A stretch of DNA of 60,660 bases, taken from the NCBI GenBank assembly GCA_964441335.1, contig CAYTUI010000002.1, forward strand, positions 1 through 60,660, read 5' to 3'. Of the stretch, positions 1 through 60,660 are shown one piece after another. Both the position numbers and the translations under genes were made by a program. How positions within the stretch are numbered: position 1 is the first letter of the stretch; the number at the start of each line of letters is the position of its first letter. The stretch comes from an uncultured Gammaproteobacteria bacterium (GTDB lineage Bacteria > Patescibacteriota > Patescibacteriia > UBA1558 > 2-01-FULL-52-15). Below the pieces are notes generated by a model. It was not told where the DNA came from. It did not search any database and saw only the letters and a program-made list of their open reading frames with translations.

Positions 1-118
1 TGGATACTCATTACTGGATAATAGTAAAAAGTGCCAAATGTGTTTAGACATTACCGTTTTACCTTGTAAATTGATTAAAAATATGTCATAGTTTTACCGA
101 GGAGGTAAAGCTATTTTT

Positions 119-934
119 ATGTATTCAACTTCCGCAGTCAGAGAACAATTTCACTGTAAAAATCGCACGGATATTAAGAAAAAAGCCTTGCCATTTTTTT
201 ATCCGGCGGATAATAAGGATAATCTGGCAATATTAGTTCATGGTTTTAGTGGCTCTCCTTTTGAACTACAGGAGCTTGGAAAATTTTTATCAGAGCACAA
301 TATCAATGCCCAAGGAGTATTATTAGCCGGGCATGGAGGCAGTTACGACATTTTTGCGCAGGCAGATTATCGGGATTGGTGGAATAGCGTAAAGACGGAA
401 ATTGACACTCTAAAAGAAGAATATAAAAATATTTATCTTATTGGTTATTCGTTCGGCTCTAATATCGTTATGGATATAGCATCTCGTTACCCCAGCATTT
501 TTAAGGGAGTCGTTTGTTTAGGTCCATCAATGTATTTACGTAAACATCGGGCAATTAAGAGTCTTTTTTATTTTTATCGCTTATATAATAAAAAGAAGGT
601 CAATAAGGCTAGAATGCCTAAAACTAGAAGGGCTATATTTGAAAGCCGAGGCACTCATATAACTTTGCCCATGTCTTCTTTAAAAAGTTTTTTTTATTTC
701 ATAGACGATTTTACCAAAAAACAGCTTGATCAATTTATTTCACCGATTTTACTTATTCATTCCAGGGATGATGCGGTATCTAGTCCAAAAAGTTCGGAAA
801 TGATATTTGAGAGAATTAATAGTGAGGATAAGGAGCTTTTTATTCTTAACGAGTTTGAACATAATCCTTTAAATTCCCGTAATAGGGATGTAATTTTTGA
901 TAAAATATTAACATTTATTGAGGAGCATCAATAA
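119..934 (+). CDS. alpha/beta-fold hydrolase (carboxylesterase / lysophospholipase-like)
   Basis: HGFSGSP motif, GYSFGS nucleophile elbow (G-x-S-x-G), later SRDD and EHNP for the acid/His; GGAGG upstream of the ATG; stop overlaps the next start (TAATG). Confidence 0.8.
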   Translation: MYSTSAVREQFHCKNRTDIKKKALPFFYPADNKDNLAILVHGFSGSPFELQELGKFLSEHNINAQGVLLAGHGGSYDIFAQADYRDWWNSVKTEIDTLKEEYKNIYLIGYSFGSNIVMDIASRYPSIFKGVVCLGPSMYLRKHRAIKSLFYFYRLYNKKKVNKARMPKTRRAIFESRGTHITLPMSSLKSFFYFIDDFTKKQLDQFISPILLIHSRDDAVSSPKSSEMIFERINSEDKELFILNEFEHNPLNSRNRDVIFDKILTFIEEHQ

Positions 935-2631
935 TGTCAATTTACGATAAATTTGTAGGGTCGGTCAAAGCGCAGGGTGAGCGTCCTTTTTTGGCTGAAC
1001 TTGACGACAATAAATATATATCATCAAGCTACAACCAGATACTAAAAGATGTTAATCGCTTAGCCAAAGGCTTACAATCGTTGGGCTTAAATAAAGGTGA
1101 CCATTTGTCGGTATTGTTAGAGAATGGTGTTGATTGGATTATTATTGATTTGGCCTGCGCTCAACTGGGAATAATTCATGTGCCGATTCATGCTACATAC
1201 AATTATGATAATATCTCACATGTTTTAGCTAATTCCGAGACCCGTCATCTAATAATTAGCGAAGAGTTACATAACAAATTTGGACGACAGCTCGGCGATC
1301 TTAAATTGGAACATTTAATTATTTGTACTGGCAGGAGTGAAGGTGATTACGACGCCTTATTTAAGAAAGGGGAGACGACCGAATCATTGGTGACAGATGA
1401 TAATGATGTTCATACCATAATATATACCTCCGGTACTACTGGTAAACCTAAAGGAGTGATGCTATCGCATCGCAACATATTATTTGATGTTGTAGCCGCT
1501 AAAAATTATATTGATATAAAAAAGACCGATAGGTTCTTCTCTTTTTTGCCGCTGTCTCATGTATTAGAAAGAACTGGCGGATATTACACCCCTATGATGT
1601 CAGGGTCTTCCATTTATTTTGCGACTAGTCAGGCGAATTTAGCCCATGATATAAAAATTGCCAAACCAACCGTTATGTTGTCGGTCCCCAGAATTTTTGA
1701 GAAAGTTTATGAGAAAATTATGGCCAAGGTTGAGGCCGGTAGTCCGAAAAAAAAGGAGCTTTTTTTCAAAGCTATTATATTAAAGCGTCAGAAAATGTCG
1801 GAGAAACTGTCAGTCGTTAAAGCTGTGGAACTTAAGGTTTTGGAATTATTGGTCATAAAAAAGATTAAAGCTTCATTAGGCGGACGTTTAAGATTTACAG
1901 TTTCCGGCGGTGCTTCTTTAGATAAACAAATCGCCAGATTTTTTGAAAGTATAGGTATTAAGATAATAGAAGGTTACGGACTAACCGAGACTTCGCCTAT
2001 TGTGGCGGAAAATAAGCTGGAGCATTATAAATTTGGAACTGTCGGGCTACCATTGCCGGGCATAAAAATAAAGATAGGCTCTGGCAAGGAAATCTTGGTT
2101 AAGGGCGATTGTGTCATGCAAGGCTATTACAATAATCCTGAAGCCACCAAGGAGATAATTGATGCAGATGGTTGGCTACATACTGGTGATCAAGGTTATA
2201 TTGATAGTGACGGATTTTTAACGATTATTGGTCGGTTGAAGGAGGTTATTGTGCTGTCAACAGGTAAGAATATTAATCCGGTAAATATTGAACAGGCGTT
2301 AAATATCAACAAATATATTACCCAGTCTATGGTTTATGGTAATAAACAAAAGAAATTATCCGCTATTATTGTGCCTGATTTAGTGGAGTTGGGTCTCTGG
2401 CTAAGCGACCATGATTTTCAACTGGTACCGCAAGATTCCCTCAATCATCCGCAGGTCCAAGCTCTATTCACCGAGCAGATTAAGCAAAGTTTGGAGAAGT
2501 ATGATAAAATAGAACAGGTGAGTGATTTTAAATTAGTAGCGGAGGAGTTTACGCAAGAAAATGGGTTGGTGACTCCAACGTTGAAGATGAGGAGGAATTT
2601 AATTTTGAGCATAAATAAGTTATATGAATGA
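934..2631 (+). CDS. long-chain acyl-CoA synthetase (AMP-forming, FadD-like)
   Basis: AMP-binding signature YTSGTTGKPKGV, GYGLTET, GWLHTGD; length typical of the family; overlaps both neighbours. Confidence 0.9.
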   Translation: MSIYDKFVGSVKAQGERPFLAELDDNKYISSSYNQILKDVNRLAKGLQSLGLNKGDHLSVLLENGVDWIIIDLACAQLGIIHVPIHATYNYDNISHVLANSETRHLIISEELHNKFGRQLGDLKLEHLIICTGRSEGDYDALFKKGETTESLVTDDNDVHTIIYTSGTTGKPKGVMLSHRNILFDVVAAKNYIDIKKTDRFFSFLPLSHVLERTGGYYTPMMSGSSIYFATSQANLAHDIKIAKPTVMLSVPRIFEKVYEKIMAKVEAGSPKKKELFFKAIILKRQKMSEKLSVVKAVELKVLELLVIKKIKASLGGRLRFTVSGGASLDKQIARFFESIGIKIIEGYGLTETSPIVAENKLEHYKFGTVGLPLPGIKIKIGSGKEILVKGDCVMQGYYNNPEATKEIIDADGWLHTGDQGYIDSDGFLTIIGRLKEVIVLSTGKNINPVNIEQALNINKYITQSMVYGNKQKKLSAIIVPDLVELGLWLSDHDFQLVPQDSLNHPQVQALFTEQIKQSLEKYDKIEQVSDFKLVAEEFTQENGLVTPTLKMRRNLILSINKLYE

Positions 2632-3820
2632 CATTAGAAGAGTCTATAGATACATTCAGGATAAAATAATTTTACCTCAGTCCATTACTCTTGATGGCCC
2701 CACCGGCCCAATTGTGTCAGTAGAAAATAAAGATATTTTGATGCTCGGGTCTTATAATTATTTGGGGTTGGCTAATAACAAGGCATTGATTGAGGAAGCT
2801 ATTAAGACAATTAGTACATTTGGGGCGGGGACTGGAGGAGTGCGAATATTAACGGGTACAATGTCCATTCATAAGAAATTGGATAGAGAGGTAGCCGATT
2901 TTACGGGATATGAGGACTCATTAAGTATTGCTTCGGGCTATGGAGCTAATGTGGGTGTTATTCCGGGATTTATTAATTTGATGGGAATGGCTAAGAGTAT
3001 TTTTTTTAAGAAATCCGTGATTCTAAGTGATGAGTATAATCATGCGAGCATAGTAGATGGATGTAGATTAGCTAACGCAAAAATAGAGATATATAAACAC
3101 AATGATGTTAAAGATCTCGAAAAGCTAGTATCAAAGTATAAGAGATACAGGAAGCTTATAGTAACTGATGGTGTTTTTTCAATGGACGGTGACATCGCGC
3201 CACTTAATGCAATATTAGATATAGCAAAAGTTTATGATGCGAGTACTATGGTGGATGATGCTCATGCAGTAGGGATAATAGGGGATCATGGCGCGGGAAC
3301 CGCGTCATATTTTGGCAGACCTGGCCAGGTTACTATAAATATGGGCACCTTTAGTAAAGGTCTGGGTGTTTCGGGAGGGTTTATTTCTGGCTCATCAGAT
3401 TTGATCAATTATATGCGATTAGCATGCCGTTCTTACATGTTTTCTGACGCTCTAGCGCCTGGCGTCGTGGGGGCGGTGAGAGAATCTTTAAGATATGTTC
3501 GAAGTCATCCGGAAATTATTGAAGATTTATCCAAAAAATCAGATTATTTTAGATCTAAGTTGAACGCTGTAGGCTTCAATACGTTTAAAAGTAGAACTCA
3601 AATTATCCCAATCTTAATTGGAGATCAAAAAGCTTGTGTCAAATTTGCCGAAAGATTGTTGGAGGAAGGGTTATTTGCGCCTGCGATTAGATGGCCAGCT
3701 GTGCCAAAGAATTTAAGTAGAATTAGGTTCGCCGTTAGTGCTAGTCATAGTTATGAGCAACTTGATTTTGGGATTCAAATTATAACAAGAATTGGTAAGG
3801 AGTTTAAAATTATAGACTAA
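2624..3820 (+). CDS. PLP-dependent alpha-oxoamine synthase (BioF / KBL / serine palmitoyltransferase family)
   Basis: NYLGL, SGYGAN, NHASIVDG, TDGVFSMDGD, VDDAH and PLP-lysine context GTFSKGLG; 8-nt overlap with the acyl-CoA ligase gene. Confidence 0.85.
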   Translation: MNDIRRVYRYIQDKIILPQSITLDGPTGPIVSVENKDILMLGSYNYLGLANNKALIEEAIKTISTFGAGTGGVRILTGTMSIHKKLDREVADFTGYEDSLSIASGYGANVGVIPGFINLMGMAKSIFFKKSVILSDEYNHASIVDGCRLANAKIEIYKHNDVKDLEKLVSKYKRYRKLIVTDGVFSMDGDIAPLNAILDIAKVYDASTMVDDAHAVGIIGDHGAGTASYFGRPGQVTINMGTFSKGLGVSGGFISGSSDLINYMRLACRSYMFSDALAPGVVGAVRESLRYVRSHPEIIEDLSKKSDYFRSKLNAVGFNTFKSRTQIIPILIGDQKACVKFAERLLEEGLFAPAIRWPAVPKNLSRIRFAVSASHSYEQLDFGIQIITRIGKEFKIID

Positions 3821-3827
3821 TCTAGAT

Positions 3828-6602
3828 ATGTTAGTTGTATTGGTCGCGTTTATTCTACTAGGAAGTTTATTTTTAGGAGCTGTTGTTTATTTTAGGAACA
3901 AAAGAAATAAACTAAACATCTATTTTGGTGTGATGGCAGTCGCTAATGCATGCTGGGCATTTGTAAATTTAATGTCCGCCTTTGATCAGAATGCAATTTG
4001 GGTCAGGCTTCAATATACGCTAGGCGCAATTCTTTTAGGAGCTGGCCTGGTGTGGTTTTTTTATTTAATTGAAAGAAAGTCAAATATTTTTCGAAGCATT
4101 ATAATATACCTTACTTCATTTTTTTTCGCTGTCACTAGTTTATATGGTGAATTGATAATTAAACGCGTTGATAAAATTAATTTTGGAAGTTTTGAGGGAG
4201 AATTTGGTTCGTTGTTCTTTTTTTACACCGCTTTTATTGGATTGACGCTAATTTTTATTGTTATCAGATTATTTGTTGAGACATTTAGATCAACTGGCAA
4301 TAGGAAATTGCAGCTCTTATATGTATCCTTCGGATCTATGGTTTTTGCTGCATTAGCGATTGTTCCAAGTTTTTTGTTGCCCCTTATTGGGTTTAATAGT
4401 TTTAGTCAGTTCGATCTTATTGGTTCTTTTATATATATATCGTTTATTACCTATTCGATAGTACGATATAGACTTATGAACATAAAGATGGTGATTGCCA
4501 GAAGCGTTTTATATTTTCTACTAGTCGCTACAGTAACAAGCTTTTTTACATTTGTTATTTTCTTAATTCGAGAAATTTTTGAAGTAAAAACTCGCATTTC
4601 AGAATGGGCACTGATTATGTTAGCGTCGTTTATAGTGGTAGTTGCTTTGGACCCGCTGAAAAAACTCCTTTCACGAGTCACTGACGATTTTTTTTACAAA
4701 AATAGAGTTAATTACGACCAACTCTTAAGAAATTTAAGTACTATTATCGCCCGAGAAATTGATATGGAGGTTCTGCTTCAACGCATAAAGGACACTTTAC
4801 AGAAAGACCTGAAAGTTAAAAATGTGGATATTGTGATCCACACTGATGGTTACAAAAAAATTAATAATCAGAAGTTTGAAGACTACGCTATAAATGACGA
4901 AATTATCAATTTGATCAAGAGCGCTGATGATATTATAGTCTTGGAAGAATACCGCAGAAAAGTTGAAGATATGTCGGCTTCAGTTTTAAGGGATAATGTG
5001 ACCAAAGCCATAGAGACTATGGATTCTTTAAATTGGCAATTGATTATCCCGGTGATAGTTGAATCCAAACTGACCGCTGTAATTATTTTGGATTATAAAC
5101 TATCCGGCGATGTATATAGTAAAGAAGATATCAGCTTCTTCAATGTTTTTTCTCCACAAATTGCTATCGCCATTGAAAAGTCCCGACTTTATGAGGAAGT
5201 GGAAAATTTCAATCTAGAGTTGAAAGAGAAAATAGACAGGGCAACCAAGAAATTAAAGACTGCTAATGTGGATTTGGGGGAGAGGAATAAGTTTTTAACT
5301 ATTACGCAAAATATCAGTAATTTGATTAGTCGTAATTTGGATATTAATAATGTTATTCAGATTATAGTTGATAGTATATCTACGGAATTGGGGTATATAG
5401 GTGGTATCTTAAGTTTCAAAGACGAGAGTAATAAATATCTTTATCCGGCGGCGATTACCCGGGGAGAAGCGGCTAAGAAGGGTTTGGCTTTATTGCCACG
5501 GCCGGTCAGCGAGTATAAGGCTAATATTGGTAATAAGGAAAATTTTGGAGTGCGCTGTTTCACTACCGGTAGCGCTATTACCAGCGATTCCTTTGCCGAC
5601 TTTTTCGCGCCGCCAATAGAAAAGGAAGCCGCGGATAAAATTCAACAAGCACTTAATATAGTAACAGTCGTGGGCATTCCTATCTACTCGGAAAATAAAA
5701 TTATTGGCGTCATTCATTACTTGTTAGCTATTAAAGAGGGAAGTATTAGTCGTTTGGATTATGAAATGATGAATAATTTGGCTGACCAAGTGGGTATCGT
5801 TTATAGAAACGTTAAACTGTATCAGCAGTTGGAGAATACTAATAAGAAATTACAGGAGGCTAATATCCATTTAAAACGATTGGATCAGGCCAAGTCCGAG
5901 TTTTTATCCATTGCTTCCCATCAATTGCGCACTCCAACTTCAGCCATCAAAGGCTATCTATCTATGTTATTGGAAGGGGATTATGGTCCGGTAAAACCTG
6001 AACAAAGGAAAGTGGTGGCTGTTGTTTATGAAAGCGCCGCGCGGTTAGCCAGATTGATTAATATCTTTTTGAATGTTTCCAGGATTGAAGCCGGCCGTTT
6101 TAAATTAAATAAAGCACCGACTGATATGAATGAAATTATTAAAGGTGTAGTAACTGAATTGCAACAGCAGGCCAAGACTAAAGATTTGGAATTAAAAGTC
6201 AATTTGCCGACTAAGGCGCCGATACTTAATGTGGACAGCGATAAGATCCGCGAAGTTGTTCTTAATCTGGTTGATAATTCCATCAAGTACACAGCAAAAG
6301 GTTTTGTGGAAATTAACAGCCGCGTCAAAGGGGATCGGTATGAATTTTGGACCAGAGATTCGGGTATGGGTATTAGGACCGATGAAGTAAATACGCTTTT
6401 CAAAAAGTTTGTCCGCGGGACAGGAGTGGCGCAGGTTAATACTGGTGGCTCCGGTTTAGGATTATATATTGCCCAAAGAGTAATTAAAGAACATGGCGGC
6501 CATATTTGGGCGGAGAGCGACGGCTTAGACAAAGGCAGTATTTTTAAATTTACTTTAGCTATGGATAAATCCCCGGATATTACGAGTGGGCATTTGAAGT
6601 AG
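3828..6602 (+). CDS. multi-pass membrane sensor histidine kinase with GAF-like regions
   Basis: About 8-9 N-terminal hydrophobic helices; H-box SHQLRTPTSAIKGY; G1 DSGMGI; G2 GGSGLGLYIA; no response regulator adjacent. Confidence 0.9.
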   Translation: MLVVLVAFILLGSLFLGAVVYFRNKRNKLNIYFGVMAVANACWAFVNLMSAFDQNAIWVRLQYTLGAILLGAGLVWFFYLIERKSNIFRSIIIYLTSFFFAVTSLYGELIIKRVDKINFGSFEGEFGSLFFFYTAFIGLTLIFIVIRLFVETFRSTGNRKLQLLYVSFGSMVFAALAIVPSFLLPLIGFNSFSQFDLIGSFIYISFITYSIVRYRLMNIKMVIARSVLYFLLVATVTSFFTFVIFLIREIFEVKTRISEWALIMLASFIVVVALDPLKKLLSRVTDDFFYKNRVNYDQLLRNLSTIIAREIDMEVLLQRIKDTLQKDLKVKNVDIVIHTDGYKKINNQKFEDYAINDEIINLIKSADDIIVLEEYRRKVEDMSASVLRDNVTKAIETMDSLNWQLIIPVIVESKLTAVIILDYKLSGDVYSKEDISFFNVFSPQIAIAIEKSRLYEEVENFNLELKEKIDRATKKLKTANVDLGERNKFLTITQNISNLISRNLDINNVIQIIVDSISTELGYIGGILSFKDESNKYLYPAAITRGEAAKKGLALLPRPVSEYKANIGNKENFGVRCFTTGSAITSDSFADFFAPPIEKEAADKIQQALNIVTVVGIPIYSENKIIGVIHYLLAIKEGSISRLDYEMMNNLADQVGIVYRNVKLYQQLENTNKKLQEANIHLKRLDQAKSEFLSIASHQLRTPTSAIKGYLSMLLEGDYGPVKPEQRKVVAVVYESAARLARLINIFLNVSRIEAGRFKLNKAPTDMNEIIKGVVTELQQQAKTKDLELKVNLPTKAPILNVDSDKIREVVLNLVDNSIKYTAKGFVEINSRVKGDRYEFWTRDSGMGIRTDEVNTLFKKFVRGTGVAQVNTGGSGLGLYIAQRVIKEHGGHIWAESDGLDKGSIFKFTLAMDKSPDITSGHLK

Positions 6603-6824
6603 CGTTTAATATAAGATTTAGCTTTTTATTACCGTGTAGCCTGACTACTCGGTTTTTAGTTTGTAGCCAATAGCAAGTCGTTACCAGTTAATACCAATTA
6701 GTAATTCCCTCATTACTTATTCTTCATTCCTTCGCCCAGCCCTCGGCCATGAGCTCGGGCCGAATGGAGGGCGATCAGGTCGGATGACCTGACATTCCTC
6801 ACTCCTCAATCCTCAACTAACTAA

Positions 6825-6852
6825 TTGACAAACCCTTTATATTTGCTAAAAT
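6825..6852 (+). promoter_or_regulatory. sigma70-like promoter (TTGACA, 16-nt spacer, TAAAAT)
   Basis: TTGACA at 6825-6830 and TAAAAT at 6847-6852, read directly from the sequence. Confidence 0.5.
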
Positions 6853-6865
6853 TGAGTCATTAGAT

Positions 6866-6959
6866 AGCCGTCCATTGACAATAAGCCGTCGCTAAACATG
6901 AGAGAAATTTGGTAGCCGTCGCATTAGCCTGTATATAACCGGAATACGACAGCCGTCGC
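6866..6959 (+). repeat. four same-orientation copies of AGCCGTC(C/G)C
   Basis: Copies at 6866-6873 (AGCCGTCC), 6884-6892, 6914-6922 and 6951-6959. Confidence 0.8.
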
Positions 6960-7158
6960 CAAATATAGCAGACAGGAAATAGGTGTATAAATGCTTTCAA
7001 GCCCTGCCCTTAGTATAAATATTGAGGATAGGCCTGGAAAAGCGGGTTTAGTTCATTACAATATGGGATATTGTCGGAGCTAAAGCTGTTTTATTTTCAT
7101 TGAGGTTAGGATCAACCCCTTGACCAAGGCGTTGAACAATTTAGATCAAACAATATCT

Positions 7159-7184
7159 ACAACCATTAAAGATGGTTGTTTTTG
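7159..7184 (+). terminator. intrinsic terminator / attenuator
   Basis: ACAACCAT-taaag-ATGGTTGT 8-bp stem followed by TTTTG, 32 nt before the ATG at 7216. Confidence 0.65.
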
Positions 7185-7215
7185 TTAAGAGAATGTTTTG
7201 TTTGAGTAATTAAAT

Positions 7216-7683
7216 ATGCACAAATTCCTACTAAAAATTGAATCGCCGATTGAAGATCAGCTTAGAGCGGCAATTGAAGCAGACTCTGTCCTTAATGTTT
7301 ACACGCCTTTTGAAAGTAAGCGTGCGTCTGAGAGCCATGAAGACTTTATAGCCAGAGTCAGAAGTGATGCCTCCAGATATCAGTTTGTAAGCGTTAAGTA
7401 CGACGACTCGTTCTACTATGTGGCCTTTGATTTCTCCGGTCCTCTCATAACTGCGTACGGAAAATTTCAGGTTATTCCTGCACAAGTTGTTGGTGGCACA
7501 TGGGGCGTTCATTACTGCATTTTTTACCCTGGATTAAGCAATGCGTTGGAGCAACAGGAAATTTTTGCGCGGATAGACTCCGGTTGCTTGTCGGGTATGA
7601 TTATGGGAGATATAACATGTGATTGTAAGAATCAACTTGAAGAGTCAATAAAAAAATTGCGCATCAAAAAAGCGGTGTCGTGA
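7216..7683 (+). CDS. GTP cyclohydrolase II family protein, N-terminal part (gene interrupted by a -1 frameshift)
   Basis: RIDSGCLSGMIMGDITCDCKNQL resembles the RibA zinc motif (C-x10-C-x-C); the ORF stops just after A7 and A6 runs. Confidence 0.7.
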   Translation: MHKFLLKIESPIEDQLRAAIEADSVLNVYTPFESKRASESHEDFIARVRSDASRYQFVSVKYDDSFYYVAFDFSGPLITAYGKFQVIPAQVVGGTWGVHYCIFYPGLSNALEQQEIFARIDSGCLSGMIMGDITCDCKNQLEESIKKLRIKKAVS

Positions 7684-8135
7684 TTGAAATACCTGGTCAG
7701 GATGGTAGAGGGTGGCATCAGTACAAGATGGCCAATCAGTATTTAATGAACGAGTTGGAAATGAATACAGTTGAGGCCGCTCGAGCCTTTTATAAGAAGG
7801 AGGAATATATTGATCGTAGATCCTACCATGAATGTGCTATCATTTTGCGCGCCCTAGGATTTAACGAGAACCACAGCTTTTCACTTGGTACGAATAACCC
7901 ATCCAAGACCAAAGCATTCCAGAGGTTTGGGTTTAATTTAAAGAGGGTAGAAACGGTAGTGGCCAAGGAATTGAGTGTTTATGCTATTAAAAACCTTAAC
8001 GCAAAACAGAAGGAGTGGAATCATGAAAAAAGACCTGAGACTGAAGGGACCGGTCGCGATAGAAGGATTGTCGGGGACCGGGAAAGGAACGGTCGCGAAG
8101 TTACTCGCGCAGCAGTTGGGGATTATGTACTTTGA
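7680..8135 (+). CDS. GTP cyclohydrolase II family protein, C-terminal part (frame -1 relative to 7216-7683)
   Basis: IEIPGQDGRGW, NTVEAA and TNNPSK segments resemble the RibA C-half; the last ~110 nt overlap cmk and look like read-through tail. Confidence 0.65.
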   Translation: MIEIPGQDGRGWHQYKMANQYLMNELEMNTVEAARAFYKKEEYIDRRSYHECAIILRALGFNENHSFSLGTNNPSKTKAFQRFGFNLKRVETVVAKELSVYAIKNLNAKQKEWNHEKRPETEGTGRDRRIVGDRERNGREVTRAAVGDYVL

Positions 8136-8706
8136 CATCGGCCTGGTATTTCGCGGGGCTACCTATCTTTACCAGCAGGGAATAATAAATAATCTTGCGG
8201 ATGTCTATGCAAAGATTTTGAAGCAGGATTTGGTGAAGTATGTTTGGGATGGTGGGCAATGTTTTTTTGAGGCAGATGGTCAGGATTTAACTGAACGCAT
8301 ACGGACAGAAGAGGTCGCGACTCAAACAAGCAGCATGCTCGTTAGTGGCGCCCGCATGAAAATGATGGGCTTGATAGCCAGAGCATTGGTTAGACAAGTG
8401 CAGGTGTATGTGTGCGACGGGCGCGCTGTGTCGCAGTTTCTGTGTCCTGACGCATCTCATGTGTTTTATCTGACAGCGGATGAACATGTGCGGGTGGATC
8501 GCCGATATCAGGAGCTGTTGGCACGTGGTCAATCTGTCAGTCGGGCTGACGTAGCTAGTCTTATCCGGGCGCGTGATAAGGCAGATATGGAACGGGAAGT
8601 ATATCCCCAGATTATTTTCCCAACCTATCACCTGATTGACACGACGTATTTGACACCGCAGTCTGTGCGTCAGAGACTTATGGGCATTATCAAGGAGACA
8701 ATATGA
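8023..8706 (+). CDS. cmk: cytidylate kinase-like
   Basis: P-loop IEGLSGTGKGTVAKLLA, RTEEV, CDGRA, LTADEHVRVDRR and ARDKADMER match type-1 CMP kinase; the ATG at 8023 is preceded by AGGAGTGG. Confidence 0.8.
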   Translation: MKKDLRLKGPVAIEGLSGTGKGTVAKLLAQQLGIMYFDIGLVFRGATYLYQQGIINNLADVYAKILKQDLVKYVWDGGQCFFEADGQDLTERIRTEEVATQTSSMLVSGARMKMMGLIARALVRQVQVYVCDGRAVSQFLCPDASHVFYLTADEHVRVDRRYQELLARGQSVSRADVASLIRARDKADMEREVYPQIIFPTYHLIDTTYLTPQSVRQRLMGIIKETI

Positions 8707-9077
8707 AACGAGCAGAAAAACCGAGAAAAATCCAAATTCGGCGAGATCAGCACTTTAAAAAGAGAGGTGGTTTTGCCAAAGTTTACCGCATCATTTGCGG
8801 AGATTGTGGCCAGCCAGTGCTGATTTATCAGAAAGACGGTGTTGGCCACTTGTTTCGCTGTTACCTCAACAGGATCCACTGGCCGGATGTCGTGGCCAAT
8901 TTGTCTCAAGACAGGTGTCTGGGTGTTGAAACGCTACCACCTTTGGTCTGCCTAAATTGCGAAAATGTCATTGGTATACCAATGCGTCACCATGACGGAC
9001 GTCTGGCGTTTAAGCTACGACAAGGCTACTTCCGTAAGGTTCTTTACAAGGAGGAAACTCTACCAAGCCAGCCATAG
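8703..9077 (+). CDS. hypothetical zinc-ribbon protein
   Basis: Two CxxC pairs (CGDCG, CLNCE); ATGA start/stop overlap with cmk; no family recognised. Confidence 0.6.
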   Translation: MKRAEKPRKIQIRRDQHFKKRGGFAKVYRIICGDCGQPVLIYQKDGVGHLFRCYLNRIHWPDVVANLSQDRCLGVETLPPLVCLNCENVIGIPMRHHDGRLAFKLRQGYFRKVLYKEETLPSQP

Positions 9078-9093
9078 CTCTGCTATGGCTGGC
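9067..9093 (+). terminator. GC-rich hairpin at the operon end (no T-run)
   Basis: GCCAGCCATAG-ctctg-CTATGGCTGGC, a perfect 11-bp stem overlapping the stop codon. Confidence 0.45.
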
Positions 9094-9133
9094 ATCCGAA
9101 TTAATTTAAAACAGTGAATTGTAACGCGATAAT

Positions 9134-9586
9134 ATGAATTTACATAGTATAAACGAGCTAGAAAAAATGGAAGCAATTTTTGAAACAATTATTGTTCCGA
9201 ACGGAGTGCATACAGTAGAAGATGTGGAACTAGCCTGCAAATGCTCTAGGCCGGAAGTTATTAAGACTTTACTCTTTATTGGTCGTAGGCCAGTTGTTGT
9301 TTTGATGACTGGTGATAAAAAGGTCAGTTTAGATAAATTGAAAGAAATCAGGGGTGACAAGTCGCTCCGACTTGCCAGTAGAGACGAGGTAAGTGACCTA
9401 ACAGGCGTCTTGGCAGGCACGGTTTCGCCTTTTGGCCTCGCAGAGGTAGATGTAATTGCTGACAGGAGGGTAATGGAGCTTGAATCACTGATTATGGGAA
9501 GCGGAAAAAGTGATACGTTGCTTAAGATGACCGGCTCCGAGTTTAGGAAATTGTACAAGGGGTCTTTTGAGGCTGTTTCGCAGTAG
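9134..9586 (+). CDS. YbaK/ProX-type aminoacyl-tRNA trans-editing domain protein
   Basis: About 150 aa with GTVSPFG and a general YbaK-like pattern; the antisense 168-aa ORF is low complexity. Confidence 0.7.
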   Translation: MNLHSINELEKMEAIFETIIVPNGVHTVEDVELACKCSRPEVIKTLLFIGRRPVVVLMTGDKKVSLDKLKEIRGDKSLRLASRDEVSDLTGVLAGTVSPFGLAEVDVIADRRVMELESLIMGSGKSDTLLKMTGSEFRKLYKGSFEAVSQ

Positions 9587-9632
9587 ATTAATAAATTTTG
9601 ATAATCGCACAAAAGGCAATTCGAAAATATAC

Positions 9633-10109
9633 ATGGAATTATCCAAGAAGAATATGTTCAAAAAATTTATCGTACAAATACAAAATCAATTAATATCTTT
9701 CCTTAAGGGATTATCCGATAATGGCGAGGTATCTTTGAAATATTTAGTCGCTGACTCCTGTAGCGAAATATCTAGACTCGTAGGTTGCTGGATACTAGCT
9801 AAATATCCAAAGGCAAATGTTTATGTATCAAAGACTTTTAAAAAAATTCCAAAGATAGGCTCGTATCATGACCTATTAATCGTTGAATATAAGAAGGAAA
9901 TATACATAATAGATCCGACAATTTGGCAAATAGAGTCGTGTAAAAGAAATATATTAATTTTTGTTTGTGACACAATTGATAATGCATTAGTGCGACTAAA
10001 GAAGTTATATGGCGAGAGTTGGGAGATTTCTGAAATGATCTCTCCAAGCAAGTGTACCGTCAGACAGCAAAATAAATTGAAATTGATTATAAAAGATAAT
10101 ATGTCTTGA
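9633..10109 (+). CDS. hypothetical protein
   Basis: ORF with plausible composition; ATG at 9633 chosen over the upstream alternative start of the ORF track. Confidence 0.5.
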   Translation: MELSKKNMFKKFIVQIQNQLISFLKGLSDNGEVSLKYLVADSCSEISRLVGCWILAKYPKANVYVSKTFKKIPKIGSYHDLLIVEYKKEIYIIDPTIWQIESCKRNILIFVCDTIDNALVRLKKLYGESWEISEMISPSKCTVRQQNKLKLIIKDNMS

Positions 10110-10172
10110 ATCCACGACATGAAATCGCAACAACAATTGACCTCCTTACCCAATCTTCTGTACCACATGGTT

Positions 10173-10198
10173 CTAGAAAAACTGTATTCTAGTTTTTT
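10173..10198 (+). terminator. weak intrinsic terminator
   Basis: CTAGAA-aaactgta-TTCTAG followed by a T6 run. Confidence 0.45.
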
Positions 10199-10285
10199 AA
10201 CCAAAGATGGTAGTTATGACTGTAGAAACAAAAAAAATGGGATAAAAATTCTCCCTCTATTCATACGTCGCCGTCTAAGAAAATA

Positions 10286-10498
10286 ATGATAGAGAATGTC
10301 GCTAATCAAAATTGGACAGACTATCCAATGGAGGAGAAATTTGTCGCCCTAATTATTGATCCGAAGTTTTTGAAAGCAAAAATCACTTTCACAGAGCAAA
10401 ATGATATCGTTTATCACCATATCTGGGGTGCTCTGCCGAAAGAATCATTTAAAATCATTAAAGTAGCACGTGATGGTAGCGGGAGATTTATATTATAA
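10286..10498 (+). CDS. hypothetical protein (70 aa)
   Basis: ORF only; co-directional and tightly packed with the downstream methyltransferase. Confidence 0.4.
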   Translation: MIENVANQNWTDYPMEEKFVALIIDPKFLKAKITFTEQNDIVYHHIWGALPKESFKIIKVARDGSGRFIL

Positions 10499-10508
10499 AA
10501 ATTTGCTT

Positions 10509-11033
10509 ATGCCTAATCCTAATTTCATAGAAGAATTTATTAGCAATATTAAACCCGGAAATAGGATTCTGGATCTTGGCTCTGGTTCCGGCAAGTATAG
10601 CCGAATGTTCGCTGACAAGGGAGCGCTCGTAACAGCGGTAGAGGTTAAGCCGGTTGTTTTAGTTTATGAATCTATTGCGAGTAAACAGATGACAGTAGCG
10701 GATTTCATAGCAGAGGATAATGCGCAATATGACATGGTATTTATGAGAAATATTTTGCAGTTTTTAGATAAGTCATGGGTGTTTGATACTTTGTTTCCAT
10801 GGATTGATAGTCATTTGCAGAAAGGCGGAATAGTGGGTATTGAGACGTTTTATAATAACCCTAAACCACCGTTTGATCATCCCATGAACTCACTTTATAC
10901 CGTACAAGAGTTGGTTGATCATTTGCAGAAATGGGAGGAGATTTTTTTGAAACAATACGAGCAATATCGTCCGGATATGGCGGGCAAGGAGAGGAAATTT
11001 TATCTTAGCAATTTAATAGTAAGAAACGTTTAA
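10509..11033 (+). CDS. class I SAM-dependent methyltransferase
   Basis: Motif I ILDLGSGSGKYS followed by the VTAVEV acidic loop; ATG at 10509 follows the upstream stop. Confidence 0.75.
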   Translation: MPNPNFIEEFISNIKPGNRILDLGSGSGKYSRMFADKGALVTAVEVKPVVLVYESIASKQMTVADFIAEDNAQYDMVFMRNILQFLDKSWVFDTLFPWIDSHLQKGGIVGIETFYNNPKPPFDHPMNSLYTVQELVDHLQKWEEIFLKQYEQYRPDMAGKERKFYLSNLIVRNV

Positions 11034-11267
11034 TATTCAGTTATGCCCAAGGTGAATTTTTATTACAATATTAAAGAAGACGCTCATAACTGGGCTTACT
11101 TTTTAAGTCTTAAGGAAAGCGTGTTTGGCATGAGTAAACAATCAATGTGGGGCAGTACTAAAAATGATTTAAAGAAAATTTTGAAGAACAAGAGTAAAAA
11201 ATAGATAGAGAGTTTACTTAGCAAGCGTTTTAACAATAAGGTTATAAAGTTTGAGACAGAGCAGTGT

Positions 11268-11747
11268 TTGTCAATTGTTAAAAAAAATTGGTCAAAGATT
11301 GAAAAAAAATATTTTAAAGCTTTGGTAGAAGTAACCAATAAACCAATTTATACCGACAAATTTAATTGTTCACTGACGACATTTGGTATGTGTCCATATG
11401 ACGTCAAGAAAAGTTGGTTTATGGTCAGCACCAGATATGATTTTTCTTATCAGCTGACGGTTATCGCCCATGAAATTATGCACCTACAGTTTATACGTCA
11501 GTATTATCAAGATTGCCGAAAAAAGGGTTTGTCCAGAAGTCAGTTTGAAGATTTGAAAGAAGCCTTAACTGTGTTGCTTAATACCAAACCATTTTCTGCA
11601 TTTTTGATAGCTGAAGATAAGGGATATGTTAGGCATCAACAATTGAGGCGATATATATTGAAGGTTTGGAGTAAGGATCAAGATTTTGAAAATTTGCTTA
11701 ATCAATCAATAAAATTTATATTAAAGAATAATCAATCAAACATATGA
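11268..11747 (+). CDS. hypothetical HExxH-motif protein
   Basis: HEIMH is the only recognisable motif; TTG start; the same frame is open back to ATG 11043 except for one TAG; stop overlaps the RHS start (ATGA). Confidence 0.55.
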   Translation: MSIVKKNWSKIEKKYFKALVEVTNKPIYTDKFNCSLTTFGMCPYDVKKSWFMVSTRYDFSYQLTVIAHEIMHLQFIRQYYQDCRKKGLSRSQFEDLKEALTVLLNTKPFSAFLIAEDKGYVRHQQLRRYILKVWSKDQDFENLLNQSIKFILKNNQSNI

Positions 11748-14700
11748 AAAAGCGAGATTTATACAGGGGGATATATACATTGGTAGTGACGGCTATGGTG
11801 ATTATGCCACTAACCCCGGTTTTGGCAGCTCCACGACCAATTGCTGTAATTTCTGATAATCCGGTGAGTCAAGTTGCGCAACCGGAAGTTGTGGCACCGG
11901 AAGTTGAGGCTGTGCCTGCCGAAATTAGCACGGAACCTGCTCAACCAGCTGATGACGCGGCTTTGATTGATATGGGGTTGCAGGCCGAGGAAACACCGCC
12001 TTTGGAACAGACCAGTGGTGGTGGAGACAGTCCGCTGGATCCTTATGCTAACCGCGATAACGCCGGCGCCAAGCCAACTAAACTATTGGGAGAGCATAAT
12101 GTTGATGAATTCAGCGGCGCCTTTGCTTACTCTTATCCTGTTAGTTTACCGGCCGGCAGAGCAGGATTGCAACCACAAGTAAGTTTGAATTATAACCATC
12201 AGCGACAAAATGTTGGCTCCATGGTCGGCTTTGGCTGGGAGTTATCAATGTCTAGCATAGAAAGAGACGGCAGAACAGGATTGGACAAACTATATACTGA
12301 TAATAATTTCCGACTGAATTTAAACGGCAACCACGAGCTGGTGGCCATTGATGTTGATAGTAATGGGTACGGGTTATATGGGAAGAGAATTGAGAGTGAT
12401 TTTCTGAAGATAGAATATAGTTCGGTAAATAAGTGGCTGGTGACTGATAAAACAGGTATGGTTTATACTTTTGGCTCTCAAGCCACCAGTCGTCAGGACA
12501 ATCCCAGTGATTCCACCAAGGTTTATAGATGGATGCTAGAGGAAATTAGGGATACTAATGACAATTTTGTCCGTTACGAATATTTTAAGGATTTCGGCCA
12601 GATTTATCCCAAGAAGATTTTTTATACCGGCAGTGGCACCACTGATGGAACCTTTGAAGTTTGGTTTGAACCGTTCGCTTCAGGTTCCCAGACTGAAAAT
12701 AACTTAGTGTCAATATCTGAGACCGCCGGGTTTACAGTTCAGACAAAATATTTATTGGACAAAATTGATGTTTATGCTGATGGAGTAAAAAGCCGGTCTG
12801 ATGACTTGAACTTTGGTCTGAACGACTCCGGTAAAAAATATTTATTGAACTCAATCACACCAAAAGCTTATAAAGATGCTCAAGAATATTCTAAAGACAC
12901 AGTGAATTTTGATTATAGCTATGAGGTGGCGTCATTTACACCCTCTGGTGATTATCAATTACCCAGCGGCTATGAGCTGTATTTGCAACCGGGCCTTGGG
13001 TCTTCCAGACGAGCTATGTTTATTGATTTGAATCTTGACGGTTATGCTGATTATATTAATATGACCTGTAATTCATCGGCTGTGACTGTTAATGTTTTCA
13101 ACAATAATACGACTGGTGGATGGAATGATGTTAGTAATTACGACACCAGCTTTGTTTTTTCCGGTTGTAGTCATTCAACTACCATTCCGGCGACTTTTGC
13201 CGAAATGAATGGCGACCACTATATAGATTTAGTTACTAATTCCGGTTATTACCCCAATACTGGTTCTGGCTGGGGAAGTTTAGTCGCGGGTTCTCTACCA
13301 GCATCTTTATTGCAGTCTACAACGAGCAACAAACCGATAAACTCATTAATTTTTACTGATTTAAATAGGGATGGTTATGATGACGCTTATTATAATCATT
13401 CAACCTCTTCGTTGGATTCGGCCGTAACAGCTTATATAAAGAATAAGACAACAGGTGTTTGGACGCAAGATAATGATTATAACATCAGTCTACAATTAGA
13501 TTATGCCGATTGTTTTAGATATGGAGGTACGCCATTTGGTTTTGCAGATGTAAATAATGATGGGTCAGAGGACGTATTCTATGATTATTATTGTCACCCC
13601 GAACAACATACAACATATTCCGGTGAAGTCGTCTATCTAAATAATGGCACCTCCCTTGCTTTATCTGCTGATTATGCTGCGCCAGCCAATATGAGTTGGT
13701 ATAGTATTTCGGCATATAATGGTCAAAATATTTCTTTCTTAAGTGATTTTAATAGAGACGGTCTACAAGATAAAGGAGGTTATAGCAGGGATCAATGGGT
13801 TGACGGAACAGGTCCTCATTCTTCCGGCGGTATGAGTCTATTGGGTGTGTCAGTTTTTGATACTGTAACTTTTGATGGATATAGCTATTTCACTAACGCT
13901 GTTCCAGTCGCGGTTGTTGATCTTAATGGTGATCAGGCTCAAGATGCTATTCATTCATATTCCGGTGACGGAGATCGTATATACTACGGTCAAGGAATTA
14001 AGAACGATATACTAACTAATATTGATGGTCAAAGCGGCGCGTCAGTTAGAGTTGCCTATGGCAATTCCTCTCAAGAAAAAGATTCTACCGGTAGTTTGTT
14101 GAATCCCAATTTGCCTTTTGACACGCAGATTGTCAAGGAAGTTGTAGTGAATGATGGGCAAGAAAATTTGACCGGTCAAAGTTATACATATTCCGACGGT
14201 TCTGTGGCTAGCTATACTAATGAAAATATAAAAGACGTTTATGGCTTTGGAAAGGTGACTAAAAAAATAGGCCAGGCTCTGGTGGATGTTGATTTGGGAG
14301 ATGGATCAGACGGTTCGTTTAATTCCAATATGGACTACATTTTTACCGCAGACAAAGATTTTACATATTTTACAGTAAATTCTGGACATAAAGTTACCAT
14401 ACAACCTGGGGTTAAGGTTAAAGTACAAGGGACAGCTACAATTAATGGCAGTTTATTTGCCAAAGGAACGGGATATCCCGAGCAAGCGGGTCCTGGAGCC
14501 GGTGCTGATGGGCAAATGTCAACTTATGGACCGTCTGGCGGCGGTGGTGGAGCCGGATTTGTTTTTAATGGCGAAAGTTCCGGAGGGTACGAGGGTCAGT
14601 ATATAGTTTCCGGAGGCGTGGCTTATGGTAATAGCGAGTTGGAGCCAGCACTGCGAGGCTCTGGGGGCGGCAAAGGTGGTTATAAGCAAGGTGAGGCTAT

Positions 14701-17700
14701 AGCTCGAGGCGGTTCCGGTGGAGGAATAATAATTTTGAATACTAAAAATTTAACAGTTAACGGAGAGATTAACGCTGACGGTAACGGGGGAGAGAGTTGG
14801 ACATCAACTGGTTACCAAAATAGTGGTGGCGCTGGCGGTGGTTCTGGCGGTTCTATCTATATCAGAGTGGCAGAGACAGCCAATATTGGAACTAATATGG
14901 TTCACGCGCGCGGTGGCGCCGGTGGTCTTGGCGCTTATGGTAATGACGGCGGAGACGGTTCTATCGGACGAATCCGGATTGAAGCGCCAACTATCGTCGG
15001 ATCCACAGATCCTGCCTATTTTTCACTTGGTTCTGTCGGTTATACTGTTGACGGGAACCCCGCGGATTCACAGTTAAGAGTAATTGAATCTGATTATCAG
15101 ACCGCTATAAATTCAGGTACTGCTTTGGATGATTCCTACTTCTTTCACGGCTTAAAATCCCGGGACAGAGAGTTTGATGTTGATGGCAATCAGCTGACTC
15201 AAAATAATTATAGCTACCAGTTAAATAATGTGGGTCAAAGTAGAAAATCTGCTTTATTAGATCTAAAGGCGAGCACAATTATTGACGAAGGTCAAAATTA
15301 TAGCAACGGCCAGCAATTTGATTATGATTTAAATAATGGCAATGTGCTCAATCAGGAAGACTTGGGTCATGTGCAAGTTAATATTAGTTCAGGACAAATA
15401 ACTGATCCTCTACTCGGTGACGAAAAAACCACAACTTATTCTTACGCCCTAAACGCCGATAAACATATTCTCGGCGCGCCTAAGACTAAAGTTGTTTCAG
15501 GTTTGTCGGAAACCAAAGATCAGGACTATTACTATGATCAGCTACCGCTCGGGCAAGTGAATAAAGTTAATCTGACGAAAGAGGATACTAAAGTGAACGG
15601 TGTTGATGTGGAAACTACCTATAATAGTTTGGGTTTGCCGGTAACCAAGAAAGATCCCAAGGAAAATACAGTGGTTACTTTAGCTTATGATAGCGCGAAT
15701 CTTTATCCGCAGACTTCCACCGATGTTAACGGCAGAATTACTACTACTGAATATGACCCAGTGACCGGACAATTACTGCATTCTACAGATCCTAACGGTT
15801 ATCAGGAAGCAAATGGCTATGACGCTTTTGGTCGGCCAATTTTGAAACAAGTTTCTGACCCAAATAATCCGGCTAATTTAATTACTGTTCAGGAAATCAG
15901 TTATGAAGATGTGGCTTTCCCCAACTATAAGGAAGTTAAGGATTATTTTAACTCAAGTCAGTATGTTACCAGCCGTGAATACTATGACGGGCTGGGTAGA
16001 GTTATCCAAAGCAAAAAGTCAGATGCCAGCGGACAGTATGTGACTGTGGCAATGGAATACGACAGTCAGGGTAGAGTTAAAAAACAATCTTTGCCGTATT
16101 TCAGCGGTTCAATCGCTTATTCGGCTCCGGTTTTCACTTATTCAAAGCAGTATACTTATGACGTTTTAGATCGGGTACTGACAGAAATTACACCAGTCGG
16201 CACAACTACTTATTCGTATGACGGTTTTACCACCACCATTACCGATCCGCGCGGCAAGGTTAAGGAATTGACCAAAGACGCCTATGACAATCTGGTTCAG
16301 GTTAAAGAGCATGAAGGAGCCGCAATTTATACGACTAATTATGAATATACCTTGACTAATAAACTGAAGAAAATTACTGACGCTCAAGGCAATGTTAGAA
16401 ATTTTGTTTATGACGATTTGGATAATCTAGCATCGCAGGACATGGTGCATAAAACATCAGTGGCCGACCCTGTTGACTGGGTTTATACCTATGATAACAA
16501 TGGCAACGTTTTAACCAAAACTGATCCCCGCAGTCAGGCGACTGATTATAGTTATGACAGTTTGAACAGAATTTTAACTGAAGACTTTAGCGGCACCAGC
16601 GGAGTGGAATATGATTATAATTACGATGAAGGATTGGGTCAGCTTAACAGATTAAGCAGTGTTATTGGCAATAACGACAGCGCTACTTATTATACTTATG
16701 ATTATGCCGGCAGGCCGACTCTGGTTCATCGGGTAATTGACGGTTTAAACTTTGATTTACAGTTCGCCTATAATATCAGGGGAGATGTCAGTTCAATTAC
16801 TTACTCTGAAAGACAGCGAGTGATTTATTCTTTCAATAACGGCGGACAAGTTAATCAGGTTGATTTAATTGATGACGGGGTGACTACAACTTTGGCAACC
16901 AATATTCAGTATTCGTTGACCGGCTTGATCAGTCATTTGGAACGGGGCAATGGTGTTACCACTGATTATACCTATGACCCGGCTCAAGGTTATCGCTTAA
17001 CTCATTTGGTGAGTCAGTTGGGAAGCGCAAAATTACAGGATATTAGTTATACTTATGATTCCAACGGCAATATTTTAACGCTGACTGATAATTCTAATAC
17101 TGATTTGGCTAAGACCGTGACCTACAATTACGACGACTTGAATCGTTTGGTTTCAGCTACTGTAACTAATGCCACAAGCGGTAATAATTATTCCCATACT
17201 TACAGCTACGACGCTATCGGTAATATGTTATCTAATAGCGCGGTTGGGCAATATACCTATAACAAAGACAATCCGCATCAGGCCGGACAAATTGGGGCAG
17301 ATTATTATACCTATGACGCCAACGGCAATGTTCGTTATATCAATAATGACCTTCATGAATGGGATTGGCGCGACAGAATGACCAAATCGCGTTTAGGCAA
17401 TAACGATTCTACTTATTATGTCTATGACCATAATAATCAGCGGTTGAAGAAATGGACGGATGTCACACCTCCGCCACCACCTCCGCCGCCTGTTCCTTGT
17501 CGCGGTAACTGCCCGAAACCTATTTTTGAGGGTTCTGTGGACGTCGGCTTTGAAGCTACTACAACCGAGGAGATCATAGAGGGGGAATTGGAGATGGGAG
17601 ATGGGGAAGAGGGAAGTGAGGATTCGGGAACTGGGGCTGGTGAAGCGGAAATTGGTAAGCAACCGGTTGAGGAAGTTCAACTATTGGATGGTTCGGCTGA

Positions 17701-18841
17701 CTTGAGTCAGGCCGGAATAGTTAGGATGGCATCTGTTCCGGAGGTTGATGATATTGCTGACTATTATATAGATAAATACTACGAATCGCGGTATAATGGA
17801 TCTGCCAGAAACCACTATTTCTTAGGCAATATCCGTCTAGCTTCAGAAAAGCTGTCTGGCGATAACGCCGGAATATACTACATTTTGTCTGATCACCTAG
17901 GCTCCAGTTCTCTGACAACTAACGCCACCGGTACAGTGATAGCTCTGACAGACTATTATCCTTACGGATCAGAAAGCTATAATAATACTACGACCGATAT
18001 TGGAGACGATTACACCTTTACCGGTAAAGAGTTAGACGAAGAATCTAATCTCCAGTACTTTGGTGCAAGGTATTATGATCAAGAGAGCGGGAGATGGATA
18101 AGCATTGATCCTTATGGATTAGACTTAGATCGTCTCATGGAAATTATATCAAGTCCTCAGCAGTTCAATGGCTATTTATATAGTATGGGAAATCCTGTAA
18201 TTCTAGTTGACCCCGATGGTAATAGATCAGATGAACCATGGGATGTATGGAATTGGGCTCCAGGGTTTAAGCAGTTTGCCGATGCTTTTGACAGACATCC
18301 GAATGAAACAACCAACATCTCGTCAAGCTTAGTACCAGGATATGGAGATGTACAAGATGCTAAAGAAGCCTTCACTGGTAAGGAAACTTTCACTGGTAGG
18401 GATCTTAGTACCGGAGAGAGGGTTATATCGGGAGCCGCCGCTTTTATACCTATAGTTAGTGGATCTGTGATAAGGTCAGGGGTTAAAGCTGTAAAAGGTG
18501 CGATTAAATTATCTGATGAGGTCTTTAGTTTATCGCCCCAGGTCACTAGGGGAGTTCAGAGGTATTGGGCGAAATCTAATTATGATGATACTTTGAGCAG
18601 TTTCGGGGATCATTTTGCAAGACACGGTGCCGGTAGAACCCCGGAACAGTATTTAGATGATGGGGTAGATTTTTACAAGGATTACAAAGACTTTGGTAAG
18701 AGTCACCATATTTATTCCACAAATGAATATGGTATAAAAATCAGTAATAAAGACCTGAACTACTACGGCATTTATACTACATATGGAAGGGCGGTTACTC
18801 ATGGACCGATTGATGAGAGTAAATCATTTCTTAATTACTAA
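11744..18841 (+). CDS. RHS/YD-repeat polymorphic toxin with SpvB-like and FG-GAP/VCBS-like N-terminal regions
   Basis: N-terminal signal/TM. SpvB-like FSGAFAYSYPVSLPAGRAGLQPQVSLNYN...GFGWELS. Five DxNxDGxxD repeats. Many YD repeats (YDAFGRP, YYDGLGRV, YDSQGRV, YDALGN-type). RHS core end YFGARYYDQESGRWISIDPYGL ... NPVILVDPDGN, followed by a variable C-terminus. Confidence 0.93.
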   Translation: MKKRDLYRGIYTLVVTAMVIMPLTPVLAAPRPIAVISDNPVSQVAQPEVVAPEVEAVPAEISTEPAQPADDAALIDMGLQAEETPPLEQTSGGGDSPLDPYANRDNAGAKPTKLLGEHNVDEFSGAFAYSYPVSLPAGRAGLQPQVSLNYNHQRQNVGSMVGFGWELSMSSIERDGRTGLDKLYTDNNFRLNLNGNHELVAIDVDSNGYGLYGKRIESDFLKIEYSSVNKWLVTDKTGMVYTFGSQATSRQDNPSDSTKVYRWMLEEIRDTNDNFVRYEYFKDFGQIYPKKIFYTGSGTTDGTFEVWFEPFASGSQTENNLVSISETAGFTVQTKYLLDKIDVYADGVKSRSDDLNFGLNDSGKKYLLNSITPKAYKDAQEYSKDTVNFDYSYEVASFTPSGDYQLPSGYELYLQPGLGSSRRAMFIDLNLDGYADYINMTCNSSAVTVNVFNNNTTGGWNDVSNYDTSFVFSGCSHSTTIPATFAEMNGDHYIDLVTNSGYYPNTGSGWGSLVAGSLPASLLQSTTSNKPINSLIFTDLNRDGYDDAYYNHSTSSLDSAVTAYIKNKTTGVWTQDNDYNISLQLDYADCFRYGGTPFGFADVNNDGSEDVFYDYYCHPEQHTTYSGEVVYLNNGTSLALSADYAAPANMSWYSISAYNGQNISFLSDFNRDGLQDKGGYSRDQWVDGTGPHSSGGMSLLGVSVFDTVTFDGYSYFTNAVPVAVVDLNGDQAQDAIHSYSGDGDRIYYGQGIKNDILTNIDGQSGASVRVAYGNSSQEKDSTGSLLNPNLPFDTQIVKEVVVNDGQENLTGQSYTYSDGSVASYTNENIKDVYGFGKVTKKIGQALVDVDLGDGSDGSFNSNMDYIFTADKDFTYFTVNSGHKVTIQPGVKVKVQGTATINGSLFAKGTGYPEQAGPGAGADGQMSTYGPSGGGGGAGFVFNGESSGGYEGQYIVSGGVAYGNSELEPALRGSGGGKGGYKQGEAIARGGSGGGIIILNTKNLTVNGEINADGNGGESWTSTGYQNSGGAGGGSGGSIYIRVAETANIGTNMVHARGGAGGLGAYGNDGGDGSIGRIRIEAPTIVGSTDPAYFSLGSVGYTVDGNPADSQLRVIESDYQTAINSGTALDDSYFFHGLKSRDREFDVDGNQLTQNNYSYQLNNVGQSRKSALLDLKASTIIDEGQNYSNGQQFDYDLNNGNVLNQEDLGHVQVNISSGQITDPLLGDEKTTTYSYALNADKHILGAPKTKVVSGLSETKDQDYYYDQLPLGQVNKVNLTKEDTKVNGVDVETTYNSLGLPVTKKDPKENTVVTLAYDSANLYPQTSTDVNGRITTTEYDPVTGQLLHSTDPNGYQEANGYDAFGRPILKQVSDPNNPANLITVQEISYEDVAFPNYKEVKDYFNSSQYVTSREYYDGLGRVIQSKKSDASGQYVTVAMEYDSQGRVKKQSLPYFSGSIAYSAPVFTYSKQYTYDVLDRVLTEITPVGTTTYSYDGFTTTITDPRGKVKELTKDAYDNLVQVKEHEGAAIYTTNYEYTLTNKLKKITDAQGNVRNFVYDDLDNLASQDMVHKTSVADPVDWVYTYDNNGNVLTKTDPRSQATDYSYDSLNRILTEDFSGTSGVEYDYNYDEGLGQLNRLSSVIGNNDSATYYTYDYAGRPTLVHRVIDGLNFDLQFAYNIRGDVSSITYSERQRVIYSFNNGGQVNQVDLIDDGVTTTLATNIQYSLTGLISHLERGNGVTTDYTYDPAQGYRLTHLVSQLGSAKLQDISYTYDSNGNILTLTDNSNTDLAKTVTYNYDDLNRLVSATVTNATSGNNYSHTYSYDAIGNMLSNSAVGQYTYNKDNPHQAGQIGADYYTYDANGNVRYINNDLHEWDWRDRMTKSRLGNNDSTYYVYDHNNQRLKKWTDVTPPPPPPPPVPCRGNCPKPIFEGSVDVGFEATTTEEIIEGELEMGDGEEGSEDSGTGAGEAEIGKQPVEEVQLLDGSADLSQAGIVRMASVPEVDDIADYYIDKYYESRYNGSARNHYFLGNIRLASEKLSGDNAGIYYILSDHLGSSSLTTNATGTVIALTDYYPYGSESYNNTTTDIGDDYTFTGKELDEESNLQYFGARYYDQESGRWISIDPYGLDLDRLMEIISSPQQFNGYLYSMGNPVILVDPDGNRSDEPWDVWNWAPGFKQFADAFDRHPNETTNISSSLVPGYGDVQDAKEAFTGKETFTGRDLSTGERVISGAAAFIPIVSGSVIRSGVKAVKGAIKLSDEVFSLSPQVTRGVQRYWAKSNYDDTLSSFGDHFARHGAGRTPEQYLDDGVDFYKDYKDFGKSHHIYSTNEYGIKISNKDLNYYGIYTTYGRAVTHGPIDESKSFLNY

Positions 18842-18842
18842 T

Positions 18843-19160
18843 ATGAAAAAAAATAGAGAAACAATAGATAAACTGGTTCAATCCTTAAGGAGACCATTCC
18901 CCGCAGAGTTGCCAGGAACTGACTCGAAAGCAGATTTTGATCTCGAGGATGGTAGAATTGCGGGCTTGGCCTCTAAATTCCTCAAAGGAAAGAGAATAGA
19001 CATTATCAAGCCATTTGATCCTGTTCTTAAGGCGATCATTATTAACTATGTGCCAGAGGATAAACACGCAGTTCGGGCATATAATGAAAGTCTACGAAGG
19101 ATAAGTGAGTTAGAGGAGATTGTGAATCTCGTGAATCAAGAATTAGGAAATTGTTTTTGA
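18843..19160 (+). CDS. candidate cognate immunity protein of the RHS toxin
   Basis: 105-aa ORF starting 1 nt after the RHS stop; assignment by position only, no motif recognised. Confidence 0.5.
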   Translation: MKKNRETIDKLVQSLRRPFPAELPGTDSKADFDLEDGRIAGLASKFLKGKRIDIIKPFDPVLKAIIINYVPEDKHAVRAYNESLRRISELEEIVNLVNQELGNCF

Positions 19161-19214
19161 GTTAGGAGGGCTACTATCGGCGTTGTATTTTGGCCTTGCG
19201 TCATGATATGGTAC

Positions 19215-19365
19215 ATTAATTAATCCCCAAAATCCTGGGCACCCTATTAGCCATAGCAGAGGATATAACTGGGCTCTTTCATTCAAAGATTTGAGCCTAC
19301 TTTCCATATCACCTCTGTCCTAGCATTGCTCTTGCGTAGGCGCCCAGCATTTTGGTAATTAATAA
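19215..19365. repeat. imperfect inverted repeat pair (MITE-like or long hairpin)
   Basis: 19215-19244 ATTAATTAATCCCCAAAATCCTGGGCACCC versus the reverse complement of 19339-19365 (core CCAAAATnCTGGGCnCC shared). Confidence 0.5.
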
Positions 19366-19374
19366 GCAAAATGT

Positions 19375-20190
19375 ATGTTCAGATTCAAATATTTAGTGGA
19401 GCAATCTTATCTTGGTTTGCTCTACAAAAACGGGGTTTTCCAGAAAGAACTGCGTCCCGGCAAGTACACTCTCTGGCATTTTATGGGTAAACCAAAATGG
19501 CAGGCTAAAAAAGTGGACATGAGAGAGCGATCTTTGGTGATTAAGAATCAGGAGATATTGACCAAGGATAAAGTCGCGGTCCGAGTTAGTATTATTGTTT
19601 ACTATAAAGTACAGAGCGCCAAGGATGCATTGCATAATGTGTCTTCTTATGAAGAGCGAATTTATGAAGACGTTCAGCTAGCGGCCAGACGATTTTTAGC
19701 CAGTGAAACACTTGATGATATTTTAGATTCACGCAATAAAATTTCCGCGGCCGTCAGGGAAGAAGTGAAAAACGTGGCTACAGGCTATGGAGTTGATATA
19801 ATTCGGGCAGATGTTAAGGATCTGGTATTCCCCGGTAATCTTAGGGAAATTATGAATCAGGTGCTGGAAACGCAACGCCGAGCAGAAGCAGACTTAATTA
19901 CTGTCAGAAAAGAAGCTGAAACAATCAGAATCAGAACCAAGGCTGAAAATGAAGCCGATAAACTTCGCAACGAGGCCCAGCAGGAAGCAGTTAAGATGAG
20001 AGCGGAAACTGAAAAAGAAAGATTGATGATACTGATGGAGTCTGAACTTGAGGAAGCTAAATTGGTGAAAGCTCATCCTGAAGTTCTTAAAATCAGAAAA
20101 CTCAAGACAATCGCCGAGCTAGCCCGTAACGGCGGAAAGTTCATAGTTGGACTAAAGGATGTTAAAATGGATGATGTGTTGAGAGATTAG
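19375..20190 (+). CDS. SPFH/band-7 (stomatin/prohibitin-like) protein
   Basis: LTKDKVAVRVSIIVYYKV-type SPFH core followed by a long charged coiled-coil tail. Confidence 0.8.
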   Translation: MFRFKYLVEQSYLGLLYKNGVFQKELRPGKYTLWHFMGKPKWQAKKVDMRERSLVIKNQEILTKDKVAVRVSIIVYYKVQSAKDALHNVSSYEERIYEDVQLAARRFLASETLDDILDSRNKISAAVREEVKNVATGYGVDIIRADVKDLVFPGNLREIMNQVLETQRRAEADLITVRKEAETIRIRTKAENEADKLRNEAQQEAVKMRAETEKERLMILMESELEEAKLVKAHPEVLKIRKLKTIAELARNGGKFIVGLKDVKMDDVLRD

Positions 20191-20234
20191 ACAGTGTGAA
20201 GTTTAATATTCATATTAATTAGTAATAAATAACT

Positions 20235-21287
20235 ATGATGATAAAAAGGATGTTTCCGATTCTGCTAATGGCAGTTTTCGGATTTTTATTTGTGTCGTCT
20301 GTTCAGGCAGAGGAGACGACTTATCCGGCGGGGTCGTTACTTGCTTTGAATAAAACAGGATCAGCAGTTTATTACATTGGTGAGGATGCAAGGAAATATA
20401 TTTTTCCCGAGGAGAAGACCTACTTTACTTGGTATGATGATTTTTCTAAAGTAATTAAAGTAGACCCAATTGAGCTGGATAAATATGAAGATGGCGGAAT
20501 TATGCCCTATAGGCCGGGTGTTTTGCTTATAACCCATCCCAATACCAACAATGTATATGCGGTAGAACCGAATGGTTTGTTGAGAAAAATTGTTTCAGAG
20601 GAAGCCGCCAAGAATTTATATGGTGAAAATTGGGCGTCAACTGTTCGGGATGTTATACCCGGGTATTTTGCATCAACGTATAAAATGGGGTCTGACCTGT
20701 CAGATAAGTTGCCCAATGGCACTTTGGTAAAAGAACAAGGCAAAGATGATATATATTATGTTTATGACGGCAGTAGAAGAAAGTTTTATGACGCTACGGC
20801 TTTTGATGAGAACGGATTTAGGCAAAAAGATATTATGACTGTGGCTAGCTTAGCCAAGTATGAATACGGGAGAACCATAAAAGGTAAGGAAGAAAATTTG
20901 TCCCACTTCACGAAAGACAAGGCATTCAAATATTCAAATATGGAATTGTATTACACGATTAATAGTGACTTTGGCGGAAGTATCGCGATTGTATTTCCTA
21001 CCTCAACAAAACCTTTTGAAGTAAGAAATGTTCTCATCAAAGGAGCCGGAAATTTGAGGCTTGATTATAAAAGTAATCAATATGCTTTAAAGGAAGGAGA
21101 AACCTCCTATTTCACCTTATATTATCAGGCACCGTTCGTGGTAGACATGAGCGAGTCATACATGAAAGTTGTTAGCAATAATTTTAGATCGGAGACGCCT
21201 ATTGAAATAGATCTTAGAGATTGGGTTTTGTGGGATATAGCTGAAGATAAACAAATAATCAATATACACGGTCAGACTTTTAAATAA
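20235..21287 (+). CDS. secreted/surface protein sharing its N-terminal module with the 1240-aa surface protein
   Basis: Signal peptide; about 190 aa (AVYYIGEDARKYIFP...TYFTWY...YRPG...VYAVEPNG...VIPGYF) parallel the N-terminus of the 56784-60506 product. Confidence 0.7.
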   Translation: MMIKRMFPILLMAVFGFLFVSSVQAEETTYPAGSLLALNKTGSAVYYIGEDARKYIFPEEKTYFTWYDDFSKVIKVDPIELDKYEDGGIMPYRPGVLLITHPNTNNVYAVEPNGLLRKIVSEEAAKNLYGENWASTVRDVIPGYFASTYKMGSDLSDKLPNGTLVKEQGKDDIYYVYDGSRRKFYDATAFDENGFRQKDIMTVASLAKYEYGRTIKGKEENLSHFTKDKAFKYSNMELYYTINSDFGGSIAIVFPTSTKPFEVRNVLIKGAGNLRLDYKSNQYALKEGETSYFTLYYQAPFVVDMSESYMKVVSNNFRSETPIEIDLRDWVLWDIAEDKQIINIHGQTFK

Positions 21288-21305
21288 ATTAGAATTATCA
21301 GAAAT

Positions 21306-21345
21306 AAAAATCCTCGCCTAATCAACTTGGATTTTTTTGTTTTTT
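21306..21345 (+). terminator. AT-rich intrinsic terminator
   Basis: AAAAATCC-15 nt-GGATTTTT followed by a T-run. Confidence 0.45.
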
Positions 21346-21417
21346 TAACCTTGACACATTGTAATATTTATGCTAGAATTGTGGATAATTTAATCGCTTT
21401 AATTATAAGCAAAAACT

Positions 21418-22629
21418 ATGAAAAATAGATTAATAATCGGGTCAATTGCAGTATTAATGATTGTCCCGTTTTTGAGTTTTAATTATGCTAGCGCTAATTC
21501 TGCCAGCGGTACGCCCTTTGAGATGATTTGGCAGGCACTTGAAAAATTAACCGGTAAAGTGGATAGCCATGAGGAGCGTATTACCGCCTTGGAGCAAAAA
21601 TTGGCGTTAATGGAAAATCCAGGCACCTTAACTGTGGCCAACAGCAATTCTATCCCCGCCCAAAATATTAGCGTCGGTAATGACGTCGTCTTGGGAGGTT
21701 TTGAATTTACTGCCAGCAATGAACCGATTAATGTGACTGACTTGACTTTAACTATTATTTCCAACTTCAATACTACTACCGCTGATGCTCTGAATTCCGT
21801 CAAAATAGTTGACGTTACCAACTCTACAGTTGCCGGACCGGCAGATTTATCAGGCAACACCTCGCAGGTAAATTTTACAGATCCATTCATTGTACCTGTG
21901 GGAGTAAATAATTATCGGATTGTTGCGAACTTAAATACTAATGGTGTCTGGCAGGATAACGACAAAATTTATGTTCAATTAGCAACTCCACAGTCGGCTA
22001 TTATTGCTCAAGGTGCAATTAGCGGCCAAAATATTTTAGTGCAACCAAATGCTAACGTTAAGGCCAATACTCAAACTATTAAGTTGGCTAAATTAATGAT
22101 TACCAGAAATACTTTACCGGCCGCTATGAATATTGTCCCCGGTACACAGGATTTGGGCTTAAGCGGTTGGAATTTTAGCGCAGCCAACTCAGCCGAAGAT
22201 GTTAGAGTAACGGCAATTTTATTTGCCGCCAATTCTTCCGATGTTAATAACTTAACGGTTAAAGTTGATGGTGTTATTAAAACTCCAGTGATGTCAGCTC
22301 CGCCAGTGGGGGATAATCAGACTACAACTTTTGCTTTTGACGAGCCCATAATAATTCCTAAAGGTACTTCCAAAAATATTTTACTGGAAGGCGATGTCAG
22401 TTTTGATGCGGTTATTGGTAATAGGATCCAGTTCGGTTTAACCGACTCTTCCGTAAAAAATAATAATTCGGTTATCGCTTATGGTGTATCTAACGGTAAT
22501 CGCGTTGATATAAATTTAGTTTCTGACGATGGTCCGTTTATGACAATTGTCAGCCCTGACTTTGTTAGAAATATAGCAGGCGCGATCGGTATCCAGCCAA
22601 TTAATCCAGACCTGCAAATTACCAGATAA
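21418..22629 (+). CDS. surface protein sharing a central module with the 1240-aa surface protein
   Basis: Signal anchor, coiled coil, then about 260 aa parallel to roughly residues 565-825 of the 56784-60506 product (LTVKVDG, TTFAFD, KGTSK, QFGLTD). Confidence 0.7.
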   Translation: MKNRLIIGSIAVLMIVPFLSFNYASANSASGTPFEMIWQALEKLTGKVDSHEERITALEQKLALMENPGTLTVANSNSIPAQNISVGNDVVLGGFEFTASNEPINVTDLTLTIISNFNTTTADALNSVKIVDVTNSTVAGPADLSGNTSQVNFTDPFIVPVGVNNYRIVANLNTNGVWQDNDKIYVQLATPQSAIIAQGAISGQNILVQPNANVKANTQTIKLAKLMITRNTLPAAMNIVPGTQDLGLSGWNFSAANSAEDVRVTAILFAANSSDVNNLTVKVDGVIKTPVMSAPPVGDNQTTTFAFDEPIIIPKGTSKNILLEGDVSFDAVIGNRIQFGLTDSSVKNNNSVIAYGVSNGNRVDINLVSDDGPFMTIVSPDFVRNIAGAIGIQPINPDLQITR

Positions 22630-22641
22630 ATTCTTAATTAA

Positions 22642-22680
22642 AACAAAGCCCCGAATTTAAATCAGGGCTTTGTTTTTTGT
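22642..22680 (+). terminator. intrinsic terminator
   Basis: AACAAAGCCC-loop-GGGCTTTGTT followed by a T-run. Confidence 0.7.
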
Positions 22681-22695
22681 TTTACTCTCCAAGTC

Positions 22696-22724
22696 TTGAC
22701 CCCATCCAAAATCTATGCTGATAT
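22696..22724 (+). promoter_or_regulatory. putative promoter of the GC-rich 162-aa gene
   Basis: TTGACC at 22696-22701; a weak -10 (TGATAT/GATATA) lies 17-18 nt downstream. Confidence 0.35.
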
Positions 22725-22759
22725 AGAGATGTTTTTCGTACCCTAACAGAGGAGGGCTG

Positions 22760-23248
22760 ATGGAAGGTAGCGGCAGGATTCCTAATCCGTTCACGACAGT
22801 GACGGCGACCCTGAATTACGAGGATTTGCCGGATTGGCTGAACGATTTTCTGGAGGGTAGGCCCAATAGAACAGTCGAGTTGGGTAAGCCGGTGGAAGTG
22901 CCTGCGGGGTCGCGGCCGGTTGATTTCTTGCTTCAGAGCTATGGCAAGCGCGAAAGTCGCTCGTCAAATCTGTTGCGGCAGGCGGCCATTCAGCTCCTGC
23001 AGATGTTGGTTTCCGGCGGTACGCTTGACGGTAGTAAGAAGTGGGATCAGCTGGTGGAAGACTTGGTGGTGCTGATCCGTGATCTGCCAGGAGATCATCA
23101 TCGGCAGAATCGCGAGGTGTATGTTGAGCTGGCTGCATCGTTGCGGGCAAGGGACAACGGACAACAGCTGGCGAACAACTTCGCTCTGGTTCTTTACCGC
23201 TTGGATTTCCTGCGAGAACGTCAGGTTCTGCTGGAAGGTCTGGCCTGA
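22760..23248 (+). CDS. hypothetical protein (162 aa), GC-rich orphan
   Basis: AGAGGAGGG SD 5 nt before the ATG; globular composition, unlike the overlapping alternative-frame ORFs. Confidence 0.6.
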   Translation: MEGSGRIPNPFTTVTATLNYEDLPDWLNDFLEGRPNRTVELGKPVEVPAGSRPVDFLLQSYGKRESRSSNLLRQAAIQLLQMLVSGGTLDGSKKWDQLVEDLVVLIRDLPGDHHRQNREVYVELAASLRARDNGQQLANNFALVLYRLDFLRERQVLLEGLA

Positions 23249-23254
23249 ACGAAG

Positions 23255-23290
23255 AAGCCCCACGTTGCTTGTGAGCGACGTGGGGCTTTT
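23255..23290. terminator. bidirectional terminator between convergent GC-rich genes
   Basis: AAGCCCCACGT-12 nt-ACGTGGGGCTT, a perfect 11-bp stem, with TTTT on the plus strand and TTCTTC on the minus strand. Confidence 0.7.
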
Positions 23291-23310
23291 CATATTGGCG
23301 ACCATGTTGG

Positions 23311-23655
23311 TCAGGGCTCGTGGGATCTGTCAATCAGATCGTTGAAGCTGTAAACACCGGTGTGGTCGTGGCTGACCTGTTTGTTCTCCAGTGATTTGTG
23401 CAACAGGTCGTTGTCAGCGGTCAGATGTCTGATCTGGTCTTCTTGTCGGTGGCTTCTTCTAACCGTCAGCTGGTCGAAGACAATCAGGAAGATGGCTAGA
23501 CCGATAAAGAACAGGCGGACTAGGATCCTGGCTGTCGTTGTTGATGTCACCCCGGTCAAATCCTGTGTCAGAGTCAGAGAGTTATCCGGCAAGTCCCAGG
23601 CCTGACCGGCGATCACCAGCAGAGCCATCACAACCATGTAGAGAACCATGCGCAT
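23311..23655 (-). CDS. hypothetical two-TM membrane protein (114 aa), GC-rich orphan
   Basis: Two hydrophobic helices then a charged tail; AGAAGGAGG SD; own consensus promoter. Confidence 0.6.
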   Translation of the reverse strand: MRMVLYMVVMALLVIAGQAWDLPDNSLTLTQDLTGVTSTTTARILVRLFFIGLAIFLIVFDQLTVRRSHRQEDQIRHLTADNDLLHKSLENKQVSHDHTGVYSFNDLIDRSHEP

Positions 23656-23706
23656 AGTTAGCCTCCTTCTGGCTGGTGTTTTCTAGCTTCTCGCTTGTCA
23701 AGCAGG

Positions 23707-23735
23707 ATTATAGAAAGATAATTTGTTTATGTCAA
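23707..23735 (-). promoter_or_regulatory. consensus sigma70 promoter (TTGACA-17-TATAAT)
   Basis: Minus strand: TTGACA (23735-23730), a 17-nt spacer, TATAAT (23712-23707). Confidence 0.7.
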
Positions 23736-23800
23736 ATAGCTTGACTAATAGCTAGTCAGATAGGACTAAACTTGTTATAATTGAGTCGATAAAAGTAATT

Positions 23801-24184
23801 ATGGCCAAGAAAATTGTTACTAATTCTGTTATTATCTTTTTTGTCTTTGTTTTTATGTTTGTGGCTATACTATTCTATTTTTTTCCTGAATCATTCAGCC
23901 CCGGCAGTAACGCCAAAATAGGAGATGTTTTGCGTTGTCAGTCAGCTAAAATTAGTGACAATTTAGGTCAGGCTAATATTAATAAGGGTCGTAATTTAGA
24001 ATTACTGGTTAGTTTTAAAAATAAGCCAACCGACGCGCAATTATCTATTTGGGAAGATAGAGGAGTGAAACTTTATCCGGACTCCTGGATATTTAACTAT
24101 TTGGTAGCTGAAAGTGGTTATGAGAATTTGTGTGCCTTGGTAGCCGCCGATGAAGTAACTTACATTGATATTGTCAATAAGTAA
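23801..24184 (+). CDS. hypothetical membrane-anchored protein
   Basis: N-terminal hydrophobic helix; stop overlaps the pgk start. Confidence 0.5.
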   Translation: MAKKIVTNSVIIFFVFVFMFVAILFYFFPESFSPGSNAKIGDVLRCQSAKISDNLGQANINKGRNLELLVSFKNKPTDAQLSIWEDRGVKLYPDSWIFNYLVAESGYENLCALVAADEVTYIDIVNK

Positions 24185-25344
24185 TGAAATTGCGGGTTAT
24201 AAAAAAAATAGCCGAACTAAAAGGCCGCCGGGTTTTGTTAAGGTTGGATTTAAACGCGCCTTTAACTAAGGGTCATTTGGAGCAGTCTGATCTTTGGAAG
24301 TTGAGATCATCTTTGGGCACTTTAGAAACTTTAATTGAACACGGCGCCAGAATTATTATTATTGCGCATTTTGGCAGGCCGGACGGAAAAAAAGATCCTA
24401 AACTTAGCCTACGGCCGGTTATTAAGAAATTTAGTCAGATGATTGGCCAGAAGATAGAGATTTGGGATGATAGTTTGATTAGTTGTCAGAAGAAAAGTTT
24501 AAAACTTACCGACGGTCAGGTGGTCTGTCTGGAAAACATCAGGTTTCATAAAGGCGAGCAGACCTGTAACTCTAAGTTTTCTAAACAGCTGGCGGCTTTG
24601 GGTGACGTCTTTATTAATGACGCTTTTGGTGATGTCGGCGGTAAGTATGCTTCTAACGTCGGTGTAACTAAGTATTTGCCCAGCTATGCCGGCCGATTGA
24701 TGGATTATGAGGTACAGCACTTGTCGCAATTATTTAAAAAAGCTAAACGCCCGATTGTGGCTATCATGGGCGGCAGTAAGATTTCCACAAAGATTATTTT
24801 AATCAGGCAGTTATTGGAGAAAGTAAATTTTGTACTACTTGGCGGAGCTTTGGCCAATAATGTATTGAGAGCTCAAAAAATTGAAGTTGGCCGATCTTTA
24901 GTGGACAATAAAGTTTTAAGGCTGGATAATTATATTCTTAGTAATAAATTGAAATTGCCGGTGGATGCTAGGGTTAGCACCTCTTATAAAGCCAAAGCCC
25001 GTCTGACGGCTATCGGAAATGTGGGGAAAAACGAACTGATTCTGGATTTGGGACCTGATACTGTCAATCTTTATGGTAATATTATTACAAAGGCTAAAAC
25101 CATCATTTGGAACGGGCCACTAGGATACTTTGAAGATCCACGTTACGCAGTTAGTACCACTGAAACAGCCAGAAAAATTGCCACGGCCAGAGCCAGAGAA
25201 TATGTCGGCGGCGGTGAAACGGTTAAAGCTATATTAAAGAACAGATTGGAAGATAAAATGTTTTTCGTTTCTTCTGGCGGTGGCGCCATGCTAGCCTTGT
25301 TAGAAGGCAAAAAGCTCCCCGCTTTGGAGGTTTTAAAAATATAA
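24184..25344 (+). CDS. pgk: phosphoglycerate kinase
   Basis: RVLLRLDLNAPL N-terminus, IIAHFGRP and GGGAMLA-type C-terminal hinge motifs; typical length. Confidence 0.95.
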   Translation: MKLRVIKKIAELKGRRVLLRLDLNAPLTKGHLEQSDLWKLRSSLGTLETLIEHGARIIIIAHFGRPDGKKDPKLSLRPVIKKFSQMIGQKIEIWDDSLISCQKKSLKLTDGQVVCLENIRFHKGEQTCNSKFSKQLAALGDVFINDAFGDVGGKYASNVGVTKYLPSYAGRLMDYEVQHLSQLFKKAKRPIVAIMGGSKISTKIILIRQLLEKVNFVLLGGALANNVLRAQKIEVGRSLVDNKVLRLDNYILSNKLKLPVDARVSTSYKAKARLTAIGNVGKNELILDLGPDTVNLYGNIITKAKTIIWNGPLGYFEDPRYAVSTTETARKIATARAREYVGGGETVKAILKNRLEDKMFFVSSGGGAMLALLEGKKLPALEVLKI

Positions 25345-25380
25345 ATTTAATAATAATTAATTGTGCGCTCCTAGTCATTA

Positions 25381-25415
25381 GCTATTTGCTACCGGCTACA
25401 GGCCACAAGCCAACA
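25381..25415 (+). repeat. degenerate 7-nt tandem array
   Basis: gctattt gctaccg gctacag gccacaa gccaaca, ending 5 nt before the ATG. Confidence 0.7.
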
Positions 25416-25420
25416 AACGT

Positions 25421-26194
25421 ATGCTAGAAAAATTACAGCAACATGGTAAAGAGGCCGCCGGTCTTTTTGCTATTATGCTCTTAACCGCCAGTTTCTTTTT
25501 AGTCACTGCCGGTATTAATAAAATCAAAGAGTTTCGTTATATTGGTCAAGCTCCTGACTATTCTAATAATATTGTGATGACCGGTCAGGGTAAAGTGGTA
25601 GCCGTGCCGGATATAATTAAATTAACTTTTGGCTATACTATTACCAAACCAAAAGTAGCCGACGCGCAGAAATTAACCGTGGACAAAATGAACGCTTTTA
25701 TGGAAGTCCTAAAGAATAAAGGTGTGGACAGTAAAGACATTAGGACAATAAATTATTCTATCAACCCCCAATATGATTACGCTAACGGCGTTCAGCAGTT
25801 AAATGGTTACAATGTTTCCCAAAACGTTGAAGTTAAACTTCGCGACATGGATTTAGCCAGCAGTATTTTAGCGCTTGCAGGCGATAATGAGTTAAATCAA
25901 GTCGGTAGTTTAGAGTTTACTTTTGATGACCAGGAAAAGTTTCTGCAGGAAGCGCGCGTTAAGGCGATAAAGAACGCCAAGGAAAAGGCTGAAACTTTAG
26001 CTAAGGAAGCCGGCGTACATCTGGGGCGTATTATTAGTATCAACGAAAATTCTTACCCGGGACCAGTTTATCCTATGTATTATGATAAAGCTGTTTCGGG
26101 CTTGGGTGGTGGTGATTCGGCTCCGGCTCCGGAAATATCTGCTGGTAGCAGTGAATTGGTGGTTGATATTAGTTTGACATACGAATTGCTCTAG
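25421..26194 (+). CDS. SIMPL/DUF541-family secreted protein
   Basis: N-terminal TM and a sequence pattern typical of 26-kDa periplasmic immunogenic protein homologues. Confidence 0.7.
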   Translation: MLEKLQQHGKEAAGLFAIMLLTASFFLVTAGINKIKEFRYIGQAPDYSNNIVMTGQGKVVAVPDIIKLTFGYTITKPKVADAQKLTVDKMNAFMEVLKNKGVDSKDIRTINYSINPQYDYANGVQQLNGYNVSQNVEVKLRDMDLASSILALAGDNELNQVGSLEFTFDDQEKFLQEARVKAIKNAKEKAETLAKEAGVHLGRIISINENSYPGPVYPMYYDKAVSGLGGGDSAPAPEISAGSSELVVDISLTYELL

Positions 26195-26195
26195 G

Positions 26196-27467
26196 ATGAT
26201 TAAAGACGTTATTAAGAAGGTTTCAGCTGAAGAAATATTGGATTCCCGCGGGGAGCCGACTGTGGAAGTAACAGTGGAACTGCAAAGCGGTTTGGCTGCT
26301 AAAGCCTCGGTTCCCTCGGGTGCTTCAACCGGAGCCTTTGAAGCTCATGAATTGCGCGATCAGGACCCTAACCGTTATAACGGCAAGGGCGTTCTTAAGG
26401 CTGTGGCCAATGTTAATCAGCAGATTGACAAAGCCTTGAGAGATTTAGAAATAACCAGTCAGCAAAAGATTGATTCGGTCATGATTGAAATTGACGGTAC
26501 TGAAAATAAATCCAATCTGGGAGCTAATGCGATTTTGGGAGTTTCTATGGCGGTCGCTCGGACTGCCAGCAAGTCATTGGGTTTACCTCTTTATGAATAT
26601 TTGGGCAGCTTATTTGGTAAAAAGGAATATTCTCTGCCTATACCGTTGGTTAATCTGATTAACGGTGGTAAGCATGCCAGCACCAACCTTAATATGCAGG
26701 AGTTTTGGGTCATACCGACCGGCCAGAGGACTTTTCATGAAAGACTAAGATGTGCCACGGAAATTTTCCAGGTCTTGGGGCAATTATTAAGGAACGATAA
26801 GAAAGATACTGACGTCGGTAATGAAGGCGGATATGCTCCTGACTTTAAGAGTCATAAAGAAGCTCTGGATTATTTAGTCAGGGCGGTTGAAGGAGCAAAA
26901 TATAAATTAGGTGCGGATGTTTTTCTAGGATTGGATGTGGCGGCTTCCGAATTTTTTAATGCTGATAGAAATATTTATCGGTTGGAACTGGAAGGTAGTG
27001 ATTTTACTTCCACGGAGTTTACTAATTACATGTTGGGTTTGGCCAAAAGTTATTCATTGGCAGCCGTGGAAGATCCGTTAGCCGAAGAGGATTGGTTAAG
27101 TTGGGTGAGTTTAACGGCAGAGATGAAAAAGTATGATCCGAATTTAAGAATTATCGGCGACGATATTTTTGCCACCAACTCCAAAAGATTTCAGAAAGGT
27201 ATTGATATGGGTGTAGCTAATTCCATTTTGATTAAGCTTAATCAAATTGGAACTGTCAGTGAAACTTTGGACACAATTAGATTGGCCAAGAAGCACGGCT
27301 ATAAGACAGCAATCTCACATCGCAGTGGCGAAACAGTGGATACTTTTATCGCCGACTTAGCCGTGGCAGTCGGCTCGGAGTTTATTAAAACCGGCTCTGT
27401 GGCGCGTGGTGAGCGTACCGCTAAGTATAATCGTCTGCTAAATATTGAATCAGAATTTAATGTCTAA
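26196..27467 (+). CDS. eno: enolase
   Basis: SVPSGASTGAFEAHELRD, IKLNQIGT and SHRSGET motifs. Confidence 0.97.
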   Translation: MIKDVIKKVSAEEILDSRGEPTVEVTVELQSGLAAKASVPSGASTGAFEAHELRDQDPNRYNGKGVLKAVANVNQQIDKALRDLEITSQQKIDSVMIEIDGTENKSNLGANAILGVSMAVARTASKSLGLPLYEYLGSLFGKKEYSLPIPLVNLINGGKHASTNLNMQEFWVIPTGQRTFHERLRCATEIFQVLGQLLRNDKKDTDVGNEGGYAPDFKSHKEALDYLVRAVEGAKYKLGADVFLGLDVAASEFFNADRNIYRLELEGSDFTSTEFTNYMLGLAKSYSLAAVEDPLAEEDWLSWVSLTAEMKKYDPNLRIIGDDIFATNSKRFQKGIDMGVANSILIKLNQIGTVSETLDTIRLAKKHGYKTAISHRSGETVDTFIADLAVAVGSEFIKTGSVARGERTAKYNRLLNIESEFNV

Positions 27468-29016
27468 AAAACCGCTGATAGTTTTATGTATATTGGACGG
27501 CTGGGGGATAGGAGCGGCAAATTATGGCAACGCAATTACACAGGCCAAACTGCCATTCTATCAATCTTTCCTCAAGAAATACGCCCACACAGAACTGGAG
27601 GCTTCATCTAAGTATGTCGGTCTGCCCTTAAGACAGTCTGGAAATTCTGAAGCTGGGCACATGAATATTGGAGCCGGTCGTATTGTGGAGCAGGACGCGG
27701 TAGTAATTTCCCGTAGTATTAATGACGGAACATTTTTTCGTAACCCGGCTTTTTTACAAGCCGCCAGACATGCTAAAGAACATAATACCGATGTGCATCT
27801 AGTAGGATTGTTGACTGGTAATCAAAGCGCTCATTCTGATCCTGACCATTTGATTTCTTTGATAACATTATTCAAACATCAGAACATTAAGAATGTTTAT
27901 CTACATTTGTTTACTGACGGCCGCGATAGTCCTCGGTTTTATGCCCAGAAATTAATTAAGAAATACAGCGGTTTTTTCAGTAAGTATGCCCAAGTGGCCA
28001 CGATTATGGGGCGCTTTTACGGTATGGACAGAAAGAAGGAATGGTCGCGAACAGAGCTGGCATATAACGCTATGATTTTTGGTGAGGGCGTAAAAGACGA
28101 TAGCTCCGAAGACGCCATATTACACGCTTACGCCAGGGATGAAAGTGATGAGTTTATCAAGCCGACAATTATATGCGACAAGAACGGTAAACCTAGGGGT
28201 GTAATCAAAGATAATGACGCTGTGGTATTTTTTAATTTACGTTCGGACAGAGCCAGACAGATGTGTAAACCATTCGTTCAAAAAAGATTTGAAGATTTAA
28301 ATGCGGGCGCCTTTAAGCGCCGCAAGATAATGCAAGGCTTGTATTTAGTTGCCATGACTGATTTTGGACCTGATTTGGGGGACATTGTTACGGCTTACCC
28401 CAGTCGCGATATAACCGATACTTTACAGATGGTTTTGCATAATTATCGGCAGATGGTAATTGCTGAAAACGAAAAGTACGCTCATGTGACATATTTTTTG
28501 AACGGCGGTTATTCTGATCCTGTGGCGGGAGAAAAAAGGATTATAGTGGATTCGCCGGATCTTAAGATGTATGATAAAGAGCCGCAGATGAGTGTTCAAA
28601 AGACTTCAGCCTTGGTTGTAGATGCGATTAAAAATAATCAATACGATTTTATTGTTATGAACATAGCCAACCCTGACATGGTTGCCCATACGGGAAATCT
28701 TTTCGCCACTATTAAGGCTTGTGAATTTACTGATGTTGCCTTGGGAGCTATTAGTCAGGCGGTACTGAATAAAAAAGGTATTCTGATTGTGACTGCTGAT
28801 CACGGTAATGCTGAGGAGCTTGTTAATAAAAATACTGGCTGGCCGGATACAGAACATAGCACTAGTCGCGTGCCCTTTATTATTGTTAAGAATGGTTCCA
28901 GGCCGCAGCTTAGGAAAAAGGGAATATTGGGAGACATCGCTCCGACTATTTTGGATTTGCTCCGCGAAAATAAACCCAAGCTCATGACCGGTAAAAGTTT
29001 GATAATAAAAAAATAG
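27460..29016 (+). CDS. gpmI: 2,3-bisphosphoglycerate-independent phosphoglycerate mutase, copy 1 (divergent)
   Basis: LDGWG, GNSEAGH, TDGRD, YAHVTYFLNGG, NPDMVAHTG and ADHGNAE; the ATG at 27460 overlaps eno by 8 nt. Confidence 0.9.
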   Translation: MSKKPLIVLCILDGWGIGAANYGNAITQAKLPFYQSFLKKYAHTELEASSKYVGLPLRQSGNSEAGHMNIGAGRIVEQDAVVISRSINDGTFFRNPAFLQAARHAKEHNTDVHLVGLLTGNQSAHSDPDHLISLITLFKHQNIKNVYLHLFTDGRDSPRFYAQKLIKKYSGFFSKYAQVATIMGRFYGMDRKKEWSRTELAYNAMIFGEGVKDDSSEDAILHAYARDESDEFIKPTIICDKNGKPRGVIKDNDAVVFFNLRSDRARQMCKPFVQKRFEDLNAGAFKRRKIMQGLYLVAMTDFGPDLGDIVTAYPSRDITDTLQMVLHNYRQMVIAENEKYAHVTYFLNGGYSDPVAGEKRIIVDSPDLKMYDKEPQMSVQKTSALVVDAIKNNQYDFIVMNIANPDMVAHTGNLFATIKACEFTDVALGAISQAVLNKKGILIVTADHGNAEELVNKNTGWPDTEHSTSRVPFIIVKNGSRPQLRKKGILGDIAPTILDLLRENKPKLMTGKSLIIKK

Positions 29017-30606
29017 ATGTTAGGAGAAAGTAAACCAAGACCAAAGCCGGCCGTTCTGCTAATTTTGGACGGCTGGGGAATAGCGCCAGCTTCCAGGGCG
29101 AATGCTATTTCAACAGCCAAAATGCCTAATATTTCCAAATATATGACTACTTATCCAACTATGGCTTTGCAGGCAGCTGGAGAGTCGGTTGGCCTTAGCT
29201 GGGGCGAAATTGGCAATTCCGAGGTGGGTCATTTATCTATGGGCTCCGGCAAGATTCTGTTCCAGAGTTTACCCCGCATCAATAGAGCAATTTTTGACGG
29301 TGGTTTTTTCAAGAATGAAGCTTTGGTGGCGGCAGTTGAACATGCCAAAAAAAATAAAACCAGCCTACATTTGATGGGTTTAGTCAGCTCCGGTGGTGTT
29401 CATAGTCATAATGAGCATTTATATGCTTTGTTAGAGCTGGCGGCCGAGCATAAATTAAAGGATGTTTTTGTGCATGCTTTTTTAGATGGTCGCGACACAG
29501 TATTTAATAGTGGAGAAAAATATATTGTGGAACTTAATAAAAAGATGGAGCAGATTGGGGTTGGTAAAATAGCAACTTTAGCCGGTCGCTTTTATGCTAT
29601 GGACCGTGATAATCATTGGGAGCGGATTGCCAAAGTTTACAAGGCGATGGTTGAAGGCGAGGCCAAGGATTATTTTGAAAGTGCAGTGGATGCCATTCAC
29701 GCTTCTTATAAACTGGAGGTTTTTGATGAGCAATTGGAACCGGTTGTTATTACTGCCGGAGACAAACCGGTGGCGACAATCAAGGATAACGATGCTGTAA
29801 TATTTTTTAATTTTCGACCTGATCGGGCCAGACAAATTACCAAGTCTTTAATTCTGCCGGGCTTTAATAAATTTCCGGTCAACTATATGCAGAACATATT
29901 CTTTGTTTCTATGACCGAATACGAAAAGGATTTGCCTTTACAAGTGGCTTTTCCGCCCGAAGTAATTGACACTTCATTGGCTAAGGTTATTAGTGAAGCC
30001 GGGTTATCGCAATTGCATATTGCCGAAACTGAAAAATATGCCCATGTTACTTATTTTTTTAACGGCGGTCAGGAAAAGTCTTATCCTAAAGAAGATCACG
30101 TCTTGATTCCTTCGCCCAAAGTATCATCGTATGATCAGAAGCCGGCGATGAGCGCCAGAGAGATAACCTCGCGTGTTATTCAAGAAATTCGCGAAGTTAA
30201 ATATGATTTTATTGTGGTTAATTTTGCCAATGTGGATATGGTGGGCCATACGGGGAATCTTGCGGCCACCGTAGAGGCTTGTGAAATAATTGACGATTTA
30301 GTTGGTAAAATTGTTGAGGTAACCATGTCTTATGACGGTGCGGTTGTTATAACAGCTGATCACGGCAACGCCGAAAGTATGTTTGATTTGCAGAGCGGTG
30401 AAATGGACAAAGAACACAGTAATAATCCGGTGCCCTGCATTCTTATTAGCCGCGAGTGGGAAGGAAAAAATGTCGCCAACGGGGTCACTGGAACTGATTT
30501 GAGCACGGCTGTATCTTCCGGCATTTTAGCAGATATTGGACCAACTATAATAAAAATTTTGGGACTAAAAAAACCGTCGGAAATGACCGGTACTTCTTTA
30601 ATATAG
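29017..30606 (+). CDS. gpmI: 2,3-bisphosphoglycerate-independent phosphoglycerate mutase, copy 2
   Basis: LDGWG, GNSEVGH, GGVHSH, LDGRD, YAHVTYFFNGG, NVDMVGHTG and ADHGNAE. Confidence 0.95.
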   Translation: MLGESKPRPKPAVLLILDGWGIAPASRANAISTAKMPNISKYMTTYPTMALQAAGESVGLSWGEIGNSEVGHLSMGSGKILFQSLPRINRAIFDGGFFKNEALVAAVEHAKKNKTSLHLMGLVSSGGVHSHNEHLYALLELAAEHKLKDVFVHAFLDGRDTVFNSGEKYIVELNKKMEQIGVGKIATLAGRFYAMDRDNHWERIAKVYKAMVEGEAKDYFESAVDAIHASYKLEVFDEQLEPVVITAGDKPVATIKDNDAVIFFNFRPDRARQITKSLILPGFNKFPVNYMQNIFFVSMTEYEKDLPLQVAFPPEVIDTSLAKVISEAGLSQLHIAETEKYAHVTYFFNGGQEKSYPKEDHVLIPSPKVSSYDQKPAMSAREITSRVIQEIREVKYDFIVVNFANVDMVGHTGNLAATVEACEIIDDLVGKIVEVTMSYDGAVVITADHGNAESMFDLQSGEMDKEHSNNPVPCILISREWEGKNVANGVTGTDLSTAVSSGILADIGPTIIKILGLKKPSEMTGTSLI

Positions 30607-30610
30607 TAGT

Positions 30611-31465
30611 ATGCCAGAGTTACCTGAAGTGGAGACAATTAGAAAAGGGCTGGAAGCCATTCGCCGGAAGAAAATATCCGGCGTTGATGTTTTTGTTAAA
30701 AAAATTATTGAGCCGGCAGATTTGCCTATCAGATTGGTTGGCCAGCATATCACTGCTGTTAAGCGGCGTGGAAAGTTGTTAATTTTATCGTTAAATGGCG
30801 GAAATTATTTATTGATTCATTTGAAAATGACCGGTCAGCTGGTTTATCGTCCGACACGTGGGGCTATGGTAGTCGGTGGACACTCTATTACTGGAGTAGA
30901 GGAGGTGCCCAATAAATTTTCGCATATTCATATCACGTTCGCTGATAAATCAAAGCTCTATTTTAATGATGTCCGTCGTTTTGGTTGGTTTAAAATAGTT
31001 GATAAAAAGAAGCTGCAGGAGATTGAATCAGCTTATGGTCCAGAGCCTTTGGATAATCAGTTAAGTAGTGAGCTATGGTTGAAAATATTAGCTACCAAAA
31101 AAAGTTTGTCCATTAAGAAAGTATTACTTGATCAAAAGTTGATAGCCGGTTTAGGTAATATTTATGTTGATGAAGCTTGTTTTTATACTGGCATTCGGCC
31201 GACCAGGAAAGTTTCGTCTTTAAAGCGCCAGCAAAAATTGGAATTGTTAAAAAATATTCGCATAGTTTTAAATTTATCCATTAAGCATGGCGGTACCAGT
31301 TTTAGTAATTACCGGCAGGTCAGTGGCAGTATGGGAAATTATATTAAGTATCTGAAAGTTTATGGTAGGGGCGGAGAGTTATGCCAGAAGTGCCGCAAGA
31401 CTTTAATAAAAAAAATAAAGCATGCCGGTCGCGGCACACATTATTGTCCAACATGTCAGAGTTAG
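30611..31465 (+). CDS. mutM: formamidopyrimidine-DNA glycosylase
   Basis: MPELPEVE N-terminus, H2TH region and a C-terminal CxxC...CxxC zinc finger. Confidence 0.93.
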   Translation: MPELPEVETIRKGLEAIRRKKISGVDVFVKKIIEPADLPIRLVGQHITAVKRRGKLLILSLNGGNYLLIHLKMTGQLVYRPTRGAMVVGGHSITGVEEVPNKFSHIHITFADKSKLYFNDVRRFGWFKIVDKKKLQEIESAYGPEPLDNQLSSELWLKILATKKSLSIKKVLLDQKLIAGLGNIYVDEACFYTGIRPTRKVSSLKRQQKLELLKNIRIVLNLSIKHGGTSFSNYRQVSGSMGNYIKYLKVYGRGGELCQKCRKTLIKKIKHAGRGTHYCPTCQS

Positions 31466-31481
31466 AGAACATTCTCTATCC

Positions 31482-31742
31482 GAGATTGCTTCTCTTGCCT
31501 CTTGCGAGAGGCAAGATCGCAAATGAGAGCGATTTCTAACTATTGCTTAACGACTTATGAAAAAAGTAGCTAGAAAGATTCTTAATTCGCGAGGAGACCG
31601 CCCAGCTCTCGACCATATTTACACTTCGAGGCTTGATTGGCTCAATCAAGCTCAAATGATAGTTCGTGCGGAATGGTGGGCGGTCGACGACGCGATCTCT
31701 CGGCAACCCAACTTGAGATTGCTTCACTCCGTTCGCAAATGA
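31482..31742. repeat. structured GC-rich element flanked by GAGATTGCTTC...TCGCAAATGA direct repeats
   Basis: Repeat halves at 31482-31492/31517-31526 and 31715-31725/31733-31742. Inner stems are GACCGCCCA (31596-31604) with TGGGCGGTC (31677-31685), and GCTTGATT (31631-31638) with AATCAAGC (31644-31651). Confidence 0.5.
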
Positions 31743-31793
31743 CAAGCGCTCCTAGTTCCTTAAACCTAACCCCTATCTTCTAACTCCCATCTG

Positions 31794-32222
31794 CTAAACA
31801 ATCAATAGAATCGCCAAATAACTTAGTATCACTCCAACAACAACCCCCGCTAAAACTTCAGTTGGAGTATGTCCCAACCGCTCGTGCAAGACCGGATATT
31901 TATATTCTTTGGCCCGCGGCAGATCTTTAATAAGTTTATTAATCATTTGCGCATGTACTCCCAGTTGTCTGCGAAAACCAACAGCATCTCGTAAAACGAT
32001 TATCAGTAGTATCACTGCCACCGCCACGGCGCCGGCATCAAAACTGTCTTTTTGGTAAACAAGCACAAAGACCAACGAAGTAACCAAGGCGGCGTGTGAT
32101 GAGGGCATACCGCCATAATTATTAAGGTTTTCCCAGCTGAACTGACCACGCGCGGCTTCAATCAGGACCTTGATGAGTTGGGCAATAAACATGACGGCGA
32201 TAGGGATGAGAAATAGAGACAT
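31794..32222 (-). CDS. divergent PAP2 / DUF212 (YuiD-like) membrane protein
   Basis: YGGMPSSHAALV motif and four hydrophobic segments. Confidence 0.75.
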   Translation of the reverse strand: MSLFLIPIAVMFIAQLIKVLIEAARGQFSWENLNNYGGMPSSHAALVTSLVFVLVYQKDSFDAGAVAVAVILLIIVLRDAVGFRRQLGVHAQMINKLIKDLPRAKEYKYPVLHERLGHTPTEVLAGVVVGVILSYLAILLIV

Positions 32223-32288
32223 AGTGTTAGTTGAAAGTTTGTTAGCTTTTAGCTGTTAGCGTATGGCTCATGGAATGTGAAACGGTTG

Positions 32289-32372
32289 GCTATAAGCTTA
32301 AAGCTATAAGCTAAAAGCTATGAGTTATAAGCCATCGGCCATCTGCCATTAGCCATCGGCTATGTGCTATAA
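32289..32372. repeat. 12-unit degenerate heptamer array (GCYATNN)
   Basis: gctataa gcttaaa gctataa gctaaaa gctatga gttataa gccatcg gccatct gccatta gccatcg gctatgt gctataa; the last unit supplies TATAAT. Confidence 0.85.
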
Positions 32373-32392
32373 TACAGTATAACATAATATTT

Positions 32393-33139
32393 ATGGTACA
32401 GACATTAGAATATCTTTTTTTGGGCTTTATTCAGGGCGTGACCGAGTGGCTACCGGTTTCCAGTGATGGCCATTTGGTGATAGTTAATGAGTTTTTTGGC
32501 TTGGAACAGAATATTAGCACAACGGTGGTTTTGCATATCGCCAGTCTGATTGTTATGGTTTATTATTTTAGAGTGGATATTATCAGATTATTTCAGGCAC
32601 TCTGGACCAGATCGCGCGTCAGTGAAAGACAGTATATTTATAAATTAATCGGAGCCACAGCTGTGACAGTTGTAGTGGCTTTATTTCTGGATCAATATAT
32701 TGCCTCTTTTGAAAATAATAGGGCAGTCGGCTGGTTTTTGTTGGTTACCACAGTTTTTGTCGGATTGGGAGTTTTCTTTAAACAACGTCGTGAGTTAACT
32801 TGGCCGGTGGTTATTATTTTAGGTTTTGTTCAAGGCTTAGCAGTGTTACCGGGTGTTTCCAGAAGTGGCTTGATGATAGGCAGTGCCTTAATTTTGGGGA
32901 TTAGTTCCAAGGAGGCGTTTCGTTTTGCTTTTCTGGCCGGCATACCGGCAATTTTTGGAGCTTTTGTTTTTACAGTTAAGGATGTCAGCTTGTCGCTTAA
33001 TATCGTTCTGGCTTTTTTCGTCGCCTTAATCGTCAGCTACCTGGCCATAATGTTGCTGGAAATTGTTTTGGCAAAACATAAATTTCACTGGTTTGCTCTT
33101 TACACTTTAGCTTTGGGAATATTTTTGTTGATCCGATGA
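32393..33139 (+). CDS. uppP: undecaprenyl-diphosphatase
   Basis: GVTEWLPVSSDGHL N-terminal motif, PGVSRSG, polytopic membrane protein. Confidence 0.92.
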   Translation: MVQTLEYLFLGFIQGVTEWLPVSSDGHLVIVNEFFGLEQNISTTVVLHIASLIVMVYYFRVDIIRLFQALWTRSRVSERQYIYKLIGATAVTVVVALFLDQYIASFENNRAVGWFLLVTTVFVGLGVFFKQRRELTWPVVIILGFVQGLAVLPGVSRSGLMIGSALILGISSKEAFRFAFLAGIPAIFGAFVFTVKDVSLSLNIVLAFFVALIVSYLAIMLLEIVLAKHKFHWFALYTLALGIFLLIR

Positions 33140-34026
33140 AGTCCGGTAAGATTGCAGTTTTAATCGGCGGTAAATCCTCGGAAGCAGAGGTATCATTGCA
33201 GACCGGGCAGGCGGTAGTTCAAGCTTTAAAATCTCTAGCTTTGGATATTGAGATTGTTGATTTGAGCCGGGATTATGTTAAACAACTATCAGCCGGAACA
33301 TTTAGCAAAGCCTTTATCGCCGCGCACGGCCACGGTGCTGAAGATGGAGTAGCGCAGGCAGTGTTGGAAGCTCTAAATATTCCTTATACCGGCAGTGACA
33401 TTTTGGCTTCGGCTTTGGCCATGGATAAAATCAAGTCCAAATTAATTTGGCAGCAGTTGGGTTTACCAACGCCTAATTTTTCCCTTGTCAGTAAAGACAG
33501 CTATGACTTGGAAATCCCCATTGTCATTAAGCCTGTTAGTCAAGGTTCCAGTATCGGCGTGACCATTGTTAAAGAGCGAGATAAGTTAGCCGAGGCGATT
33601 AGTCTAGCCTTTGAATATGATAAGCAGGTGATGGCCGAACAGTACATTGAAGGAGCGGAATTTACAGTAGGTATTGTGGGGCAGGAAATTTTACCTGTCA
33701 TACGGATTATAACTACCGGTAAGTTCTATGACTATGACGCAAAATATTGTTCTGAAGATACCAAACTTGTTATTCCATCGGGGTTGTCAGATAAACAAGA
33801 AAAGGAGATTAAATCATTGGCCTGGCAAGCTTTTCAAAGTTTGGGCTGCAGCGGCTGGGGCAGAGTAGATTTTATGCAGGATAAAAGCGGTCAGCTCTAT
33901 ATTTTGGAGGTAAATACTATCCCGGGTTTAACGACACACAGTCTGGTACCGACCGCCGCCGCTTCCTTGGGCTGGAGTTTCAATGACTTAATATTAAATA
34001 TTTTAAAAACCGTTGATGAAAAGTAA
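33136..34026 (+). CDS. ddl: D-alanine--D-alanine ligase
   Basis: IAVLIGGKSSEAEVSL, GEDG, an ATP-grasp core and EVNTIPGLT. Confidence 0.93.
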   Translation: MKSGKIAVLIGGKSSEAEVSLQTGQAVVQALKSLALDIEIVDLSRDYVKQLSAGTFSKAFIAAHGHGAEDGVAQAVLEALNIPYTGSDILASALAMDKIKSKLIWQQLGLPTPNFSLVSKDSYDLEIPIVIKPVSQGSSIGVTIVKERDKLAEAISLAFEYDKQVMAEQYIEGAEFTVGIVGQEILPVIRIITTGKFYDYDAKYCSEDTKLVIPSGLSDKQEKEIKSLAWQAFQSLGCSGWGRVDFMQDKSGQLYILEVNTIPGLTTHSLVPTAAASLGWSFNDLILNILKTVDEK

Positions 34027-35104
34027 ATCACAATTTAAAGCCTTGATTTTGGCCGGCGGAGTTGGCAGTCGTTTGTGGCCGTTATCGCGAAAAAATAGTC
34101 CTAAGCAGATGAAAGCTCTGCTGAATAACAAAACCGTTTTACAGAACACTTATGAAGCTATCAGGAAAGGTTTTGCCAAAGAGGATATTTTTGTAATTAC
34201 CACCAGAGATTTGCAGGCGGATATTCGGGCGCAATTACCAATTCCTATAACCAATATTATTTCCGAGCCGCAAAGACGGGAAACGGCCGCGGCTATCGGC
34301 TTGGGCGCTTGGTTAATTGAAAAAAAATATCCGGGTTCAATTATTGTGACCATTAATTCCGATCATTATATCGGACAGGTTAAGGAGTATATTCGGGTGA
34401 TTAAATTAGCCGGTCGTTTTATAGCTAAACATGCCGACTATTTGTTGACAGTGGGAATTAATCCGACCTATCCGGAAACAGGCTTTGGTTATATTAAAAT
34501 TGGACAAGAGTTTAACACTTTCGGGCGGGATAAAGTTTTTGAGGTAGACAGTTTTAAAGAAAAGCCAACGTTGGCCGTGGCGGAAAAGTATTTGGATGAC
34601 TGGCGCTATTTGTGGAATGCCGCTTTGTTCTGCTTTTCGGCCGACACTCTAAAAGCTTGGTATAAAAAGTATTTGCCCAGTCATTATCGTTCGCTGGAAC
34701 AAATTGCTGACGCCGGTGTCGGCAAATATCCGGCTGTATTAGTCAAGGAGTATCAAAAGATTAAACCGGTGGCCATTGATTACGGTTTGGTTGAAAAATT
34801 AGATAAACTGTTGGTTCTACCGGCTTCTTTTCGCTGGCATGATATAGGTCATTGGCGGACAATTGCGGATATTTTACCGTCCGACAAACACGGGAATACT
34901 ATTAAGGCTTTACACGTGGGAGTAGACAGCAACCGCAATTTAATTTACGCTGAACCTAAGAAATTGGTGGCCACCGTCGGTTTACATGATTTCATTATTG
35001 TGGATACCAGTGACGCTCTGCTAATTTGCAGTAAAGACAAGGCTCAACGCGTAAAACAGATTGTGGACGAAATTAAAAAGAAAAAGTTGGATAATTACGT
35101 ATGA
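34013..35104 (+). CDS. sugar-1-phosphate nucleotidyltransferase (mannose-1-phosphate guanylyltransferase-like)
   Basis: LAGGVGSRLWPLSR nucleotide-binding motif; GYI and DxG patterns; about 360 aa. Confidence 0.8.
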   Translation: MMKSKSQFKALILAGGVGSRLWPLSRKNSPKQMKALLNNKTVLQNTYEAIRKGFAKEDIFVITTRDLQADIRAQLPIPITNIISEPQRRETAAAIGLGAWLIEKKYPGSIIVTINSDHYIGQVKEYIRVIKLAGRFIAKHADYLLTVGINPTYPETGFGYIKIGQEFNTFGRDKVFEVDSFKEKPTLAVAEKYLDDWRYLWNAALFCFSADTLKAWYKKYLPSHYRSLEQIADAGVGKYPAVLVKEYQKIKPVAIDYGLVEKLDKLLVLPASFRWHDIGHWRTIADILPSDKHGNTIKALHVGVDSNRNLIYAEPKKLVATVGLHDFIIVDTSDALLICSKDKAQRVKQIVDEIKKKKLDNYV

Positions 35105-36099
35105 TATTGCGAATTGTAAAATTAATAATATTAGCTATTCTAATTTTTGCCGGCTGGTTTGCTTGGCAACTTTTGACGCCTAATAGTTTACATTCAGATT
35201 CTAAGAAATTTGTCATCAATCAAGGCGAAAGTGTCAATCAAATTAGTGCCAATCTATATGGAGCGGGTTTAATTAAAAGCCGTTTGTCTTTTGAGTCATA
35301 TTTGTGGGCGACTAAAGCTGAAGGAAAGTTAATAGCCGGCAGTTATAATTTAAATACTAATTTGAATATCCCATCACTTTCTAAGATTCTGATGGGGGGT
35401 GGCAATGATGCCGGTGAAAATAATCTGACATTCATAGAGGGACTGAACAGAAAAGAGTACGCTGCCTATTTAGACAGTCGTGGTTTTTCCGGGCAAAAGT
35501 TTTTGGATTTAACGGCCAGCGCCAGTGACTGGTCAAATGACTTCTCGTTTTTAAAAGGCTTACCGGCTGACGCCAGTCTGGAAGGTTTTCTTTTCCCTGA
35601 CACTTACAGTATAAATAATTATACAACCGAAGAAACAATTATCAGACGTATGTTGAAAACTTTTGACAGCCGAACCGCTGATTTGCGTCAACAGTTGCAG
35701 TCAGAAGATAGGGGTTTATTTGAAGTGGTAAATTTAGCTTCTATTGTTGAACATGAAGTGTCTGATAGTCAGCAGAGGAGAGCGGTGGCTGGAATATTTT
35801 ATAATCGCTTGTCGGCTGATATTGGTTTACAGTCTGATGCCACTGTTAATTTTATCACCGGTAAAAGTGAGCGCCGTCCGACAGCTGATGATTTAGAAAT
35901 TGATTCGCCGTATAACACTTATAAATACCGCGGTCTACCACCGGGTCCAATTTCCAATCCCAGTTTAGATTCTCTGGAGGCCACTGTTAGTTATGACCAT
36001 AACGATTATTTATATTTCCTTCACAATCAAGCCGGCGAAATTTATTACGCCAAAACTTTTGAAGAGCATCAGAAAAATAGGGAATTGTATTTGGATTAG
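35101..36099 (+). CDS. mltG: endolytic murein transglycosylase (YceG family)
   Basis: N-terminal TM; ASIVEHE catalytic-Glu context; YNTYKYRGLPPGPISNP. Confidence 0.9.
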   Translation: MILRIVKLIILAILIFAGWFAWQLLTPNSLHSDSKKFVINQGESVNQISANLYGAGLIKSRLSFESYLWATKAEGKLIAGSYNLNTNLNIPSLSKILMGGGNDAGENNLTFIEGLNRKEYAAYLDSRGFSGQKFLDLTASASDWSNDFSFLKGLPADASLEGFLFPDTYSINNYTTEETIIRRMLKTFDSRTADLRQQLQSEDRGLFEVVNLASIVEHEVSDSQQRRAVAGIFYNRLSADIGLQSDATVNFITGKSERRPTADDLEIDSPYNTYKYRGLPPGPISNPSLDSLEATVSYDHNDYLYFLHNQAGEIYYAKTFEEHQKNRELYLD

Positions 36100-36131
36100 A
36101 TAAGTTTTTTAGATTTTTACCGACCCCTCTT

Positions 36132-36216
36132 CCTCGCCGCTCGCGAGCGGCGAGGTCCGTCCTCCCCTTAACAGGGGAGGCTCCTTTAGTTAGAGCCCCT
36201 CCTTACCAAGGAGGGG
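36132..36216. repeat. three consecutive GC-rich hairpins/palindromes
   Basis: Perfect 24-nt palindrome CCTCGCCGCTCGCGAGCGGCGAGG (36132-36155); CCTCCCC-ttaaca-GGGGAGG (36161-36180); CCCCTCC-ttaccaa-GGAGGGG (36196-36216). Confidence 0.85.
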
Positions 36217-36236
36217 TAAGGGGAGGTCAATCGTAT

Positions 36237-36276
36237 AATTAGAAAACCCGCACGTTCCACTGATGTGTACTAGTGC
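36237..36276. repeat. 40-bp perfect direct repeat, copy 1
   Basis: AATTAGAAAACCCGCACGTTCCACTGATGTGTACTAGTGC, identical to 37001-37040. Confidence 0.95.
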
Positions 36277-36280
36277 GGGT
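36240..36280 (-). terminator. intrinsic terminator of the 195-aa gene
   Basis: Minus strand: ACCCGCAC-19 nt-GTGCGGGT followed by TTTTCT. Confidence 0.7.
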
Positions 36281-36310
36281 CTTCGTTGATCTGAAACCGG
36301 CTACAGGAGG

Positions 36311-36898
36311 CTAATCTCCAGTCTCATCGTCCTTGTGATCCTTGTGATAGTCGTGGACATGCTGAATGGCGTCCTTGATTCGTGACTCCACCCAGTCGAT
36401 GTTTGCTTTTCGACGACGAGCAATCTGTTTGATGGACAGTGGCTTGGCCGCCTTCCTGATTTCCTCTCCTTGCCTCCAGCGGAATCCGAAATAGTCCACC
36501 AGCAGGTCATACTCAATCCTGCTGATGACGCCACCTATGAACGCTGACTCTGCGGTTACATCTTCGTGTCCTATGCCACAGCCGAATAGCTTATGGGCAG
36601 GCCTTCTCCTCGGCGGGTACGTCTCTGTCATGTATTCTTGGATGCGCAATAGCGCATCCTCAATCAGCAGTTGGACTTTGGACGTTTCCATGCCCCTGAG
36701 CTTACCAACCTGGGTGTAGGTTCTCCGGCGTCCGAAGTGGCCGGGCTTGTTCGGGTTGATGTTGAAGTAGCAGTTCAGCAACTCCCGCTGGATACTGGTG
36801 ATGATCTTGAAACTGTAGACCTCCAAGATGGTCATCCGGCCTTGACCTCGACGGCAGCCAAGCAGTTCGTGAAGCGGAACGGTCTTTTGAGTGGTCAT
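36311..36898 (-). CDS. hypothetical DNA-binding protein with two tandem sigma-70 region-4-like HTH units, GC-rich orphan
   Basis: Internal duplication (LHELLGC... / AHKLFGC...), each unit ending in an HTH-like segment (TYTQVGKLRGMETSKVQLLIEDAL; SIKQIARRRKANIDWVESRIKDAI); AAGGAGG SD. Confidence 0.6.
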   Translation of the reverse strand: MTTQKTVPLHELLGCRRGQGRMTILEVYSFKIITSIQRELLNCYFNINPNKPGHFGRRRTYTQVGKLRGMETSKVQLLIEDALLRIQEYMTETYPPRRRPAHKLFGCGIGHEDVTAESAFIGGVISRIEYDLLVDYFGFRWRQGEEIRKAAKPLSIKQIARRRKANIDWVESRIKDAIQHVHDYHKDHKDDETGD

Positions 36899-36944
36899 AT
36901 TGCCTCCTTGGTGGATGGTGAAAGGAACTAAAATGTAATTGAAT

Positions 36945-36973
36945 AGGTTATCATTACTATGTTAGTATGTCAA
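36945..36973 (-). promoter_or_regulatory. putative promoter of the 195-aa gene
   Basis: Minus strand: TTGACA, a 17-nt spacer, TAACCT. Confidence 0.4.
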
Positions 36974-37000
36974 TATTTTGGTTGTAGTTATTTATTTGTC

Positions 37001-37040
37001 AATTAGAAAACCCGCACGTTCCACTGATGTGTACTAGTGC
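37001..37040. repeat. 40-bp perfect direct repeat, copy 2
   Basis: Identical to 36237-36276; here the upstream hairpin arm is degenerate. Confidence 0.95.
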
Positions 37041-37089
37041 AGTTTCTGTGAATGTCATGAAAATACTTTATTCCTAACTTAATTTAAAT

Positions 37090-37136
37090 AAAAAAACGGA
37101 CCCACTCAGCAGCTTGTTGCTGTCCTAAGTGGGTCC
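37090..37136 (-). terminator. intrinsic terminator of the 174-aa gene
   Basis: Minus strand: GGACCCAC-loop with a nested CAGCA/TGCTG stem-GTGGGTCC followed by GT7. Confidence 0.75.
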
Positions 37137-37159
37137 ATGAGTCGCGCTAGCGATGGCGA

Positions 37160-37684
37160 TTAGGCTGTGGGCCTACCGTGCCAGCCGAGAAGCAGGGGGA
37201 GCCAAGCGAAGTGTCGGCGTAGCCACGAGATGGGGTTGCCCATGACTTGCTCGGCCTCCCAGCTGATTGCCGGAGCGATGGAGCCGGCCCGGATGCGTCG
37301 ATAGAGTTCGGTTGCTACCTCGATGCTGTCCTGTCCCGTCGACAGGATGTGCAGCTTGTAGCACGGATAGTGCTCGGCGTTCCTGCCGATACCCTCAGTC
37401 CGAATCCCGTGATCAAGCGTGCCCTCGGCCTTACCAAGTCGGTAGAGTCCGATGGTTCGGCGAGCGGTACGATCGAACTCCTCGTATGCGGACGCCCCAC
37501 TGACCATCTCCAGGTAGTGGTTCAGAACGCTGGAACCGAGCGTTCCGTGTATACGATAGCCCTTTTCGTCACGGTAGATTGCATCTCCGAACAAGTGGGG
37601 CAGACCGTGTCCTGAAGGGCCGTCAGGCTGAAATGTGGCGTGTGATTCTACTGCGGACTTGTCCAGATAGATGTTGAGCGACAT
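37160..37684 (-). CDS. hypothetical protein (174 aa) with a hydrophobic C-terminal tail, GC-rich orphan
   Basis: GAAGGAG SD; globular composition, unlike the four overlapping alternative-frame ORFs; no motif recognised. Confidence 0.55.
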   Translation of the reverse strand: MSLNIYLDKSAVESHATFQPDGPSGHGLPHLFGDAIYRDEKGYRIHGTLGSSVLNHYLEMVSGASAYEEFDRTARRTIGLYRLGKAEGTLDHGIRTEGIGRNAEHYPCYKLHILSTGQDSIEVATELYRRIRAGSIAPAISWEAEQVMGNPISWLRRHFAWLPLLLGWHGRPTA

Positions 37685-37753
37685 TATGAGTCTCCTTCTA
37701 CTTCTTCTAGGGTTGTCGCTTGGTCACTATCACCGCGATGGCAATAGTTTATT

Positions 37754-37782
37754 AGCATAGCATATTTATAAAAATATGTCAA
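37754..37782 (-). promoter_or_regulatory. putative promoter of the 174-aa gene
   Basis: Minus strand: TTGACA, a 17-nt spacer, TATGCT. Confidence 0.45.
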
Positions 37783-37826
37783 TAGTAAGTAAAAATTGGC
37801 TATAATTAGCCCTTTATTTACACGAG

Positions 37827-37854
37827 TTGACATAATTACTAATTCTGCTAAACT
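37827..37854 (+). promoter_or_regulatory. putative rplJ operon promoter
   Basis: TTGACA (37827-37832), a 16-nt spacer, TAAACT. Confidence 0.45.
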
Positions 37855-37860
37855 ATTGAA

Positions 37861-38037
37861 GTACAAATTATTGCCACAGACAGTGGGCGGTAAGTCATGT
37901 GACGAGCCTTAATATCCCACCGAGGTAAGATCGTGGTCGGAATTCGGACTACATCCTTCGTAAAAATATCTGTGGTGTAAACCACTTTTTTTAATTGCTA
38001 CCAATCTACTTAGCTACTAATCTACTAAACTAAAGAA
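37861..38037 (+). promoter_or_regulatory. ribosomal protein L10 leader-like 5' UTR with an attenuator hairpin
   Basis: GC-richer structured segment (CCAC-agaca-GTGG, and others) ending in GTGGT-gtaa-ACCAC plus T7 at 37972-37992; position matches known rplJ autoregulatory leaders. Confidence 0.45.
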
Positions 38038-38556
38038 ATGCCTAAAACAAGAGCGCAAAAAGAAAAAGAATTACTGTCTGTCACCGAGCATCTGAAAAAC
38101 AGCGAAGGTTTGGTATTTACCGCTGATAACGGTTTGACTGTAGCTGAAACAGAGGAGTTACGCTCAAAATTGCGTCAGGAGCAGTCATCTTTGCAGGTTA
38201 TTAAGAAAACCTTGTTAAGAAAAGCTATCAGCGAAGCCAAATTGGAGTTGGAGGATTTTAACACCACCGGTAACGTTGGTTTGGCCTTTTCCCAGTCTGA
38301 TCCGGTAGCGCCTGCTAGATTAGTCAACAATGTCGCCAAAGTAAATGAGAAGTTTCAGATTTTAGGCGGCTTGCTGGAAGGTAAGTTCATTTCTAAAGAG
38401 AAAGTGATAGAGCTGGCTAAATTGCCAAGCAGACAGGAATTATTGGCCAAGGTCGTAGGCACAATTAACGCTCCTGTCAGTGGCTTCGTCAATGTCCTAG
38501 CCGGCAATATCCGAAACTTAGTTAACGTCTTAAACGCCGTTAAAGATAAAAAATAA
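38038..38556 (+). CDS. rplJ: 50S ribosomal protein L10
   Basis: Typical L10 sequence and its position upstream of rplL. Confidence 0.95.
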   Translation: MPKTRAQKEKELLSVTEHLKNSEGLVFTADNGLTVAETEELRSKLRQEQSSLQVIKKTLLRKAISEAKLELEDFNTTGNVGLAFSQSDPVAPARLVNNVAKVNEKFQILGGLLEGKFISKEKVIELAKLPSRQELLAKVVGTINAPVSGFVNVLAGNIRNLVNVLNAVKDKK

Positions 38557-38575
38557 TAATTGATAATTAATTTGT

Positions 38576-38610
38576 TAGCTACTGGCTACAGCCTACTAGC
38601 TACTACCTAA
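38576..38610 (+). repeat. degenerate 7-nt tandem array
   Basis: tagctac tggctac agcctac tagctac tacctaa. Confidence 0.7.
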
Positions 38611-38619
38611 AGAAAACAT

Positions 38620-39027
38620 ATGTCAGAAGAAAAAAAGATCGTCGAAGTTCCCGCTAAGTTTAAATCTATCGTGGAAGAGATTGAGAAGATGTCCGTTTTG
38701 GACCTGTCTGAATTGGTCAAAATCCTTGAGGAAAAATTTGGCGTTTCAGCTGCCGCTCCGATGACGATGGCCGCTGGTGCTCCAGCCGCTGGTGCTGCCG
38801 AAGTCGCTGAAGAGAAGACTTCATTTAGCGTTGAGCTGACTGCCGCCGGTGCCAACAAAATTGGCGTCATTAAGGCCCTTAGAGAAGTTACACAGTTAGG
38901 CTTAAAGGAAGCTAAAGATTTAGCTGATGGCGCTCCTAAAATGGTTAAGGAAGGCGTTGCCAAAGCTGAAGCTGACGAAGTTAAAGCTAAACTGGAAGCC
39001 GCAGGCGCTACAGTTACCTTGAAGTAA
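38620..39027 (+). CDS. rplL: 50S ribosomal protein L7/L12
   Basis: Ala-rich hinge; C-terminal domain [22 protein letters not shown]...[14 protein letters not shown]. Confidence 0.97.
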
Positions 39028-39034
39028 GAAATTA

Positions 39035-39076
39035 AAAAACACCCTAGGCAATGACCCGGGGTGTTTTTTGTTTTTC
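39035..39076. terminator. bidirectional terminator between rplL and the 128-aa minus-strand gene
   Basis: A-run, then ACACCC...GGGTGT stem, then a T-run. Confidence 0.6.
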
Positions 39077-39110
39077 AATAATAGCCTATCCTGGCTCTTC
39101 TGACGCGTTT

Positions 39111-39497
39111 CTATATCGATGGGTCGCTAAGTGCTGCCTCATCAGAGTCCTCTGCTAGCATTCTTAATTTTGCGATTAGCCCATCGGTTACAGATGGATC
39201 AATATTGTACCTCTTGGCTAGAGTATCAAGACCTTTTTGATGTTTTTCAATGTCGTCAGGCCCCCATATTTTAGTGTTGTCATTTAGAATTCTCATCGTC
39301 TCTTGGTGTATTATGCCTAACTCTCTAAATCTGTCTCCGGCAGTTTCTGCCGGCCCTGACATCATGGCTTGTCCAAAAACATTGTCTATATCTTTAACTA
39401 ATTCCTCCATTCTTCTCTTGTAGGTTTCACTAGAGTTTCGTTCACCCGAGCGAGGTACCTGCTTGGCATTAGTCATGGGGTCCCATCTTTCTTTCAT
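39111..39497 (-). CDS. hypothetical protein (128 aa)
   Basis: ORF immediately downstream of the 708-aa gene on the same strand; no motif recognised. Confidence 0.5.
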   Translation of the reverse strand: MKERWDPMTNAKQVPRSGERNSSETYKRRMEELVKDIDNVFGQAMMSGPAETAGDRFRELGIIHQETMRILNDNTKIWGPDDIEKHQKGLDTLAKRYNIDPSVTDGLIAKLRMLAEDSDEAALSDPSI

Positions 39498-39523
39498 ATG
39501 ATTCTATTTAATTATTATGCCTC

Positions 39524-41650
39524 CTATTTATTAATCGCTAAAAGATAAATTTTATCTCCGTTGAGAATATAAATGGTTTTTTCGGCGCTGTCTATAACTA
39601 AGCTTTTCAGATTATCAAATTTCGGAGAAGTAAACTGATCTTTGATACTGCCGTCCTTACTGATGATAGCCACCCGTTTATTGGCAGGATCAAGGATGTA
39701 CAGAAAATCAGAGTCACGGTTTGTATAAATACTGCTATTAGCCCCAAAGGCTGGATTTGGCTTTTGATAGTTAAAGGCTTCTCGTTCACCTTTGAAGAGC
39801 TTAATTATTTCACCTTGGTCAGTAATCAGGTAGATATTGCCGTCAATGGCAAAGCTTTGGCTATTTGAAACAACAGTCGGTTCATCAAGCCAATAGGTTC
39901 CATTTTGAAACTTAGCGCCGTTACTGTAGCCATTGTGTTTCCAAATGGCGCCGGCCTGTCTGTCCAATAGATAGAGGTTATCGGAATAAATTAAAGCCTG
40001 GTCAATATTTTTAAAATCGCCGTTAGTGCTTAGCTCAACGCTTATTAGAGCGTTGTCTTTAACCAAACTTAGTTGGTTATTGATCATGGCAAAGATCAGA
40101 TTTTGGGAGCGGTTGGCGATTAAAAGAGTGGGTTGTAATTGATTGTCAACTATTTTAACCGGCTCACCGTTAATTTCATAGATGCCGTCACTAGCCGCAA
40201 ATTCTACTTTATCACCGACAATATTCATGTCATAAATCGGCTGGGCAATCTGCGACAGATCTTTAAATACCAAGGGATCGGCAATATAACTAATTTTACG
40301 GGCGTCATTTAATTGTCTGGCGATATTTTCCCGCAAGTCGTCCAGTTGGGTTTGTTGCTCTTGATTTAGCGGGGCGATGGAATTGAGCAGAGCTTCCATT
40401 TCCAGCAGTATCTGTTCGGCCTTTTGATTGTCTTTATAAATTTTGGCGCTGTCCACTTCGGCTTGTTTTTGTCCGATAGAAGCTATATTTTCGTTGAAGG
40501 CATTAATAGTTTTACTGGTCTGATTGCTTTGACCGCGGAAGATAATCACATTGACAAAAATTATCAGAACAACGGCCGTTGCTGTCAGTAGAATTTGATT
40601 TAGTTTGGAAGTTTTTTTAACACTGGAGGTGGCAGTGTTTAAAGCACCGTCAATTTTATTCCAGACATGTTTCTCTTTATCCTCGCGATATTTTTTACTA
40701 AAAATGAATTTTAGACCGGCCAGAATAAGTTTGATTATTAAAGTCGTAATCCTACCGATTATCTTAAAATATTCTACTGCGTAGTAAATAAAAATACTGA
40801 TAGCCGCCCGTAAACCTCGGATATTTATTATGCTACTGCCACGTCTCTTTAATAGGCGGCCCTTCCTGCTCTTGAGTCGCGGCTGTCCGGGGCGAACGTC
40901 AATGTCAGCTATTTCCTCACTTGGTTCTATTGCGTCTTTCCTAGGTTGACGACGCAGCTGACCTTTACTTAGACCAAAGGCCAGACCGGAGCCTTCTCTG
41001 ATAAATTTTAAAATTACAGCGTTAAAAGTGACAAAGCTAGGCACTTCCTCTAATAGATCTTCAAATCTGTGCACAGCTTCAACTGGCGGTAAATCCTTAA
41101 GAATCTGTTTGATTTTAATTTCCGAAATATAGTCGGTTAGTGTACCGGTTGTAAAAATAATTACATCATCGGGATTTAAAATTCCGCTGGAAATATTGCC
41201 GAATAGTTTCAATGGATTGAAATGAGGATTTTTTTCCGAAATGATGGCTAGTCTTTTTTGCTGTAGCAGTAAAGCCTGCAGATTGCCGATGTTGGCAAAG
41301 TGTATTTGACCTTTATCGCTTATGGCGACTAACAACCCCAGATCCCGAAGCCAGTCGCGATTTTTCTTTGGGGCAATCTCCGGTAAAAAGACATTGAGAG
41401 ATTTAAGAATTTCCTCTAGCAAAACTTCAGGATTAGTATCGTCAATTTGGTCAAATCCTTGGGCGACTTCTTTGATTATGGAGTCAACCAGATAGGCTTG
41501 ATCGGTTCGAGCACGGGGAAAGTCTATAATGATAATTAGTTTGGTAGAATCAGAGGAGCGGTGATTGCCAATGAAAATCTCGCTCTCATGGCGGCTACGG
41601 ACGGGGTCGTGCAGAAATAGTTTGCCAAATTGTATATGTTGTTCCATCAC
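39524..41650 (-). CDS. hypothetical membrane protein (cytoplasmic N-domain, TM region, large C-terminal repeat/beta-rich domain)
   Basis: Hydrophobic segments near residues 290-370; the N-domain is vaguely PP2C-like (not verified); the C-terminal half is beta-rich. Confidence 0.6.
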   Translation of the reverse strand: MMEQHIQFGKLFLHDPVRSRHESEIFIGNHRSSDSTKLIIIIDFPRARTDQAYLVDSIIKEVAQGFDQIDDTNPEVLLEEILKSLNVFLPEIAPKKNRDWLRDLGLLVAISDKGQIHFANIGNLQALLLQQKRLAIISEKNPHFNPLKLFGNISSGILNPDDVIIFTTGTLTDYISEIKIKQILKDLPPVEAVHRFEDLLEEVPSFVTFNAVILKFIREGSGLAFGLSKGQLRRQPRKDAIEPSEEIADIDVRPGQPRLKSRKGRLLKRRGSSIINIRGLRAAISIFIYYAVEYFKIIGRITTLIIKLILAGLKFIFSKKYREDKEKHVWNKIDGALNTATSSVKKTSKLNQILLTATAVVLIIFVNVIIFRGQSNQTSKTINAFNENIASIGQKQAEVDSAKIYKDNQKAEQILLEMEALLNSIAPLNQEQQTQLDDLRENIARQLNDARKISYIADPLVFKDLSQIAQPIYDMNIVGDKVEFAASDGIYEINGEPVKIVDNQLQPTLLIANRSQNLIFAMINNQLSLVKDNALISVELSTNGDFKNIDQALIYSDNLYLLDRQAGAIWKHNGYSNGAKFQNGTYWLDEPTVVSNSQSFAIDGNIYLITDQGEIIKLFKGEREAFNYQKPNPAFGANSSIYTNRDSDFLYILDPANKRVAIISKDGSIKDQFTSPKFDNLKSLVIDSAEKTIYILNGDKIYLLAINK

Positions 41651-41802
41651 AAGCTCTAATATTAGCCCTATTAATATTATAAATCAGCTAAATTATAACA
41701 TTATTCGCCCATAAATCCTAGTTATTGTGGACGAGGTCGGGTCAATACGCTATACTACTTCATAGTTATCCTAATATTTGCCTTAATTTTTAACTATCTA
41801 CC

Positions 41803-42363
41803 ATGTTGGAACTAATTTTTGGTTCAGAGCTAAAAGCTGCCTGTTTGAAATTTTTTATTAATAATCCACAGGACGCTATACCCACCAAAGATCTTATTAG
41901 GCGGTTTGGCGGAAATGCGCCAAAGGTTCTGGCGGAACTCGCCAATCTGGAAAAATTGGGCTTTTTAGAAAAAGTGGCTGGTAAAGATGGTTTAGCTTGG
42001 AAATTAACGCCTGATTTTCCTTTGATTAACGAAATGCGAGCTTTGCTGTTTAAATCCCTAGTTCTTCTGGAGCACGCCTTGGTCCGCAAGGTACAACATT
42101 TAAGGGGCATCTCATTGCTGTTATTCACAGGCGTTTTTATAGGCCAAACGGAGATTGGAACCGATATTCTGCTGGTCGGCAGTATGGATAAGAAAGCTGT
42201 TAATCGGATAATGAATATTATTTCCGAGGAGTTTGGTCAGGATTTGCGTTTCACGGTCTTTACCAAAGCGGAATTTAACGAGCGCCGCGGCATGACCGAC
42301 AAGTTTATCTATGAGATTATCAATTCCAATCCTATTGTCGCTATTGATAATATGAAAAGTTGA
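41803..42363 (+). CDS. hypothetical winged-helix-like DNA-binding protein
   Basis: N-terminal wHTH-like segment (TKDLIRRFGGNAPKVLAELANLEKLGFLEK); the rest is unassigned. Confidence 0.5.
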   Translation: MLELIFGSELKAACLKFFINNPQDAIPTKDLIRRFGGNAPKVLAELANLEKLGFLEKVAGKDGLAWKLTPDFPLINEMRALLFKSLVLLEHALVRKVQHLRGISLLLFTGVFIGQTEIGTDILLVGSMDKKAVNRIMNIISEEFGQDLRFTVFTKAEFNERRGMTDKFIYEIINSNPIVAIDNMKS

Positions 42364-43103
42364 TGTTTTGGACTTTCGGAAATAAGAAAATATTTTATAC
42401 CGTTAAGCAGTCAAAGAATAGTCAGACTGACAAGTTGTTTGTGCTGGTGCACGGTATGGGCACTGATCATAACTATCATCTATTGAAATATCTAGCTGGC
42501 TTTTTGCTAAATTACGGCGCGGTTGTAGCGTTTGACTTATCCGGCTATGGTAAGAGCAGTGGAGGGGTAAAAGCCAGAAATGTGGAAATTTTTGTTGCCG
42601 ATCTGACAAAAGTTATTAACAGGTTGAAAAAAGACAGAAGATTTTCAAAGCGCAAAATAATAATCGTTGGGCATAGCTTAGGAGCCTTAGTCACTTTGAT
42701 AAATGCCGCGATTTTTAAATCACGTATAGCGGGCGCAGCAGTTATCGCTTCTAATGCGGAAAGTAACAGGTTATATAAGCAATATTGTGACAGGGGTGAT
42801 ATTCAAGAATATGCCTCTTATAGTTTGTTTAAGCGTCATAAGTTAGCGGCTGATTTCTGGCAGAGTCGTGCTCGTCTGCAACCACTTAAATTAGCTCGTC
42901 AAATTAAGTGCCCGGTTCTATTTATTTACGGACGCAATGACCGGACTAATCCCCCTAGTGAAGGTCAGAAACTTCTGCGGGCAGTTAAATCACCCAAGAA
43001 GCTGGTAATTATTCCCGGAGCCAATCATCATTTTACTAAGACCAAAGAACAGCAGGCCGTTTGGAGCTCTATTAAGCAGTGGTTAAAGATTTATGAAAAG
43101 TAA
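42360..43103 (+). CDS. alpha/beta-fold hydrolase
   Basis: VLVHGMG, GHSLGA nucleophile elbow, and C-terminal D and H (GANHHF). Confidence 0.8.
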   Translation: MMFWTFGNKKIFYTVKQSKNSQTDKLFVLVHGMGTDHNYHLLKYLAGFLLNYGAVVAFDLSGYGKSSGGVKARNVEIFVADLTKVINRLKKDRRFSKRKIIIVGHSLGALVTLINAAIFKSRIAGAAVIASNAESNRLYKQYCDRGDIQEYASYSLFKRHKLAADFWQSRARLQPLKLARQIKCPVLFIYGRNDRTNPPSEGQKLLRAVKSPKKLVIIPGANHHFTKTKEQQAVWSSIKQWLKIYEK

Positions 43104-43530
43104 AGCCAAGAGTCAGATATTATTAATGGATTCGTCTGAAAAGAATCAGCTGTCTTTCAGATTGTTGAGTCAAAATAAAGTTGAGCAGTCTGTCATGAGT
43201 GTTGAGAAATTGGATCAGGAACTTTTGCCTGCTATTGGCGCATTTATGAAATCAAATAAAGTTGCTTTCAAAAATATCCTAGCCCTGGGTGTGGTTAATA
43301 ACGCCGGCAGTTTCGTTAGTCAGAGGATTGCCTTGTCCGTAATTAATACTTTGGGCTGGGTAAATGATATTGTGCTATTTCCTCTGAAACATGAAGTTTA
43401 TCTCAAGATTGATTGGCAGACAGCTTTGATAGCTAGCAGACAGAATGGCAGAGCGCTGGTATTACCGCATTATTTAACCGGACCGACTATTACGCCTAGT
43501 AAGCAACAATATCATTTTAATAGTCGCTAA
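43093..43530 (+). CDS. TsaB-like protein (divergent, tentative)
   Basis: NNAGSFVSQRIALSVINTLGW resembles the GPGSFTGLRIG segment of TsaB; short and degenerate. Confidence 0.4.
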   Translation: MKSKAKSQILLMDSSEKNQLSFRLLSQNKVEQSVMSVEKLDQELLPAIGAFMKSNKVAFKNILALGVVNNAGSFVSQRIALSVINTLGWVNDIVLFPLKHEVYLKIDWQTALIASRQNGRALVLPHYLTGPTITPSKQQYHFNSR

Positions 43531-43562
43531 AATTTGCTATAATAACCAAGTAAGTTATTTCT

Positions 43563-43706
43563 ATGAAGAAGAACGAATATATATTTCAACTAGGTAGCCG
43601 CAAAGCCGATGCTTTATCCGGTTTTATTGCTGGTTTTTTAGTGGGTGCCATTGGAATTTTTGTTTATAGTATTATTGCGCAGGCAAATTTCTTGATTGGT
43701 ATCTAG
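43563..43706 (+). CDS. possible small membrane protein (47 aa)
   Basis: Translated by hand: MKKNEYIFQLGSRKADALSGFIAGFLVGAIGIFVYSIIAQANFLIGI; one TM helix; below the ORF-track cutoff. Confidence 0.3.
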   Translation: MKKNEYIFQLGSRKADALSGFIAGFLVGAIGIFVYSIIAQANFLIGI

Positions 43707-43795
43707 TTTGTCTTAATTTGTTAACGAAATGAAGCAGGTTAGCCTGTTTTTTTGTTATTTGCAATATTCATCCAAATATATCGTAATAATGGGGA

Positions 43796-43831
43796 TGGTT
43801 GACCACGCTGCTCGCGAGCGGCGTGGTTGAC
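43796..43831. repeat. 20-nt GC-rich palindromic insert flanked by an 8-bp direct repeat TGGTTGAC
   Basis: TGGTTGAC (43796-43803), CACGCTGCTCGCGAGCGGCG, TGGTTGAC (43824-43831); shares GCTCGCGAGCGGCG with 36132-36155. Confidence 0.8.
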
Positions 43832-43855
43832 TCAATGGCAAATGTGGTGTAAAAT
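43827..43855 (+). promoter_or_regulatory. putative dcw (mraZ) promoter
   Basis: TTGACT, a 17-nt spacer, TAAAAT. Confidence 0.5.
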
Positions 43856-43866
43856 GGTATTAGAGG

Positions 43867-43913
43867 GTGATAAGTGGATAAAAGTGGGGATAAGTAAACT
43901 CATCTGTGGATAA
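43867..43913 (+). promoter_or_regulatory. GTG(G)ATAA direct repeats, candidate MraZ boxes
   Basis: GTGATAA, GTGGATAA, GTGGGGATAA and GTGGATAA at 43867, 43874, 43884 and 43906, between the promoter and the mraZ ATG. Confidence 0.4.
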
Positions 43914-43917
43914 CTTT

Positions 43918-44349
43918 ATGTTTATAGGAGAATACCGACACGCCTTAGACGACAAAAATAGACTAGCTGTTCCGATCAAATTTAGGACCAGATTAGCCAA
44001 AGGAGCGGTTATCACCAGAGGACTGGATAACTGTTTGTTTATTTATACTAAAGAGGAGTGGGCTAAGCTGTCCGAAAAGATTTCCGCTTTACCTCTAGCG
44101 CAGGCCAAATCAAGAGCTTTTAGCCGATTGATGCTAGCCGGGGCTATGGAAGTTGTTTTGGATAAGCAGGGACGAGTAGTAGTGCCTGATTATCTGAAAC
44201 AATTTGCCGGTTTTGACAAGAATGTAGTGATAGCCGGTTTGCTCAATCGCTTAGAAATTTGGAACGAGGATGTCTGGATTAAGTATAAGACAGTTACCGA
44301 GGAGAATAGTAATGAAATTGCCGAGAACCTTTCAGAATTAGGGATCTAA
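43918..44349 (+). CDS. mraZ: transcriptional regulator MraZ
   Basis: MFIGEYRHALDDKNRLAVP and a second DKQGRVVVP SpoVT/AbrB-like half; the ATG at 43918 is preferred over GTG 43906. Confidence 0.93.
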   Translation: MFIGEYRHALDDKNRLAVPIKFRTRLAKGAVITRGLDNCLFIYTKEEWAKLSEKISALPLAQAKSRAFSRLMLAGAMEVVLDKQGRVVVPDYLKQFAGFDKNVVIAGLLNRLEIWNEDVWIKYKTVTEENSNEIAENLSELGI

Positions 44350-44350
44350 T

Positions 44351-44392
44351 AGCTTATAGCTTATAGCTTATAGCTTATAGCTTATAGCTGAT
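44351..44392 (+). repeat. heptamer tandem repeat (AGCTTAT)x5 plus AGCTGAT
   Basis: Read directly from the sequence; starts 2 nt after the mraZ stop. Confidence 0.95.
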
Positions 44393-44402
44393 AGTTGCGA
44401 TT

Positions 44403-45344
44403 ATGATGAAGACTGTTCACAAACCTGTTCTTTTGAAAGAAGTTATTGACTATTTGGATGTTCGGCCGGACAGAAATTACATTGACGGAACAATAGGTGG
44501 AGGAGGACATGCAGAAGCCATTTTACATAACAATGGACCCCACGGCTTACTTCTGGGACTAGACGCAGATCAACAGGCAATCGCCAGGTCAGGTCAACGC
44601 CTACAGAAATATGGCTCGCGGGTTATATTGCAAAATAAAAATTACAAACAAATAACAGAACTTACCCATGCTATACCTAACAGCTTTTCAGCTCACGGTA
44701 TTTTACTTGACCTTGGCCTATCATCAGATCAACTAGAGAACGGAGGACGCGGTTTTTCTTTTGCTGATTCTAAACCTCTGGATATGAGGTTTGATCAATC
44801 ACAGGAGATGACCGCGGACCAGGTCATTAGAAACTGGCCAGAAGAGAAATTGGAGAAAATTTTTAGGGAATACGGTGAAATTAGACAAGCCAGAAAGTTA
44901 GCCAAAGCCATAGTTCATTTCAGGCAAAATTATATTGATAGCGAATTGTCAGCAGCTGATTTCGCGGCCGAGATTGTGAAAGTTATACCGCGCGGCAAGA
45001 GTAAGATTCATCCGGCCACCCAAGTTTTCCAAGCACTGCGCATCGCTGTGAATGATGAACTGGAAGGATTAAAAGCATTTTTACCCCAGGCCGTTGATAT
45101 TTTAGAGAAAAGGGGACGCTTGGTGATAATTTCCTTTCATTCATTAGAGGATAGGATTGTAAAGAATTTTTTTAGAGAAGAATCTAGAGACTGTATTTGT
45201 CCGTTGGAAATTCCCGTTTGTCGCTGTAATCATCACGCTCGTTTAAAAATTTTAACCAAGAAACCACTCAAGGCTAGCTTAGCAGAGCTTAAAGACAATC
45301 CACGTTGTCGTAGCGCGCTTCTCCGTGCCGCCGAGCGGCTCTAA
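44403..45344 (+). CDS. rsmH: 16S rRNA (cytosine1402-N4)-methyltransferase
   Basis: HKPVLLKEV, DGTIGGGGHA and SFHSLEDRIVK. Confidence 0.96.
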   Translation: MMKTVHKPVLLKEVIDYLDVRPDRNYIDGTIGGGGHAEAILHNNGPHGLLLGLDADQQAIARSGQRLQKYGSRVILQNKNYKQITELTHAIPNSFSAHGILLDLGLSSDQLENGGRGFSFADSKPLDMRFDQSQEMTADQVIRNWPEEKLEKIFREYGEIRQARKLAKAIVHFRQNYIDSELSAADFAAEIVKVIPRGKSKIHPATQVFQALRIAVNDELEGLKAFLPQAVDILEKRGRLVIISFHSLEDRIVKNFFREESRDCICPLEIPVCRCNHHARLKILTKKPLKASLAELKDNPRCRSALLRAAERL

Positions 45345-45355
45345 CACCTTGCCCC

Positions 45356-45404
45356 CATTACACATTACCCATTACCCATTACCAATTACTAATTACTCAT
45401 AACA
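45356..45404 (+). repeat. degenerate heptamer array (CATTACC family)
   Basis: cattaca cattacc cattacc cattacc aattact aattact cataaca. Confidence 0.9.
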
Positions 45405-45415
45405 AACCCTCACCC

Positions 45416-45727
45416 ATGCTTCAAACAAAAAACAAAAACAAAAATAGTCGCTGGTTCGCAATAAATGTCGCTTTACTAATTTTGCTCATCACATCATTCT
45501 TAACCCGTTTGATTTTTTCAAATTTTGCCGCCAACCAGACTTATGAGCTGACTAGCTATACCAAAAATCTTAAAGACGCTAGGACTCAAAATGAGCAGTT
45601 AATTTTAGCCTCTACAGAACTACAATCCATGGATCGCCTGATAAATGATAGTACTCGATTGAATCTGGTTAAAGTCGCTACAGTTTATTATCTTAAATCC
45701 CAAGGATCAGTTGCCATTAACAAATAA
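45416..45727 (+). CDS. ftsL: cell division protein FtsL-like
   Basis: Small single-TM protein with a coiled coil, located between rsmH and ftsI (call rests on synteny). Confidence 0.6.
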   Translation: MLQTKNKNKNSRWFAINVALLILLITSFLTRLIFSNFAANQTYELTSYTKNLKDARTQNEQLILASTELQSMDRLINDSTRLNLVKVATVYYLKSQGSVAINK

Positions 45728-45732
45728 CAATT

Positions 45733-47466
45733 ATGATGTATGGCGCGGATTGGTCCAATCATCGTCTAATTGATAAGCGGCTTAAATTTTTCAGCTTATT
45801 CATGACACTGCTTTTTGCCTCAATAATTCTGAGGCTTTTTTGGTTACAGGTCATGGCTCACGAGTATTACCAAGATTTAGCGGATAAACAGCATCTTAGT
45901 AATACCGAAGTTTTGGCTAAAAGGGGCGAAATATTTGCTCGTGATCATACCAATAATGAACAAACCGACCTTTATCCACTGGCAACCAATAAGGTTTATT
46001 ACGAGGTTTATGTCAATCCTGCGGAAATAACCAAACCGCAAAATACCGTGGACTCGTTAGCTGGCGCTTTGAGTCTGGACGCTACCAGTATTGTGGAGCG
46101 CGTTCAGAAGGTGGGGGATGTCTATGAACCGATTAAGCATAAAGTCACCGACAAAGAGCTGGAGCAAGTCAAAAAAATTGATTTACCCGGAATTTATTGG
46201 AAAGAAGAAGTTTGGCGCTATTACCCGGATAAAGAAGTTGGTAGTCATTTGCTTGGTTTTTTTGGCTATCAGGATAACGCTAAGCAGGGTAAGTACGGTT
46301 TAGAAGGTTATTGGAATGATACTTTGTCAGGTACCAGTATTAGCGCGGTGGTTAATAGGACAGGCGGAGGAAATGTTATGGCTTTGGATTCGCTGGGATT
46401 GGATGGGGGATTGGATGGCTCCAGCCTGGTTCTGACAATTGACAGAACTATTCAATATGAAGCCTGTAAACAGTTGGATCGCGCGGCCATAACTTATGGC
46501 TCAAGAGATGGCTCATTGATGATTATGGAGCCAAAGACCGGCAGAATTTTGGCCATGTGCAATACGCCGGGCTTTGATCCCAACGATTACAATTTAATTG
46601 ACGACGTCAAGGTTTATAACAATAACGCCGTTTATGAAGCCTATGAGCCGGGCTCTGTCTTTAAGGCGCTGGCCATGGCGATTGCCATTGATGATCATAA
46701 AGTAACACCCGCTACCACTTACGAAGATACCGGTTCAGTTAAATTTGGAAATTTTGAAGTTAAAAATGCGGATCTTTTGGCGCATGGTACCCAGACTATG
46801 ACGCAGGTGATAGAAAAGTCTTTGAACACAGGAATAATTTTTGCTACCCAGGGAGTTTCCAATACTACTTTCAGGAAATATATGGAGGATTTTGGTTTTG
46901 GAAAAAAATATGACCTTCATTTAGATCAGATTTCAACCGGTAATATCAGTCCTTTAAGTAATCACGGCGATATTAATAAAGCCACAGCCTCTTATGGACA
47001 AGGAATTACCGCTACTGTTTTGCAGATAACTGCAGCAATCAACGCCATTGCCAATGGCGGGTTATTAATGGAACCGTATATTGTTGAGGAGATTATTAGC
47101 CCAACCGGAGAACATACGAAAACTGAACCCAAAGCATTACGGCAGGTGATTCGTTCTGAAACAGCCAGTCAAGTTGGTGCTATGATGGTTAGCGCTGTGG
47201 ATAATGGACACACCAAAAAAGCCGGAGTTGATGGTTACTATATTGCGGGGAAAACTGGCACAGCTCAAGTACCTGAAAATGGAGTTTATACCGCCAAAAC
47301 AATTCATACGTTGGTAGGTTTTGGACCGATTAGCAATCCGAAATTTACCATGGTTATTAAACTGTATAATCCCAATGCCATGTACGCTGAAAGTACTGCG
47401 GCGCCACTGTTCGGAAGTTTGGCTAAATTTTTAATAAGTTATTATCAGGTACCGCCCGAGCGATAG
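45733..47466 (+). CDS. ftsI: class B penicillin-binding protein (FtsI/PBP2-type transpeptidase)
   Basis: N-terminal TM; SVFK (SxxK), SLN (SxN) and KTGTA motifs. Confidence 0.92.
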   Translation: MMYGADWSNHRLIDKRLKFFSLFMTLLFASIILRLFWLQVMAHEYYQDLADKQHLSNTEVLAKRGEIFARDHTNNEQTDLYPLATNKVYYEVYVNPAEITKPQNTVDSLAGALSLDATSIVERVQKVGDVYEPIKHKVTDKELEQVKKIDLPGIYWKEEVWRYYPDKEVGSHLLGFFGYQDNAKQGKYGLEGYWNDTLSGTSISAVVNRTGGGNVMALDSLGLDGGLDGSSLVLTIDRTIQYEACKQLDRAAITYGSRDGSLMIMEPKTGRILAMCNTPGFDPNDYNLIDDVKVYNNNAVYEAYEPGSVFKALAMAIAIDDHKVTPATTYEDTGSVKFGNFEVKNADLLAHGTQTMTQVIEKSLNTGIIFATQGVSNTTFRKYMEDFGFGKKYDLHLDQISTGNISPLSNHGDINKATASYGQGITATVLQITAAINAIANGGLLMEPYIVEEIISPTGEHTKTEPKALRQVIRSETASQVGAMMVSAVDNGHTKKAGVDGYYIAGKTGTAQVPENGVYTAKTIHTLVGFGPISNPKFTMVIKLYNPNAMYAESTAAPLFGSLAKFLISYYQVPPER

Positions 47467-47572
47467 CCGTTTTTGGTTAGCCATTGTATACTTTAGTTAG
47501 CTTATAGCTAATAGCTTATAGTTCCTTCGTTCTTCGGTTCTTTAGTCCCTCGGTTCTTTTGTTCTTCGCTTC

Positions 47573-47645
47573 CTCACTCCTCATTACTCATAACCCATTA
47601 CCCATTACCCATTACCCATTACTCATTACTCATAACTCATAACTC
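47573..47645 (+). repeat. degenerate heptamer array running into the murF start codon
   Basis: ctcactc ctcatta ctcataa cccatta x4 ctcatta ctcataa x2 ctc, then ATG. Confidence 0.9.
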
Positions 47646-48926
47646 ATGAAACGAACCATCCTAATTAAAATACTCCATTGGTTATCCAGCCGGGTAATTA
47701 ATAAATATAAACCTCTGGTCATTGGAATTACCGGCAGTGTTGGTAAAACCTCAACCAAAGAGGCGATAGCTCAAGTCCTGGAGTCGTCATTTTCAGTCAG
47801 GAAGACCGGTAAGAACTATAATAACGAGTTAGGCGTGCCTTTGACCATTTTGGGCTATCCTAGCGCTAATAGGAGCCTCTGGGGCTGGGTTAAGATACTA
47901 TTGGGTGGATTTAGTCTCTTAATTAGTAAACGTAGCTATCCTAGTGTTCTGGTTTTAGAGCTGGGTGCTGATCGGCTGGGTGACATTGCTTATTTAACCA
48001 GTTTAACCAAGCCTAAAATTGGTGTCTTGACCGCTCTGGGGCCGTCTCATTTGGAATACTTTGGGTCTTTAGAAAATATAGTTAAAGAAAAAAGTCAGTT
48101 GCTGTTAGGACTGCCCAAAGACGGCACTGCTATTTTAAATCATGATGATCCACTGGTTGCGACTTTAGTAGGTAGGTCGCAGGCTACAACAATAACCTAT
48201 GGTTTTTTGTTAGGCTCTGATTTGCAGGCTGATGATTTCAAAATAAGTGAAGTTGATGGTCGGTTAGGAATTAGTTTTAAGGTTTCCTATCTAGGCAATA
48301 AAATTCCGGTATTTATTGCAGGAGTTTTAGGCAAGCAACAGGCCAGTGCGGCTCTGGCAGCCTTGGCAGTTTCCACTGTAATGAACGTTAGTTTATTGGA
48401 TGCAGTTCAAAGGTTAAGAAATTTTCAACCTGTGCTCGGCAGAATGAATATGATAAATGGCATTAAGAACAGTTTATTGATTGATGATACATATAATTCT
48501 TCCCCACAGTCGGCCAAAGCGGCTATTGAGGTTTTAAGTCATCTTAAAGAGCGATTTCCTGCCGGTGTTATCATAGCCCTGGGAGATATGCTGGAACTTG
48601 GTCAATATTCAAAAATCGGACATCAAGAAGTCGGCCGAGCAGTGGCCGCATTTAATCCCCAATATTTAGTCACAGTTGGAACACTATCTAAAGACACTGC
48701 CGAAGCCGCCCGGCAGGCAGGTATGCCGGCTGACAGGATTTTTTCTTTTGATGACGTGTCTAAAGCAGGTAAATATATTCAAAGTATCATGCCGCCACAA
48801 AGTTTAATTTTGATCAAAGGTTCGCAAGGAATTAGGATGGAGAAAATTGTGAAGGAGTTGATGGCAGAACCTTTACGAGCTACAGAACTTTTGGTCAGGC
48901 AGACGGGGGAGTGGGCTGATAGATAG
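47646..48926 (+). CDS. murF: UDP-N-acetylmuramoyl-tripeptide--D-alanyl-D-alanine ligase
   Basis: GITGSVGKTSTKE P-loop, Mur ligase middle and C-terminal domain patterns (DDTYNSSP). Confidence 0.92.
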   Translation: MKRTILIKILHWLSSRVINKYKPLVIGITGSVGKTSTKEAIAQVLESSFSVRKTGKNYNNELGVPLTILGYPSANRSLWGWVKILLGGFSLLISKRSYPSVLVLELGADRLGDIAYLTSLTKPKIGVLTALGPSHLEYFGSLENIVKEKSQLLLGLPKDGTAILNHDDPLVATLVGRSQATTITYGFLLGSDLQADDFKISEVDGRLGISFKVSYLGNKIPVFIAGVLGKQQASAALAALAVSTVMNVSLLDAVQRLRNFQPVLGRMNMINGIKNSLLIDDTYNSSPQSAKAAIEVLSHLKERFPAGVIIALGDMLELGQYSKIGHQEVGRAVAAFNPQYLVTVGTLSKDTAEAARQAGMPADRIFSFDDVSKAGKYIQSIMPPQSLILIKGSQGIRMEKIVKELMAEPLRATELLVRQTGEWADR

Positions 48927-49022
48927 CTTGTGGCTGGTAGCTCGTAGTCGGTGGAAAATTCGTCAGTTGGCTGGCGATTTTTTTGAACAAAAAAAATCTA
49001 TCATTCAGATAAGCTCCTTTTC

Positions 49023-49060
49023 CTAATTACCAATTACTAATTACTAATTACTAACTCCTC
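49023..49060. repeat. degenerate heptamer array (CTAATTA family)
   Basis: ctaatta ccaatta ctaatta ctaatta ctaactc ctc, abutting the tRNA 3' end. Confidence 0.85.
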
Positions 49061-49061
49061 A

Positions 49062-49136
49062 TGGTGACCCCACCGGGAATCGAACCCGGATTGCCAGGAT
49101 GAGAACCTGGTGTCCTAACCGTTAGACGATGGGGCC
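49062..49136 (-). tRNA. tRNA-Glu (anticodon CUC), CCA encoded
   Basis: The reverse complement folds as a cloverleaf: acceptor GGCCCCA/TGGGGTC, anticodon stem CCAGG/CCTGG with loop TTCTCAT, T-arm CCGGG-TTCGATT-CCCGG, 3' ACCA. Confidence 0.9.
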
Positions 49137-49217
49137 TAAATGACCGTTAACATTTAACAATTAACGGGTAACGGCTTGAGGATACCGTATTTTGGAAAAA
49201 TCTTCAAGAAAATGATT

Positions 49218-49247
49218 GGGCCCCCGTAGCTTGTCGCTAGGGGGCCC
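49218..49247 (-). terminator. GC-rich hairpin downstream of the 72-aa gene
   Basis: GGGCCCCC-14 nt-GGGGGCCC, a perfect 8-bp stem; the trailing T-run is weak. Confidence 0.5.
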
Positions 49248-49252
49248 AAAGG

Positions 49253-49471
49253 TCACTGGCACCAGTCTTCGTCGCCGAAGGCCTCGAGTTGCACACCGAG
49301 GCTATCGAGCGAACTGCCACCAGGCAGATCCCTCATGATCTGCTTGAGCTCGCAGATCTGAAGCTCCAGACTGGCGATTTTGTCCGCCCGTCTGTTGGAT
49401 TCGTGGGCCCGAACTTGGACCCCGATGACGATTCCAACCAGGAACACGAGGATCAAATAGACTGCCCTCAC
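49253..49471 (-). CDS. hypothetical small membrane protein (72 aa), GC-rich orphan
   Basis: GTG start 7 nt after GAAGGAGGG; one N-terminal TM then a coiled-coil-like segment; own promoter and hairpin. Confidence 0.55.
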   Translation of the reverse strand: MRAVYLILVFLVGIVIGVQVRAHESNRRADKIASLELQICELKQIMRDLPGGSSLDSLGVQLEAFGDEDWCQ

Positions 49472-49512
49472 GCTTGTACCCTCCTTCTTTGTTTAGGCAT
49501 TAAGGCTGTAAT

Positions 49513-49541
49513 ATTGTATCATGTTTTACTATTTTTGTCAA
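49513..49541 (-). promoter_or_regulatory. near-consensus sigma70 promoter (TTGACA-17-TACAAT)
   Basis: Minus strand: TTGACA (49541-49536), a 17-nt spacer, TACAAT (49518-49513). Confidence 0.6.
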
Positions 49542-49621
49542 TCATTGAGAAATCGGCCATAAATAAGCTATTTTATCTACAAAACTTGATAGTAGTAAGT
49601 AATCCTGATATCCTTAATTTT

Positions 49622-50308
49622 ATGCCTGATCAAAAAAATCTTAAGCATTTGGGAATAATTCCTGATGGAAACCGCCGGTGGGCCAAAAGTCATGGTTTGT
49701 CTTCATTAAAGGGTCATGAAAAGGGTTCTGATATTATAGAGCCGATCTGCCAGCAAGCCTTTGAACTGGGTGTGGAGACAGTTAGTATTTGGGTATTTTC
49801 CACTGAAAATTGGAACCGGGCAGTTGAAGAGGTCTCTTATTTAATGGGTATGTTCAATAAGTTATTGAAAACCGAGTCTGTAAAGCTTCATAAAAAGGAT
49901 ATCAGGTTATTGGTCAGCGGTAGTCGTGAGCGTTTATCAGCTGACCTGGTTAGAGCTATTGAAGAGGCTGAAAATTTAACAAAAGGTAATTCTAAAGGTA
50001 CAATCAACTTGTGTTTAAATTACGGTGGTCAGCAAGAGATTATTGATGCCGTCAATAAGTTAATGGCTTCCTGTAAGTCCAAAATTACTAAAGAAGATGT
50101 GACCGAGAATCTTTATCATAAACTACCGCCGGTGGATTTGATTATTAGAACTTCAGGCGAACAGCGTTTGTCGGGATTTATGTCCTGGTCAGGAGGGTAT
50201 AGCGAGCTGTATTTTGTGGACAAGCATTGGCCGGATTTTTTACCGCAAGACATAGTTAGAGCCGTTGAAGAGTTTAATAATAAGCAAAGACGTTTCGGCG
50301 GAAATTAA
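49622..50308 (+). CDS. uppS: undecaprenyl diphosphate synthase
   Basis: GIIPDGNRRWAK and RTSGEQRLSGFMSW motifs; the ATG at 49622 is preferred because the ORF-track extension from 49289 is antisense to the 72-aa gene. Confidence 0.92.
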   Translation: MPDQKNLKHLGIIPDGNRRWAKSHGLSSLKGHEKGSDIIEPICQQAFELGVETVSIWVFSTENWNRAVEEVSYLMGMFNKLLKTESVKLHKKDIRLLVSGSRERLSADLVRAIEEAENLTKGNSKGTINLCLNYGGQQEIIDAVNKLMASCKSKITKEDVTENLYHKLPPVDLIIRTSGEQRLSGFMSWSGGYSELYFVDKHWPDFLPQDIVRAVEEFNNKQRRFGGN

Positions 50309-50380
50309 TTGATATTATTTTACGACGCTGGAGATTGAGGCAAACGTTTTCATCAAGTTTAATTGACTTAAGTTAAATTT

Positions 50381-50698
50381 ATGACGCCAGAAAGATGGGA
50401 GCAAATTAAAGTCATGGTTAGGAGTCAATTTGAGGTTTTGGATGAATATACTGAAGATTTGGAACCTGGTAACGCCGAAGTGTTGGAGTTTGTTTCACCA
50501 GCCGGACAATTGAAAGTCAGTTTTATTACCAGGCCAAAAGTGACTGATAAAAAGACCAATTATTCCCACCGGGTTGGTTCAGATGTAAAAGTTGACTATG
50601 TTTTCTCTGATACAGAACAGACTCATCACCTGGAAGTACAAAAATGGAATGAAGCAAAAAACAGCTGGGATGATTTTTCCACCGACGGACTGTTCTAA
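50381..50698 (+). CDS. hypothetical protein (105 aa)
   Basis: ORF with globular composition; no motif recognised. Confidence 0.5.
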   Translation: MTPERWEQIKVMVRSQFEVLDEYTEDLEPGNAEVLEFVSPAGQLKVSFITRPKVTDKKTNYSHRVGSDVKVDYVFSDTEQTHHLEVQKWNEAKNSWDDFSTDGLF

Positions 50699-50734
50699 GC
50701 CGTCTTTTTTTGTTATAATATACTATGTTATCAA

Positions 50735-50776
50735 CTACTAGCTACAGGCTACTTGCTACTAGCTACCGGCTAATAA
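50735..50776 (+). repeat. degenerate heptamer array (CTACNNG)
   Basis: ctactag ctacagg ctacttg ctactag ctaccgg ctaataa. Confidence 0.85.
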
Positions 50777-50793
50777 TGGAAGGAGGTGTATAA

Positions 50794-51210
50794 ATGAAAT
50801 CATCTTTACAATGGCGAGTCTTTCAGTTGGGCATTGTTTTTGGTGTCATAATTTATTTAGTTAACTTGATATCTGAAACGTTCTTTTCATCCCTCTACGC
50901 TGACATAGACAGTTCATTATTGGCCAATATTTCCCCGCTTTGGAAATTAGCAACCTATTTTGTGACTGGTTTGCTGTTTGCTTTGGGATACTCTATATTC
51001 TATTCTGGAGTCCCCGGACGCGGTATTCACAAGGGTCTGCAATACGGTTTCTGGATTTGGATGGTCGGAGCTATTCCGGTAATCTTTCTGATTTTAGCAA
51101 CCTTTGCTTTGCCGGTTGAAGTTATTGTCGGCTGGATCGTCTTAGGACTATCAATAAGCGTTATTTTGGGCTTTTTGGTTGGTTGGCTCTACAGACCTAA
51201 TAAAAGCTAA
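50794..51210 (+). CDS. hypothetical polytopic membrane protein
   Basis: Four hydrophobic helices; GGAAGGAGG SD. Confidence 0.6.
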   Translation: MKSSLQWRVFQLGIVFGVIIYLVNLISETFFSSLYADIDSSLLANISPLWKLATYFVTGLLFALGYSIFYSGVPGRGIHKGLQYGFWIWMVGAIPVIFLILATFALPVEVIVGWIVLGLSISVILGFLVGWLYRPNKS

Positions 51211-51272
51211 TTTTGTTTTTTAACTGGTTTTTTGGAGTTAATTTAGCTGAGCGGGCTGATTTTATATTTAGT

Positions 51273-51713
51273 ATGGAACTGAATCGTAAATTCTTTATTA
51301 TTATTGGGGTCGTTGCTTCCGCCTTGATCATTTTTTTGTATGTTTTCAGTGTGCCAAAATCAGCTGATGTGCCGATCACGATATCTGATCCGCCTAATAG
51401 CAATTATACTATTCTTGATGGTAACTCCTATCCCCAGACAGTCAGCTTAATATTGAACGACCTGATCAGTGGATTTAATGTCGGTGATACCGAGGCGCTG
51501 GTTAAATCCAAGAATAAATTGCAGGAATTGCGCGTTTCTGCCGATGTCAAAGAGGACCACTTGATTCTTTTTTCAGCCTTGGATATTTGGATAACCTTTC
51601 AAGACCAAGTTGATATGATTCAAATGGTCAGTGACAGGCTAGAGACTTTTGCCGAACACCAGGAATGGTCAAAGCCGCAAGTCCAAGCCCTACTTGGCCA
51701 GCTAGCAAAGTAA
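51273..51713 (+). CDS. hypothetical membrane-anchored protein
   Basis: The ATG at 51273 gives MELNRKFFIIIGVVASALIIFLYVF, an N-terminal TM. Confidence 0.5.
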   Translation: MELNRKFFIIIGVVASALIIFLYVFSVPKSADVPITISDPPNSNYTILDGNSYPQTVSLILNDLISGFNVGDTEALVKSKNKLQELRVSADVKEDHLILFSALDIWITFQDQVDMIQMVSDRLETFAEHQEWSKPQVQALLGQLAK

Positions 51714-51717
51714 ATGA

Positions 51718-52464
51718 ATGACTAGGAAATTTATACCCTATTTACTCCCCCTTATTATTTTGGGTGGTTTTATTTTGTCCAACCTTTATCCTAAGCTACT
51801 CATCTATGTAGCTACGGCAGTGATAATCCTATCCCTAATTTTTTTTAAATACATCAGTAGGCGTGATTTTAGAAAGTTTTGGCATAACTGGTTGAACTAT
51901 CTATTATTTTTGTTCAGCAGTTTTATGCAATTATACATTGTTGAGTCCGCACCTTTACGAATTCTATATATTGTATTGCTGACAGCCATTTGGTTTTGGA
52001 TAGTTTATGCTTTTGTCAGTTATTTTAAAGATGGCGGTTTCCGAACCAAGCAATACCTGGAAATTAATAGTTTTCTATATTTTCTAACCTTTTGGCAGAT
52101 TGCGAATATTATTTATTTTTCACTAATTTTTATCAATGTTCCATTTTGGATGGCTATTGCTGTATTCGCCATAGCTACCGAAGTGATTATTAGTGGTTTA
52201 ACTGGGGTTGATGGTTTAAAGAAAAGTTCTAAGACCATGGTAATGTTGGCTGGCGGGCTTACTTCGGTTGAGTTATCAGCGGTGATCACCCTTTTGCCTG
52301 TTCATTTTTATATTCAATCAGCCCTAGCCACCCTATGGTTTTTCTTTATCATGGAGCTGACTTTGCAGGGTCAGGACTTAGCTAGCAGAAAAAGGTTATT
52401 TTGGAAATATTTGCTATTTTTCTGTTTGACGGCTATTATCCTTCTACTAACTAGTTATACTTAA
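51718..52464 (+). CDS. hypothetical polytopic membrane protein
   Basis: Six to seven hydrophobic helices. Confidence 0.6.
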   Translation: MTRKFIPYLLPLIILGGFILSNLYPKLLIYVATAVIILSLIFFKYISRRDFRKFWHNWLNYLLFLFSSFMQLYIVESAPLRILYIVLLTAIWFWIVYAFVSYFKDGGFRTKQYLEINSFLYFLTFWQIANIIYFSLIFINVPFWMAIAVFAIATEVIISGLTGVDGLKKSSKTMVMLAGGLTSVELSAVITLLPVHFYIQSALATLWFFFIMELTLQGQDLASRKRLFWKYLLFFCLTAIILLLTSYT

Positions 52465-52466
52465 TT

Positions 52467-53549
52467 ATGGATAATTTTAAGCATTTTGAGCGTCCTACAA
52501 CTGCTAAACCTGGTACTTTGGTTAGCGCTACGATAGTTAGCGCCGTTGTTGGCTTAGCTACTGGTGTGGCCGGTTTTAGTATGATGGGGAGATTTTATCC
52601 AAGTAGCACCGTAGTTGTAAATGATGGTACCGCCAACCCAATCAAGCTTAATATTGAGGATCCTATCAGTCAGTTAGCAGGTAATTTTATTAAATATAAC
52701 GTGGCAATCTATTTGCATTCGGCCACTGGTAATGATCCCTATTCTAAACTTTACAGTGATGCCAGTTATATTGGTGCCGGTATAGTTGTTACTTCAGACG
52801 GCTGGGTAATGATGGATTTTAATCCTAAAATTAGTGAGGGCCAGACGCTGGATATTATAATTAATGGAACGATTTATACTGGTCAAGAGTTTCGCCAAGA
52901 CAAAAAATATAACCTGGCTTTTATAAAGGTTGACGCCAGAAATTTACAGCCAGTGTCTTTTGCTTCTAATAATGACTTAATTCCCGGGTCAACTCTAGTT
53001 TATAATATTGTAACTGTTGGTAATGATCCGATCTTTGCCAAGACAGCAATTCTAGTTAATGATTTCTTAGATACGGCTACTAAGGTTAGTCAGATTGAGT
53101 TTTCTGACGATCGTGAAAATATGGCTGTAATAACTTCCCTGTCCAGAAAAGGCAATCTGCCTTTATTTACCCTAACTGGTAAATTAGCCGGCTTAGCTGT
53201 TGGTGATGAGAGTTTACTAAGCGGAGAGGTGTTAGAAAAATCTGTTTCCAAGATGCTAAATGAGGCAGGTTATGCTTCATTGGGTGTTTATTATATTGAT
53301 CAGAGTAGATTGGTAGACGAGGGCACGGGAGTTTACATATATAATTCACAGCGAACGCCAGTTGTTTTCAATTCAGCTGGTTACAAGGCAGGCATAAAGT
53401 CTGGCGATACTATAATTTCTATTGGTGGACGTTTAATTGATAAGGCTAATTCCTTAAAAACCCTGTTGCTTAATTATAAACCTGGCGATGAGGTTATATT
53501 GAAGGTTTTGCGTGCTGAACAGGAACTAGATTTAACCGTTAAATTCTAG
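52467..53549 (+). CDS. HtrA-like trypsin-fold plus PDZ protein with a degenerate catalytic triad
   Basis: N-terminal TM, S1C-like core and a C-terminal PDZ (GIKSGDTIISIGG). Expected TNxHV, D(I/L)A and GNSGGP positions read MMDF, NLA and GNLPLF. Confidence 0.6.
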   Translation: MDNFKHFERPTTAKPGTLVSATIVSAVVGLATGVAGFSMMGRFYPSSTVVVNDGTANPIKLNIEDPISQLAGNFIKYNVAIYLHSATGNDPYSKLYSDASYIGAGIVVTSDGWVMMDFNPKISEGQTLDIIINGTIYTGQEFRQDKKYNLAFIKVDARNLQPVSFASNNDLIPGSTLVYNIVTVGNDPIFAKTAILVNDFLDTATKVSQIEFSDDRENMAVITSLSRKGNLPLFTLTGKLAGLAVGDESLLSGEVLEKSVSKMLNEAGYASLGVYYIDQSRLVDEGTGVYIYNSQRTPVVFNSAGYKAGIKSGDTIISIGGRLIDKANSLKTLLLNYKPGDEVILKVLRAEQELDLTVKF

Positions 53550-53886
53550 GCGCTTCCTCATCACTCTTAGTTTCTTCATAGACAATTTCCGTATCAGTCA
53601 TTTGAGGCTCATCATTAGCCTCATTTTTTGGTAAGCGGGGACTAAACTTAGGGTTCTGGATTCGCCAGTTATCCACATAGCGTCCTATTCCTTCATTAGC
53701 CAAAAGATTTCTTCTTCGGGTACTAAGTTGACTCCAAATAACTAAGCTTTTAAAGTTGATTTTATAACGCCCATTAACAATGATATAGATAAGCTGACCT
53801 TCTTTGATAGCCTGTCGTATTGTTTTAACAGAAACACCAAATAATCTGGCGGCTTCAGAAATTGATACTCTTATATCCTGTGTCAT
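53539..53886 (-). CDS. excisionase-family / MerR-like HTH DNA-binding protein
   Basis: ISEAARLFGVSVKTIRQAIKEGQL...NGRYKI pattern; the ATG at 53886 is preferred over 53928. Confidence 0.65.
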   Translation of the reverse strand: MTQDIRVSISEAARLFGVSVKTIRQAIKEGQLIYIIVNGRYKINFKSLVIWSQLSTRRRNLLANEGIGRYVDNWRIQNPKFSPRLPKNEANDEPQMTDTEIVYEETKSDEEAPRI

Positions 53887-53928
53887 GAATAAATTATACA
53901 CCAGTAGTAGTTTTATGGAAATCTTCAT

Positions 53929-53958
53929 ATTTAAGTATAGACTATTCTATACTTAAAT
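53929..53958. promoter_or_regulatory. perfect 12-bp inverted repeat, candidate operator
   Basis: ATTTAAGTATAG-actatt-CTATACTTAAAT, located 43-72 nt upstream of the HTH gene start. Confidence 0.45.
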
Positions 53959-54265
53959 AAATATAACAAAACTAAAAAAATATTATCCCCCGATAACGCA
54001 GGAAATTTCTATGAACTCGCTTTTTTTGTTTCATCGCTGACATTTGGGCTCATGCTGTTTACAAATCATCAATTTCTTCTTATAATTAGTGGCGGTTTAC
54101 TGTGTGGTTTTACTATCATGGAAGTAAACTAGGATAATAGATCAATTGGTTTAATCAATTATGTTATATATTTAGCTAAGATTAGCTAAATTTTTAATAC
54201 GACCGAAAAGCTAGGTTTTAGATGAATAATTGTGTAATATAATGGCACTATAAGCGACATATGTT

Positions 54266-54844
54266 ATGAAAGGCATAAAGCGCACACTGAAGGAACATAT
54301 AGCACTGTTACGGTTGCAGGCTGGTGATACAGAAGCCTTTGGTTTTTTTTACGATCAGTATGCCGAGAAGATTTACAGATTCGTGTACTTTAAGACATCT
54401 GAAAAGGAACTGGCGCAAGATATAACTCACGAGGTTTTTCTGAAGGCTTGGGAGTATATCGTTGATAATAAGACCATAGAAAATTTGCAGGCGTATCTAT
54501 ATAAGATGGCCCGCAACAAGATAGCTGACTATTATCGCTCCAGGGATAGACAAACGACGTTTTTGAAAGACGAGGTAGACACTATCGGAGCACCGATTGA
54601 AGAGTCAGAAACAAATGCCGATATCTATATATTAGAGAAGCATCTCAAATCTTTGAAAGATGAAGATCAGGAAATAATCATTTTAAGACATATTGAAGGT
54701 TTGAACATTGAGGAAATGAGTAATATCCTAGGCAAGGATAAAAATAACGTCAGAGTTACCTTGCATAGGGCTATTGCTAAGCTAAAAGAAGCTTATTACC
54801 ACAAAAAGTCCGATGACAGTGCTCCACAAATTAAGCAAAATTAA
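54266..54844 (+). CDS. ECF-type sigma-70 family sigma factor
   Basis: Region 2 (YAEKIYRFVYFKT...AQDITHEVFLKAW) and region 4 (IIILRHIEGLNIEEMSNILGKDKNNVRVTLHRAIAKLK). Confidence 0.88.
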   Translation: MKGIKRTLKEHIALLRLQAGDTEAFGFFYDQYAEKIYRFVYFKTSEKELAQDITHEVFLKAWEYIVDNKTIENLQAYLYKMARNKIADYYRSRDRQTTFLKDEVDTIGAPIEESETNADIYILEKHLKSLKDEDQEIIILRHIEGLNIEEMSNILGKDKNNVRVTLHRAIAKLKEAYYHKKSDDSAPQIKQN

Positions 54845-56117
54845 AGAATTACCAAAATACTCAGTTGACGCTGAGTGGTTTTCAGTTAGTAAGGCGCATT
54901 TAATGGCCGAACTTCGGGTTAAGAAACAGGAGAGAGCCTTTTACCAATTAACAATGGTTGAAAAGTTTAGAATGTTTATGCTGAAAGCGACTCGGAAATT
55001 AGTTCCTTCTCCTGTTAAAGTTGGCTCTTTAGCGGTCCTTCTGTTATTTGCTTCTTCTACTGCTGTGATTGCTCAAGCGGCCGTGCCGGGTGAATTTCTC
55101 TGGCCGGTAAAATTATCTATGGAAAAAGCCGAGTTAATCTTAACTACTGATCCTGTGTCGGAAGCGGAAATTTCTATCAGACACGCCAATAAGAGATTAA
55201 AGGAGCTAGAAGTATTAGCCTCCAAGGATTTGGATACAGTGGCTAAACAACAAGCTATCTCTCAAGTTATCAGACAGTTGGAGAGAAATATGGTAGCGGC
55301 CGACAGTAGTTTGAAACTGGCACAGACAGGCAGTTCCGATAAGAATAGAACGGCCGGTTTGGCTCGTAATTTGTCACGAAGCGCTAATTCTACAGCCAAA
55401 GTCTTAAAACAACAGGCTAAAGATATTGCCGGGGTAGTAATTGTTGATGGTAAGGTTATTTTCAGCGCCCCGGAAGAAAATAATAATCTGTACCAGACAG
55501 TTAAAGTTAATAAGAATAGCGGTATTGATTTGGAGCAGGAGATTAAAAATTACACCGAACAAAAGGATTCTGTAGTGGTGGCGTTAACAGAAGTTATTGA
55601 GACTAATAAGGATATGGCTGATAAGGCGCTGAATACCATTCTAGAAACCAGTGATGAAGAGCAGTTGCTGACTGAAGCTGATCTGCAGGAGTTGATTAAA
55701 CAGCAGATAACCGACCAGGAAGCAGATTTAGTTGATGTGCAAGCCGCCGCTAACAGCATAAATAGTAACGATTTCATCAAAAAGATATTAAACGGTGAGG
55801 AAAATCGAGTGACTATTGCTGATATAAACGGTATTAAGTCTAATCCTAAGAATTCTGCAATTATCTTGGAACAGGCAAAAGTCTTGTTAGCTGAAAATAA
55901 GGTTGTGGAAGCTCAAATCAGAGTAGAGGAAAGTAAGGTTATTTTAGACAAAACTGTTGAGGTTCTTTCAAAGATTGGGTCGGTTGTGGTGGAGAATAAA
56001 GTACCAGTGGAAACAGAGGTAAAAACACCGCCAGTCGCTAAACCTGGAGAAATTACCATTCAAACAGTTAATATTCAGACGCCATCAAGTTCCAGTAGCT
56101 CGCAGGTATTAAAATAA
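54813..56117 (+). CDS. membrane-anchored coiled-coil protein, candidate anti-sigma factor (DUF5667-like)
   Basis: Overlaps the sigma gene; one TM near residue 80; long helical extracytoplasmic part; start uncertain (alternative ATG at 54903). Confidence 0.55.
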   Translation: MTVLHKLSKIKELPKYSVDAEWFSVSKAHLMAELRVKKQERAFYQLTMVEKFRMFMLKATRKLVPSPVKVGSLAVLLLFASSTAVIAQAAVPGEFLWPVKLSMEKAELILTTDPVSEAEISIRHANKRLKELEVLASKDLDTVAKQQAISQVIRQLERNMVAADSSLKLAQTGSSDKNRTAGLARNLSRSANSTAKVLKQQAKDIAGVVIVDGKVIFSAPEENNNLYQTVKVNKNSGIDLEQEIKNYTEQKDSVVVALTEVIETNKDMADKALNTILETSDEEQLLTEADLQELIKQQITDQEADLVDVQAAANSINSNDFIKKILNGEENRVTIADINGIKSNPKNSAIILEQAKVLLAENKVVEAQIRVEESKVILDKTVEVLSKIGSVVVENKVPVETEVKTPPVAKPGEITIQTVNIQTPSSSSSSQVLK

Positions 56118-56269
56118 TTTGTTTTTTTGACAGTTGAAATAGTTGCTATTGTTGTTAACCCTTCTTATTTTGTCGTTAAATTTGTTTTGAACTAATTCCT
56201 CAACAAATTCGGGATTGAGTTTGAAACAAGTATACGAAAATTAACAAACAAGCAAAGCAAACGCAGACG

Positions 56270-56745
56270 AATACGCGCGACCTCCTTCTAAATCGGGAGA
56301 CAGATTGGTTAAGGTTTTAGCTTCTTGCCCCATGCAGGAGTAACCTGCTTTAAAAGCAGCCTGGTCATTCGACCGGGCGCTGGCCGGAAGCTATGCCCCT
56401 TAACTGATGCCCAGTTAAGTTTATTTAGCCTAGCTAAATGAGCTTGACGGGGGGTTAGGCATCTACCATGGATAGAGATGTTTAACTTCGTAAATCCGTT
56501 GATCGGATTGTGCGCGCGCATTAAGGGCGTTTGCTATACCGTTTCTGCTGATTTTATTAGTAGGACGGTCCATTGTTATATAGCCCTCTGGGTTTATATA
56601 ACAATCTAATAAATCGTTTCTTTATACTAGATTGTCGTTAAATTAGTTATCTACTCCATTGGGTCTTTTGATCGCCAAGGTCGTCATCCTGCCTACTGGG
56701 CGGGGTGGATCGGAAGATACTAGTGATTCAGGGCAGATAATTAAT
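56270..56745. other. GC-elevated, hairpin-dense non-coding region (candidate long 5' UTR or unclassified ncRNA)
   Basis: Stems include CTGCTT/AAGCAG (56345-56359), CTTAACTG/CAGTTAAG (56399-56420), AATCCG/CGGATT, GCGCGCGC blocks at both ends of 56272-56520, and TTGTTATATA/TATATAACAA (56572-56604). Confidence 0.35.
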
Positions 56746-56783
56746 GACGTTTAGTTAAGGAAACGTTAAGGAGAAAATCCTAA

Positions 56784-59700
56784 ATGCATAATCTAACTAA
56801 GAAAATTTTCGTCAGTTTGGTGACAGTCACATTGGCGGTTTGGACAATTGCCCCGGCAGGAGTTCAGGTTGCTAAGGCTTTATCAGCCGGTGACTTAGTC
56901 AAAGGACCAAATTCCGATGCAGTTTACTACATTGGTGCTGACGCGAAGAAATATGTCTTCCCAGATGCGAAAACATATTTCACTTGGTACAAGAATTTCG
57001 ATGCAGTTAAGACTGTCACCGTTACCGAGCTTGATGCTTATAACGACGGCGGTGCTGTAACTTATCGACCAGGTACCAAGATGGTTACTACAGTTGATAC
57101 CAACAAAGTATACGCTGTAGAGCCGGGCGGAGTTCTTCGCTGGGTTCCAGATGAAGCTACCGCTTTAGCTCTCTACGGTTCCAATTGGAACAAGAGAATC
57201 AATGACGTTATCCCAGGTTACTTTTCTAGCACTTACACCTTAGGTGCTACTTTGGGTTCAACCTTTCCATCAGGATCTTTGATCCAGAAGACAGGTGAAG
57301 CCACTATCTACTATGTAGATGGTACTGAAATCAGACCGTTTGCCACAGGCGATGCCTTTGAAGCTAATGGTTTTGACTTCGGTTGGGTCGTCACAGTGAG
57401 CAGCTTAACCGGTTACACAACCGGTAGCTCAATCACAGGCGAAGAATCTGAATTGTCTTCAATTCAGGCTTCTGCCAACATTCCAGTAGCCGCTGGTACT
57501 TTATCAGTATCTTTGGCTTCTGATACACCGACTTCAGGTATGGCTGTTGGAAGTGCCGCTCGTTTACCATTCACCAAGATTAAATTAACAACCGGTGATA
57601 ATCCGGTGACGATTGATCAGATGGTGGTAAAGAGAGGCGGCTTAGCCCAAGATGCAGCTTTTGCTTCTGTTGATATTTTGGATGGCGATACCATGATTCC
57701 TTTTGATGCCAATTCCAAGACTTTCAGTTCAGATCATACTGCTAGCTTCAATAAGGATCTGACAATTGCGGCCAACACCACCAAATACATTTACTTGGCA
57801 GGTAATATGGCTGCAAACACAGCAAGTAATACTGTCAGCGGCCTATATAACTATGCTGGTGAAGCCCCGGCTTTGGGATTAAGCGCAATTACTTTAACTG
57901 TCGGTTCAACACTGAATGGTACTTTACCAATATTCGGTAATTACCAAACCAATAATGGAACTATCTTAATTGGTACAGCTACAGTCTCCAATGGTTCATA
58001 TAGAAATTCTACATCAACATTGGAAGTCGGTAAGAAGGATTACACCTTCTTCTCATTCTCTGTTGCGTCTGCAACTGAAGATGGCAGTTTTAGCCAAGTC
58101 TCTGTTTATCAAGAAGGTACAGCTGAATTAGGTACAGATTTGATGAATTTCAGACTATTGCGTGACGCTTCACAAGTTGCTATCGGAACAGTTGATGGTA
58201 AATACATTAACTTCAGCTTTGCTCCAATCACCATTCCTAAGGGTCAAACTTATCAGTTCATAGTGAGAGCTGATGTTGAGGGTGGCTCGGCTAGAACTGT
58301 TGATTTGGGTATCTATAGATCCACTGACCTGTTAGTTAAAGGTGGTACCTTTGGGTTTAACATTACCCCGACTTATTCAGGTATAGGTTCCAGCGCCAAC
58401 AAGCCAGTAATGAGCGACAATACATTTTCTTTAGGCAATGGTACCTTGACTGTTGAACGAAGTTCTACAGTTGGTTCTGAAAACATTGCTGTTGGCAATG
58501 ATCAGGTCTTAGGTGCTTTCAAGTTCACTGTTAAAGGTGAACCAATGGATATCACCGCTTTGACCTTGACTATTACCTCTTCAACAACCGGAACAATTAC
58601 CGAGGATGCCTTAGCCGGTGTTAAATTGGTCAATGCTAGTGGCGCTTCTGTTGCTGGTCCGACCGATGTTACTAACAATGCCTTGACAGTCATCTTTACT
58701 GACACCTTTACTTTGCCAGTCGGTGAAACTGTCTTGAAAGTTGTCGGTAATATGGCAACTGCCGGTGGTTGGACTTCAAATGACACAATTTATGCCAGTT
58801 TGAATACCCCAGCCAGCAAGATAACTGCCGAAGGTCAGACAACCGGTAATGCTATTACCGCTTCTCCGGCCAGTTTGATAAGTACCAATACCCAGACTGT
58901 GAAAGCCGCTAAATTGACAGTTACTAGAAACAGCTTACCAGCCAGTGGTACTATCGTTAACGGCCAGCAGGATGTTGTCTTATCATCTTGGAATTTTAAC
59001 TCTAATGATTCCGGTGAAGACGTTCGCATTACTAGCATCTTGTGGGCCGCTTCCTCAACCGATGTCACTAACTTGACAGTTAAAGTTGACGGCACCGCGG
59101 TTACTCCAATTAACGATGCTCCGACAGCCGGTGACGGTCAGACATCCACCTTTGCCTTTGATACTCCGATTGTTATTACCAAGGGCACTTCAAAGACCAT
59201 TACTTTGATTGGTGATGTTGGCACGACTATTGCTGCCAACGATGCCGTTCAGTTCGGTTTGACTGACGGCACTGCTTCTATTGTGGCTGCTGGTGTTTCC
59301 ACCGGTAATGCCGCTACAGAAACCTTAACAGCTGATAACGGTCCATTATTGACCATTTCTGCCGCTGGCGCGGTTACCGTTAATACCGGTACCAACCCAA
59401 GCTCGGCCTTGGTCAGAGCCGGCGCCACCGGTGTAACCTTTGGTTATGTCAAATTTGACGCTGTCTATGAGGACTTAGACTTGGATAACCTGACAGTTCA
59501 TCTGGCTGACGGTGGAGTCACCGGTACAGCCGCTGGTACTTACCAGGATTTGACTACCGTTTATATTATGAACGGCGCGGCCACTTTGGGCTCTGTCAGT
59601 ATTCCATCAACCAGTTATCATCAGTTTACCTTCTCCAACGGTACCTTAACTGTACCTAAAGATGGTTCAGTCACCTTAACCTTGAAAGCCGATGTCGGTG

Positions 59701-60506
59701 GTATCAGCTCTACAGCTGATGATTCTCCAGCCACTCCGGCTGCCGATGTTAAGTTAGGTTTAGGCGGTACTGACGGCTTTAAGTTTACTGGTTCTGGTTC
59801 AAACACTGCCGCTTCTGAAACTTACAATGGTTCCACCACTTCAGGTATGGTCATTCATAAGGCTATTCCAACAGTCACTATGGCTGCCGGTCAGTCTGCT
59901 TTGACCAACGGTGGTGTTGATTTATTGAAGTTCACTGTGGCTGCTGAAGCAGGCGGCAATAGCGTATTGCTTTACCGCTCAACTTTTGAGATCACCTCTG
60001 GTGGTGGTACTGATACCACAATTACTGGCTGTATCTTGAAAGATTCCAGCAATAATACTGTTGGTGCTTCTACTAACCCAACAGTCTTAACAACTGGTGC
60101 CGGAAGCTTAGTCACCTTCGTCTATGACAATCCTGATATTTCCGTTGGAGATACTAAGGAAGCTATAGAAGTTGGTGCTGGTTCCAGCAAGGCTTTAACC
60201 TTACGCTGTACCATTGCTAACGCAGGTACTGGTGACTATGTCGCTGTATCACTATTAGGTGATGCCGCTTCGTCAACACTTGCCGCTAGCCATGGTACTC
60301 CGGCTGCTACAGGTCAGAACCTAGCTGATGCTTGGTCCGCTTATAACAATGGTAACTTCATCTGGTCCGATAACTTCAAGAGTAGAGGTTTGACAACCGA
60401 CGGTGCTAATGCTACTGCCTACGGTCAGTGGTACAACGGTTACCTCGTAAGTGGTTTAGGCTCTGCAGTAACGACTACAGCTGTCTCTGTTGCTTGGTCA
60501 AGTTAA
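56784..60506 (+). CDS. large Thr/Ala/Gly/Val-rich cell-surface (S-layer-like) protein
   Basis: Signal peptide; AAGGAG SD; almost Cys-free (two Cys near the C-terminus), beta-rich composition; N-terminal and central modules are paralogous to the 20235-21287 and 21418-22629 products. Confidence 0.85.
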   Translation: MHNLTKKIFVSLVTVTLAVWTIAPAGVQVAKALSAGDLVKGPNSDAVYYIGADAKKYVFPDAKTYFTWYKNFDAVKTVTVTELDAYNDGGAVTYRPGTKMVTTVDTNKVYAVEPGGVLRWVPDEATALALYGSNWNKRINDVIPGYFSSTYTLGATLGSTFPSGSLIQKTGEATIYYVDGTEIRPFATGDAFEANGFDFGWVVTVSSLTGYTTGSSITGEESELSSIQASANIPVAAGTLSVSLASDTPTSGMAVGSAARLPFTKIKLTTGDNPVTIDQMVVKRGGLAQDAAFASVDILDGDTMIPFDANSKTFSSDHTASFNKDLTIAANTTKYIYLAGNMAANTASNTVSGLYNYAGEAPALGLSAITLTVGSTLNGTLPIFGNYQTNNGTILIGTATVSNGSYRNSTSTLEVGKKDYTFFSFSVASATEDGSFSQVSVYQEGTAELGTDLMNFRLLRDASQVAIGTVDGKYINFSFAPITIPKGQTYQFIVRADVEGGSARTVDLGIYRSTDLLVKGGTFGFNITPTYSGIGSSANKPVMSDNTFSLGNGTLTVERSSTVGSENIAVGNDQVLGAFKFTVKGEPMDITALTLTITSSTTGTITEDALAGVKLVNASGASVAGPTDVTNNALTVIFTDTFTLPVGETVLKVVGNMATAGGWTSNDTIYASLNTPASKITAEGQTTGNAITASPASLISTNTQTVKAAKLTVTRNSLPASGTIVNGQQDVVLSSWNFNSNDSGEDVRITSILWAASSTDVTNLTVKVDGTAVTPINDAPTAGDGQTSTFAFDTPIVITKGTSKTITLIGDVGTTIAANDAVQFGLTDGTASIVAAGVSTGNAATETLTADNGPLLTISAAGAVTVNTGTNPSSALVRAGATGVTFGYVKFDAVYEDLDLDNLTVHLADGGVTGTAAGTYQDLTTVYIMNGAATLGSVSIPSTSYHQFTFSNGTLTVPKDGSVTLTLKADVGGISSTADDSPATPAADVKLGLGGTDGFKFTGSGSNTAASETYNGSTTSGMVIHKAIPTVTMAAGQSALTNGGVDLLKFTVAAEAGGNSVLLYRSTFEITSGGGTDTTITGCILKDSSNNTVGASTNPTVLTTGAGSLVTFVYDNPDISVGDTKEAIEVGAGSSKALTLRCTIANAGTGDYVAVSLLGDAASSTLAASHGTPAATGQNLADAWSAYNNGNFIWSDNFKSRGLTTDGANATAYGQWYNGYLVSGLGSAVTTTAVSVAWSS

Positions 60507-60567
60507 TTAGAATTACTAATCTAACTTACTAGTAATACATTGAAAACTCTCTAGAGTAAGTAAATGG

Positions 60568-60597
60568 ATCCCGCCCGGTCAAATGACCGGGCGGGAT
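60568..60597 (+). terminator. strong GC hairpin terminator
   Basis: ATCCCGCCCGGTC-aaat-GACCGGGCGGGAT, a perfect 13-bp stem. Confidence 0.7.
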
Positions 60598-60660
60598 TGA
60601 GTTTAATTACAGTATCTGTGAGGAATTGAAAGATTTTTAAACTACTCTAAATTCTTGATC

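Follow-up and report, generated by a model that had tools for sequence, protein, structure and literature searches.

Ring-opening enzymes of the RibA type act on nucleoside triphosphates, with RibA opening the base of GTP and UTP cyclohydrolase that of UTP. Tyr105 of RibA is catalytic and has a role in ring opening. UTP cyclohydrolase is a RibA-type enzyme acting on a pyrimidine triphosphate outside riboflavin synthesis. The enzyme belongs to the URC pathway of uracil catabolism and was reportedly described, with the structures 7EEV and 7EJ3, by Zhang et al. in ACS Catal in 2021. We know of no zinc-ribbon or cmk-type partner of UTP cyclohydrolase. The question of how nucleotides are converted or burned is of particular relevance in the CPR (Patescibacteria), which have no nucleotide synthesis of their own and live on host-derived nucleotides. 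For GTP cyclohydrolase II, passages of PMC10366380 give the zinc motif C-x2-G-x7-C-x-C and a role of Arg128 in pyrophosphate release. Passages of PMC3603445 name Ser36, Arg110 and Asp132 as the side chains of CMP kinases that bond cytosine. In the literature on UTP cyclohydrolase and URC1, we found only the yeast and bacterial URC pathway. A full-text literature search for GTP cyclohydrolase II, cytidylate kinase and Patescibacteria found no published account of a linkage of such genes with a zinc-ribbon gene.

Here, we analyze a locus within a window of 60,660 nucleotides (the whole stretch of DNA under study) from a patescibacterial draft genome. The locus carries a GCH-II-like gene, a cmk-like kinase gene and a zinc-ribbon gene, all adjacent and on one strand. 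We lean towards reading the region as a copy, rearranged and specific to its lineage, of a three-gene module that is conserved among the ultra-small Patescibacteria. On balance, the module would comprise a divergent zinc cyclohydrolase of the RibA/UrcA type, extended at its N-terminus, together with a small four-cysteine zinc protein and a homologue of bacterial-type cytidylate kinase that is altered in base-reading residues.

Organization, recurrence and origin of the three-gene unit

The features of the unit and its upstream edge are as follows.

6731 to 6801, no strand assigned: short GC-rich dispersed repeat, directly upstream of the promoter-like site
6825 to 6852, forward strand: promoter-like site, hexamers TTGACA and TAAAAT separated by 16 nt, the latter preceded by TG
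6853 to 7215, forward strand: long leader, 363 nt without a convincing ORF, up to the ATG at 7216
7216 to 7683, forward strand: N-terminal part of the GCH-II-like gene, frame 1, 155-aa ORF; family homology stops at 7656
7650 to 7656, forward strand: A7 run with the frame break, A_AAA_AAA in frame 1
7656 to 8135, forward strand: C-terminal part of the GCH-II-like gene, frame 3, open from 7641 (second ORF 7641/7680-8135)
8023 to 8706, forward strand: cmk-like kinase, 227 aa; AAGGAG 7 nt 5' of the ATG
8703 to 9077, forward strand: zinc-ribbon protein, 124 aa; AAGGAG 5 nt 5' of the ATG; ATGA overlap with the kinase stop
9067 to 9093, forward strand: terminal hairpin, 12 perfect pairs with a 3-nt loop, spanning the zinc-ribbon stop codon

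The promoter-like site and long leader noted in the initial annotation are both present. The sigma-70-like site agrees with the consensus at 11 of 12 positions, a consensus match only, and ranks top among the 11 such sites in 6500-9400 (5.8 +/- 2.5 in shuffles). The leader carries AGCCGTC(G/C)C at 6866, 6884, 6914 and 6951, and three of the eight occurrences of AGCCGTCGC in the 1.27-Mb source genome are located within it. A terminator-like hairpin plus U-run is found at 7159-7187, and the fold of the leader reaches a z of -2.6. No Rfam family matched in 6400-9400 at E up to 1, and the source genome holds no further copy of the leader. The genes are chained by overlaps as initially described. 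The C-terminal ORF of the GCH-II-like gene (ending at 8135) overlaps the kinase gene (starting at 8023) by 113 nt, and kinase and zinc-ribbon genes share an ATGA (8706 versus 8703). The terminal hairpin is real as well, with 12 pairs instead of the 11 first counted (-23.7 kcal/mol, z = -6.5; 0 of 200 shuffles fold as well). It is unique in the source genome and was not listed by the terminator scan because no U-run follows 3' of the hairpin.

The repeat at 6731-6801 lies outside the module and marks its upstream edge. Other contigs of the source genome hold at least 14 further partial copies, each 27-59 nt long. The contigs of three sequencing runs break at the repeat, and there the summed depth climbs from about 8 to 87-130. 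Two hairpins are predicted within it (z -2.7).

The three genes are linked other than by chance and are kept together while their order varies. Custom-profile annotation of 31 other loci placed a zinc-ribbon gene next to the GCH-II-like gene in 25 and a cmk-like kinase beside it in 21, with a guanylate-kinase-like gene in place of the kinase in 3 of the 31. Six loci have no zinc-ribbon gene, and in four of these the sequence stops no more than 224 nt from the GCH gene. The order GCH-Zn-kinase is found in 18 of the 31 loci and the order of the window, GCH-kinase-Zn, in none. That the genes remain together though their order changes argues for a shared function. Among loci L034-L039, the kinase has a Pfam match of 86-129 bits in the five loci whose kinase was scanned, and the kinase of the sixth, L035, matches PF02224. 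Loci L050-L052 carry a variant of the module with OMPdecase and Guanylate_kin (Pfam). A genome search found no OMP decarboxylase in the source genome, which sets the window copy apart from the OMPdecase form. A TrmB-like gene adjoins 8 of the 31 other loci. The window copy has no such regulator gene alongside, and the nearest homologue in the source genome is located on contig C23.

The unit had initially been described as GC-elevated and acquired. The elevation is not significant: the whole unit has 45.9% G+C against a mean of 42.2% (sd 4.4) for 1-kb windows of the genome, rather than against a baseline of about 33%, and the value of the unit is equalled or exceeded in 12.4% of 5659 genome windows of the same size. 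The two halves of the GCH-II-like gene have 42.5% and 41.7% G+C, the zinc-ribbon gene 47.2% and the kinase gene 49.4%, with only the kinase being high (93rd percentile). The contrast noted earlier arose mainly because the neighboring gene is low in G+C (36.6%). Base composition thus gives no clear sign of transfer, which weakens that argument for acquisition. Acquisition itself fits the patchy distribution, as the GCH-II-like gene was found in 0 of 40 relatives searched and the module type in 4 of the 400 genomes sampled from the phylum. We suggest that the module may have arrived by transfer from another Patescibacterium.

A patchy distribution and nucleotide-directed chemistry would also suit a phage-derived unit or an anti-phage system for nucleotide depletion, and a phage-related role had been raised in the initial annotation. 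Such a reading seems highly improbable given that a family-alignment scan retrieved no relative from viral_contigs and that neither the enzyme nor the zinc protein has a PADLOC or PHROGs family. The kinase gave only weak P-loop matches there (VakA 29 bits, thymidylate kinase 18.6 bits). No integrase was seen, nor any convincing flanking direct repeats or mobile-element ends around 6400-9400. Furthermore, the kinase is the sole cmk-type gene in all five other carriers, which looks like housekeeping use. A metagenome scan with P0069, an intact relative of the GCH-II-like protein, gave no match, with the window's own records possibly excluded.

The cyclohydrolase-like gene and its reading frame

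The zinc motif of the window reads C-LS-G-MIMGDIT-C-D-C at about 7582-7625, in columns that are invariant in the family. The equivalent of Arg128 is kept, as the invariant R of an I-D-x-R block aligns with A-D-E-R128 of E. coli. The Pfam scores (PF00925) of the two halves are 21 (below 23.3) and 27.3. With TIGR00505, the halves score 25.8 and 27.3 and the intact P0069 scores 71.7 against the ribA equivalog cut-off of 205.85, and all tested family members fall far below ribA cut-offs. Lumazine (DMRL) synthase had no match in the source genome, with the control found in 14 of 14 genomes. Together with the kinase and zinc-protein neighbors, these results uphold the earlier view that the unit is not a riboflavin pathway. 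DUF1688, the URC4 family, likewise had no match in the source genome, a result without weight because its control was found in no genome.

By sequence, the match to RibA (E = 1e-17) far exceeds that to UTP cyclohydrolase (E = 0.13, 14.8 bits), and the TNNPxK block of RibA is kept in the family while the UTP enzyme differs there. The model of P0069 (pLDDT 87) matches RibA 2BZ0 with Z 19.1 over 172 residues (rmsd 2.3, model 67-250) and UTP cyclohydrolase 7EEV with Z 17.8 over 228 residues (rmsd 4.3, model 6-279 and chain 43-412). The 7EEV match ties with that of RibA, which covers fewer residues.

GTP is to be kept among the candidate substrates because the family is far nearer to RibA by sequence and keeps TNNPxK. 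The enzyme could accordingly be a true GTP cyclohydrolase II, serving a non-riboflavin use of the product or GTP breakdown, with an ordinary cmk incidentally co-transcribed. The best matches in sequence and fold are to RibA, the zinc motif and Arg128 are retained, and the residue at the Tyr105 position is Tyr in both the window protein and P0069. However, other members carry R, K, I or Q there, and His51 and Glu53 of RibA are replaced by Asp and Gly. The recurrent linkage to an NMP kinase altered in base reading, or to OMP decarboxylase and guanylate-kinase homologues, likewise argues against this reading, as do scores of all tested members so far below the ribA cut-offs. We therefore regard a true GTP cyclohydrolase II as unlikely, and the substrate might be another nucleoside triphosphate, perhaps of a pyrimidine.

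Judged from its sequence, the GCH-II-like gene of the window is split by the loss of one A in the A7 run at 7650-7656. The zinc motif and the N-terminal extension specific to the family both lie in the N-terminal part. The C-terminal part holds the catalytic core to about 8033, followed by an unconserved tail of about 34 codons that reaches 113 nt into the kinase gene and has pLDDT <50 in the model of P0069. One extra A in the run would give the reading of the intact relative: past the A7 run, frame 3 of the window reads IAHQKSGVVIEIP, and P0069 reads IAQQGSGMIFEIP past ESIKK. P0069 is a 306-aa form encoded by a plain ORF and falls into the same 90% cluster as the C-terminal ORF of the window. 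A frameshift at the A6 run at 7666-7671 was ruled out by comparison with P0069. All 25 invariant family columns are retained across the two halves. At the 29 sites that differ between the window and P0069, the residue commoner in the family is that of the window in 9 and that of the relative in 14, with 6 ties. With no excess of odd residues compared to the intact relative, either the frame was broken recently or the gene remains in use.

The location of the break within a homopolymer at low depth (6.6-9.4) could point to a sequencing or assembly error, with the gene intact in cells. Yet the contigs of three runs from three samples (X1-X3) are identical, showing neither a difference nor a gap over 6772-9300, although they stem from one study, may be the source of the window and are not fully independent. 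The 155-aa product is also on record from 7 contigs that come from four sources. Across the genome, nine further pairs of ORFs adjoin at one of the 1301 homopolymer runs, with one clear split of a single gene (OLD-like nuclease) and one possible split (ComEC-like). Errors at homopolymer runs thus appear uncommon in the assembly because few genes are split there, and an artifact is very hard to credit.

Recoding would leave the module fully active: a ribosome shifting by -1, or an RNA polymerase slipping, on the A7 run would give the full-length enzyme. Heptamers of the A_AAA_AAA type are slippery in dnaX and IS elements, and here the heptamer is in the 0 frame, at the very point from which a -1 shift recovers the reading of the family. 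Neither half of the gene has another defect, and the same sequence is present in samples of 2015-2017. On the other hand, no stimulatory structure was found 3' of the slip site (z 0.42 and -0.35), six homologous genes all lack a run of A or T at the homologous place, and the close relative P0069 is unbroken. A run of seven is also short for efficient transcriptional slippage. Recoding to full activity appears rather improbable, and we suggest instead that the cyclohydrolase was freshly inactivated, or that a -1 slip on A_AAA_AAA would yield only little of it.

The kinase and the zinc protein

The kinase matches PF02224 with 125 bits over positions 1-210 of 211 and reaches 107.9 with TIGR00017, against an equivalog cut-off of 135.55. 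The GTGKGT P-loop, Arg41, Arg131 and the RD..D..R block are retained. In comparison to the Yersinia and E. coli enzymes, Ser36 is replaced by Ile, Tyr40 by Phe, Asp132 by Ala and Arg110 by Lys, with the alignment at Arg110 being less certain. Two of the three cytosine-bonding side chains are hence lost and the third is changed. The cassette kinases have the motifs D[FI]GL.FR and CDGR[TSA] in common. In the kinase tree, the window kinase sits on a long branch beside the L035 kinase and the canonical set, and the cassette clade is not resolved. A single clade of cassette kinases was not rejected by the AU test (p = 0.163).

The window kinase is the only PF02224 (Cytidylate_kin) match in the source genome, a draft of 82 contigs with completeness given as 100%, so that no second, canonical cmk was found elsewhere in it. 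As the sole Cytidylate_kin gene, it is not a mere accessory copy. Genomes of the same family have a Cytidylate_kin2-type kinase instead (12 of 13). No such kinase was found in the source genome, where a gap in the 82-contig draft could hide one, and the slot between rluD and rplS that holds it in relatives is occupied by guanylate kinase. Five other genomes that carry the module were searched, and in all five the cassette kinase alone matched PF02224 strongly, with no separate gene of the Cytidylate_kin2 type turning up. The window kinase has apparently replaced the Cytidylate_kin2-type enzyme of the lineage. An only, vertically inherited cmk with synteny shared among relatives had been considered as the opposing case. 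The gene is indeed the only copy, but it is not an ordinary vertically inherited cmk and the synteny of relatives differs.

The zinc protein has no Pfam family. Its residues C32, C35, C83 and C86, two CxxC pairs of a single putative zinc site, are invariant in 13 sequences. The model of the protein is confident (pLDDT 91) and its fold matches are weak, with a best Z of 4.2 (MsrB1, Mis18a) and a best Foldseek E of 0.087. The list of fold matches is almost wholly of the beta-tent type, with all scores in the range of common arrangements. The automatic cluster name 'Yippee' also appears among look-alikes of the protein. Predicting a complex between the zinc protein and residues 1-275 of the GCH-II-like protein gave a score of 0.01, which speaks neither for nor against binding.

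Proposed chemistry and comparison with known systems

We propose that the kinase would raise a nucleoside monophosphate towards the triphosphate. The cyclohydrolase would bind the triphosphate, free pyrophosphate through the conserved Arg128 equivalent and open the base ring with a zinc-activated water, while the zinc protein could be a ligand-binding accessory. This chemistry as a whole is tentative, and the preference for a pyrimidine nucleotide over GTP as the substrate shares the same doubt. The window kinase may now also perform the CMP (perhaps UMP) kinase work of the cell, which would keep the unit under selection. More speculatively still, the trio might represent an undescribed route of pyrimidine-monophosphate activation and RibA-like ring opening in ultra-small bacteria that scavenge nucleotides, with a new beta-tent zinc protein as the nucleotide-binding partner. 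The kinase would then have displaced Cytidylate_kin2 and become essential, with the module surviving while the enzyme is off or throttled by a one-base slip site.

By coupling a RibA-type ring-opening enzyme, a kinase altered in base reading and a zinc protein, the module bears on how Patescibacteria convert or burn nucleotides. The window copy provides a natural experiment in which the enzyme gene is broken and the kinase and zinc genes are intact, as well as an apparent replacement of one type of kinase by another. Since the proteins are small and look soluble, direct tests of their function are feasible.

Compared with the programmed -1 sites of dnaX and IS elements, the window shares the 0-frame slippery heptamer X_XXY_YYZ and differs in having neither a downstream stimulatory structure nor conservation of the site. 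Beta-tent zinc proteins (Yippee/Mis18, MsrB, cereblon CULT and RIG-I-like C-terminal domains) likewise have about 110-125 residues and CxxC pairs about 50 residues apart, but their similarity to the window protein is weak (Z 3-4.2). With (d)CMP kinases (E. coli 1CKE/1KDO, Yersinia 4E22, S. aureus 2H92), the window kinase shares the full-length domain, the P-loop, Arg41 and Arg131, whereas it departs from them at the three cytosine-bonding positions and in its sub-cut-off TIGR00017 score. RibA (E. coli, 2BZ0/2BZ1; PF00925) has the catalytic fold, zinc motif, Arg128 equivalent, (E/D)GRG block and TNNPxK in common with the window family. The family differs from RibA by an N-terminal extension of about 95 residues, the replacement of His51 and Glu53, and a Tyr105 position that is not conserved. 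UTP cyclohydrolase of URC uracil catabolism (7EEV, 7EJ3) has about 400 aa, is without TNNPxK and is marginally similar in sequence to the window family, but its fold match extends over the N-terminal extension of that family.

Conservation and rearrangement of the gene module

The GCH-II-like, zinc-ribbon and cmk-like kinase genes form a conserved module, which is reshuffled in the window. The window's N-terminal GCH-II ORF was searched against 1.84 billion representative proteins. The 44 matches include a small family of intact 250-285-aa proteins with an N-terminal extension in common and 41-47% identity. Relatives of the GCH-II-like gene come from MAGs labelled Candidatus Saccharibacteria, Staskawiczbacteria and Paceibacter. 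All six reference-genome loci carry the GCH-II-like gene followed by a zinc-ribbon gene (107-117 aa) and a Cytidylate_kin gene (183-246 aa). The kinases of five loci score 86-129 bits (Pfam), and a PF02224 match confirms that of the sixth, L035. Five of the six loci have a TrmB-like regulator gene next to the module.

A metagenome search added 22 further loci. We annotated 31 other loci with our own profiles, a set with fewer independent cases than 31 because of near-duplicates (L109/L110; L037/L112; L034/L097/L098). The linkage for which the initial annotation proposed a search recurs, with a zinc-ribbon gene in 25 of the 31 loci, a cmk-like kinase in 21 and the order GCH-Zn-kinase in 18. Six loci lack a zinc-ribbon gene, and four of these run out within 224 nt of the GCH gene. 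Guanylate-kinase-like genes occur in three loci and OMP-decarboxylase-like genes in four, with both identities confirmed by Pfam for L050-L052. Gene order varies by lineage (Zn-GCH-OMPdecase-gmk versus GCH-Zn-cmk) and the genes stay linked nonetheless. The window's order, GCH-kinase-Zn, is found in none of the 31 loci; the nearest, L107, has GCH-kinase with no zinc gene found.

Several neighbours of the module were also recorded. Two loci (L099 3068-4816 and L101 3923-5643) contain two adjacent GCH-II-like paralogues, one per module type, which suggests a different substrate for each type. An archaeal-type UMP kinase gene (TIGR02076, 185 bits, above cut-off) lies two genes upstream of the trio at L034 4194-4874. 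A NUDIX gene flanks the L037 module and a HIT-like gene flanks that of L039. HisKA_7TM-type histidine kinase genes, of which the window's genome has four in total, adjoin the module in the window (3828-6602), L037 (2136-4092) and L039 (9707-11452), and at L010 1916-2581 one adjoins a stand-alone zinc-ribbon gene. A HATPase_c-only kinase lies near a fourth module locus (L038 2709-4352).

Features of the unit and its upstream region (window coordinates)
6731-6801: GC-rich short repeat folding into two hairpins
6825-6852, +: promoter-like site, TTGACA / 16 nt / TAAAAT with TG, consensus match 11/12
+: leader of 363 nt between the promoter-like site and the first coding unit
6866, 6884, 6914, 6951: four copies of AGCCGTC(G/C)C within 95 nt of the leader
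7159-7187: 9-bp hairpin followed by UUUUUGUU, 29 nt upstream of the first start codon
7216-7683, +: GCH-II-like ORF, first frame, PF00925 positions 28-73 (Pfam)
7680-8135, +: GCH-II-like ORF, second frame, open from 7641, PF00925 positions 85-160
8023-8706, +: cmk-like kinase, 227 aa, Cytidylate_kin over the full length, 125 bits
8703-9077, +: zinc-ribbon gene, 124 aa, ORF with four invariant Cys
9067-9093, +: perfect 12-bp hairpin across the last stop codon, -23.7 kcal/mol, z -6.5

The promoter-like site with its long leader and the chaining of genes by overlaps, both described in the initial annotation, are present. The promoter-like site is the best of 11 in 6500-9400 (shuffled expectation 5.8 +/- 2.5). 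The overlap between the second GCH-II ORF and the kinase gene is 113 nt long, and the kinase gene in turn shares ATGA with the zinc gene; each of the latter two genes has AAGGAG 5-7 nt upstream of its ATG. The terminal GC hairpin is perfect as described, with 12 bp rather than 11, and no U-run lies downstream of it. The elevated G+C attributed to the unit proved weak, at 45.9% against a mean of 42.2% (sd 4.4) in 1-kb windows of the genome, and 12.4% of 5659 same-length windows equal or exceed it. The kinase alone is G+C-rich (49.4%, 93rd percentile), both GCH-II halves being at the genome mean. The upstream histidine-kinase gene, with 36.6% G+C, accounts for the contrast.

The leader folds with z -2.6 and has no Rfam match. 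The 9-mer AGCCGTCGC occurs eight times in the 1.27 Mb of the assembly (82 contigs, the window being contig C2; rated 100% complete), three times in the leader and a fourth time on the opposite strand at 6517. The AGCCGTC(G/C)C copies could be an operator array, and the hairpin at 7159-7187 appears attenuator-like. The repeat at 6731-6801 recurs on other contigs of the genome in at least 14 partial copies (27-59 nt, 91-100% identity); public contigs end there and summed depth rises about tenfold. An unrelated freshwater run contributes two short contigs, spanning 6819-6882 and 6962-7105, each with two differences. The sequencing runs that contain the window sequence are labelled groundwater metagenome. 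Inverted TTGTCAA/TTGACAA-type repeats, likely an operator, are common to the following stretches upstream of GCH-II-like genes:

L034 5762-5979
L035 5900-6000
L036 5666-5940
L038 5586-5961
L039 5732-5934

The sequence TTGACAAC is present in four of six such stretches compared. The window's leader has TTGACAA twice and the full palindrome is absent.

A one-base break in the cyclohydrolase gene

Of the three genes in the window, the kinase and zinc genes are intact, and a one-base defect breaks the enzyme gene. The C-terminal ORF falls into one 90% cluster with P0069, the intact 306-aa protein of a close relative. P0069 reads NQLEESIKK followed by IAQQGSGMIFEIPGQDGRG. In the window, NQLEESIKK is read in frame 1 as far as an A7 run (7650-7656), and IAHQKSGVVIEIPGQDGRG follows in frame 3 from 7656; the window is therefore one A short of a would-be A8. 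With X at the break, the two copies are 87% identical (265/306 positions), differing at 23/149 positions of the N-terminal part, 6/119 of the core and 12/38 of the tail. All 25 invariant family columns are present in the window's copy. At 29 differing sites the commoner family residue is the window's at 9 and P0069's at 14, with 6 ties, so unusual residues are not in excess in the window. Contigs from three runs match the window exactly over 6772-9300; these runs come from three samples of one study (2015-2017), which may be the window's own source. The 155-aa N-terminal product is recorded from seven contigs. We read the break as a real, recent one-base deletion.

In frame 1 the run reads A_AAA_AAA, formally a -1 slippery heptamer. 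A conserved recoding device at this site was rejected: no stimulatory structure follows the run (folding z 0.42 and -0.35), no A or T run occupies the equivalent place in six homologous genes, and the relative's gene is unbroken. Slippage may rescue the split gene at a low level. A screen of 1301 homopolymer runs of the genome gave 10 candidate split ORF pairs. By Pfam, only two of these are clearly one gene in two frames, the GCH-II-like gene and that of an OLD-like nuclease; a ComEC-like pair may be a third:

contig C8, 2618-4379, -: OLD-like nuclease (AAA_15 + TOPRIM), split at an A7 run
contig C22, 13652-15881, -: ComEC-like pair (Competence, then Lactamase_B), meeting at an A7 run

A gene of the GCH-II-like family on metagenome contig L116 (3799-3886) is likewise in two frames, split at a T9 run.

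A tail of about 34 codons in the window's gene runs into the kinase gene; P0069 has this tail too, and other family members lack it. The P0069 model shows it as disordered (pLDDT <50, residues 276-306), and it looks like a read-through born of local rearrangement. The P0069 contig (7471 nt) also encodes a kinase (P0002) and a zinc protein (P0012). Identity to the window is uneven over 2 kb (zinc protein 98%, GCH-II core 95%, GCH-II N-terminal part 85%, kinase 77%), which hints at recombination or very different constraints.

Proposed acquisition of the module and displacement of the resident kinase

The GCH-II-like gene is found in none of 40 relatives. Among 400 sampled genomes of the phylum, 36 matches (E up to 1e-10) include the module type in four (G113, G431, G099, G176). 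The other 32 cover the catalytic core only (at most 96 bits, frames of about 200-510 aa, mostly 400-450), and both of those checked are RibBA fusions. Because of this sparse distribution, we infer that the module was acquired by transfer. The phage-related role considered in the initial annotation found no support, as searches of viral contigs, PHROGs and PADLOC gave no phage or defence signal for the unit.

The window's kinase is the only cmk-type gene of its genome. The second, canonical cmk sought elsewhere in the assembly was not found: PF02224 matches this kinase alone and PF13189 nothing above cut-off. In 12 of 13 same-family genomes PF02224 matches are weak only, and the weak-match genes examined encode about 190-216 aa (G008; G020, G028, G032 and G036 of the wider order). 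The G008 gene, between rluD and rplS, is a Cytidylate_kin2 member (64.7 bits), and a search with its protein returned nothing in the window's genome (best E = 0.03). The slot compares as follows:

contig C59, 413-2385: rluD-rplS slot of the window's genome, assembled, with a guanylate kinase (77 bits)
L022, 332-2274: rluD-rplS slot of a same-family genome, with a Cytidylate_kin2-type kinase

The cassette kinase alone matches PF02224 strongly in five other genomes that carry the module, and a Cytidylate_kin2-type query finds only cassette kinases, weakly. Thus the two types of kinase seem to exclude each other, in a small set of genomes and in drafts that can hide genes; this fits a housekeeping job for the cassette kinase. 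We suggest that it may have displaced the lineage's own kinase and that the unit would have been retained for its kinase.

Comparison with known enzymes and folds

The 124-aa zinc protein matches no family of Pfam or NCBIfam. Seven of 40 relatives have homologues, never near a GCH-II-like gene; two of the seven adjoin NUDIX genes and one of these two also MazG. Thirteen sequences share the four invariant Cys and a YQKDG.G block, and among them the window's protein groups with the cassette-linked type. Nearly all best fold matches of its AlphaFold model (pLDDT 91) are beta-tent zinc proteins, with MsrB1 and Mis18a on top (Z 4.2) and cereblon CULT and the C-terminal domains of RIG-I, MDA5 and LGP2 (Z 3-3.8) also matched. 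The best Foldseek E is 0.087. A beta-tent fold is a lead rather than a result, because the scores are within the range of common arrangements. Among language-model look-alikes were a large bacterial cluster with no name and a 'Yippee' label.

The kinase scores 107.9, below the NCBIfam cmk equivalog cut-off of 135.55. Compared with solved CMP kinases it retains the P-loop, Arg41, Arg131 and the RD..D..R block, whereas Ser36 is replaced by Ile, Tyr40 by Phe and Asp132 by Ala, and Arg110 aligns with Lys. A study of the Yersinia enzyme reports that Ser36, Arg110 and Asp132 bond cytosine, that Tyr40 stacks on this base, and that the Arg110Ala and Arg131Ala variants are inactive (PMC3603445). The substitutions seen in the window's kinase recur among the cassette kinases (D[FI]GL.FR and CDGR[TSA]). 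A tree of 25 kinases sets the relatives' kinase type cleanly apart (100/100). The window's kinase sits on a long branch, its placement among cassette and canonical sequences not resolved, and a single cassette-kinase clade is not rejected by the AU test (p = 0.163).

The GCH-II-like family retains the zinc motif C-x2-G-x7-C-x-C, the (E/D)GRG block, the Arg128 equivalent and TNNPxK; the roles of the zinc motif and Arg128 are described in PMC10366380. The initial annotation rightly set the gene apart from a riboflavin pathway: lumazine synthase was not found in the genome. A search for OMP decarboxylase in the genome was also negative. UTP cyclohydrolase is an enzyme of the URC uracil-catabolism pathway, according to PMC12507026 and PMC8709784. 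RibA/UrcA-type chemistry may be the module's task, with the kinase helping to make the nucleoside triphosphate on which the enzyme would act. A pyrimidine nucleotide is a tentative candidate substrate, and GTP a still less probable one. In the window's enzyme, Asp and Gly replace the His51 and Glu53 of E. coli RibA. The Tyr105 position varies: the window and P0069 have Tyr there, other family members R, K, I or Q. The predicted P0069 model (pLDDT 87) aligns with RibA 2BZ0 at Z 19.1 over 172 residues (model 67-250) and with UTP cyclohydrolase 7EEV at Z 17.8 over 228 residues (model 6-279), so the UTP enzyme has a counterpart of the N-terminal extension. In sequence, the family is far nearer to RibA (E = 1e-17) than to UTP cyclohydrolase (E = 0.13).

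Follow-up and report, generated by a model that had tools for sequence, protein, structure and literature searches.

Direct repeats are typical of the operators of response regulators, and we take the period of such repeats to be 10-11 or 21 bp. MetJ and NikR, which respond to SAM and Ni, respectively, read short operator words repeated near a promoter, those of MetJ being known as met boxes. In nucleotide operons, riboswitch and attenuator leaders act at the RNA level instead. To our knowledge, almost nothing is known about gene regulation in the tiny uncultured Patescibacteria.

The locus described here belongs to a window of 60,660 nt, which is the whole stretch of DNA analyzed and corresponds to contig C2 of genome G000 (1.27 Mb, 82 contigs, 42% G+C), of groundwater metagenome origin. 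It carries repeated AGCCGTC words in the gap that separates a kinase gene from a metabolic operon, and the original prediction had proposed that the region is an attenuator or riboswitch-like leader, with a protein-titrating RNA or DNA-level binding sites as alternatives. The words are best read as DNA-level operator sites, whatever protein binds them, with a probability of roughly 0.7, and they appear to serve as the operators of a conserved regulon that has apparently not been described. A literature search across titles and the openings of abstracts returned no description of the motif or of an NDT-RHH fusion regulator. A 188-aa protein with a predicted ribbon-helix-helix (RHH) tail is the candidate binder.

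The AGCCGTC repeats and their surroundings

The repeats lie in a 613-nt gap between the end of a histidine kinase gene (3828-6602; 924 aa, with 7TM, GAF, HisKA, and HATPase domains) and the start of a GTP cyclohydrolase II-like gene at 7216. This first downstream gene (7216-8135, + strand) consists of two ORFs, 7216-7683 and 7680-8135, which overlap at GTGA and match positions 28-73 and 85-160 of the PF00925 profile, respectively. It is followed by genes for cytidylate kinase, a zinc-ribbon protein, and a YbaK-like protein, and the genes of this operon are nucleotide-related. The window is listed for six DNA metagenome runs from three studies, four of which may be the source sample, and for no RNA run; the stretch 6772-8200 is identical in contigs from three of the runs that may be the source sample.

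A sigma-70-type promoter is located at 6825-6852 on the + strand, with TTGACA at 6825, a 16-nt spacer, and TAAAAT ending at 6852. It matches the consensus at 11 of 12 positions, and a TG precedes the -10 hexamer. Downstream of it, AGCCGTC begins at 6866, 6884, 6914, and 6951, and both a reading of the sequence and a pattern search agree with the originally reported spacings of 18, 30, and 37 nt. All four copies had been described as AGCCGTC(C/G)C. This is accurate for those at 6884, 6914, and 6951, each of which is AGCCGTCGC on the + strand, but the copy at 6866 is AGCCGTCCA, which keeps the heptamer and departs from the longer form. The repeats are real and do not arise by chance. The three exact copies of AGCCGTCGC on the + strand fall inside 68 nt, where 0.35 copies are expected in the whole 60.7-kb window, and four copies were reached in none of 100 shuffles. 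Genome-wide (1.27 Mb), this 9-mer has eight copies, three of which are inside these same 68 nt.

The copies form two putative operator pairs on the + strand. The first, O1 (6866-6890), consists of AGCCGTC at 6866-6872, an 11-nt spacer, and AGCCGTC at 6884-6890; it begins 13 nt past the -10 hexamer, and the heptamer pairs start from about +6. The second, O2 (6951-6973), lies 85 nt downstream of O1 and joins AGCCGTC at 6951-6957 to AGCAGAC at 6967-6973, a degenerate version of the word that brings the number of copies to five; it is the conserved partner of the copy at 6951 and begins 16 nt after it. Between the pairs, the pattern search places a single extra heptamer at 6914-6920 (+ strand) that is found only in G000. 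Alignment of related leaders marks two further conserved boxes on the + strand. One is TTAGCC at 6924-6929, whose counterpart in relatives is GTTAGCCAAAA. The other, with the consensus GTKGATAA, is GTGTATAA at 6983-6990, immediately 5′ of an ATG; relatives have GTTGATAA or GTGGATAA, and the box resembles what we take to be the DnaA box.

The original prediction was right that the leader has no ORF of 60 aa or more: the longest on the + strand is a 30-codon ORF at 6991-7083, directly 3′ of the conserved module, and on the - strand a 46-aa frame with a TTG start spans 6860-7000. Its statement that no complementary copy occurs nearby was mistaken, as GCGACGGCT is present on the + strand at 6517-6525, in the upstream kinase gene and approximately 340 nt before the first repeat. 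Because this complementary 9-mer is upstream of the predicted start, it is outside the predicted transcript.

Fixed geometry in homologous leaders

The window’s own family, f1, provided eight leaders for geometry and seven for an alignment fold. In all eight, heptamers occur at 0, +18/19, +85-88, and +101-104, and the O1-type pair keeps its start-to-start spacing of 18-19 nt. None of the other seven has a heptamer at the position of the copy at 6914. The GTKGATAA box is found at +117 to +121 in seven of the eight, and the eighth locus stops short of there; a similar box also trails an O2-like module at G000:C15:30412. The distances are fixed, yet the sequences that link the words bear no relation to one another. 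The same type of promoter lies 12-13 nt 5′ of the first heptamer in L020, L022, L023, L050, and L051, which are the f1 relatives where the promoter scan found one.

When the whole gap was searched against 60 relatives, three f1 genomes matched 6839-6896, which covers the -10 region and the first pair, and the remaining matches were drawn by a repeat element at 6724-6815. The stretch of the 30-codon ORF had no DNA match in this search, and neither the terminator nor the 3′ portion of about 200 nt (6991-7215) was conserved among the 60 relatives. In relatives, unrelated ORFs begin a few to approximately 40 nt past the GTKGATAA box. From a reading of their sequences these include QueC-like and AdoMetDC-like ORFs, along with small ORFs. 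Since nothing matches 3′ of 6896 and the ORFs of relatives follow so soon after the box, the 30-codon ORF, the 3′ 200 nt, and the terminator are best regarded as local features of the window.

Distribution of the word pair

The pair AGCCGTC-N8-16-AGCCGTC is present in 45 of the 86 genomes of the order, and by hand tally nine genomes of the same order have one hit each to the reversed control pattern. Although spacers of 8 to 16 nt were allowed, only N9-12 was seen among 66 unique pairs: N11 in 44, N9 in 12, N10 in seven, and N12 in three. In a class-level sample the pair occurs in 43 of 401 genomes, including all six sampled members of family f21.

A promoter scan with a threshold of at least 9 of 12 consensus matches upstream of the pair found a promoter-like site at set distances for 60 of the 66 unique pairs. 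By hand tally, 42 pairs are in the GACGGCT sense relative to the promoter, 18 are in the AGCCGTC sense, and six are unassigned. In GACGGCT-sense pairs the first heptamer mostly lies 6-7 or 15-16 nt after the -10 element, or 31-34 nt after it when a third copy intervenes, and in AGCCGTC-sense pairs it mostly lies 8-20 nt after. The AGCCGTC-sense loci of f1 and f7 either have a long leader or form a short terminated unit, in contrast to the short 5′ UTRs of GACGGCT-sense loci. No clear promoter accompanies the G000 pair at C19:10262.

Iterons would be expected at a replication origin with replication genes alongside; the element of the window has a kinase gene on one side and a metabolic operon on the other, and elsewhere it stands before many ordinary genes, among which 7TM-sensor genes dominate. 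Within the order it also precedes RHS-type toxin and radical-SAM genes, small cysteine-rich ORFs, asparaginase-like genes, and, judged by position, the operon of the candidate regulator gene. In contig C15 of G000, TTGACA-17-TATCTT is followed after 7 nt by GACGGCT-N11-GACGGCT-ATG, which opens the gene for a 466-aa 7TM protein within a cluster of RHS/YD-type and 7TM proteins. Homologous 7TM genes (PF16927) stand behind an AGCCGTC-sense pair in L061, L076, and L077 and behind a GACGGCT-sense pair in L026, L034, and L047. This orientation independence before homologous genes argues for recognition at the DNA level, and a word that is fixed relative to promoters in either strand sense most plausibly acts as a double-stranded DNA site. 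The recurrence of the pair past promoters, in both orientations and across the order, therefore favors the DNA-level alternative of the original prediction.

A candidate binder

The candidate binder is encoded at G000:C15:29586-30152 and has 188 aa; no Pfam family matches it above threshold. In both the C15 cluster of G000 and the syntenic cluster of G016, an asparaginase-like gene is followed by a gene of this kind, with 188-191 codons. The family is present in 74 of the 86 genomes of the order and in 59 of the 64 high-quality genomes. It is single-copy in 73 of these 74, and the remaining genome has a second, weaker match.

The protein co-occurs with the motif. Exact pairs are found in 44 of the 74 genomes with the protein versus one of the 12 without it, and this lone pair sits in a promoter-less, coding-type context. 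The other 30 protein-bearing genomes, in which no exact pair was found, count against the protein as binder. Of the 44 genomes that have both, by hand tally, 33 carry the gene and a pair on one contig at distances of 0.2-13.4 kb, and the other 11 carry them on separate contigs. Outside the order, the protein occurs in all five genomes with AT-rich-spacer pairs (on the motif contig in four) and in none of five pair-less genomes, which are 100% complete and come from five other families; these samples are small and hand-picked, and relatives are not independent. In G033, 12 nt separate a pair from a downstream asparaginase-like gene, which is followed by the candidate regulator gene. In G015, a 304-aa ORF without a Pfam match occupies the same position, 8 nt after a pair, and is again followed by the regulator gene. 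Because the pair fronts the gene directly before the regulator gene in both genomes, these arrangements suggest that the candidate regulator gene is autoregulated. On linkage alone, the gene could instead be a regulated member of the cluster.

The AF2 model of the protein (pLDDT 80) has an N-terminal part of 130 residues that is DNPH1/nucleoside-deoxyribosyltransferase-like. The top PDB hits of Foldseek are DNPH1 (E 2e-6, TM approximately 0.7 on the target), and a PDB sequence profile agrees weakly with this fold (E 0.06). In the ESM Atlas, the protein falls among candidate-phyla “hypothetical protein” clusters and one cluster named nucleoside 2-deoxyribosyltransferase, with PF05014 in 17% of its members, which serves as a lead only. 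The DNPH1-like domain is a probable nucleotide sensor. The residue following the invariant Tyr69 is Leu in the family consensus and Q in the aligned DNPH1 chain, and this position is presumably that of the catalytic Glu in wild-type DNPH1. Since Leu stands at this site, the domain may, at low confidence and provided that the assignment of the Glu is correct, bind rather than cleave its nucleotide.

The C-terminal 50 residues are predicted to form a strand-helix-helix unit, and all of 28 orthologues share its residues K141, T143, and R145. Among these 28 members, no RHH-family Pfam match exceeds its curated cut-off. Sub-threshold matches are to HicB in eight (best E 0.0012, 17 bits versus a cut-off of 21), to a NikA-like family in one, and to RHH_3 in one. 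A PDB sequence profile of the tail returned chance hits only, namely antibody light chains. Structure models of the tail contain two helices after an unstructured strand, and as a monomer the tail is modeled poorly (pLDDT 65). As a homodimer it scores 0.75 versus 0.00 for the best of three controls; among proteins of solved structure, 20 of 30 one-chain pairs and one of 23 single chains reach that mark. The homodimer runs have at least 94% contact agreement and a partner pLDDT of at least 88, and the contacts 7-7, 5-8, and 4-9 outline a predicted antiparallel ribbon centered on T143. The dimer score may reflect likeness to solved RHH dimers, and such likeness is not proof of the fold. Together, the models predict an RHH tail fused to a DNPH1-like domain, and the odds that this protein binds the AGCCGTC words are close to even.

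Alternative readings of the repeats

The reading that the original prediction placed foremost was a riboswitch-like leader or attenuator; acting in cis, such an RNA would respond to a nucleotide-related ligand by switching the terminator at 7159-7187. The leader is indeed long, at about 355 nt, the downstream genes are nucleotide-related, and the fold z-score of the + strand is -1.9, beside -3.1 for the - strand; both values are unremarkable and the fold is not conserved. A terminator-like hairpin stands some 30 nt before the ATG at 7216 on the + strand, with a stem at 7159-7179 of nine pairs, a loop of 3 nt, and then the U-tract TTTTTGTT, but the stem is weak, holding only three G-C pairs. 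At the gathering threshold, Rfam detects only a tRNA at 49065-49136 in the window and nothing in 6860-7184. Even at E up to 10, the three weak hits of 14-17 bits all lie outside the region, and seven related loci yield nothing except one tRNA. RNAalifold applied to the seven f1 leaders gives four pairs, none of them covarying, at -2.1 kcal/mol, and thus no common structure. The Infernal scan and covariation analysis that had been proposed as checks therefore lend the leader claim no support. Loss of the repeats or of the terminator in relatives had been named as evidence against it; the repeats are kept and the terminator is not, and relatives’ ORFs begin a few to approximately 40 nt after O2. 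The conserved words also run in both orientations elsewhere, and a riboswitch or attenuator is highly improbable. A trans-acting or sponge RNA, in which four to five unpaired AGCCGUC words pair with GACGGCU in 5′ UTRs or titrate an RNA-binding protein, would put both senses of the word to use. Both occur in G000, where the C15 pair before the 7TM gene (23310-23334) likewise has an N11 spacer and runs right up to the AUG; the window transcript would end at a terminator, and family f7 contains short units in which promoter and pair are followed, about 70 nt on, by a terminator. However, the best duplex between the leader and the C15 UTR, at -31.6 kcal/mol, is equaled or bettered by 46 of 300 random genomic windows, either sense stands in front of homologous 7TM genes, and most of the f4 genomes listed have pairs of a single sense. 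A sponge for a protein must carry the sense of its target, whereas the target-like 5′ UTR in G000 has the complementary GACGGCU. A CsrB/RsmZ-like sponge does not fit on this point, and RNA action in trans is on the whole quite improbable.

The words could also be operators for a different protein, such as an unrecognized DNA-binding partner of stand-alone receivers phosphorylated by the kinase at 3828-6602. This is consistent with the gene order in f1 and f4, where a histidine kinase gene is followed by a terminator/promoter and then directly downstream by the pair, with the dominance of 7TM-sensor genes behind the pairs, and with direct repeats as the form of the site. Against it, OmpR-type, LytTR, and GerE domains are absent: PF00486, PF04397, and PF00196 have no matches in G000 (completeness 100), and its eight receiver-domain hits are all in short frames of 127-151 aa. 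The period of 16-19 bp is also unlike the 10-11 or 21 bp that we take as usual for response regulators. The search yielded no other candidate. The zinc-ribbon protein encoded at 8703-9077, which the original prediction had offered for gel shifts, belongs to no Pfam family and shows no link to the motif: it occurs in five of 14 family genomes, and the copies of four relatives are off the motif contigs, so that it was discarded as a binder. A binder other than the 188-aa protein is rated as unlikely, and the preferred reading remains that of DNA operators with the 188-aa protein as candidate binder.

The proposed operator model

In the DNA-operator reading, a sequence-specific DNA-binding protein would occupy the heptamers and block initiation or early elongation from the promoter at 6825-6852. 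Repression is suggested by where the words sit, from about +1 to +35 of promoters for which an activator is not needed. Binding would control transcription into the operon of GTP cyclohydrolase II-like, cytidylate kinase, zinc-ribbon, and YbaK-like genes. O1 and O2 keep a constant distance of 85-88 bp, about eight helical turns, which suggests that one oligomer would bridge both pairs. The 188-aa protein would be this binder, with each RHH dimer reading one heptamer, and the interval 6991-7215 would be an unconserved 5′ leader of about 200 nt with a weak terminator. The whole statement, comprising DNA operators, repression, and the 188-aa protein as binder, is given about as much chance of being right as of being wrong.

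Several observations run against the operator model. Orientation is skewed by family, with 42 GACGGCT-sense versus 18 AGCCGTC-sense pairs, and a purely DNA-level reading predicts no asymmetry in leader length between the two senses. In G000, the heptamer alone shows no enrichment in non-coding DNA, which makes up approximately 17% of the sequence and has 22 of the 155 copies. The TTAGCC and GTKGATAA boxes fall outside the explanation that the model offers. Finally, tandem RHH sites such as those of MetJ and Arc are, we assume, more closely spaced than the 16-19 bp that separate word starts here, and an RHH oligomer would therefore need to span almost two turns.

A new nucleotide-sensing repressor in candidate-phyla-radiation bacteria, combining a DNPH1-like domain, an RHH tail, AGCCGTC words, and a two-pair loop, is a tentative proposal, rated somewhat less likely than not. 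If it is true, the repressor would coordinate RHS-type toxins, 7TM receptors, and radical-SAM/small-peptide genes with nucleotide-modifying genes, and in f1 it would form a repression loop by clamping together two pairs that lie 85-88 bp apart. The analysis reclassifies a riboswitch-like candidate as a putative protein operator array. It yields a conserved word with defined geometry, a set of target promoters, and a single-copy gene for a candidate regulator, one domain of which plausibly senses nucleotides, making the locus an entry point to how Patescibacteria regulate their toxin and sensor gene clusters.

Comparison with known systems

The riboswitch and attenuator leaders of nucleotide operons resemble this locus in having a long 5′ leader and a hairpin with a U-tract shortly before the first gene. 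The locus differs from them in that it has no family match, no conserved fold, and no conserved terminator.

The operators of OmpR/PhoB-type regulators and of the LytTR-type regulators AgrA and ComE are likewise direct repeats beside sensor-kinase genes, and the regulons are alike in their many genes for sensors, secreted toxins, and peptides or radical-SAM enzymes. However, the sites described here are downstream of the -10 element, whereas theirs are upstream of the -35 element. The period here is 16-19 bp, and the cognate DNA-binding domains were not found in the genome.

MetJ and NikR share with the proposed system a small RHH module, here predicted, joined to a ligand-binding or oligomerizing domain, and repeated short operator words near a promoter, with a regulator gene that is probably autoregulated. 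The 8-mer AGCCGTCT is one position off AGACGTCT, which we take to be the met box, and the K-x-T-x-R strand of the tail resembles what we understand to be the K/T contacts of MetJ. The sensor here is DNPH1/nucleoside-deoxyribosyltransferase-like, whereas theirs bind SAM or Ni. The tail has no sequence-level membership in their family, since Pfam matches are sub-threshold and its PDB profile is empty. In MetJ and NikR operators the words abut, whereas here they are 16-19 bp apart and arranged as two pairs separated by 85-88 bp.

Heptamer-associated loci in the genome and its relatives

The NDT-RHH gene (G000:C15:29586-30152) encodes a 188-aa candidate binder of the AGCCGTC heptamer and lies within a gene cluster at G000:C15:19000-33054 that adjoins the cysteinyl-tRNA synthetase gene. 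The cluster also contains an asparaginase-like gene, one 466-aa 7TM protein, three 7TM-only proteins, and three RHS/YD-type proteins with small ORFs downstream. Heptamer sites occur within it at C15 positions 21146, 23310-23334, and 30344/30412, and contig C2 of the relative G016 is syntenic with the cluster.

Near heptamer sites in different families there is a recurring conserved group of words, consisting of AAACCAAAA, a hairpin, and then TTGGCGAAAAGCGAT. This group is found at G000:C19:10262-10400, upstream of an SSB-like gene, and at the family f7 loci L071-L075. Short units are present in family f7, genus g19 (L071, L073, L074, L075, and L069) and comprise a promoter, a heptamer pair, about 70 nt, and a terminator hairpin; the promoter scan found no promoter in the L069 unit. 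These units contain no obvious ORF and may be regulated small RNAs.

Upstream of a YbaK-like gene, two relatives in family f1 share a conserved stretch, roughly 70 nt long and rich in hairpins (L013:1536-1610 and the matching part of L017). This stretch has no Rfam match at E-values up to 0.1, and no counterpart is seen 5' of the YbaK-like gene at position 9134 of the window.

The two-ORF GTP cyclohydrolase II-like gene

The GTP cyclohydrolase II-like gene (window 7216-8135) reads as two ORFs, 155 and 151 aa long, whose overlap lies at GTGA. The latter ORF shares sequence, in addition, with the annotated start frame of cytidylate kinase. The PF00925 domain is divided across both ORFs at about profile position 75-85, with homopolymer A-runs shortly upstream. 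The sequence of this interval is identical in contigs from three runs of one study. This two-ORF arrangement may reflect a frameshift or a pseudogene, or the gene may be split naturally. A few kb downstream, at window 11744-18841, is an ORF of 2365 aa.

Two-component signaling and the upstream repeat element

A whole-genome search of G000 identified eight receiver-domain matches, every one within a frame of 127-151 aa, and found no OmpR-type, LytTR, or GerE output domains. Two-component signaling in this genome seems to operate without classical DNA-binding response regulators.

Between the 7TM-GAF histidine kinase gene and the promoter is a short G+C-rich repeat element (window 6724-6815). 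G000 carries eight further partial copies of it, and 7 of the 60 relatives searched with the whole gap also have copies. Contigs break or branch at this element in all four metagenome runs examined, and its summed depth is about 5-15x that of its flanks. By appearance, the element is REP- or MITE-like.

Follow-up and report, generated by a model that had tools for sequence, protein, structure and literature searches.

The question raised by this locus is what a single protein of 2365 residues does for a groundwater bacterium, and whether the order of its modules, which recalls the toxin-carrying subunits of Tc toxins, also tells its function. The protein is encoded at positions 11744-18841 of the window, as we call the whole 60,660-nucleotide stretch of DNA that was analysed. 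It is probably a Sec-exported, single-chain fused TcB/TcC-type Rhs polymorphic toxin accompanied by its own immunity gene; with the confidence that applies to this reading as a whole, the source is a groundwater member of the Patescibacteria, related to Komeilibacteria. A Tc-toxin B/C-like shell with a C-terminal toxin had been proposed in a preliminary description of the sequence, and both the module matches and the polymorphism of the tail bear this out, with an immunity gene found besides. The DNA originates from a groundwater metagenome, and both the nearest homologues and the loci with conserved synteny belong to metagenome-assembled genomes of Komeilibacteria, Parcubacteria and other Patescibacteria; judging by these homologues and by the groundwater origin, it is reasonable to think of a reduced, probably episymbiotic producer. 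The window has a GC content of 41%, so that of the "small AT-rich genome" described earlier the AT-rich part holds only moderately.

A very long, repeat-rich gene from a metagenome, whose GC deviates in two inserts of low complexity (47.7% and 52.6%), could have been misjoined in assembly or be a pseudogene in decay, and a chimera had been named at the outset as what could refute the assignment. However, the reading frame starts with ATG and is uninterrupted over 2365 codons (internal stops, 0), homologues are collinear with the protein over its full length, and the synteny of the neighbourhood is kept in at least 12 related genomes. Moreover, the same 2365-aa product is called on seven contigs from different samples, runs and assemblers. 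Because an identical product is recovered from separate assemblies the gene is no chimera, and the chimera or pseudogene explanation is effectively refuted. The features of the locus, in order, are the following (aa, residues of the large protein unless stated otherwise):

11268-11747, + strand: upstream ORF of 159 aa with a HEIMH (HExxH-like) motif, whose stop codon runs into the ATG of the toxin gene
11744-11827, + strand: signal peptide predicted for Sec export, which would serve as N-terminal anchor if left uncut (aa 1-28; predicted cut between MKKRDLYRGIYTLVVTAMVIMPLTPVLA and AP)
11828-12103, + strand: Ala/Pro/Glu-rich low-complexity linker (aa 29-120; A 15%, P 14%, E 10%)
12110-12589, + strand: SpvB/TcB N-terminal domain (aa 123-282; PF03534, E 2.4e-17)
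13025-13945, + strand: six FG-GAP/VCBS-like DxNxDGxxD repeats, presumed beta-propeller plug (aa 428-734)
13898-14266, + strand: TcdB middle/N-terminal region, TcdB_toxin_midN (aa 719-841; PF12256, E 4e-9)
14291-15301, + strand: insertion hotspot 1, Gly-rich module (aa ~850-1186)
15302-17455, + strand: RHS/YD-repeat shell (aa 1187-1904; PF05593, E 1.8e-27; DUF6443; TIGR01643)
17456-17764, + strand: poly-Pro (P8) and acidic low-complexity insert directly before the Rhs core (aa 1905-2007)
17765-18223, + strand: Rhs-associated core with DPYGL and DPDGN (TIGR03696, E 2.4e-17)
18311-18502, + strand: PT-TG pre-toxin linker (aa 2190-2253; PF14449, E 1.2e-11)
18530-18841, + strand: C-terminal domain, probable toxin with a modelled BECR-type RNase fold, unclassified family (aa 2263-2365)
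18843-19160, + strand: candidate cognate immunity gene (product of 105 aa), starting 2 nt past the toxin stop codon

The N-terminal half of the protein is of the TcB type, preceded by a predicted export signal. The signal or transmembrane segment claimed earlier corresponds to the hydrophobic residues 6-37, which together with the PT-TG segment are the sole strongly hydrophobic stretches of the protein, and inspection found an N-terminus of the same kind in all 20 of the 20 best homologues. A lipobox cysteine is absent from the N-terminus on inspection of the sequence, and we infer that the signal peptide may be cleaved. The linker that follows (aa 29-120) has no family match. The SpvB-like region, first placed at about 12090-12700, is confirmed by PF03534 with 63.5 bits against a curated cutoff of 22, and aligns in a PDB sequence search with the N-termini of YenB and TcdB1. 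For the FG-GAP repeats the positions given in the preliminary description (about 13020-13950) are right and the count of five is not, since the five DxNxDGxxD copies (nt 13025, 13358, 13547, 13745 and 13919) are joined by a sixth, degenerate one (EMNGDHYID, nt 13202), with the motifs starting at residues 428, 487, 539, 602, 668 and 726. Their Asp/Asn positions are invariant in a family alignment of 13 sequences, and the Pfam FG-GAP_3 match on them is sub-threshold (22.5 vs 26.9 bits). The TcdB-middle-like segment likewise holds, PF12256 scoring 36.5 bits over a cutoff of 24.8.

In the C-terminal half the YD shell and then the Rhs core follow, each preceded by an insert. The first insert deserves the name Gly-rich given to it before, as glycine makes up 25% of residues 880-1130; it shows a weak AgmC_N-like match (aa 925-1082, 39 bits, far below cutoff) and no Pfam or PDB match, and the module is common to several homologues and missing in other relatives. 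In the homologue P0004 the same hotspot is filled by a LamG domain, and LamG modules occur in related shells at several insertion points. The shell itself is recognized also by TIGR01643 (E 1.5e-14) and, in the precomputed annotation of an identical protein, by PF25023 (TEN_YD-shell); it aligns with the Rhs and Tse5 shells in the PDB, and a regular expression finds 15 YD-type motifs in the protein. YD repeats had thus been correctly seen; the YD-type sequence adds up to about 860 aa, short of the roughly 1000 aa first estimated. The second insert (E 15%, P 13%, G 13%; GC 52.6%) is missing in two homologues (P0005 and P0008) and variable in others. TIGR03696 then marks the core at aa 2071-2159 with 63.2 bits (cutoff 32.5), so that domain searches support both the SpvB and the RHS core assignments above curated cutoffs. 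The two Asp motifs of the core, DPYGL (18107-18121) and DPDGN (18209-18223, exactly where the core had been read to end in NPVILVDPDGN), match residue by residue the ...DPAG... and DPDGL of TccC3 in the alignment; D2156 and G2159 are invariant in the family, and position 2122 is either D or E. An autoproteolytic cut after N2160 by the core aspartates is predicted from these motifs. The protein carries all the sequence modules of a closed cocoon: SpvB, the FG-GAP-like repeats of a presumed propeller, TcdB-mid, the YD shell and an Rhs core in which both Asp motifs are present.

Beyond DPDGN the protein changes character. The tail, described as variable and of roughly 205 aa, is exactly 205 aa long and is formed by the PT-TG linker, which holds a hydrophobic segment (aa 2227-2245), and a 103-aa domain. 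Polymorphism among the C-termini of relatives is plain: of the 20 best homologues, 13 lose similarity at residues 2159-2164 (DPDGN), and when 45 tails (that of the window and 44 taken at related loci) are grouped by similarity, 35 groups result. Where the tails of relatives are recognizable they are nucleases or peptidoglycan hydrolases (Colicin_E5, barnase, Tox-REase-9, Ntox50, VanY/M15, SLT and Tse3-like); most have no recognized family. Relatives of the carrier protein are spread over Patescibacteria lineages. These observations bear on the idea that the protein is mainly a surface adhesin, or a structural protein of teneurin type by which the cell attaches to its host, and that its tail and downstream ORF have no toxin-immunity role. 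The LamG or Gly-rich decorations of the shell do resemble binding modules, bacterial teneurin-like and mosquito SGS proteins are among the PDB matches, and attachment is central to the episymbiotic lifestyle. Against this stand the conserved protease motifs, the sharp break of homology at DPxG with its shuffled tails, the recognizable nuclease and hydrolase tails of relatives, and the strict linkage of the toxin domain to a small ORF across unrelated shells, which make an adhesin very unlikely.

For a toxin carrier, the next question is what the payload does. No Pfam or NCBIfam family matches the tail, or any of 31 members of the toxin family, at E≤1, and a search of the PDB with the profile of the domain was empty. 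An exhaustive HMMER search gathers 33 representatives of the domain, all C-terminal and several directly after Rhs cores, including one on a shell only 35% identical (L044). The AF2 model of the domain (pLDDT 95.2) has three helices and four strands, in agreement with the compact alpha/beta fold of BECR RNase toxins, where the N-terminal helices lie against an antiparallel sheet of four strands. Its best Foldseek match, the only strong one, is the CdiA-CT toxin 8ey4_A (prob 0.99, TM 0.55/0.63, E 0.065, rmsd 2.9 Å over 76 columns, 14% identity), followed by RelE, ParE and colicin D, of which the RelE and colicin D matches are weak. In the family alignment W2275 and H2290 are invariant, H2294 is kept in at least 90% of the sequences, and the position in the last strand (2352) is, by inspection, Ser or Thr in 31 of 31; the window toxin has Leu in place of the near-invariant Thr of the YT motif and Arg in place of the family Lys. 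H2290, H2294 (with R2293) and T2352 are candidate catalytic residues. EndoU-like BECR RNases are described as having two His and a Ser/Thr on the terminal strand (10.64898/2026.08.28.747851, a 2026 preprint), and the conserved two His and Ser/Thr of the domain would thus fit metal-independent RNA cleavage. On the strength of the model, an RNA-cutting type of toxin with a BECR fold is likely. That the same carrier bears a DNase, a domain that binds a translation factor without enzymatic action, or another activity built on a BECR-like scaffold is an alternative that we consider unlikely while taking it seriously, for neither a sequence family nor a solved homologue gives the activity, the one strong structural neighbour is 8EY4, for which no function or substrate was found in the literature, and one of the weaker fold matches, ParE, poisons gyrase and is no RNase. 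Nevertheless, RNase toxins (CdiA-CT, RelE, the tRNase colicin D) make up nearly all of the fold neighbours, and the two His and Ser/Thr fit the chemistry of the BECR groups.

The gene at 18843-19160 is a likely source of protection for the producer. Its product has no signal peptide, and public gene callers use earlier in-frame starts (18801 and 18813). An ORF of the same size lies directly 3' of the same toxin domain at the loci L001, L002/L083/L084, L044 (in two tandem copies) and L085. A search with the immunity profile finds 12 proteins of 71-119 aa, most of 103-110 aa, with a Pfam domain in none of the 12; compared pairwise with the window copy the family is 22-25% identical (BLASTP E 4e-5 over 47 aa). 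The adjacency is recovered both ways, from the toxin and from the immunity profile, and it is because a member of this family always adjoins the toxin domain immediately downstream, on unrelated shells, that 18843-19160 is likely the immunity gene. On the other side of the large gene, the 159-aa ORF has no family match, a homologue of it adjoins the Rhs gene in only one (L016) of 74 related loci, and its part in the toxin system is doubtful.

The proteins that would deliver such a cocoon were sought in the neighbourhood. No PAAR, TcA-type or T6SS family occurs among the scanned proteins of the window, including ORFs of 1240 and 708 aa, and the Rhs protein itself has neither a PAAR or related match nor a detectable wall-binding domain. 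Within 10 kb on either side of the gene at the 74 related loci, a histidine kinase is the one conserved large neighbour that is not an Rhs protein, and there is no conserved neighbour of TcA size. Since the view is of 60 kb, a TcA-like or other partner could lie elsewhere in the genome, and this leaves room for the reading of the protein as the BC component of a classical Tc (ABC) toxin that docks on a TcA pentamer and targets eukaryotes, such as protists or invertebrates. Its best PDB sequence matches are indeed TcdB2-TccC3 and YenB/YenC2, and SpvB, propeller and TcdB-mid are the TcA-docking half of TcB. However, besides the lack of a TcA among the scanned window proteins and next to the gene at the related loci, the protein has a predicted Sec signal peptide, a dedicated immunity gene together with an RNase-type payload argues for a target that is shared with the producer, that is, bacteria, and the peptidoglycan hydrolases of sister proteins make sense only against bacteria. 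A classical Tc component is therefore highly improbable.

Under the preferred reading, that of an exported Rhs polymorphic toxin with its immunity protein, the following sequence of events can be proposed. Once exported, the YD shell would enclose the C-terminal domain, and the aspartyl protease of the core would cut after DPDGN (N2160), leaving the toxin loose within the cocoon. The latter would be held on or near the surface of the producer, perhaps on a tether made of the Pro/Glu-rich stalk and a signal anchor that stays uncut, until it meets a neighbouring bacterium, which could be a competitor or the cell on which the episymbiont lives. Contact with the target may be aided by the Gly-rich module, and in relatives by the LamG lectin-like modules. 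The PT-TG and toxin fragment would then be let into the target cell, where the BECR-fold domain would cleave RNA by metal-independent His/His/Ser-Thr chemistry and bring translation to a stop; in the cytoplasm of the producer and its kin, the 105-aa product of 18843-19160 would bind and block the toxin. A wider and speculative proposal, to which we give little credence, is that Sec-exported single-chain BC cocoons are the general contact weapon or feeding tool of Patescibacteria against host cells, with swappable LamG or Gly-rich modules at fixed loops of the shell, PT-TG as entry linker, and delivery without TcA, T6SS or other injector; if true, such injector-free delivery would be an undescribed route for Rhs cocoons.

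Rhs polymorphic toxins are a textbook system, and their presence in CPR bacteria is already in print (PMC6031116). The locus adds a well-defined, probable toxin-immunity pair that is unclassified in Pfam, NCBIfam and PDB and open to direct testing in E. coli; the toxin is a BECR-fold domain of roughly 90 aa with the motif W-x-K-x-T-F...Y-H-x-x-K-H-G...Y-T, and its partner has about 105 aa. One carrier family runs through many Patescibacteria lineages and, in the nearest clade, occupies a stable, syntenic chromosomal locus in which only the tip is swapped. A weapon gene of 7 kb, retained over long times in the very small genomes of bacteria that live on other bacteria, is a lead on how they may harm hosts or repel rival epibionts, and, because no injector is visible, the opening of Rhs cocoons and the passage of their cargo are well posed as problems here.

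One of the closest known systems is that of the Saccharibacteria genome T. rhizospherense, in which a 2487-aa RHS/YD "possible secreted toxin" with a neighbouring immunity gene was described (Starr et al., 2018; PMC6031116). It is likewise a giant Rhs/YD polymorphic toxin with an immunity gene in a CPR genome; that protein is described as having PA14 and galactose-binding domains, and the paper reports neither a toxin fold nor a survey of the family nor an immunity family. In module order the window protein is the same as TcdB2-TccC3 of Photorhabdus luminescens (4O9X, 6H6E) and YenB-YenC2 of Yersinia entomophaga (4IGL), its best PDB sequence matches, with SpvB, FG-GAP propeller (presumed from the repeats in the window protein), TcdB-mid, YD shell, Rhs core and variable toxin in succession. 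It differs from them in being one natural polypeptide where Tc BC is two (the PDB entries are engineered fusions), in its predicted N-terminal Sec signal, in the Gly-rich and poly-Pro/acidic inserts, and in that no TcA was found in the window; the residue past DPxG is Asn, varies in the clade, and is Leu at the aligned position of TccC3. The payload of TccC3 is an ADP-ribosyltransferase aimed at eukaryotic actin, whereas that of the window is modelled as an RNase-fold domain with a candidate immunity gene.

With the T6SS Rhs effectors (Tse5, 8CP6; Salmonella bongori Rhs, 8QJB-D; 7Q97), whose shells align in PDB searches, the window protein shares the YD shell, the Rhs core, a C-terminal toxin freed by self-cleavage (predicted here) and a downstream immunity gene; unlike them, it has a TcB-type N-terminal half behind a predicted signal peptide in place of the T6SS N-terminus; no N-terminus of the PAAR, prePAAR or VgrG-binding type was found, nor any T6SS gene among the scanned ORFs of the window. 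WapA of Bacillus subtilis is reportedly a Sec-dependent YD/Rhs toxin of contact-dependent inhibition with WapI as immunity protein. Like the window protein, it is made by a monoderm bacterium and joins a signal peptide at the N-terminus (predicted in the window protein) to YD repeats, an Rhs core and a polymorphic C-terminal toxin of RNase type (modelled here), and its immunity gene follows directly. WapA is not known to have the half made of SpvB, propeller and TcdB-mid and carries wall-binding repeats instead, whereas no wall-binding domain was detected in the window protein. Finally, the CdiA-CT toxin of E. coli O32:H37 (8EY4), whose fold comes nearest to the model of the 103-aa domain, is also a C-terminal polymorphic-toxin module with a small immunity protein; at 14% identity, and with no sequence relationship detected by a profile search, it is borne by a CdiA filament, whereas the carrier here is an Rhs cocoon.

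The toxin gene (11744-18841, forward strand) runs uninterrupted from ATG to TAA and encodes a 2365-aa protein which, judged by its sequence, qualifies as a polymorphic toxin of the Rhs kind whose cocoon is of the TcB/TcC type. The SpvB, TcdB-middle, YD/RHS and core assignments of the preliminary description are each backed by profile searches, and the top matches of the protein among solved structures are TcdB2-TccC3 fusions, YenB/YenC2, TcdB1/TccC2 and T6SS Rhs shells; the Rhs core aligns motif for motif with that of TccC3.

Features of the 2365-aa protein (forward strand, residue numbers of the product)
After the N-terminal segment, Ala/Pro/Glu-rich linker of 90 aa
aa 123-282, SpvB (PF03534), E 2.4e-17
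aa 719-841, TcdB_toxin_midN (PF12256), E 4e-9
aa ~850-1186, Gly-rich module, weak AgmC_N-like match
Profile matches in the protein: RHS repeats (PF05593), E 1.8e-27; DUF6443; YD repeats (TIGR01643)
aa 1905-2007, run of eight prolines and acidic stretch, missing or different in relatives
aa 2071-2159, Rhs-associated core (TIGR03696), 63 bits (cutoff 32.5)
aa 2190-2253, pre-toxin PT-TG domain (PF14449), E 1.2e-11

Five DxNxDGxxD repeats had been counted between the SpvB and TcdB-middle regions; their positions hold, but the number is six, with a degenerate copy (EMNGDHYID) at aa 487. The Pfam FG-GAP_3 match lies under its cutoff, and an alignment of 13 family sequences shows no variation at the acidic positions of the repeats. 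The protein opens with 28 residues that turn from basic to hydrophobic and end in VLA|AP. By inspection only, this segment is read as a putative Sec signal or signal anchor; apart from it, the protein has a single strongly hydrophobic stretch, in the PT-TG region, and the same type of N-terminus is found in the 20 best homologues. The alternative that the gene is an assembly chimera, raised in the preliminary description, is ruled out by reproducible assembly, collinear homologues and even composition: the identical 2365-aa product is present in seven contigs of a groundwater project, obtained from differing sequencing runs and assemblers, and in a JGI metagenome, homologues are collinear with it from the signal peptide through the core, and base composition is even along the gene, with the exception of two low-complexity inserts.

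The shell is interrupted at several points by modules that differ among relatives. The Gly-rich module, for which no Pfam or PDB relatives were found (the PDB sequence search gave chance-level matches only), is common to several homologues and absent from others, and in the homologous protein P0004 its position is held by a LamG domain. In relatives, LamG domains, sometimes two per protein, are also found at two more sites, equivalent to about aa 1187 and aa 1390 of the window protein, and both LamG and Gly-rich modules are taken to be putative surface decorations of the cocoon. When the tail, the immunity ORF, the upstream ORF and the Gly-rich and poly-Pro inserts were searched against Pfam and NCBIfam, the weak AgmC_N-like match was the only one returned. 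A fourth insertion hotspot is the shell site at ~aa 1764. At the equivalent site, two homologues (P0011 and P0012) carry inserts of 500-750 aa with a common conserved segment and an FN3-like domain (Pur_ac_phosph_N), to which P0012 adds repeated acidic PPVKGEQEGV units.

The Rhs core ends with DPDGN exactly where it had been placed, at 18209-18223 (a DPYGL motif lies at nt 18107-18121), and the tail that follows, previously estimated at about 205 aa, is 205 aa long. Comparison of C-termini among related MAGs, which had been proposed as a check, shows them to be polymorphic, since for 13 of the top 20 homologues similarity to the window protein does not extend beyond residues 2159-2164. Homologues, at 30-57% identity, come from source records that name Patescibacteria, Parcubacteria, Komeilibacteria, Buchananbacteria and Wolfebacteria. 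The loci of relatives (n = 74) were taken from a scan of one genome per species with search patterns derived from this clade, so that the counts do not measure enrichment; about 50 of the 74 carry CPR names (Komeili-, Doudna-, Wolfe-, Peregrini-, Sacchari-, Peri-, Magasanik-, Ryan-, Falkow-, Kaiser- and Nomurabacteria, Paceibacterota), a few are from other phyla and one is from an archaeon. Some MAGs hold two loci (L011 and L030; L032 and L050). The residue following DPxG in the clade may be N, K, E, R, L, Q, T or D. Together with the window's own, 44 complete tails from these loci make 45, which range from 142 to 223 aa and fall into 35 groups by similarity of the toxin end; Pfam matches occur in nine tails only and comprise Colicin_E5, barnase-type ribonuclease, Tox-REase-9, Ntox50, VanY/M15, SLT, α/β-hydrolase, Tse3-like muramidase and PT-TG. 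The nuclease and peptidoglycan hydrolase tails of relatives indicate that the likely targets are bacteria.

The warhead of the window protein is the C-terminal 103-aa domain (aa 2263-2365), for which Pfam, NCBIfam and PDB sequence matches are all absent; its profile gave chance-level matches only against PDB sequences, and a word-index homologue search with the tail was empty. When 1.8 billion representatives were searched exhaustively with HMMER, 33 proteins with this domain emerged, one being a fragment of the window's own protein. In every case the domain is at the extreme C-terminus, in several directly after the Rhs core motif; Pfam searches of the full-length carriers, most of which are fragments, returned RHS_repeat only, in one member. 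W2275 and H2290 are invariant in the family alignment, a His-Gly pair (H2294, G2295) and a Tyr-Thr pair are conserved in at least 90% of the sequences, and the position of T2352 in the last strand is, by inspection of the alignment, Ser or Thr in 31/31 sequences. The window copy departs from the family at two positions: the residue ahead of the second His, usually Lys, is Arg, and Leu replaces the usual Thr.

AlphaFold2 gave an unusable model of the 206-aa tail from the single sequence (pLDDT 31.6) and, with the family alignment, a very high-confidence model of the toxin domain (pLDDT 95.2, pTM 0.86), in which three helices pack on a four-stranded antiparallel sheet. In Foldseek searches of the PDB, the top match of this model is the CdiA-CT toxin of E. 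coli O32:H37 (8EY4; probability 0.99, TM 0.55/0.63, rmsd 2.9 Å), followed with weak scores by RelE, ParE and the colicin D tRNase, a set of matches that assigns the modelled domain to the BECR fold; viral structures gave no meaningful match. No functional description of 8EY4 or the O32:H37 CdiA toxin was found in the literature. For the BECR superfamily, a 2026 preprint (10.64898/2026.08.28.747851) gives two His and a Ser/Thr on the terminal strand as the EndoU-like arrangement of the active site. On the basis of the fold matches and of the two His and the Ser/Thr on the terminal strand, the toxin domain is predicted to be a metal-independent RNase. A foreign origin of the tip was also considered from composition, which gave no signal (GC 0.39 for toxin and immunity regions vs 0.41 for the gene and the window).

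Two nucleotides past the toxin stop codon starts a small ORF (18843-19160, forward strand) of 105 aa without signal peptide; public gene callers place its start earlier, in frame, and homologues align from MKKNRE. In the two toxin relatives closest by sequence, too, an ORF of equal size follows, with the motif FP(S/A)E..G.D..AEL...DG in common, and the window ORF matches one of these small ORFs, at locus L001, with a BLASTP E of 4e-5. The same toxin domain (43% identity) is found in a Patescibacteria Rhs protein (locus L044) whose shell is only 35% identical, and there the single toxin gene is followed by two immunity-family genes in tandem, diverged from each other and coding for 112 and 105 aa (L044:17593-18241). 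Conversely, a search with the immunity profile recovered 12 proteins of 71-119 aa, most of 103-110, none with a Pfam domain, and at three loci examined (L083, L084, L085) this same toxin domain, preceded by an Rhs core, forms the end of the gene upstream of the small ORF (hmmsearch E 1e-31 to 1e-35). Since the linkage is reciprocal and independent of the carrier, it is the signature of a predicted toxin-immunity pair. Downstream of the pair at L083 (2368-6215) are about ten small ORFs, including a Barstar-family protein and a second immunity-family member (P0172), in what looks like an array of immunity genes or orphan cassettes.

The window is otherwise ordinary chromosome, with genes for lower glycolysis and peptidoglycan synthesis, a tRNA and a histidine kinase.

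Neighbouring features in the window
119-6602, upstream block: α/β-hydrolase, AMP-binding enzyme, class I/II aminotransferase and 924-aa 7TM-GAF histidine kinase
11268-11747, ORF of 159 aa with a HEIMH motif, GC 31%, overlapping the toxin start codon by 4 nt

At least 12 related species have the 7TM-GAF histidine kinase (40-69% identity) within a few kb of the Rhs gene on its upstream side, often with the hydrolase, AMP-binding enzyme and aminotransferase genes alongside (loci L006-L009, L011-L016, L020, L022 and L028). From this synteny, the Rhs locus is old and has been stably inherited in the clade, with the tip exchanged, and the source organism is placed near Komeilibacteria-type Patescibacteria. 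About 15 related MAG records (L009, L011-L014, L016, L017, L022 and others) bear the title "uncultured Gammaproteobacteria bacterium", yet several have both the Rhs protein (45-57% identity) and the upstream synteny in common with Komeilibacteria and Parcubacteria MAGs, and the taxonomic labels of these records look wrong. A putative regulatory link between kinase and toxin is possible; the kinase was not retained as the toxin regulator, because housekeeping genes intervene and common ancestry of the gene order explains the synteny equally. The 159-aa HEIMH ORF is possibly a small metallopeptidase, and was rejected as a conserved partner, being adjacent in 1/74 related loci only (L016). Promoter and terminator scans gave counts at chance level, so that an operon boundary cannot be claimed.

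The search for orphan toxin/immunity modules and secretion genes, proposed earlier, was run on the window: tblastn turned up neither orphan Rhs tips nor a second shell nor additional immunity copies, and the window ORFs scanned include no TcA-type, PAAR or T6SS families. Just past the toxin locus, two ORFs of 350 and 403 aa (20235-21287 and 21418-22629) have signal-peptide-like N-termini and no family match; L079 and L068 have homologues of the former close to their Rhs genes. Further along are back-to-back full-length paralogues of cofactor-independent phosphoglycerate mutase (iPGM_N + Metalloenzyme; 27445-29016 and 29017-30606), the first of which contains an ARAGORN "tRNA-???" (28277-28370) that is probably a false call, as Rfam does not report it. 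Two large ORFs, of 1240 aa (56784-60506, forward strand) and 708 aa (39524-41650, reverse strand), have no Pfam or NCBIfam match.

The analysis establishes the architecture, the conservation of the protease motifs, the prediction of the toxin fold, the toxin-immunity linkage and the polymorphism of the tip, while the steps of the mechanism are extrapolated from what is known of Tc BC components and Rhs effectors. By analogy with these, the cocoon would encapsulate the tail, self-cleavage would occur after N2160, and PT-TG and toxin would be released into a neighbouring bacterium, which may be either the epibiont's host or a competitor and inside which RNA would be cut, the producer being protected by the 105-aa protein. 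The opening of the cocoon and the passage of its cargo through the target envelope with neither TcA nor T6SS leave the same gap as in WapA of Bacillus subtilis.

Compared with known systems, the protein does not count as a Tc ABC toxin proper, since TcA was not found among the window ORFs scanned, nor as a T6SS effector, since it lacks a PAAR domain and the neighbourhood contains no T6SS genes. SpvB/FG-GAP/RHS carriers are a recognised polymorphic-toxin chassis, and for a Saccharibacteria genome a giant RHS toxin accompanied by an immunity gene had been reported before (PMC6031116). The new elements are the toxin-immunity family, the stable syntenic locus and a map of the points at which swappable modules are inserted.

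Follow-up and report, generated by a model that had tools for sequence, protein, structure and literature searches.

A GC-rich islet of two orphan genes, probably acquired as moron-like cassettes, beside the pgk operon of a patescibacterial genome

Morons are autonomous promoter-gene-terminator cassettes of atypical composition that have been described in lambdoid prophages. In pore-forming colicin operons, a separate constitutive promoter drives the immunity gene, which runs convergently to the toxin gene, and immunity proteins are typically family-less orphans with atypical composition. The genomes of Patescibacteria (CPR) are small and rich in proteins of no known function, and to our knowledge it is poorly understood how and from whom CPR bacteria acquire genes. 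Here we analyse a 60,660-base stretch of DNA (hereafter the window) from a Komeilibacteria-like Patescibacteria groundwater bacterium, in which a chromosomal islet of ∼1 kb carries two convergent genes, ORF A and ORF B (Table 1). The islet lies where synteny breaks off, directly upstream of the conserved C127-pgk-SIMPL-eno-iPGM operon; an Rhs/YD-shell polymorphic-toxin gene is found ∼4 kb upstream of it, and its neighbours include Rhs, Band_7, secreted proteins, pgk and eno. The best explanation for this locus appears to be that the islet was horizontally acquired and is lineage-restricted, that it consists of two autonomous moron-like cassettes at a variable junction and that ORF B would be an envelope protein, made strongly and constitutively. 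We give this reading a probability of roughly 0.6.

Table 1. Features of the islet and its surroundings (positions in the window)
Feature	Position	Strand	Remarks
Rhs toxin gene (SpvB/TcdB/RHS/YD-shell/PT-TG)	11744-18841		2365 aa
125-aa ORF	18783-19160		candidate immunity gene; overlaps the Rhs gene
Terminator hairpin of the upstream 403-aa gene	22640-22677	+	left border of the islet; -17.1 kcal/mol, followed by TTTTTTG
ORF A promoter-like region	22696-22725	+	-35 TTGACC (22696-22701), spacing 17-18 nt, weak -10
ORF A Shine-Dalgarno (SD), AGAGGAGGG	22748-22756	+	purine-rich GGAGG-type; retained in L001
ORF A	22760-23248	+	162 aa; soluble and acidic (pI 5.4); all-alpha by prediction; outside known families
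Shared hairpin	23253-23290		15-17-bp stem, tetraloop TGTG; probable bidirectional intrinsic terminator for ORF A and ORF B
ORF B	23311-23655	-	114 aa; two TM segments, starts MRM
ORF B SD, AGAAGGAGG	23662-23670	-	conserved in L001
ORF B promoter, sigma-70-type	23707-23735	-	perfect TTGACA-17-TATAAT, 12/12
C127-pgk operon promoter	23753-23781	+	divergent; TAGTCA-17-TATAAT with TG (extended -10), 10/12
C127	23801-24184		conserved 127-aa gene, first in the pgk operon, between ORF B and pgk

Both genes were found exactly as the original prediction had described them, and the expression signals that it had assigned to them (i.e. a textbook promoter and an SD for ORF B, and a TTGACC element and an SD for ORF A) are all present. 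The ORF B promoter is the only perfect TTGACA-17-TATAAT in the window (chance expectation 0.02). Both of its hexamers are identical in a syntenic contig from another study (hereafter L001; 81% nucleotide identity), and the spacer between them diverges. The ORF A signal is less regular: its -10 scores poorly, at 3/6 (TGATAT or GATATA), and a consensus scan did not call the promoter; the -35 element and the block AAATCTATGnTGATATA are nevertheless identical in L001, with divergence of the spacer around them. The left-border hairpin is also kept in L001, as is the -10 region of the C127-pgk promoter, which lies outside the islet and marks its right border. The two genes had been placed between an AT-rich surface-protein gene and the pgk block; this position is correct, except that C127 separates ORF B from pgk, but the upstream 403-aa gene has 40.3% GC and is not AT-rich for this genome. 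Mobility signatures (i.e. an integrase, flanking direct repeats and a tRNA target) do not mark the islet: neither the ORF list nor profile searches revealed an integrase or transposase ORF in or beside it, flanking direct repeats do not exceed chance, and the closest tRNAs are those at 28.3 and 49.1 kb of the window. Rfam yielded no RNA family within the islet region.

The perfect 11-bp stem that had been noted between the convergent genes is real and longer than supposed. The hairpin folds strongly on both strands (-30.1 kcal/mol, z = -6.4, on the plus strand; -27.3 kcal/mol, z = -7.0, on the minus strand) and is kept in L001, where a single compensatory change (C-G to T-A) has occurred within the inner stem. 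The stop-to-stop spacer that contains it (23249-23310) is identical to L001 at 58 of 62 positions. A role as a shared bidirectional terminator is probable. The U-tracts on either side are short, however (TTTTCATATT and CTTCTTCGTT), and the full hairpin is not among the terminators called by the scan tool. Judged from these signals, the hairpin would most likely stop both transcripts and insulate them from each other and from the adjoining operons. If both transcripts end there, they would be complementary over ∼38 nt.

ORF A has no hydrophobic segment (maximum 19-residue hydropathy 1.04), and its AF2 model is helical with low confidence (pLDDT 51). ORF B shows two TM segments in both the hydropathy profile and the AF2 model (pLDDT 68; helices 2-21, 38-96 and 104-112); the segments are predicted at about residues 1-21 and 43-66, with a short acidic outer loop and a cytoplasmic helical tail of ∼50 residues.

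Comparison with L001 indicates that selection acts on both proteins. ORF A is 88% identical to its L001 orthologue (dN/dS 0.12), and ORF B is 71% identical (dN/dS 0.37) with its MRM start conserved. In L001 the two ORFs, their promoters and the hairpin are all preserved, and ORF A and ORF B are the only frames that are open in both lineages. These ratios show that ORF A and ORF B are real protein-coding genes under purifying selection. GC at four-fold sites is 0.59-0.70 in both the window and L001 despite a dS of 0.5-0.6, and synonymous divergence is 32% in the islet versus 49% in the flanks (p = 0.0065). This combination of high four-fold-site GC and lowered synonymous divergence is not what a simple model would predict for DNA acquired long ago and ameliorated since. 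The three metatranscriptomes from the study that yielded the window contained nothing from this organism, glycolysis genes included, and so carry no information on expression.

We then compared the composition of the islet with that of its host. With 53.7% GC, compared to 41.0% in the window as a whole, the islet (22700-23660) falls among the top 0.1% of 960-bp windows (z = 3.5); ORF A has 55.6% and ORF B 52.8%. GC3 is 0.63 in ORF A and 0.69 in ORF B, compared to a mean of 0.41 and to 0.36-0.42 in neighbouring genes. Codon usage is foreign as well: the RSCU correlation of the islet with the host is 0.05, whereas for two-gene subsets of the host it averages 0.67 and never falls below 0.38, and the dinucleotide distance of the islet to the host is the largest among 133 windows. 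The GC-richness first noticed in parts of the pair thus holds at full length, and the agreement with host composition that had been named as a possible refutation was not found within the 60-kb window. Four of the 53 ORFs in the window are GC3 outliers, namely ORF A, ORF B and two ORFs of a second islet (36.1-37.7 kb), which matches the first in its compositional signature and in its layout of promoter plus terminator. This second islet lies 13 kb from that of ORF A and ORF B.

Homologue searches returned almost nothing. For ORF A, ORF B and C127, nothing above threshold emerged from the Pfam, PHROGs, PADLOC and NCBIfam profiles, and what was matched was noise: the best matches of ORF B were MscL (E = 0.012; 15.6 bits vs a cut-off of 180) and DUF2304 (E = 0.28), and PADLOC matched zero families at E ≤ 1 for any of the three. 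A PDB sequence search with ORF A and ORF B found nothing significant. Among 5.8 billion clustered proteins, only the queries themselves and the L001 orthologue of ORF A were recovered, and a full phmmer search of ORF A against 1.84 billion representatives found only itself. No relative of either gene was detected by tblastn, in phage and plasmid collections, or by scans of IMG/VR viral contigs and GTDB genomes. Structure comparison was similarly empty: all Foldseek matches of ORF A had E > 0.8 and were generic helical repeats without meaning, and the AF2 model of ORF B matched no PDB structure. The 125-aa ORF at the end of the Rhs gene showed a weak blastp similarity to ORF A (E = 0.04), which was judged to be noise. 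The profile-HMM and structure searches proposed at the outset therefore agree with the initial view that neither protein contains a recognised motif, and the widespread unlinked homologues that had also been named as a possible refutation were not found, since no homologue was detected outside one narrow lineage. By sequence similarity in the databases searched, ORF A and ORF B are strict orphans whose relatives are confined to that lineage.

The junction itself differs among relatives. Ten Komeilibacteria-like relatives, found by protein search (PGK 53-61% identical), keep C127-pgk-SIMPL-eno-iPGM without ORF A and ORF B, and their upstream neighbours at the junction are of at least six different kinds. 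The pair occurs in the lineage of the window, in L001 and as fragments in run X6, and is absent from L172-L183, a comparison in which all relatives apart from L001 have at most 61% PGK identity. PGK scans of GTDB and JGI contigs gave, among the matches listed, PGKs ≤44% identical. The part that varies between lineages is the region between Rhs and C127-pgk. After L001, the closest relative by PGK identity (61%) is L179, in which a GC-rich gene (GC3 0.67) for a protein with two hydrophobic segments occupies the position and orientation of ORF B; no similarity between that protein and ORF B was detectable (z = 0.4). At least nine other relatives have unrelated genes of host composition at the junction. 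We regard the GC-rich membrane gene of L179 and the second islet of the window as the most interesting leads. Within the population, presence/absence polymorphism was not seen; the assembled contigs show presence, not absence, and one contig of run X1 spans the islet.

Taken together, the islet is considered to be acquired because (i) its composition and codon usage are foreign, (ii) homologues occur in one narrow lineage only and (iii) the pair is absent from the syntenic junction of ten relatives, where the original prediction had proposed to look for such a difference. These three independent grounds support the word 'acquired' well. The proposed 'module', in the sense of a functionally coupled pair, fares worse: ORF A and ORF B appear to be independent transcription units that were co-inherited as a single insertion. 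They do occur together in both confirmed lineages, but as one inherited insertion, so this is not independent co-occurrence.

The arrangement may work as follows. Two cassettes would face each other, each with its own promoter, strong ribosome-binding site and ORF, and would share one GC-rich hairpin. ORF B would be made constitutively at a high level and would insert into the cytoplasmic membrane as a helical hairpin of N-in/C-in topology whose coiled-coil tail lies in the cytoplasm, while ORF A would be a cytoplasmic all-helical protein. The likeliest functional class for ORF B, although with a probability well below even, would be a constitutive accessory envelope protein with a protective role, e.g. 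immunity or exclusion against a membrane-acting toxin or phage. Promoter strength, topology and genomic neighbourhood are the evidence for such a role, and a strong constitutive promoter on a membrane-protein gene fits a protective factor better than a toxin.

Alternatively, ORF A and/or ORF B could be orphan immunity genes of the variable region downstream of the Rhs locus, where small immunity proteins that evolve fast and are exchanged horizontally would accumulate, with ORF B acting from within the membrane against a membrane-acting toxin. We consider this unlikely. The 2365-aa toxin gene precedes the islet, an Rhs gene (L172) or YD-shell fragments (L173) also occur upstream of the pgk block in two relatives, and the stretch from Rhs to C127-pgk is just the part that differs among lineages. 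The islet resembles orphan immunity genes of Rhs loci in its small, family-less proteins of atypical composition and in having one constitutive promoter, which drives the faster evolving of the two genes, ORF B. Orphan immunity genes would, however, be expected immediately downstream of, and co-directional with, the toxin C-terminal domain. Three native genes of host composition (Band_7, 350 aa and 403 aa; ∼3.6 kb) separate the Rhs gene and the 125-aa ORF from the islet, no toxin-tip fragment lies beside ORF A or ORF B, and neither matches an Imm/SUKH-type family. Moreover, co-directional genes are the norm in orphan rhs-CT/immunity modules, and ORF B lies on the opposite strand.

A more speculative extension is that the junction upstream of the C127-pgk operon is a hot spot among Komeilibacteria-like Patescibacteria, into which GC-rich, promoter-equipped small-membrane-protein cassettes have been repeatedly inserted or swapped from a common unsampled donor pool. 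ORF B, alone or with ORF A, would then represent a new family of envelope immunity/exclusion or toxin/immunity proteins. The presence of ORF B here, the non-homologous analogue in L179 and the second islet with the same signature are all consistent with this, but we would give it rather little credence. If it were true, the ORF B family would matter for how ultra-small, probably host-attached bacteria survive phages or competitors.

The original prediction had also drawn attention to a likeness to toxin/antitoxin (TA), abortive-infection or holin-like pairs, for which PADLOC, Pfam, PHROGs and NCBIfam gave no support and no lysin gene was found nearby. In a TA or defence system, a membrane-disrupting ORF B would be controlled by the cytosolic ORF A or, in a variant that resembles some type I TA loci, by pairing between the convergent transcripts where their 3' ends overlap. 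Such systems share with the islet two small genes, one of them for a membrane protein and the other for a soluble one; the foreign composition and variable setting are also frequent in defence islands, and the possible overlap of the 3' ends within the conserved spacer would suit the RNA variant. The differences are more numerous. Type II TA systems consist of two co-directional, usually overlapping genes in an operon, but ORF A and ORF B are convergent with separate promoters, and no known toxin or antitoxin family (Pfam, NCBIfam and PADLOC) or anti-phage defence system (PADLOC) was matched. At 114 aa, ORF B is twice as long as type I toxins typically are. The perfect promoter and SD belong to the putative toxin and the weaker promoter to its putative neutraliser, which reverses the usual balance, and the strong protein-level selection on ORF A argues that it is not merely an antisense RNA. 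A TA or defence function is thus improbable, and a classical toxin-antitoxin or lysis pair is unlikely.

No more probable is that both are native, fast-evolving genes whose GC is kept by selection (e.g. for mRNA structure or translation), at a junction that has long held a GC-rich gene for a small membrane protein now diverged beyond recognition. The L179 gene, with its exactly corresponding position and orientation, is what this would lead one to expect, and the stable four-fold-site GC together with synonymous divergence below that of the flanks fits synonymous constraint. However, the L179 protein and ORF B share no detectable similarity, the other relatives have unrelated junction genes of host composition, the codon usage of the islet is uncorrelated with that of the host and ORF A has no counterpart among the 1.84 billion representatives. 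A second, unlinked islet with the same foreign signature is also more easily explained by a common donor pool.

Two further comparisons carry very little weight. By analogy with pore-forming colicin operons, ORF A could be a bacteriocin and ORF B its membrane immunity protein, and indeed a small membrane-protein gene convergent to a soluble-protein gene, with a size, topology and constitutive promoter like those of colicin immunity genes, is found here. ORF A, however, has no feature of a pore-forming bacteriocin (i.e. no hydrophobic helical hairpin, signal peptide, translocation or receptor domain), and there is no lysis gene nearby, no plasmid context and no match to a colicin or bacteriocin family, which makes this reading very doubtful. 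Even less credible is that ORF B is a class II holin-like leftover of a degraded prophage lysis cassette. Its two TM segments with a predicted N-in/C-in topology, its hydrophilic C-terminal tail and its Met-Arg-Met start (conserved in L001), which recalls holin dual-start motifs, point in that direction. By contrast, no endolysin, spanin or other phage gene is adjacent or nearby, ORF A and the neighbouring genes show no lysin domain, searches of PHROGs, phage collections and IMG/VR were empty, the tail is slightly acidic instead of basic and, at ∼50 residues, longer than usual, and a lethal holin is not compatible with expression from a perfect constitutive promoter.

Chance long ORFs do arise in GC-rich DNA, and a 180-aa antisense ORF overlaps ORF A in the window, but the idea of spurious ORFs or of an assembly chimera is effectively refuted, on sequence comparison, by dN/dS values far below 1 in both genes, by antisense ORFs that are broken in L001 where ORF A and ORF B are intact, and by the recurrence of the same junctions in no fewer than 15 independent contigs from several samples (assemblies of ENA, JGI and Logan), in the diverged lineage L001 from a different study and, as fragments, in a third (run X6).

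As it stands, the acquired islet is an ordinary, though tidy, orphan islet. Its value is that it offers clean, well-bounded foreign DNA in a CPR genome, ∼13 GC points richer than its host, with consensus expression signals and under purifying selection. Should a common donor pool or cassette exchange lie behind the signature shared by the two islets and behind the L179 analogue, this would point to a specific channel of gene flow into CPR bacteria, whose source could be a host, phage or plasmid, and to small envelope proteins of a new class.

The moron-like, lineage-restricted islet can finally be set against two further types of locus that it resembles. Like ORFan genomic islets, it carries strict orphans of atypical GC and codon usage that occur in one narrow lineage at a synteny break. 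It differs in that the ORFans of most bacteria are AT-richer than their host, whereas ORF A and ORF B are ∼13 points GC-richer, and in that both are under clear purifying selection and have consensus host-type expression signals. Compared to morons, the islet lies in a bacterial chromosome by glycolysis genes, not in a prophage, with no phage genes nearby and no PHROG or phage matches, and its two cassettes are convergent, with a single hairpin between them that serves both. As in morons, each gene appears to have its own promoter, strong SD and terminator (sequence signals that are conserved in L001, although the U-tracts are short), nucleotide composition sets the genes sharply apart from their neighbours, the insertion lies between otherwise conserved genes and a small membrane protein, a common moron cargo, is among the products.

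The two genes converge, and both lie exactly where the original prediction placed them, on the strands and at the lengths claimed (sequence and ORF read). ORF A encodes a soluble protein and ORF B a membrane protein with two transmembrane segments. The textbook promoter claimed for B was found, and it is the sole TTGACA-17-TATAAT in 60,660 bases (0.02 expected by chance). The TTGACC and Shine–Dalgarno (SD) signals of A are also present on sequence reading; the match at the -10 position is weak (TGATAT or GATATA, 3/6), and the scan made no promoter call there. The GC stem on which the genes had been said to converge sits in the 62-nt gap between them, with folding energies of -30.1 kcal/mol on the + strand (z -6.4) and -27.3 on the - strand (z -7.0). 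Because the U-tracts beyond it are short on either side, its role as bidirectional terminator of A and B is a reasonable inference rather than a demonstrated function.

Features of the A/B island, its borders and the second islet
Feature	Position	Strand	Details
Rhs-type polymorphic toxin gene	11744-18841		2365 aa; SpvB, TcdB_toxin_midN, RHS, YD-shell, PT-TG
Left border: terminator hairpin of 403-aa gene	22640-22677
-35 of A	22696-22701	+	TTGACC
SD of A	22748-22756	+	AGAGGAGGG
ORF A	22760-23248	+	162 aa
Shared hairpin	23253-23290	both	stem 15-17 bp, TGTG loop
ORF B	23311-23655	-	114 aa
SD of B	23670-23662	-	AGAAGGAGG
Promoter of B	23735-23707	-	TTGACA-17-TATAAT; consensus score 12/12 (promoter scan)
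Right border: divergent promoter of next operon	23753-23781
C127	23801-24184		127 aa; between B and pgk; overlaps pgk start codon by one base
Perfect 40-nt direct repeat	36237-36276 and 37001-37040		AATTAGAAAACCCGCACGTTCCACTGATGTGTACTAGTGC; spacing 764 nt
Second-islet ORF	36311-36898	-	195 aa; GC3 0.67; orphan
Second-islet ORF	37160-37684	-	174 aa; GC3 0.69; orphan

The island had been placed between an AT-rich gene and the pgk block. The pgk side needs only one correction, the intervening conserved gene C127; the upstream 403-aa gene has a GC content of 40.3%, which is not AT-rich for this genome. C127 and its homologues in Komeilibacteria-like genomes (125-160 aa) have an N-terminal transmembrane segment, are translationally coupled to pgk and have no Pfam family; C127 is a conserved but uncharacterised companion of the glycolytic operon. 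The 403-aa protein and its 350-aa neighbour (20235-22629), both secreted-looking, are paralogues of a 1240-aa ORF (56784-60506), match successive parts of it (350-aa 39% and 403-aa 47% identity) and look like a split copy; none of the three has a Pfam family. Further upstream, the Rhs protein includes a PT-TG pre-toxin domain and ends in a C-terminal tip with no assigned domain, and a 125-aa ORF overlapping the end of its gene (18783-19160) is a candidate immunity gene.

We compared the island with a 3016-bp contig from a different study (L001), which is collinear with 22645-25617 at 81% nucleotide identity. Both ORFs are intact there (A 163 aa, B 114 aa), with amino-acid identities of 88% for A (dN/dS 0.12) and 71% for B (dN/dS 0.37); dN/dS is 0.12 for C127 and 0.064 for pgk. 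Only the frames of A and B are open in both lineages; L001 has no intact counterpart of the 180-aa antisense ORF found in the window. Conservation extends to both promoter hexamers of B (-35 and -10), to the -35 and -10 block of A and to the hairpin, whose inner stem has one compensatory change (C-G to T-A), while the spacers next to these elements have diverged. A third variant is represented by low-depth fragments over the 5' end and promoter of B in a 2024 groundwater run. Four-fold-degenerate sites differ from L001 at 32% in A and B (22760-23655) versus 49% in C127 and pgk (23801-25344; Fisher p = 0.0065), and GC at the four-fold sites of A and B is 0.59-0.70 in both lineages. This low divergence could reflect synonymous constraint, or a more recent split of the island copies than of the flanks. 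The stop-to-stop spacer (23249-23310) is identical at 58/62 positions (P ~1e-6 given the neutral rate of the island itself), including 22 invariant nucleotides from the hairpin to the stop codon of B (23289-23310). Such conservation exceeds what a terminator stem alone needs.

That the island was acquired, as originally proposed, is well supported. Its GC content (22700-23660) is 53.7% versus 41.0% for the whole window (z = 3.5), a level reached by just 0.1% of 960-bp windows, and its dinucleotide signature is the most deviant among 133 windows. GC3 is 0.63 in A and 0.69 in B versus 0.36-0.42 in neighbouring genes, and just 4/53 window ORFs are GC3 outliers (A, B and both second-islet ORFs; next highest 0.52). 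For relative synonymous codon usage (RSCU), the correlation between A plus B and the remainder of the window is r = 0.05, against a mean of 0.67 and a minimum of 0.38 for random two-gene host subsets. The island's statistics therefore do not match the host, and A and B are also missing from relatives.

The organism is a Patescibacteria (CPR) bacterium. Its nearest PGKs are that of L001 (88%) and then others at 56-61% identity, several of the latter labelled Candidatus Komeilibacteria. All ten such relatives keep the block C127-homologue, pgk, SIMPL, eno, iPGM, iPGM, fpg (C127 identity 29-45%), and all ten lack A and B, so the island is specific to the lineage of the window and L001. The gene upstream of C127 differs among them: DUF2079 in L172, L174, L177 and L178, DUF2283 beside YD-shell fragments in L173, small orphan ORFs in L175, a 220-aa ORF in L180, tRNA_edit in L182, and asparaginase plus a 186-aa ORF in L183. 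Synteny therefore breaks at the left edge of the pgk block. Within the block, enolase is followed by a tandem pair of iPGM-type phosphoglycerate mutase genes (523 and 529 aa; 27445-30606), a duplication kept in relatives. A 94-nt 'tRNA-???' that ARAGORN places in the first of them (28277-28370), its anticodon only two bases long, is unconfirmed by Rfam and probably a false positive.

By PGK identity (61%), L179 ranks next to L001 among the relatives. Its C125 (the C127 counterpart) and pgk are immediately preceded by a GC-rich gene (L179:2-175, -) that is truncated where the contig ends; GC3 is 0.67 in this gene and 0.34-0.41 in those around it. The small product begins with two hydrophobic segments. 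The gene is analogous to B in position and topology but not in sequence, where no similarity could be detected (z = 0.4 relative to shuffled sequences). In the second islet (~36.1-37.7 kb), each ORF has its own TTGACA-type promoter and GC-rich hairpin, and the 195-aa ORF has a weak Sigma70_r4 match (E = 0.025). Codon usage and dinucleotides resemble the first islet (RSCU r = 0.49; delta* 0.081, a within-genome level), not the host. The direct repeat lies on either side of the 195-aa ORF with its promoter and resembles a cassette boundary or an insertion site that was duplicated. Together, the second islet and the L179 analogue point to repeated insertion of cassettes of this compositional class, which may replace one another, at least at the pgk-block junction.

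Profile-HMM and structure searches assigned neither protein to a known family. Pfam, PHROGs, PADLOC, NCBIfam, PDB sequences and phage, plasmid, IMG/VR and GTDB collections gave no significant match, 5.8 billion clustered proteins gave no homologue beyond their own lineage, a full phmmer search with A against 1.84 billion representatives gave no relative, and Foldseek on AF2 models gave no meaningful match for either. A and B are strict orphans. A is an acidic soluble protein (pI 5.4) with neither hydrophobic segment nor cysteine, and AF2 models it as all-helical (pLDDT only 51). B has hydrophobic segments at ~1-21 and ~43-66 joined by a short acidic loop; after the second come basic residues (RRSHR) and a tail of ~50 residues that is hydrophilic and helical; by the positive-inside rule, its topology would be N-in/C-in.

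A and B would best be described as a pair of autonomous, moron-like cassettes inserted where the junction varies. The "module" of the original prediction is not supported: by their sequence signals they would be separate transcription units, and their co-occurrence reflects a single inherited insertion only. Because the perfect constitutive-type promoter and SD belong to the membrane protein gene, B fits better as a protective or structural envelope factor than as a toxin. For B we favour, at a probability of about one in four, an envelope protein of immunity or exclusion type that would be expressed constitutively and have a protective role. Orphan immunity genes of an Rhs region are possible at lower probability: an Rhs gene lies upstream of the pgk block here and in L172, and in the window three host-composition genes lie between it and the island. 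Doubtful, too, is a hot spot of recurrent cassette exchange at the junction, through which CPR bacteria would gain envelope immunity factors of a new class. Native fast-evolving genes are unlikely against the foreign composition. An artefact is the least credible; the arrangement recurs in at least 15 contigs (several groundwater samples, one project) from independent ENA, JGI and Logan assemblies, which rules out a chimera.

The pairing of a small membrane protein with a cytosolic partner had suggested toxin/antitoxin, abortive-infection or holin-like pairs, and these analogies fail on their testable features. Unlike toxin/antitoxin genes, A and B form no operon, and Pfam, NCBIfam and PADLOC give no toxin/antitoxin or defence family match, so such a pair or an Abi pair is as unlikely as native genes. 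A colicin-like toxin/immunity pair is very unlikely, and a holin remnant even more so: in contrast to holin systems, B has neither lysin nor phage context nearby. A and B are new families merely in the trivial sense of being orphans, and lineage-specific islets of atypical composition are already known; what sets this island apart is a GC content above that of its host, together with clean consensus signals and a compositional twin at a distance of 13 kb.
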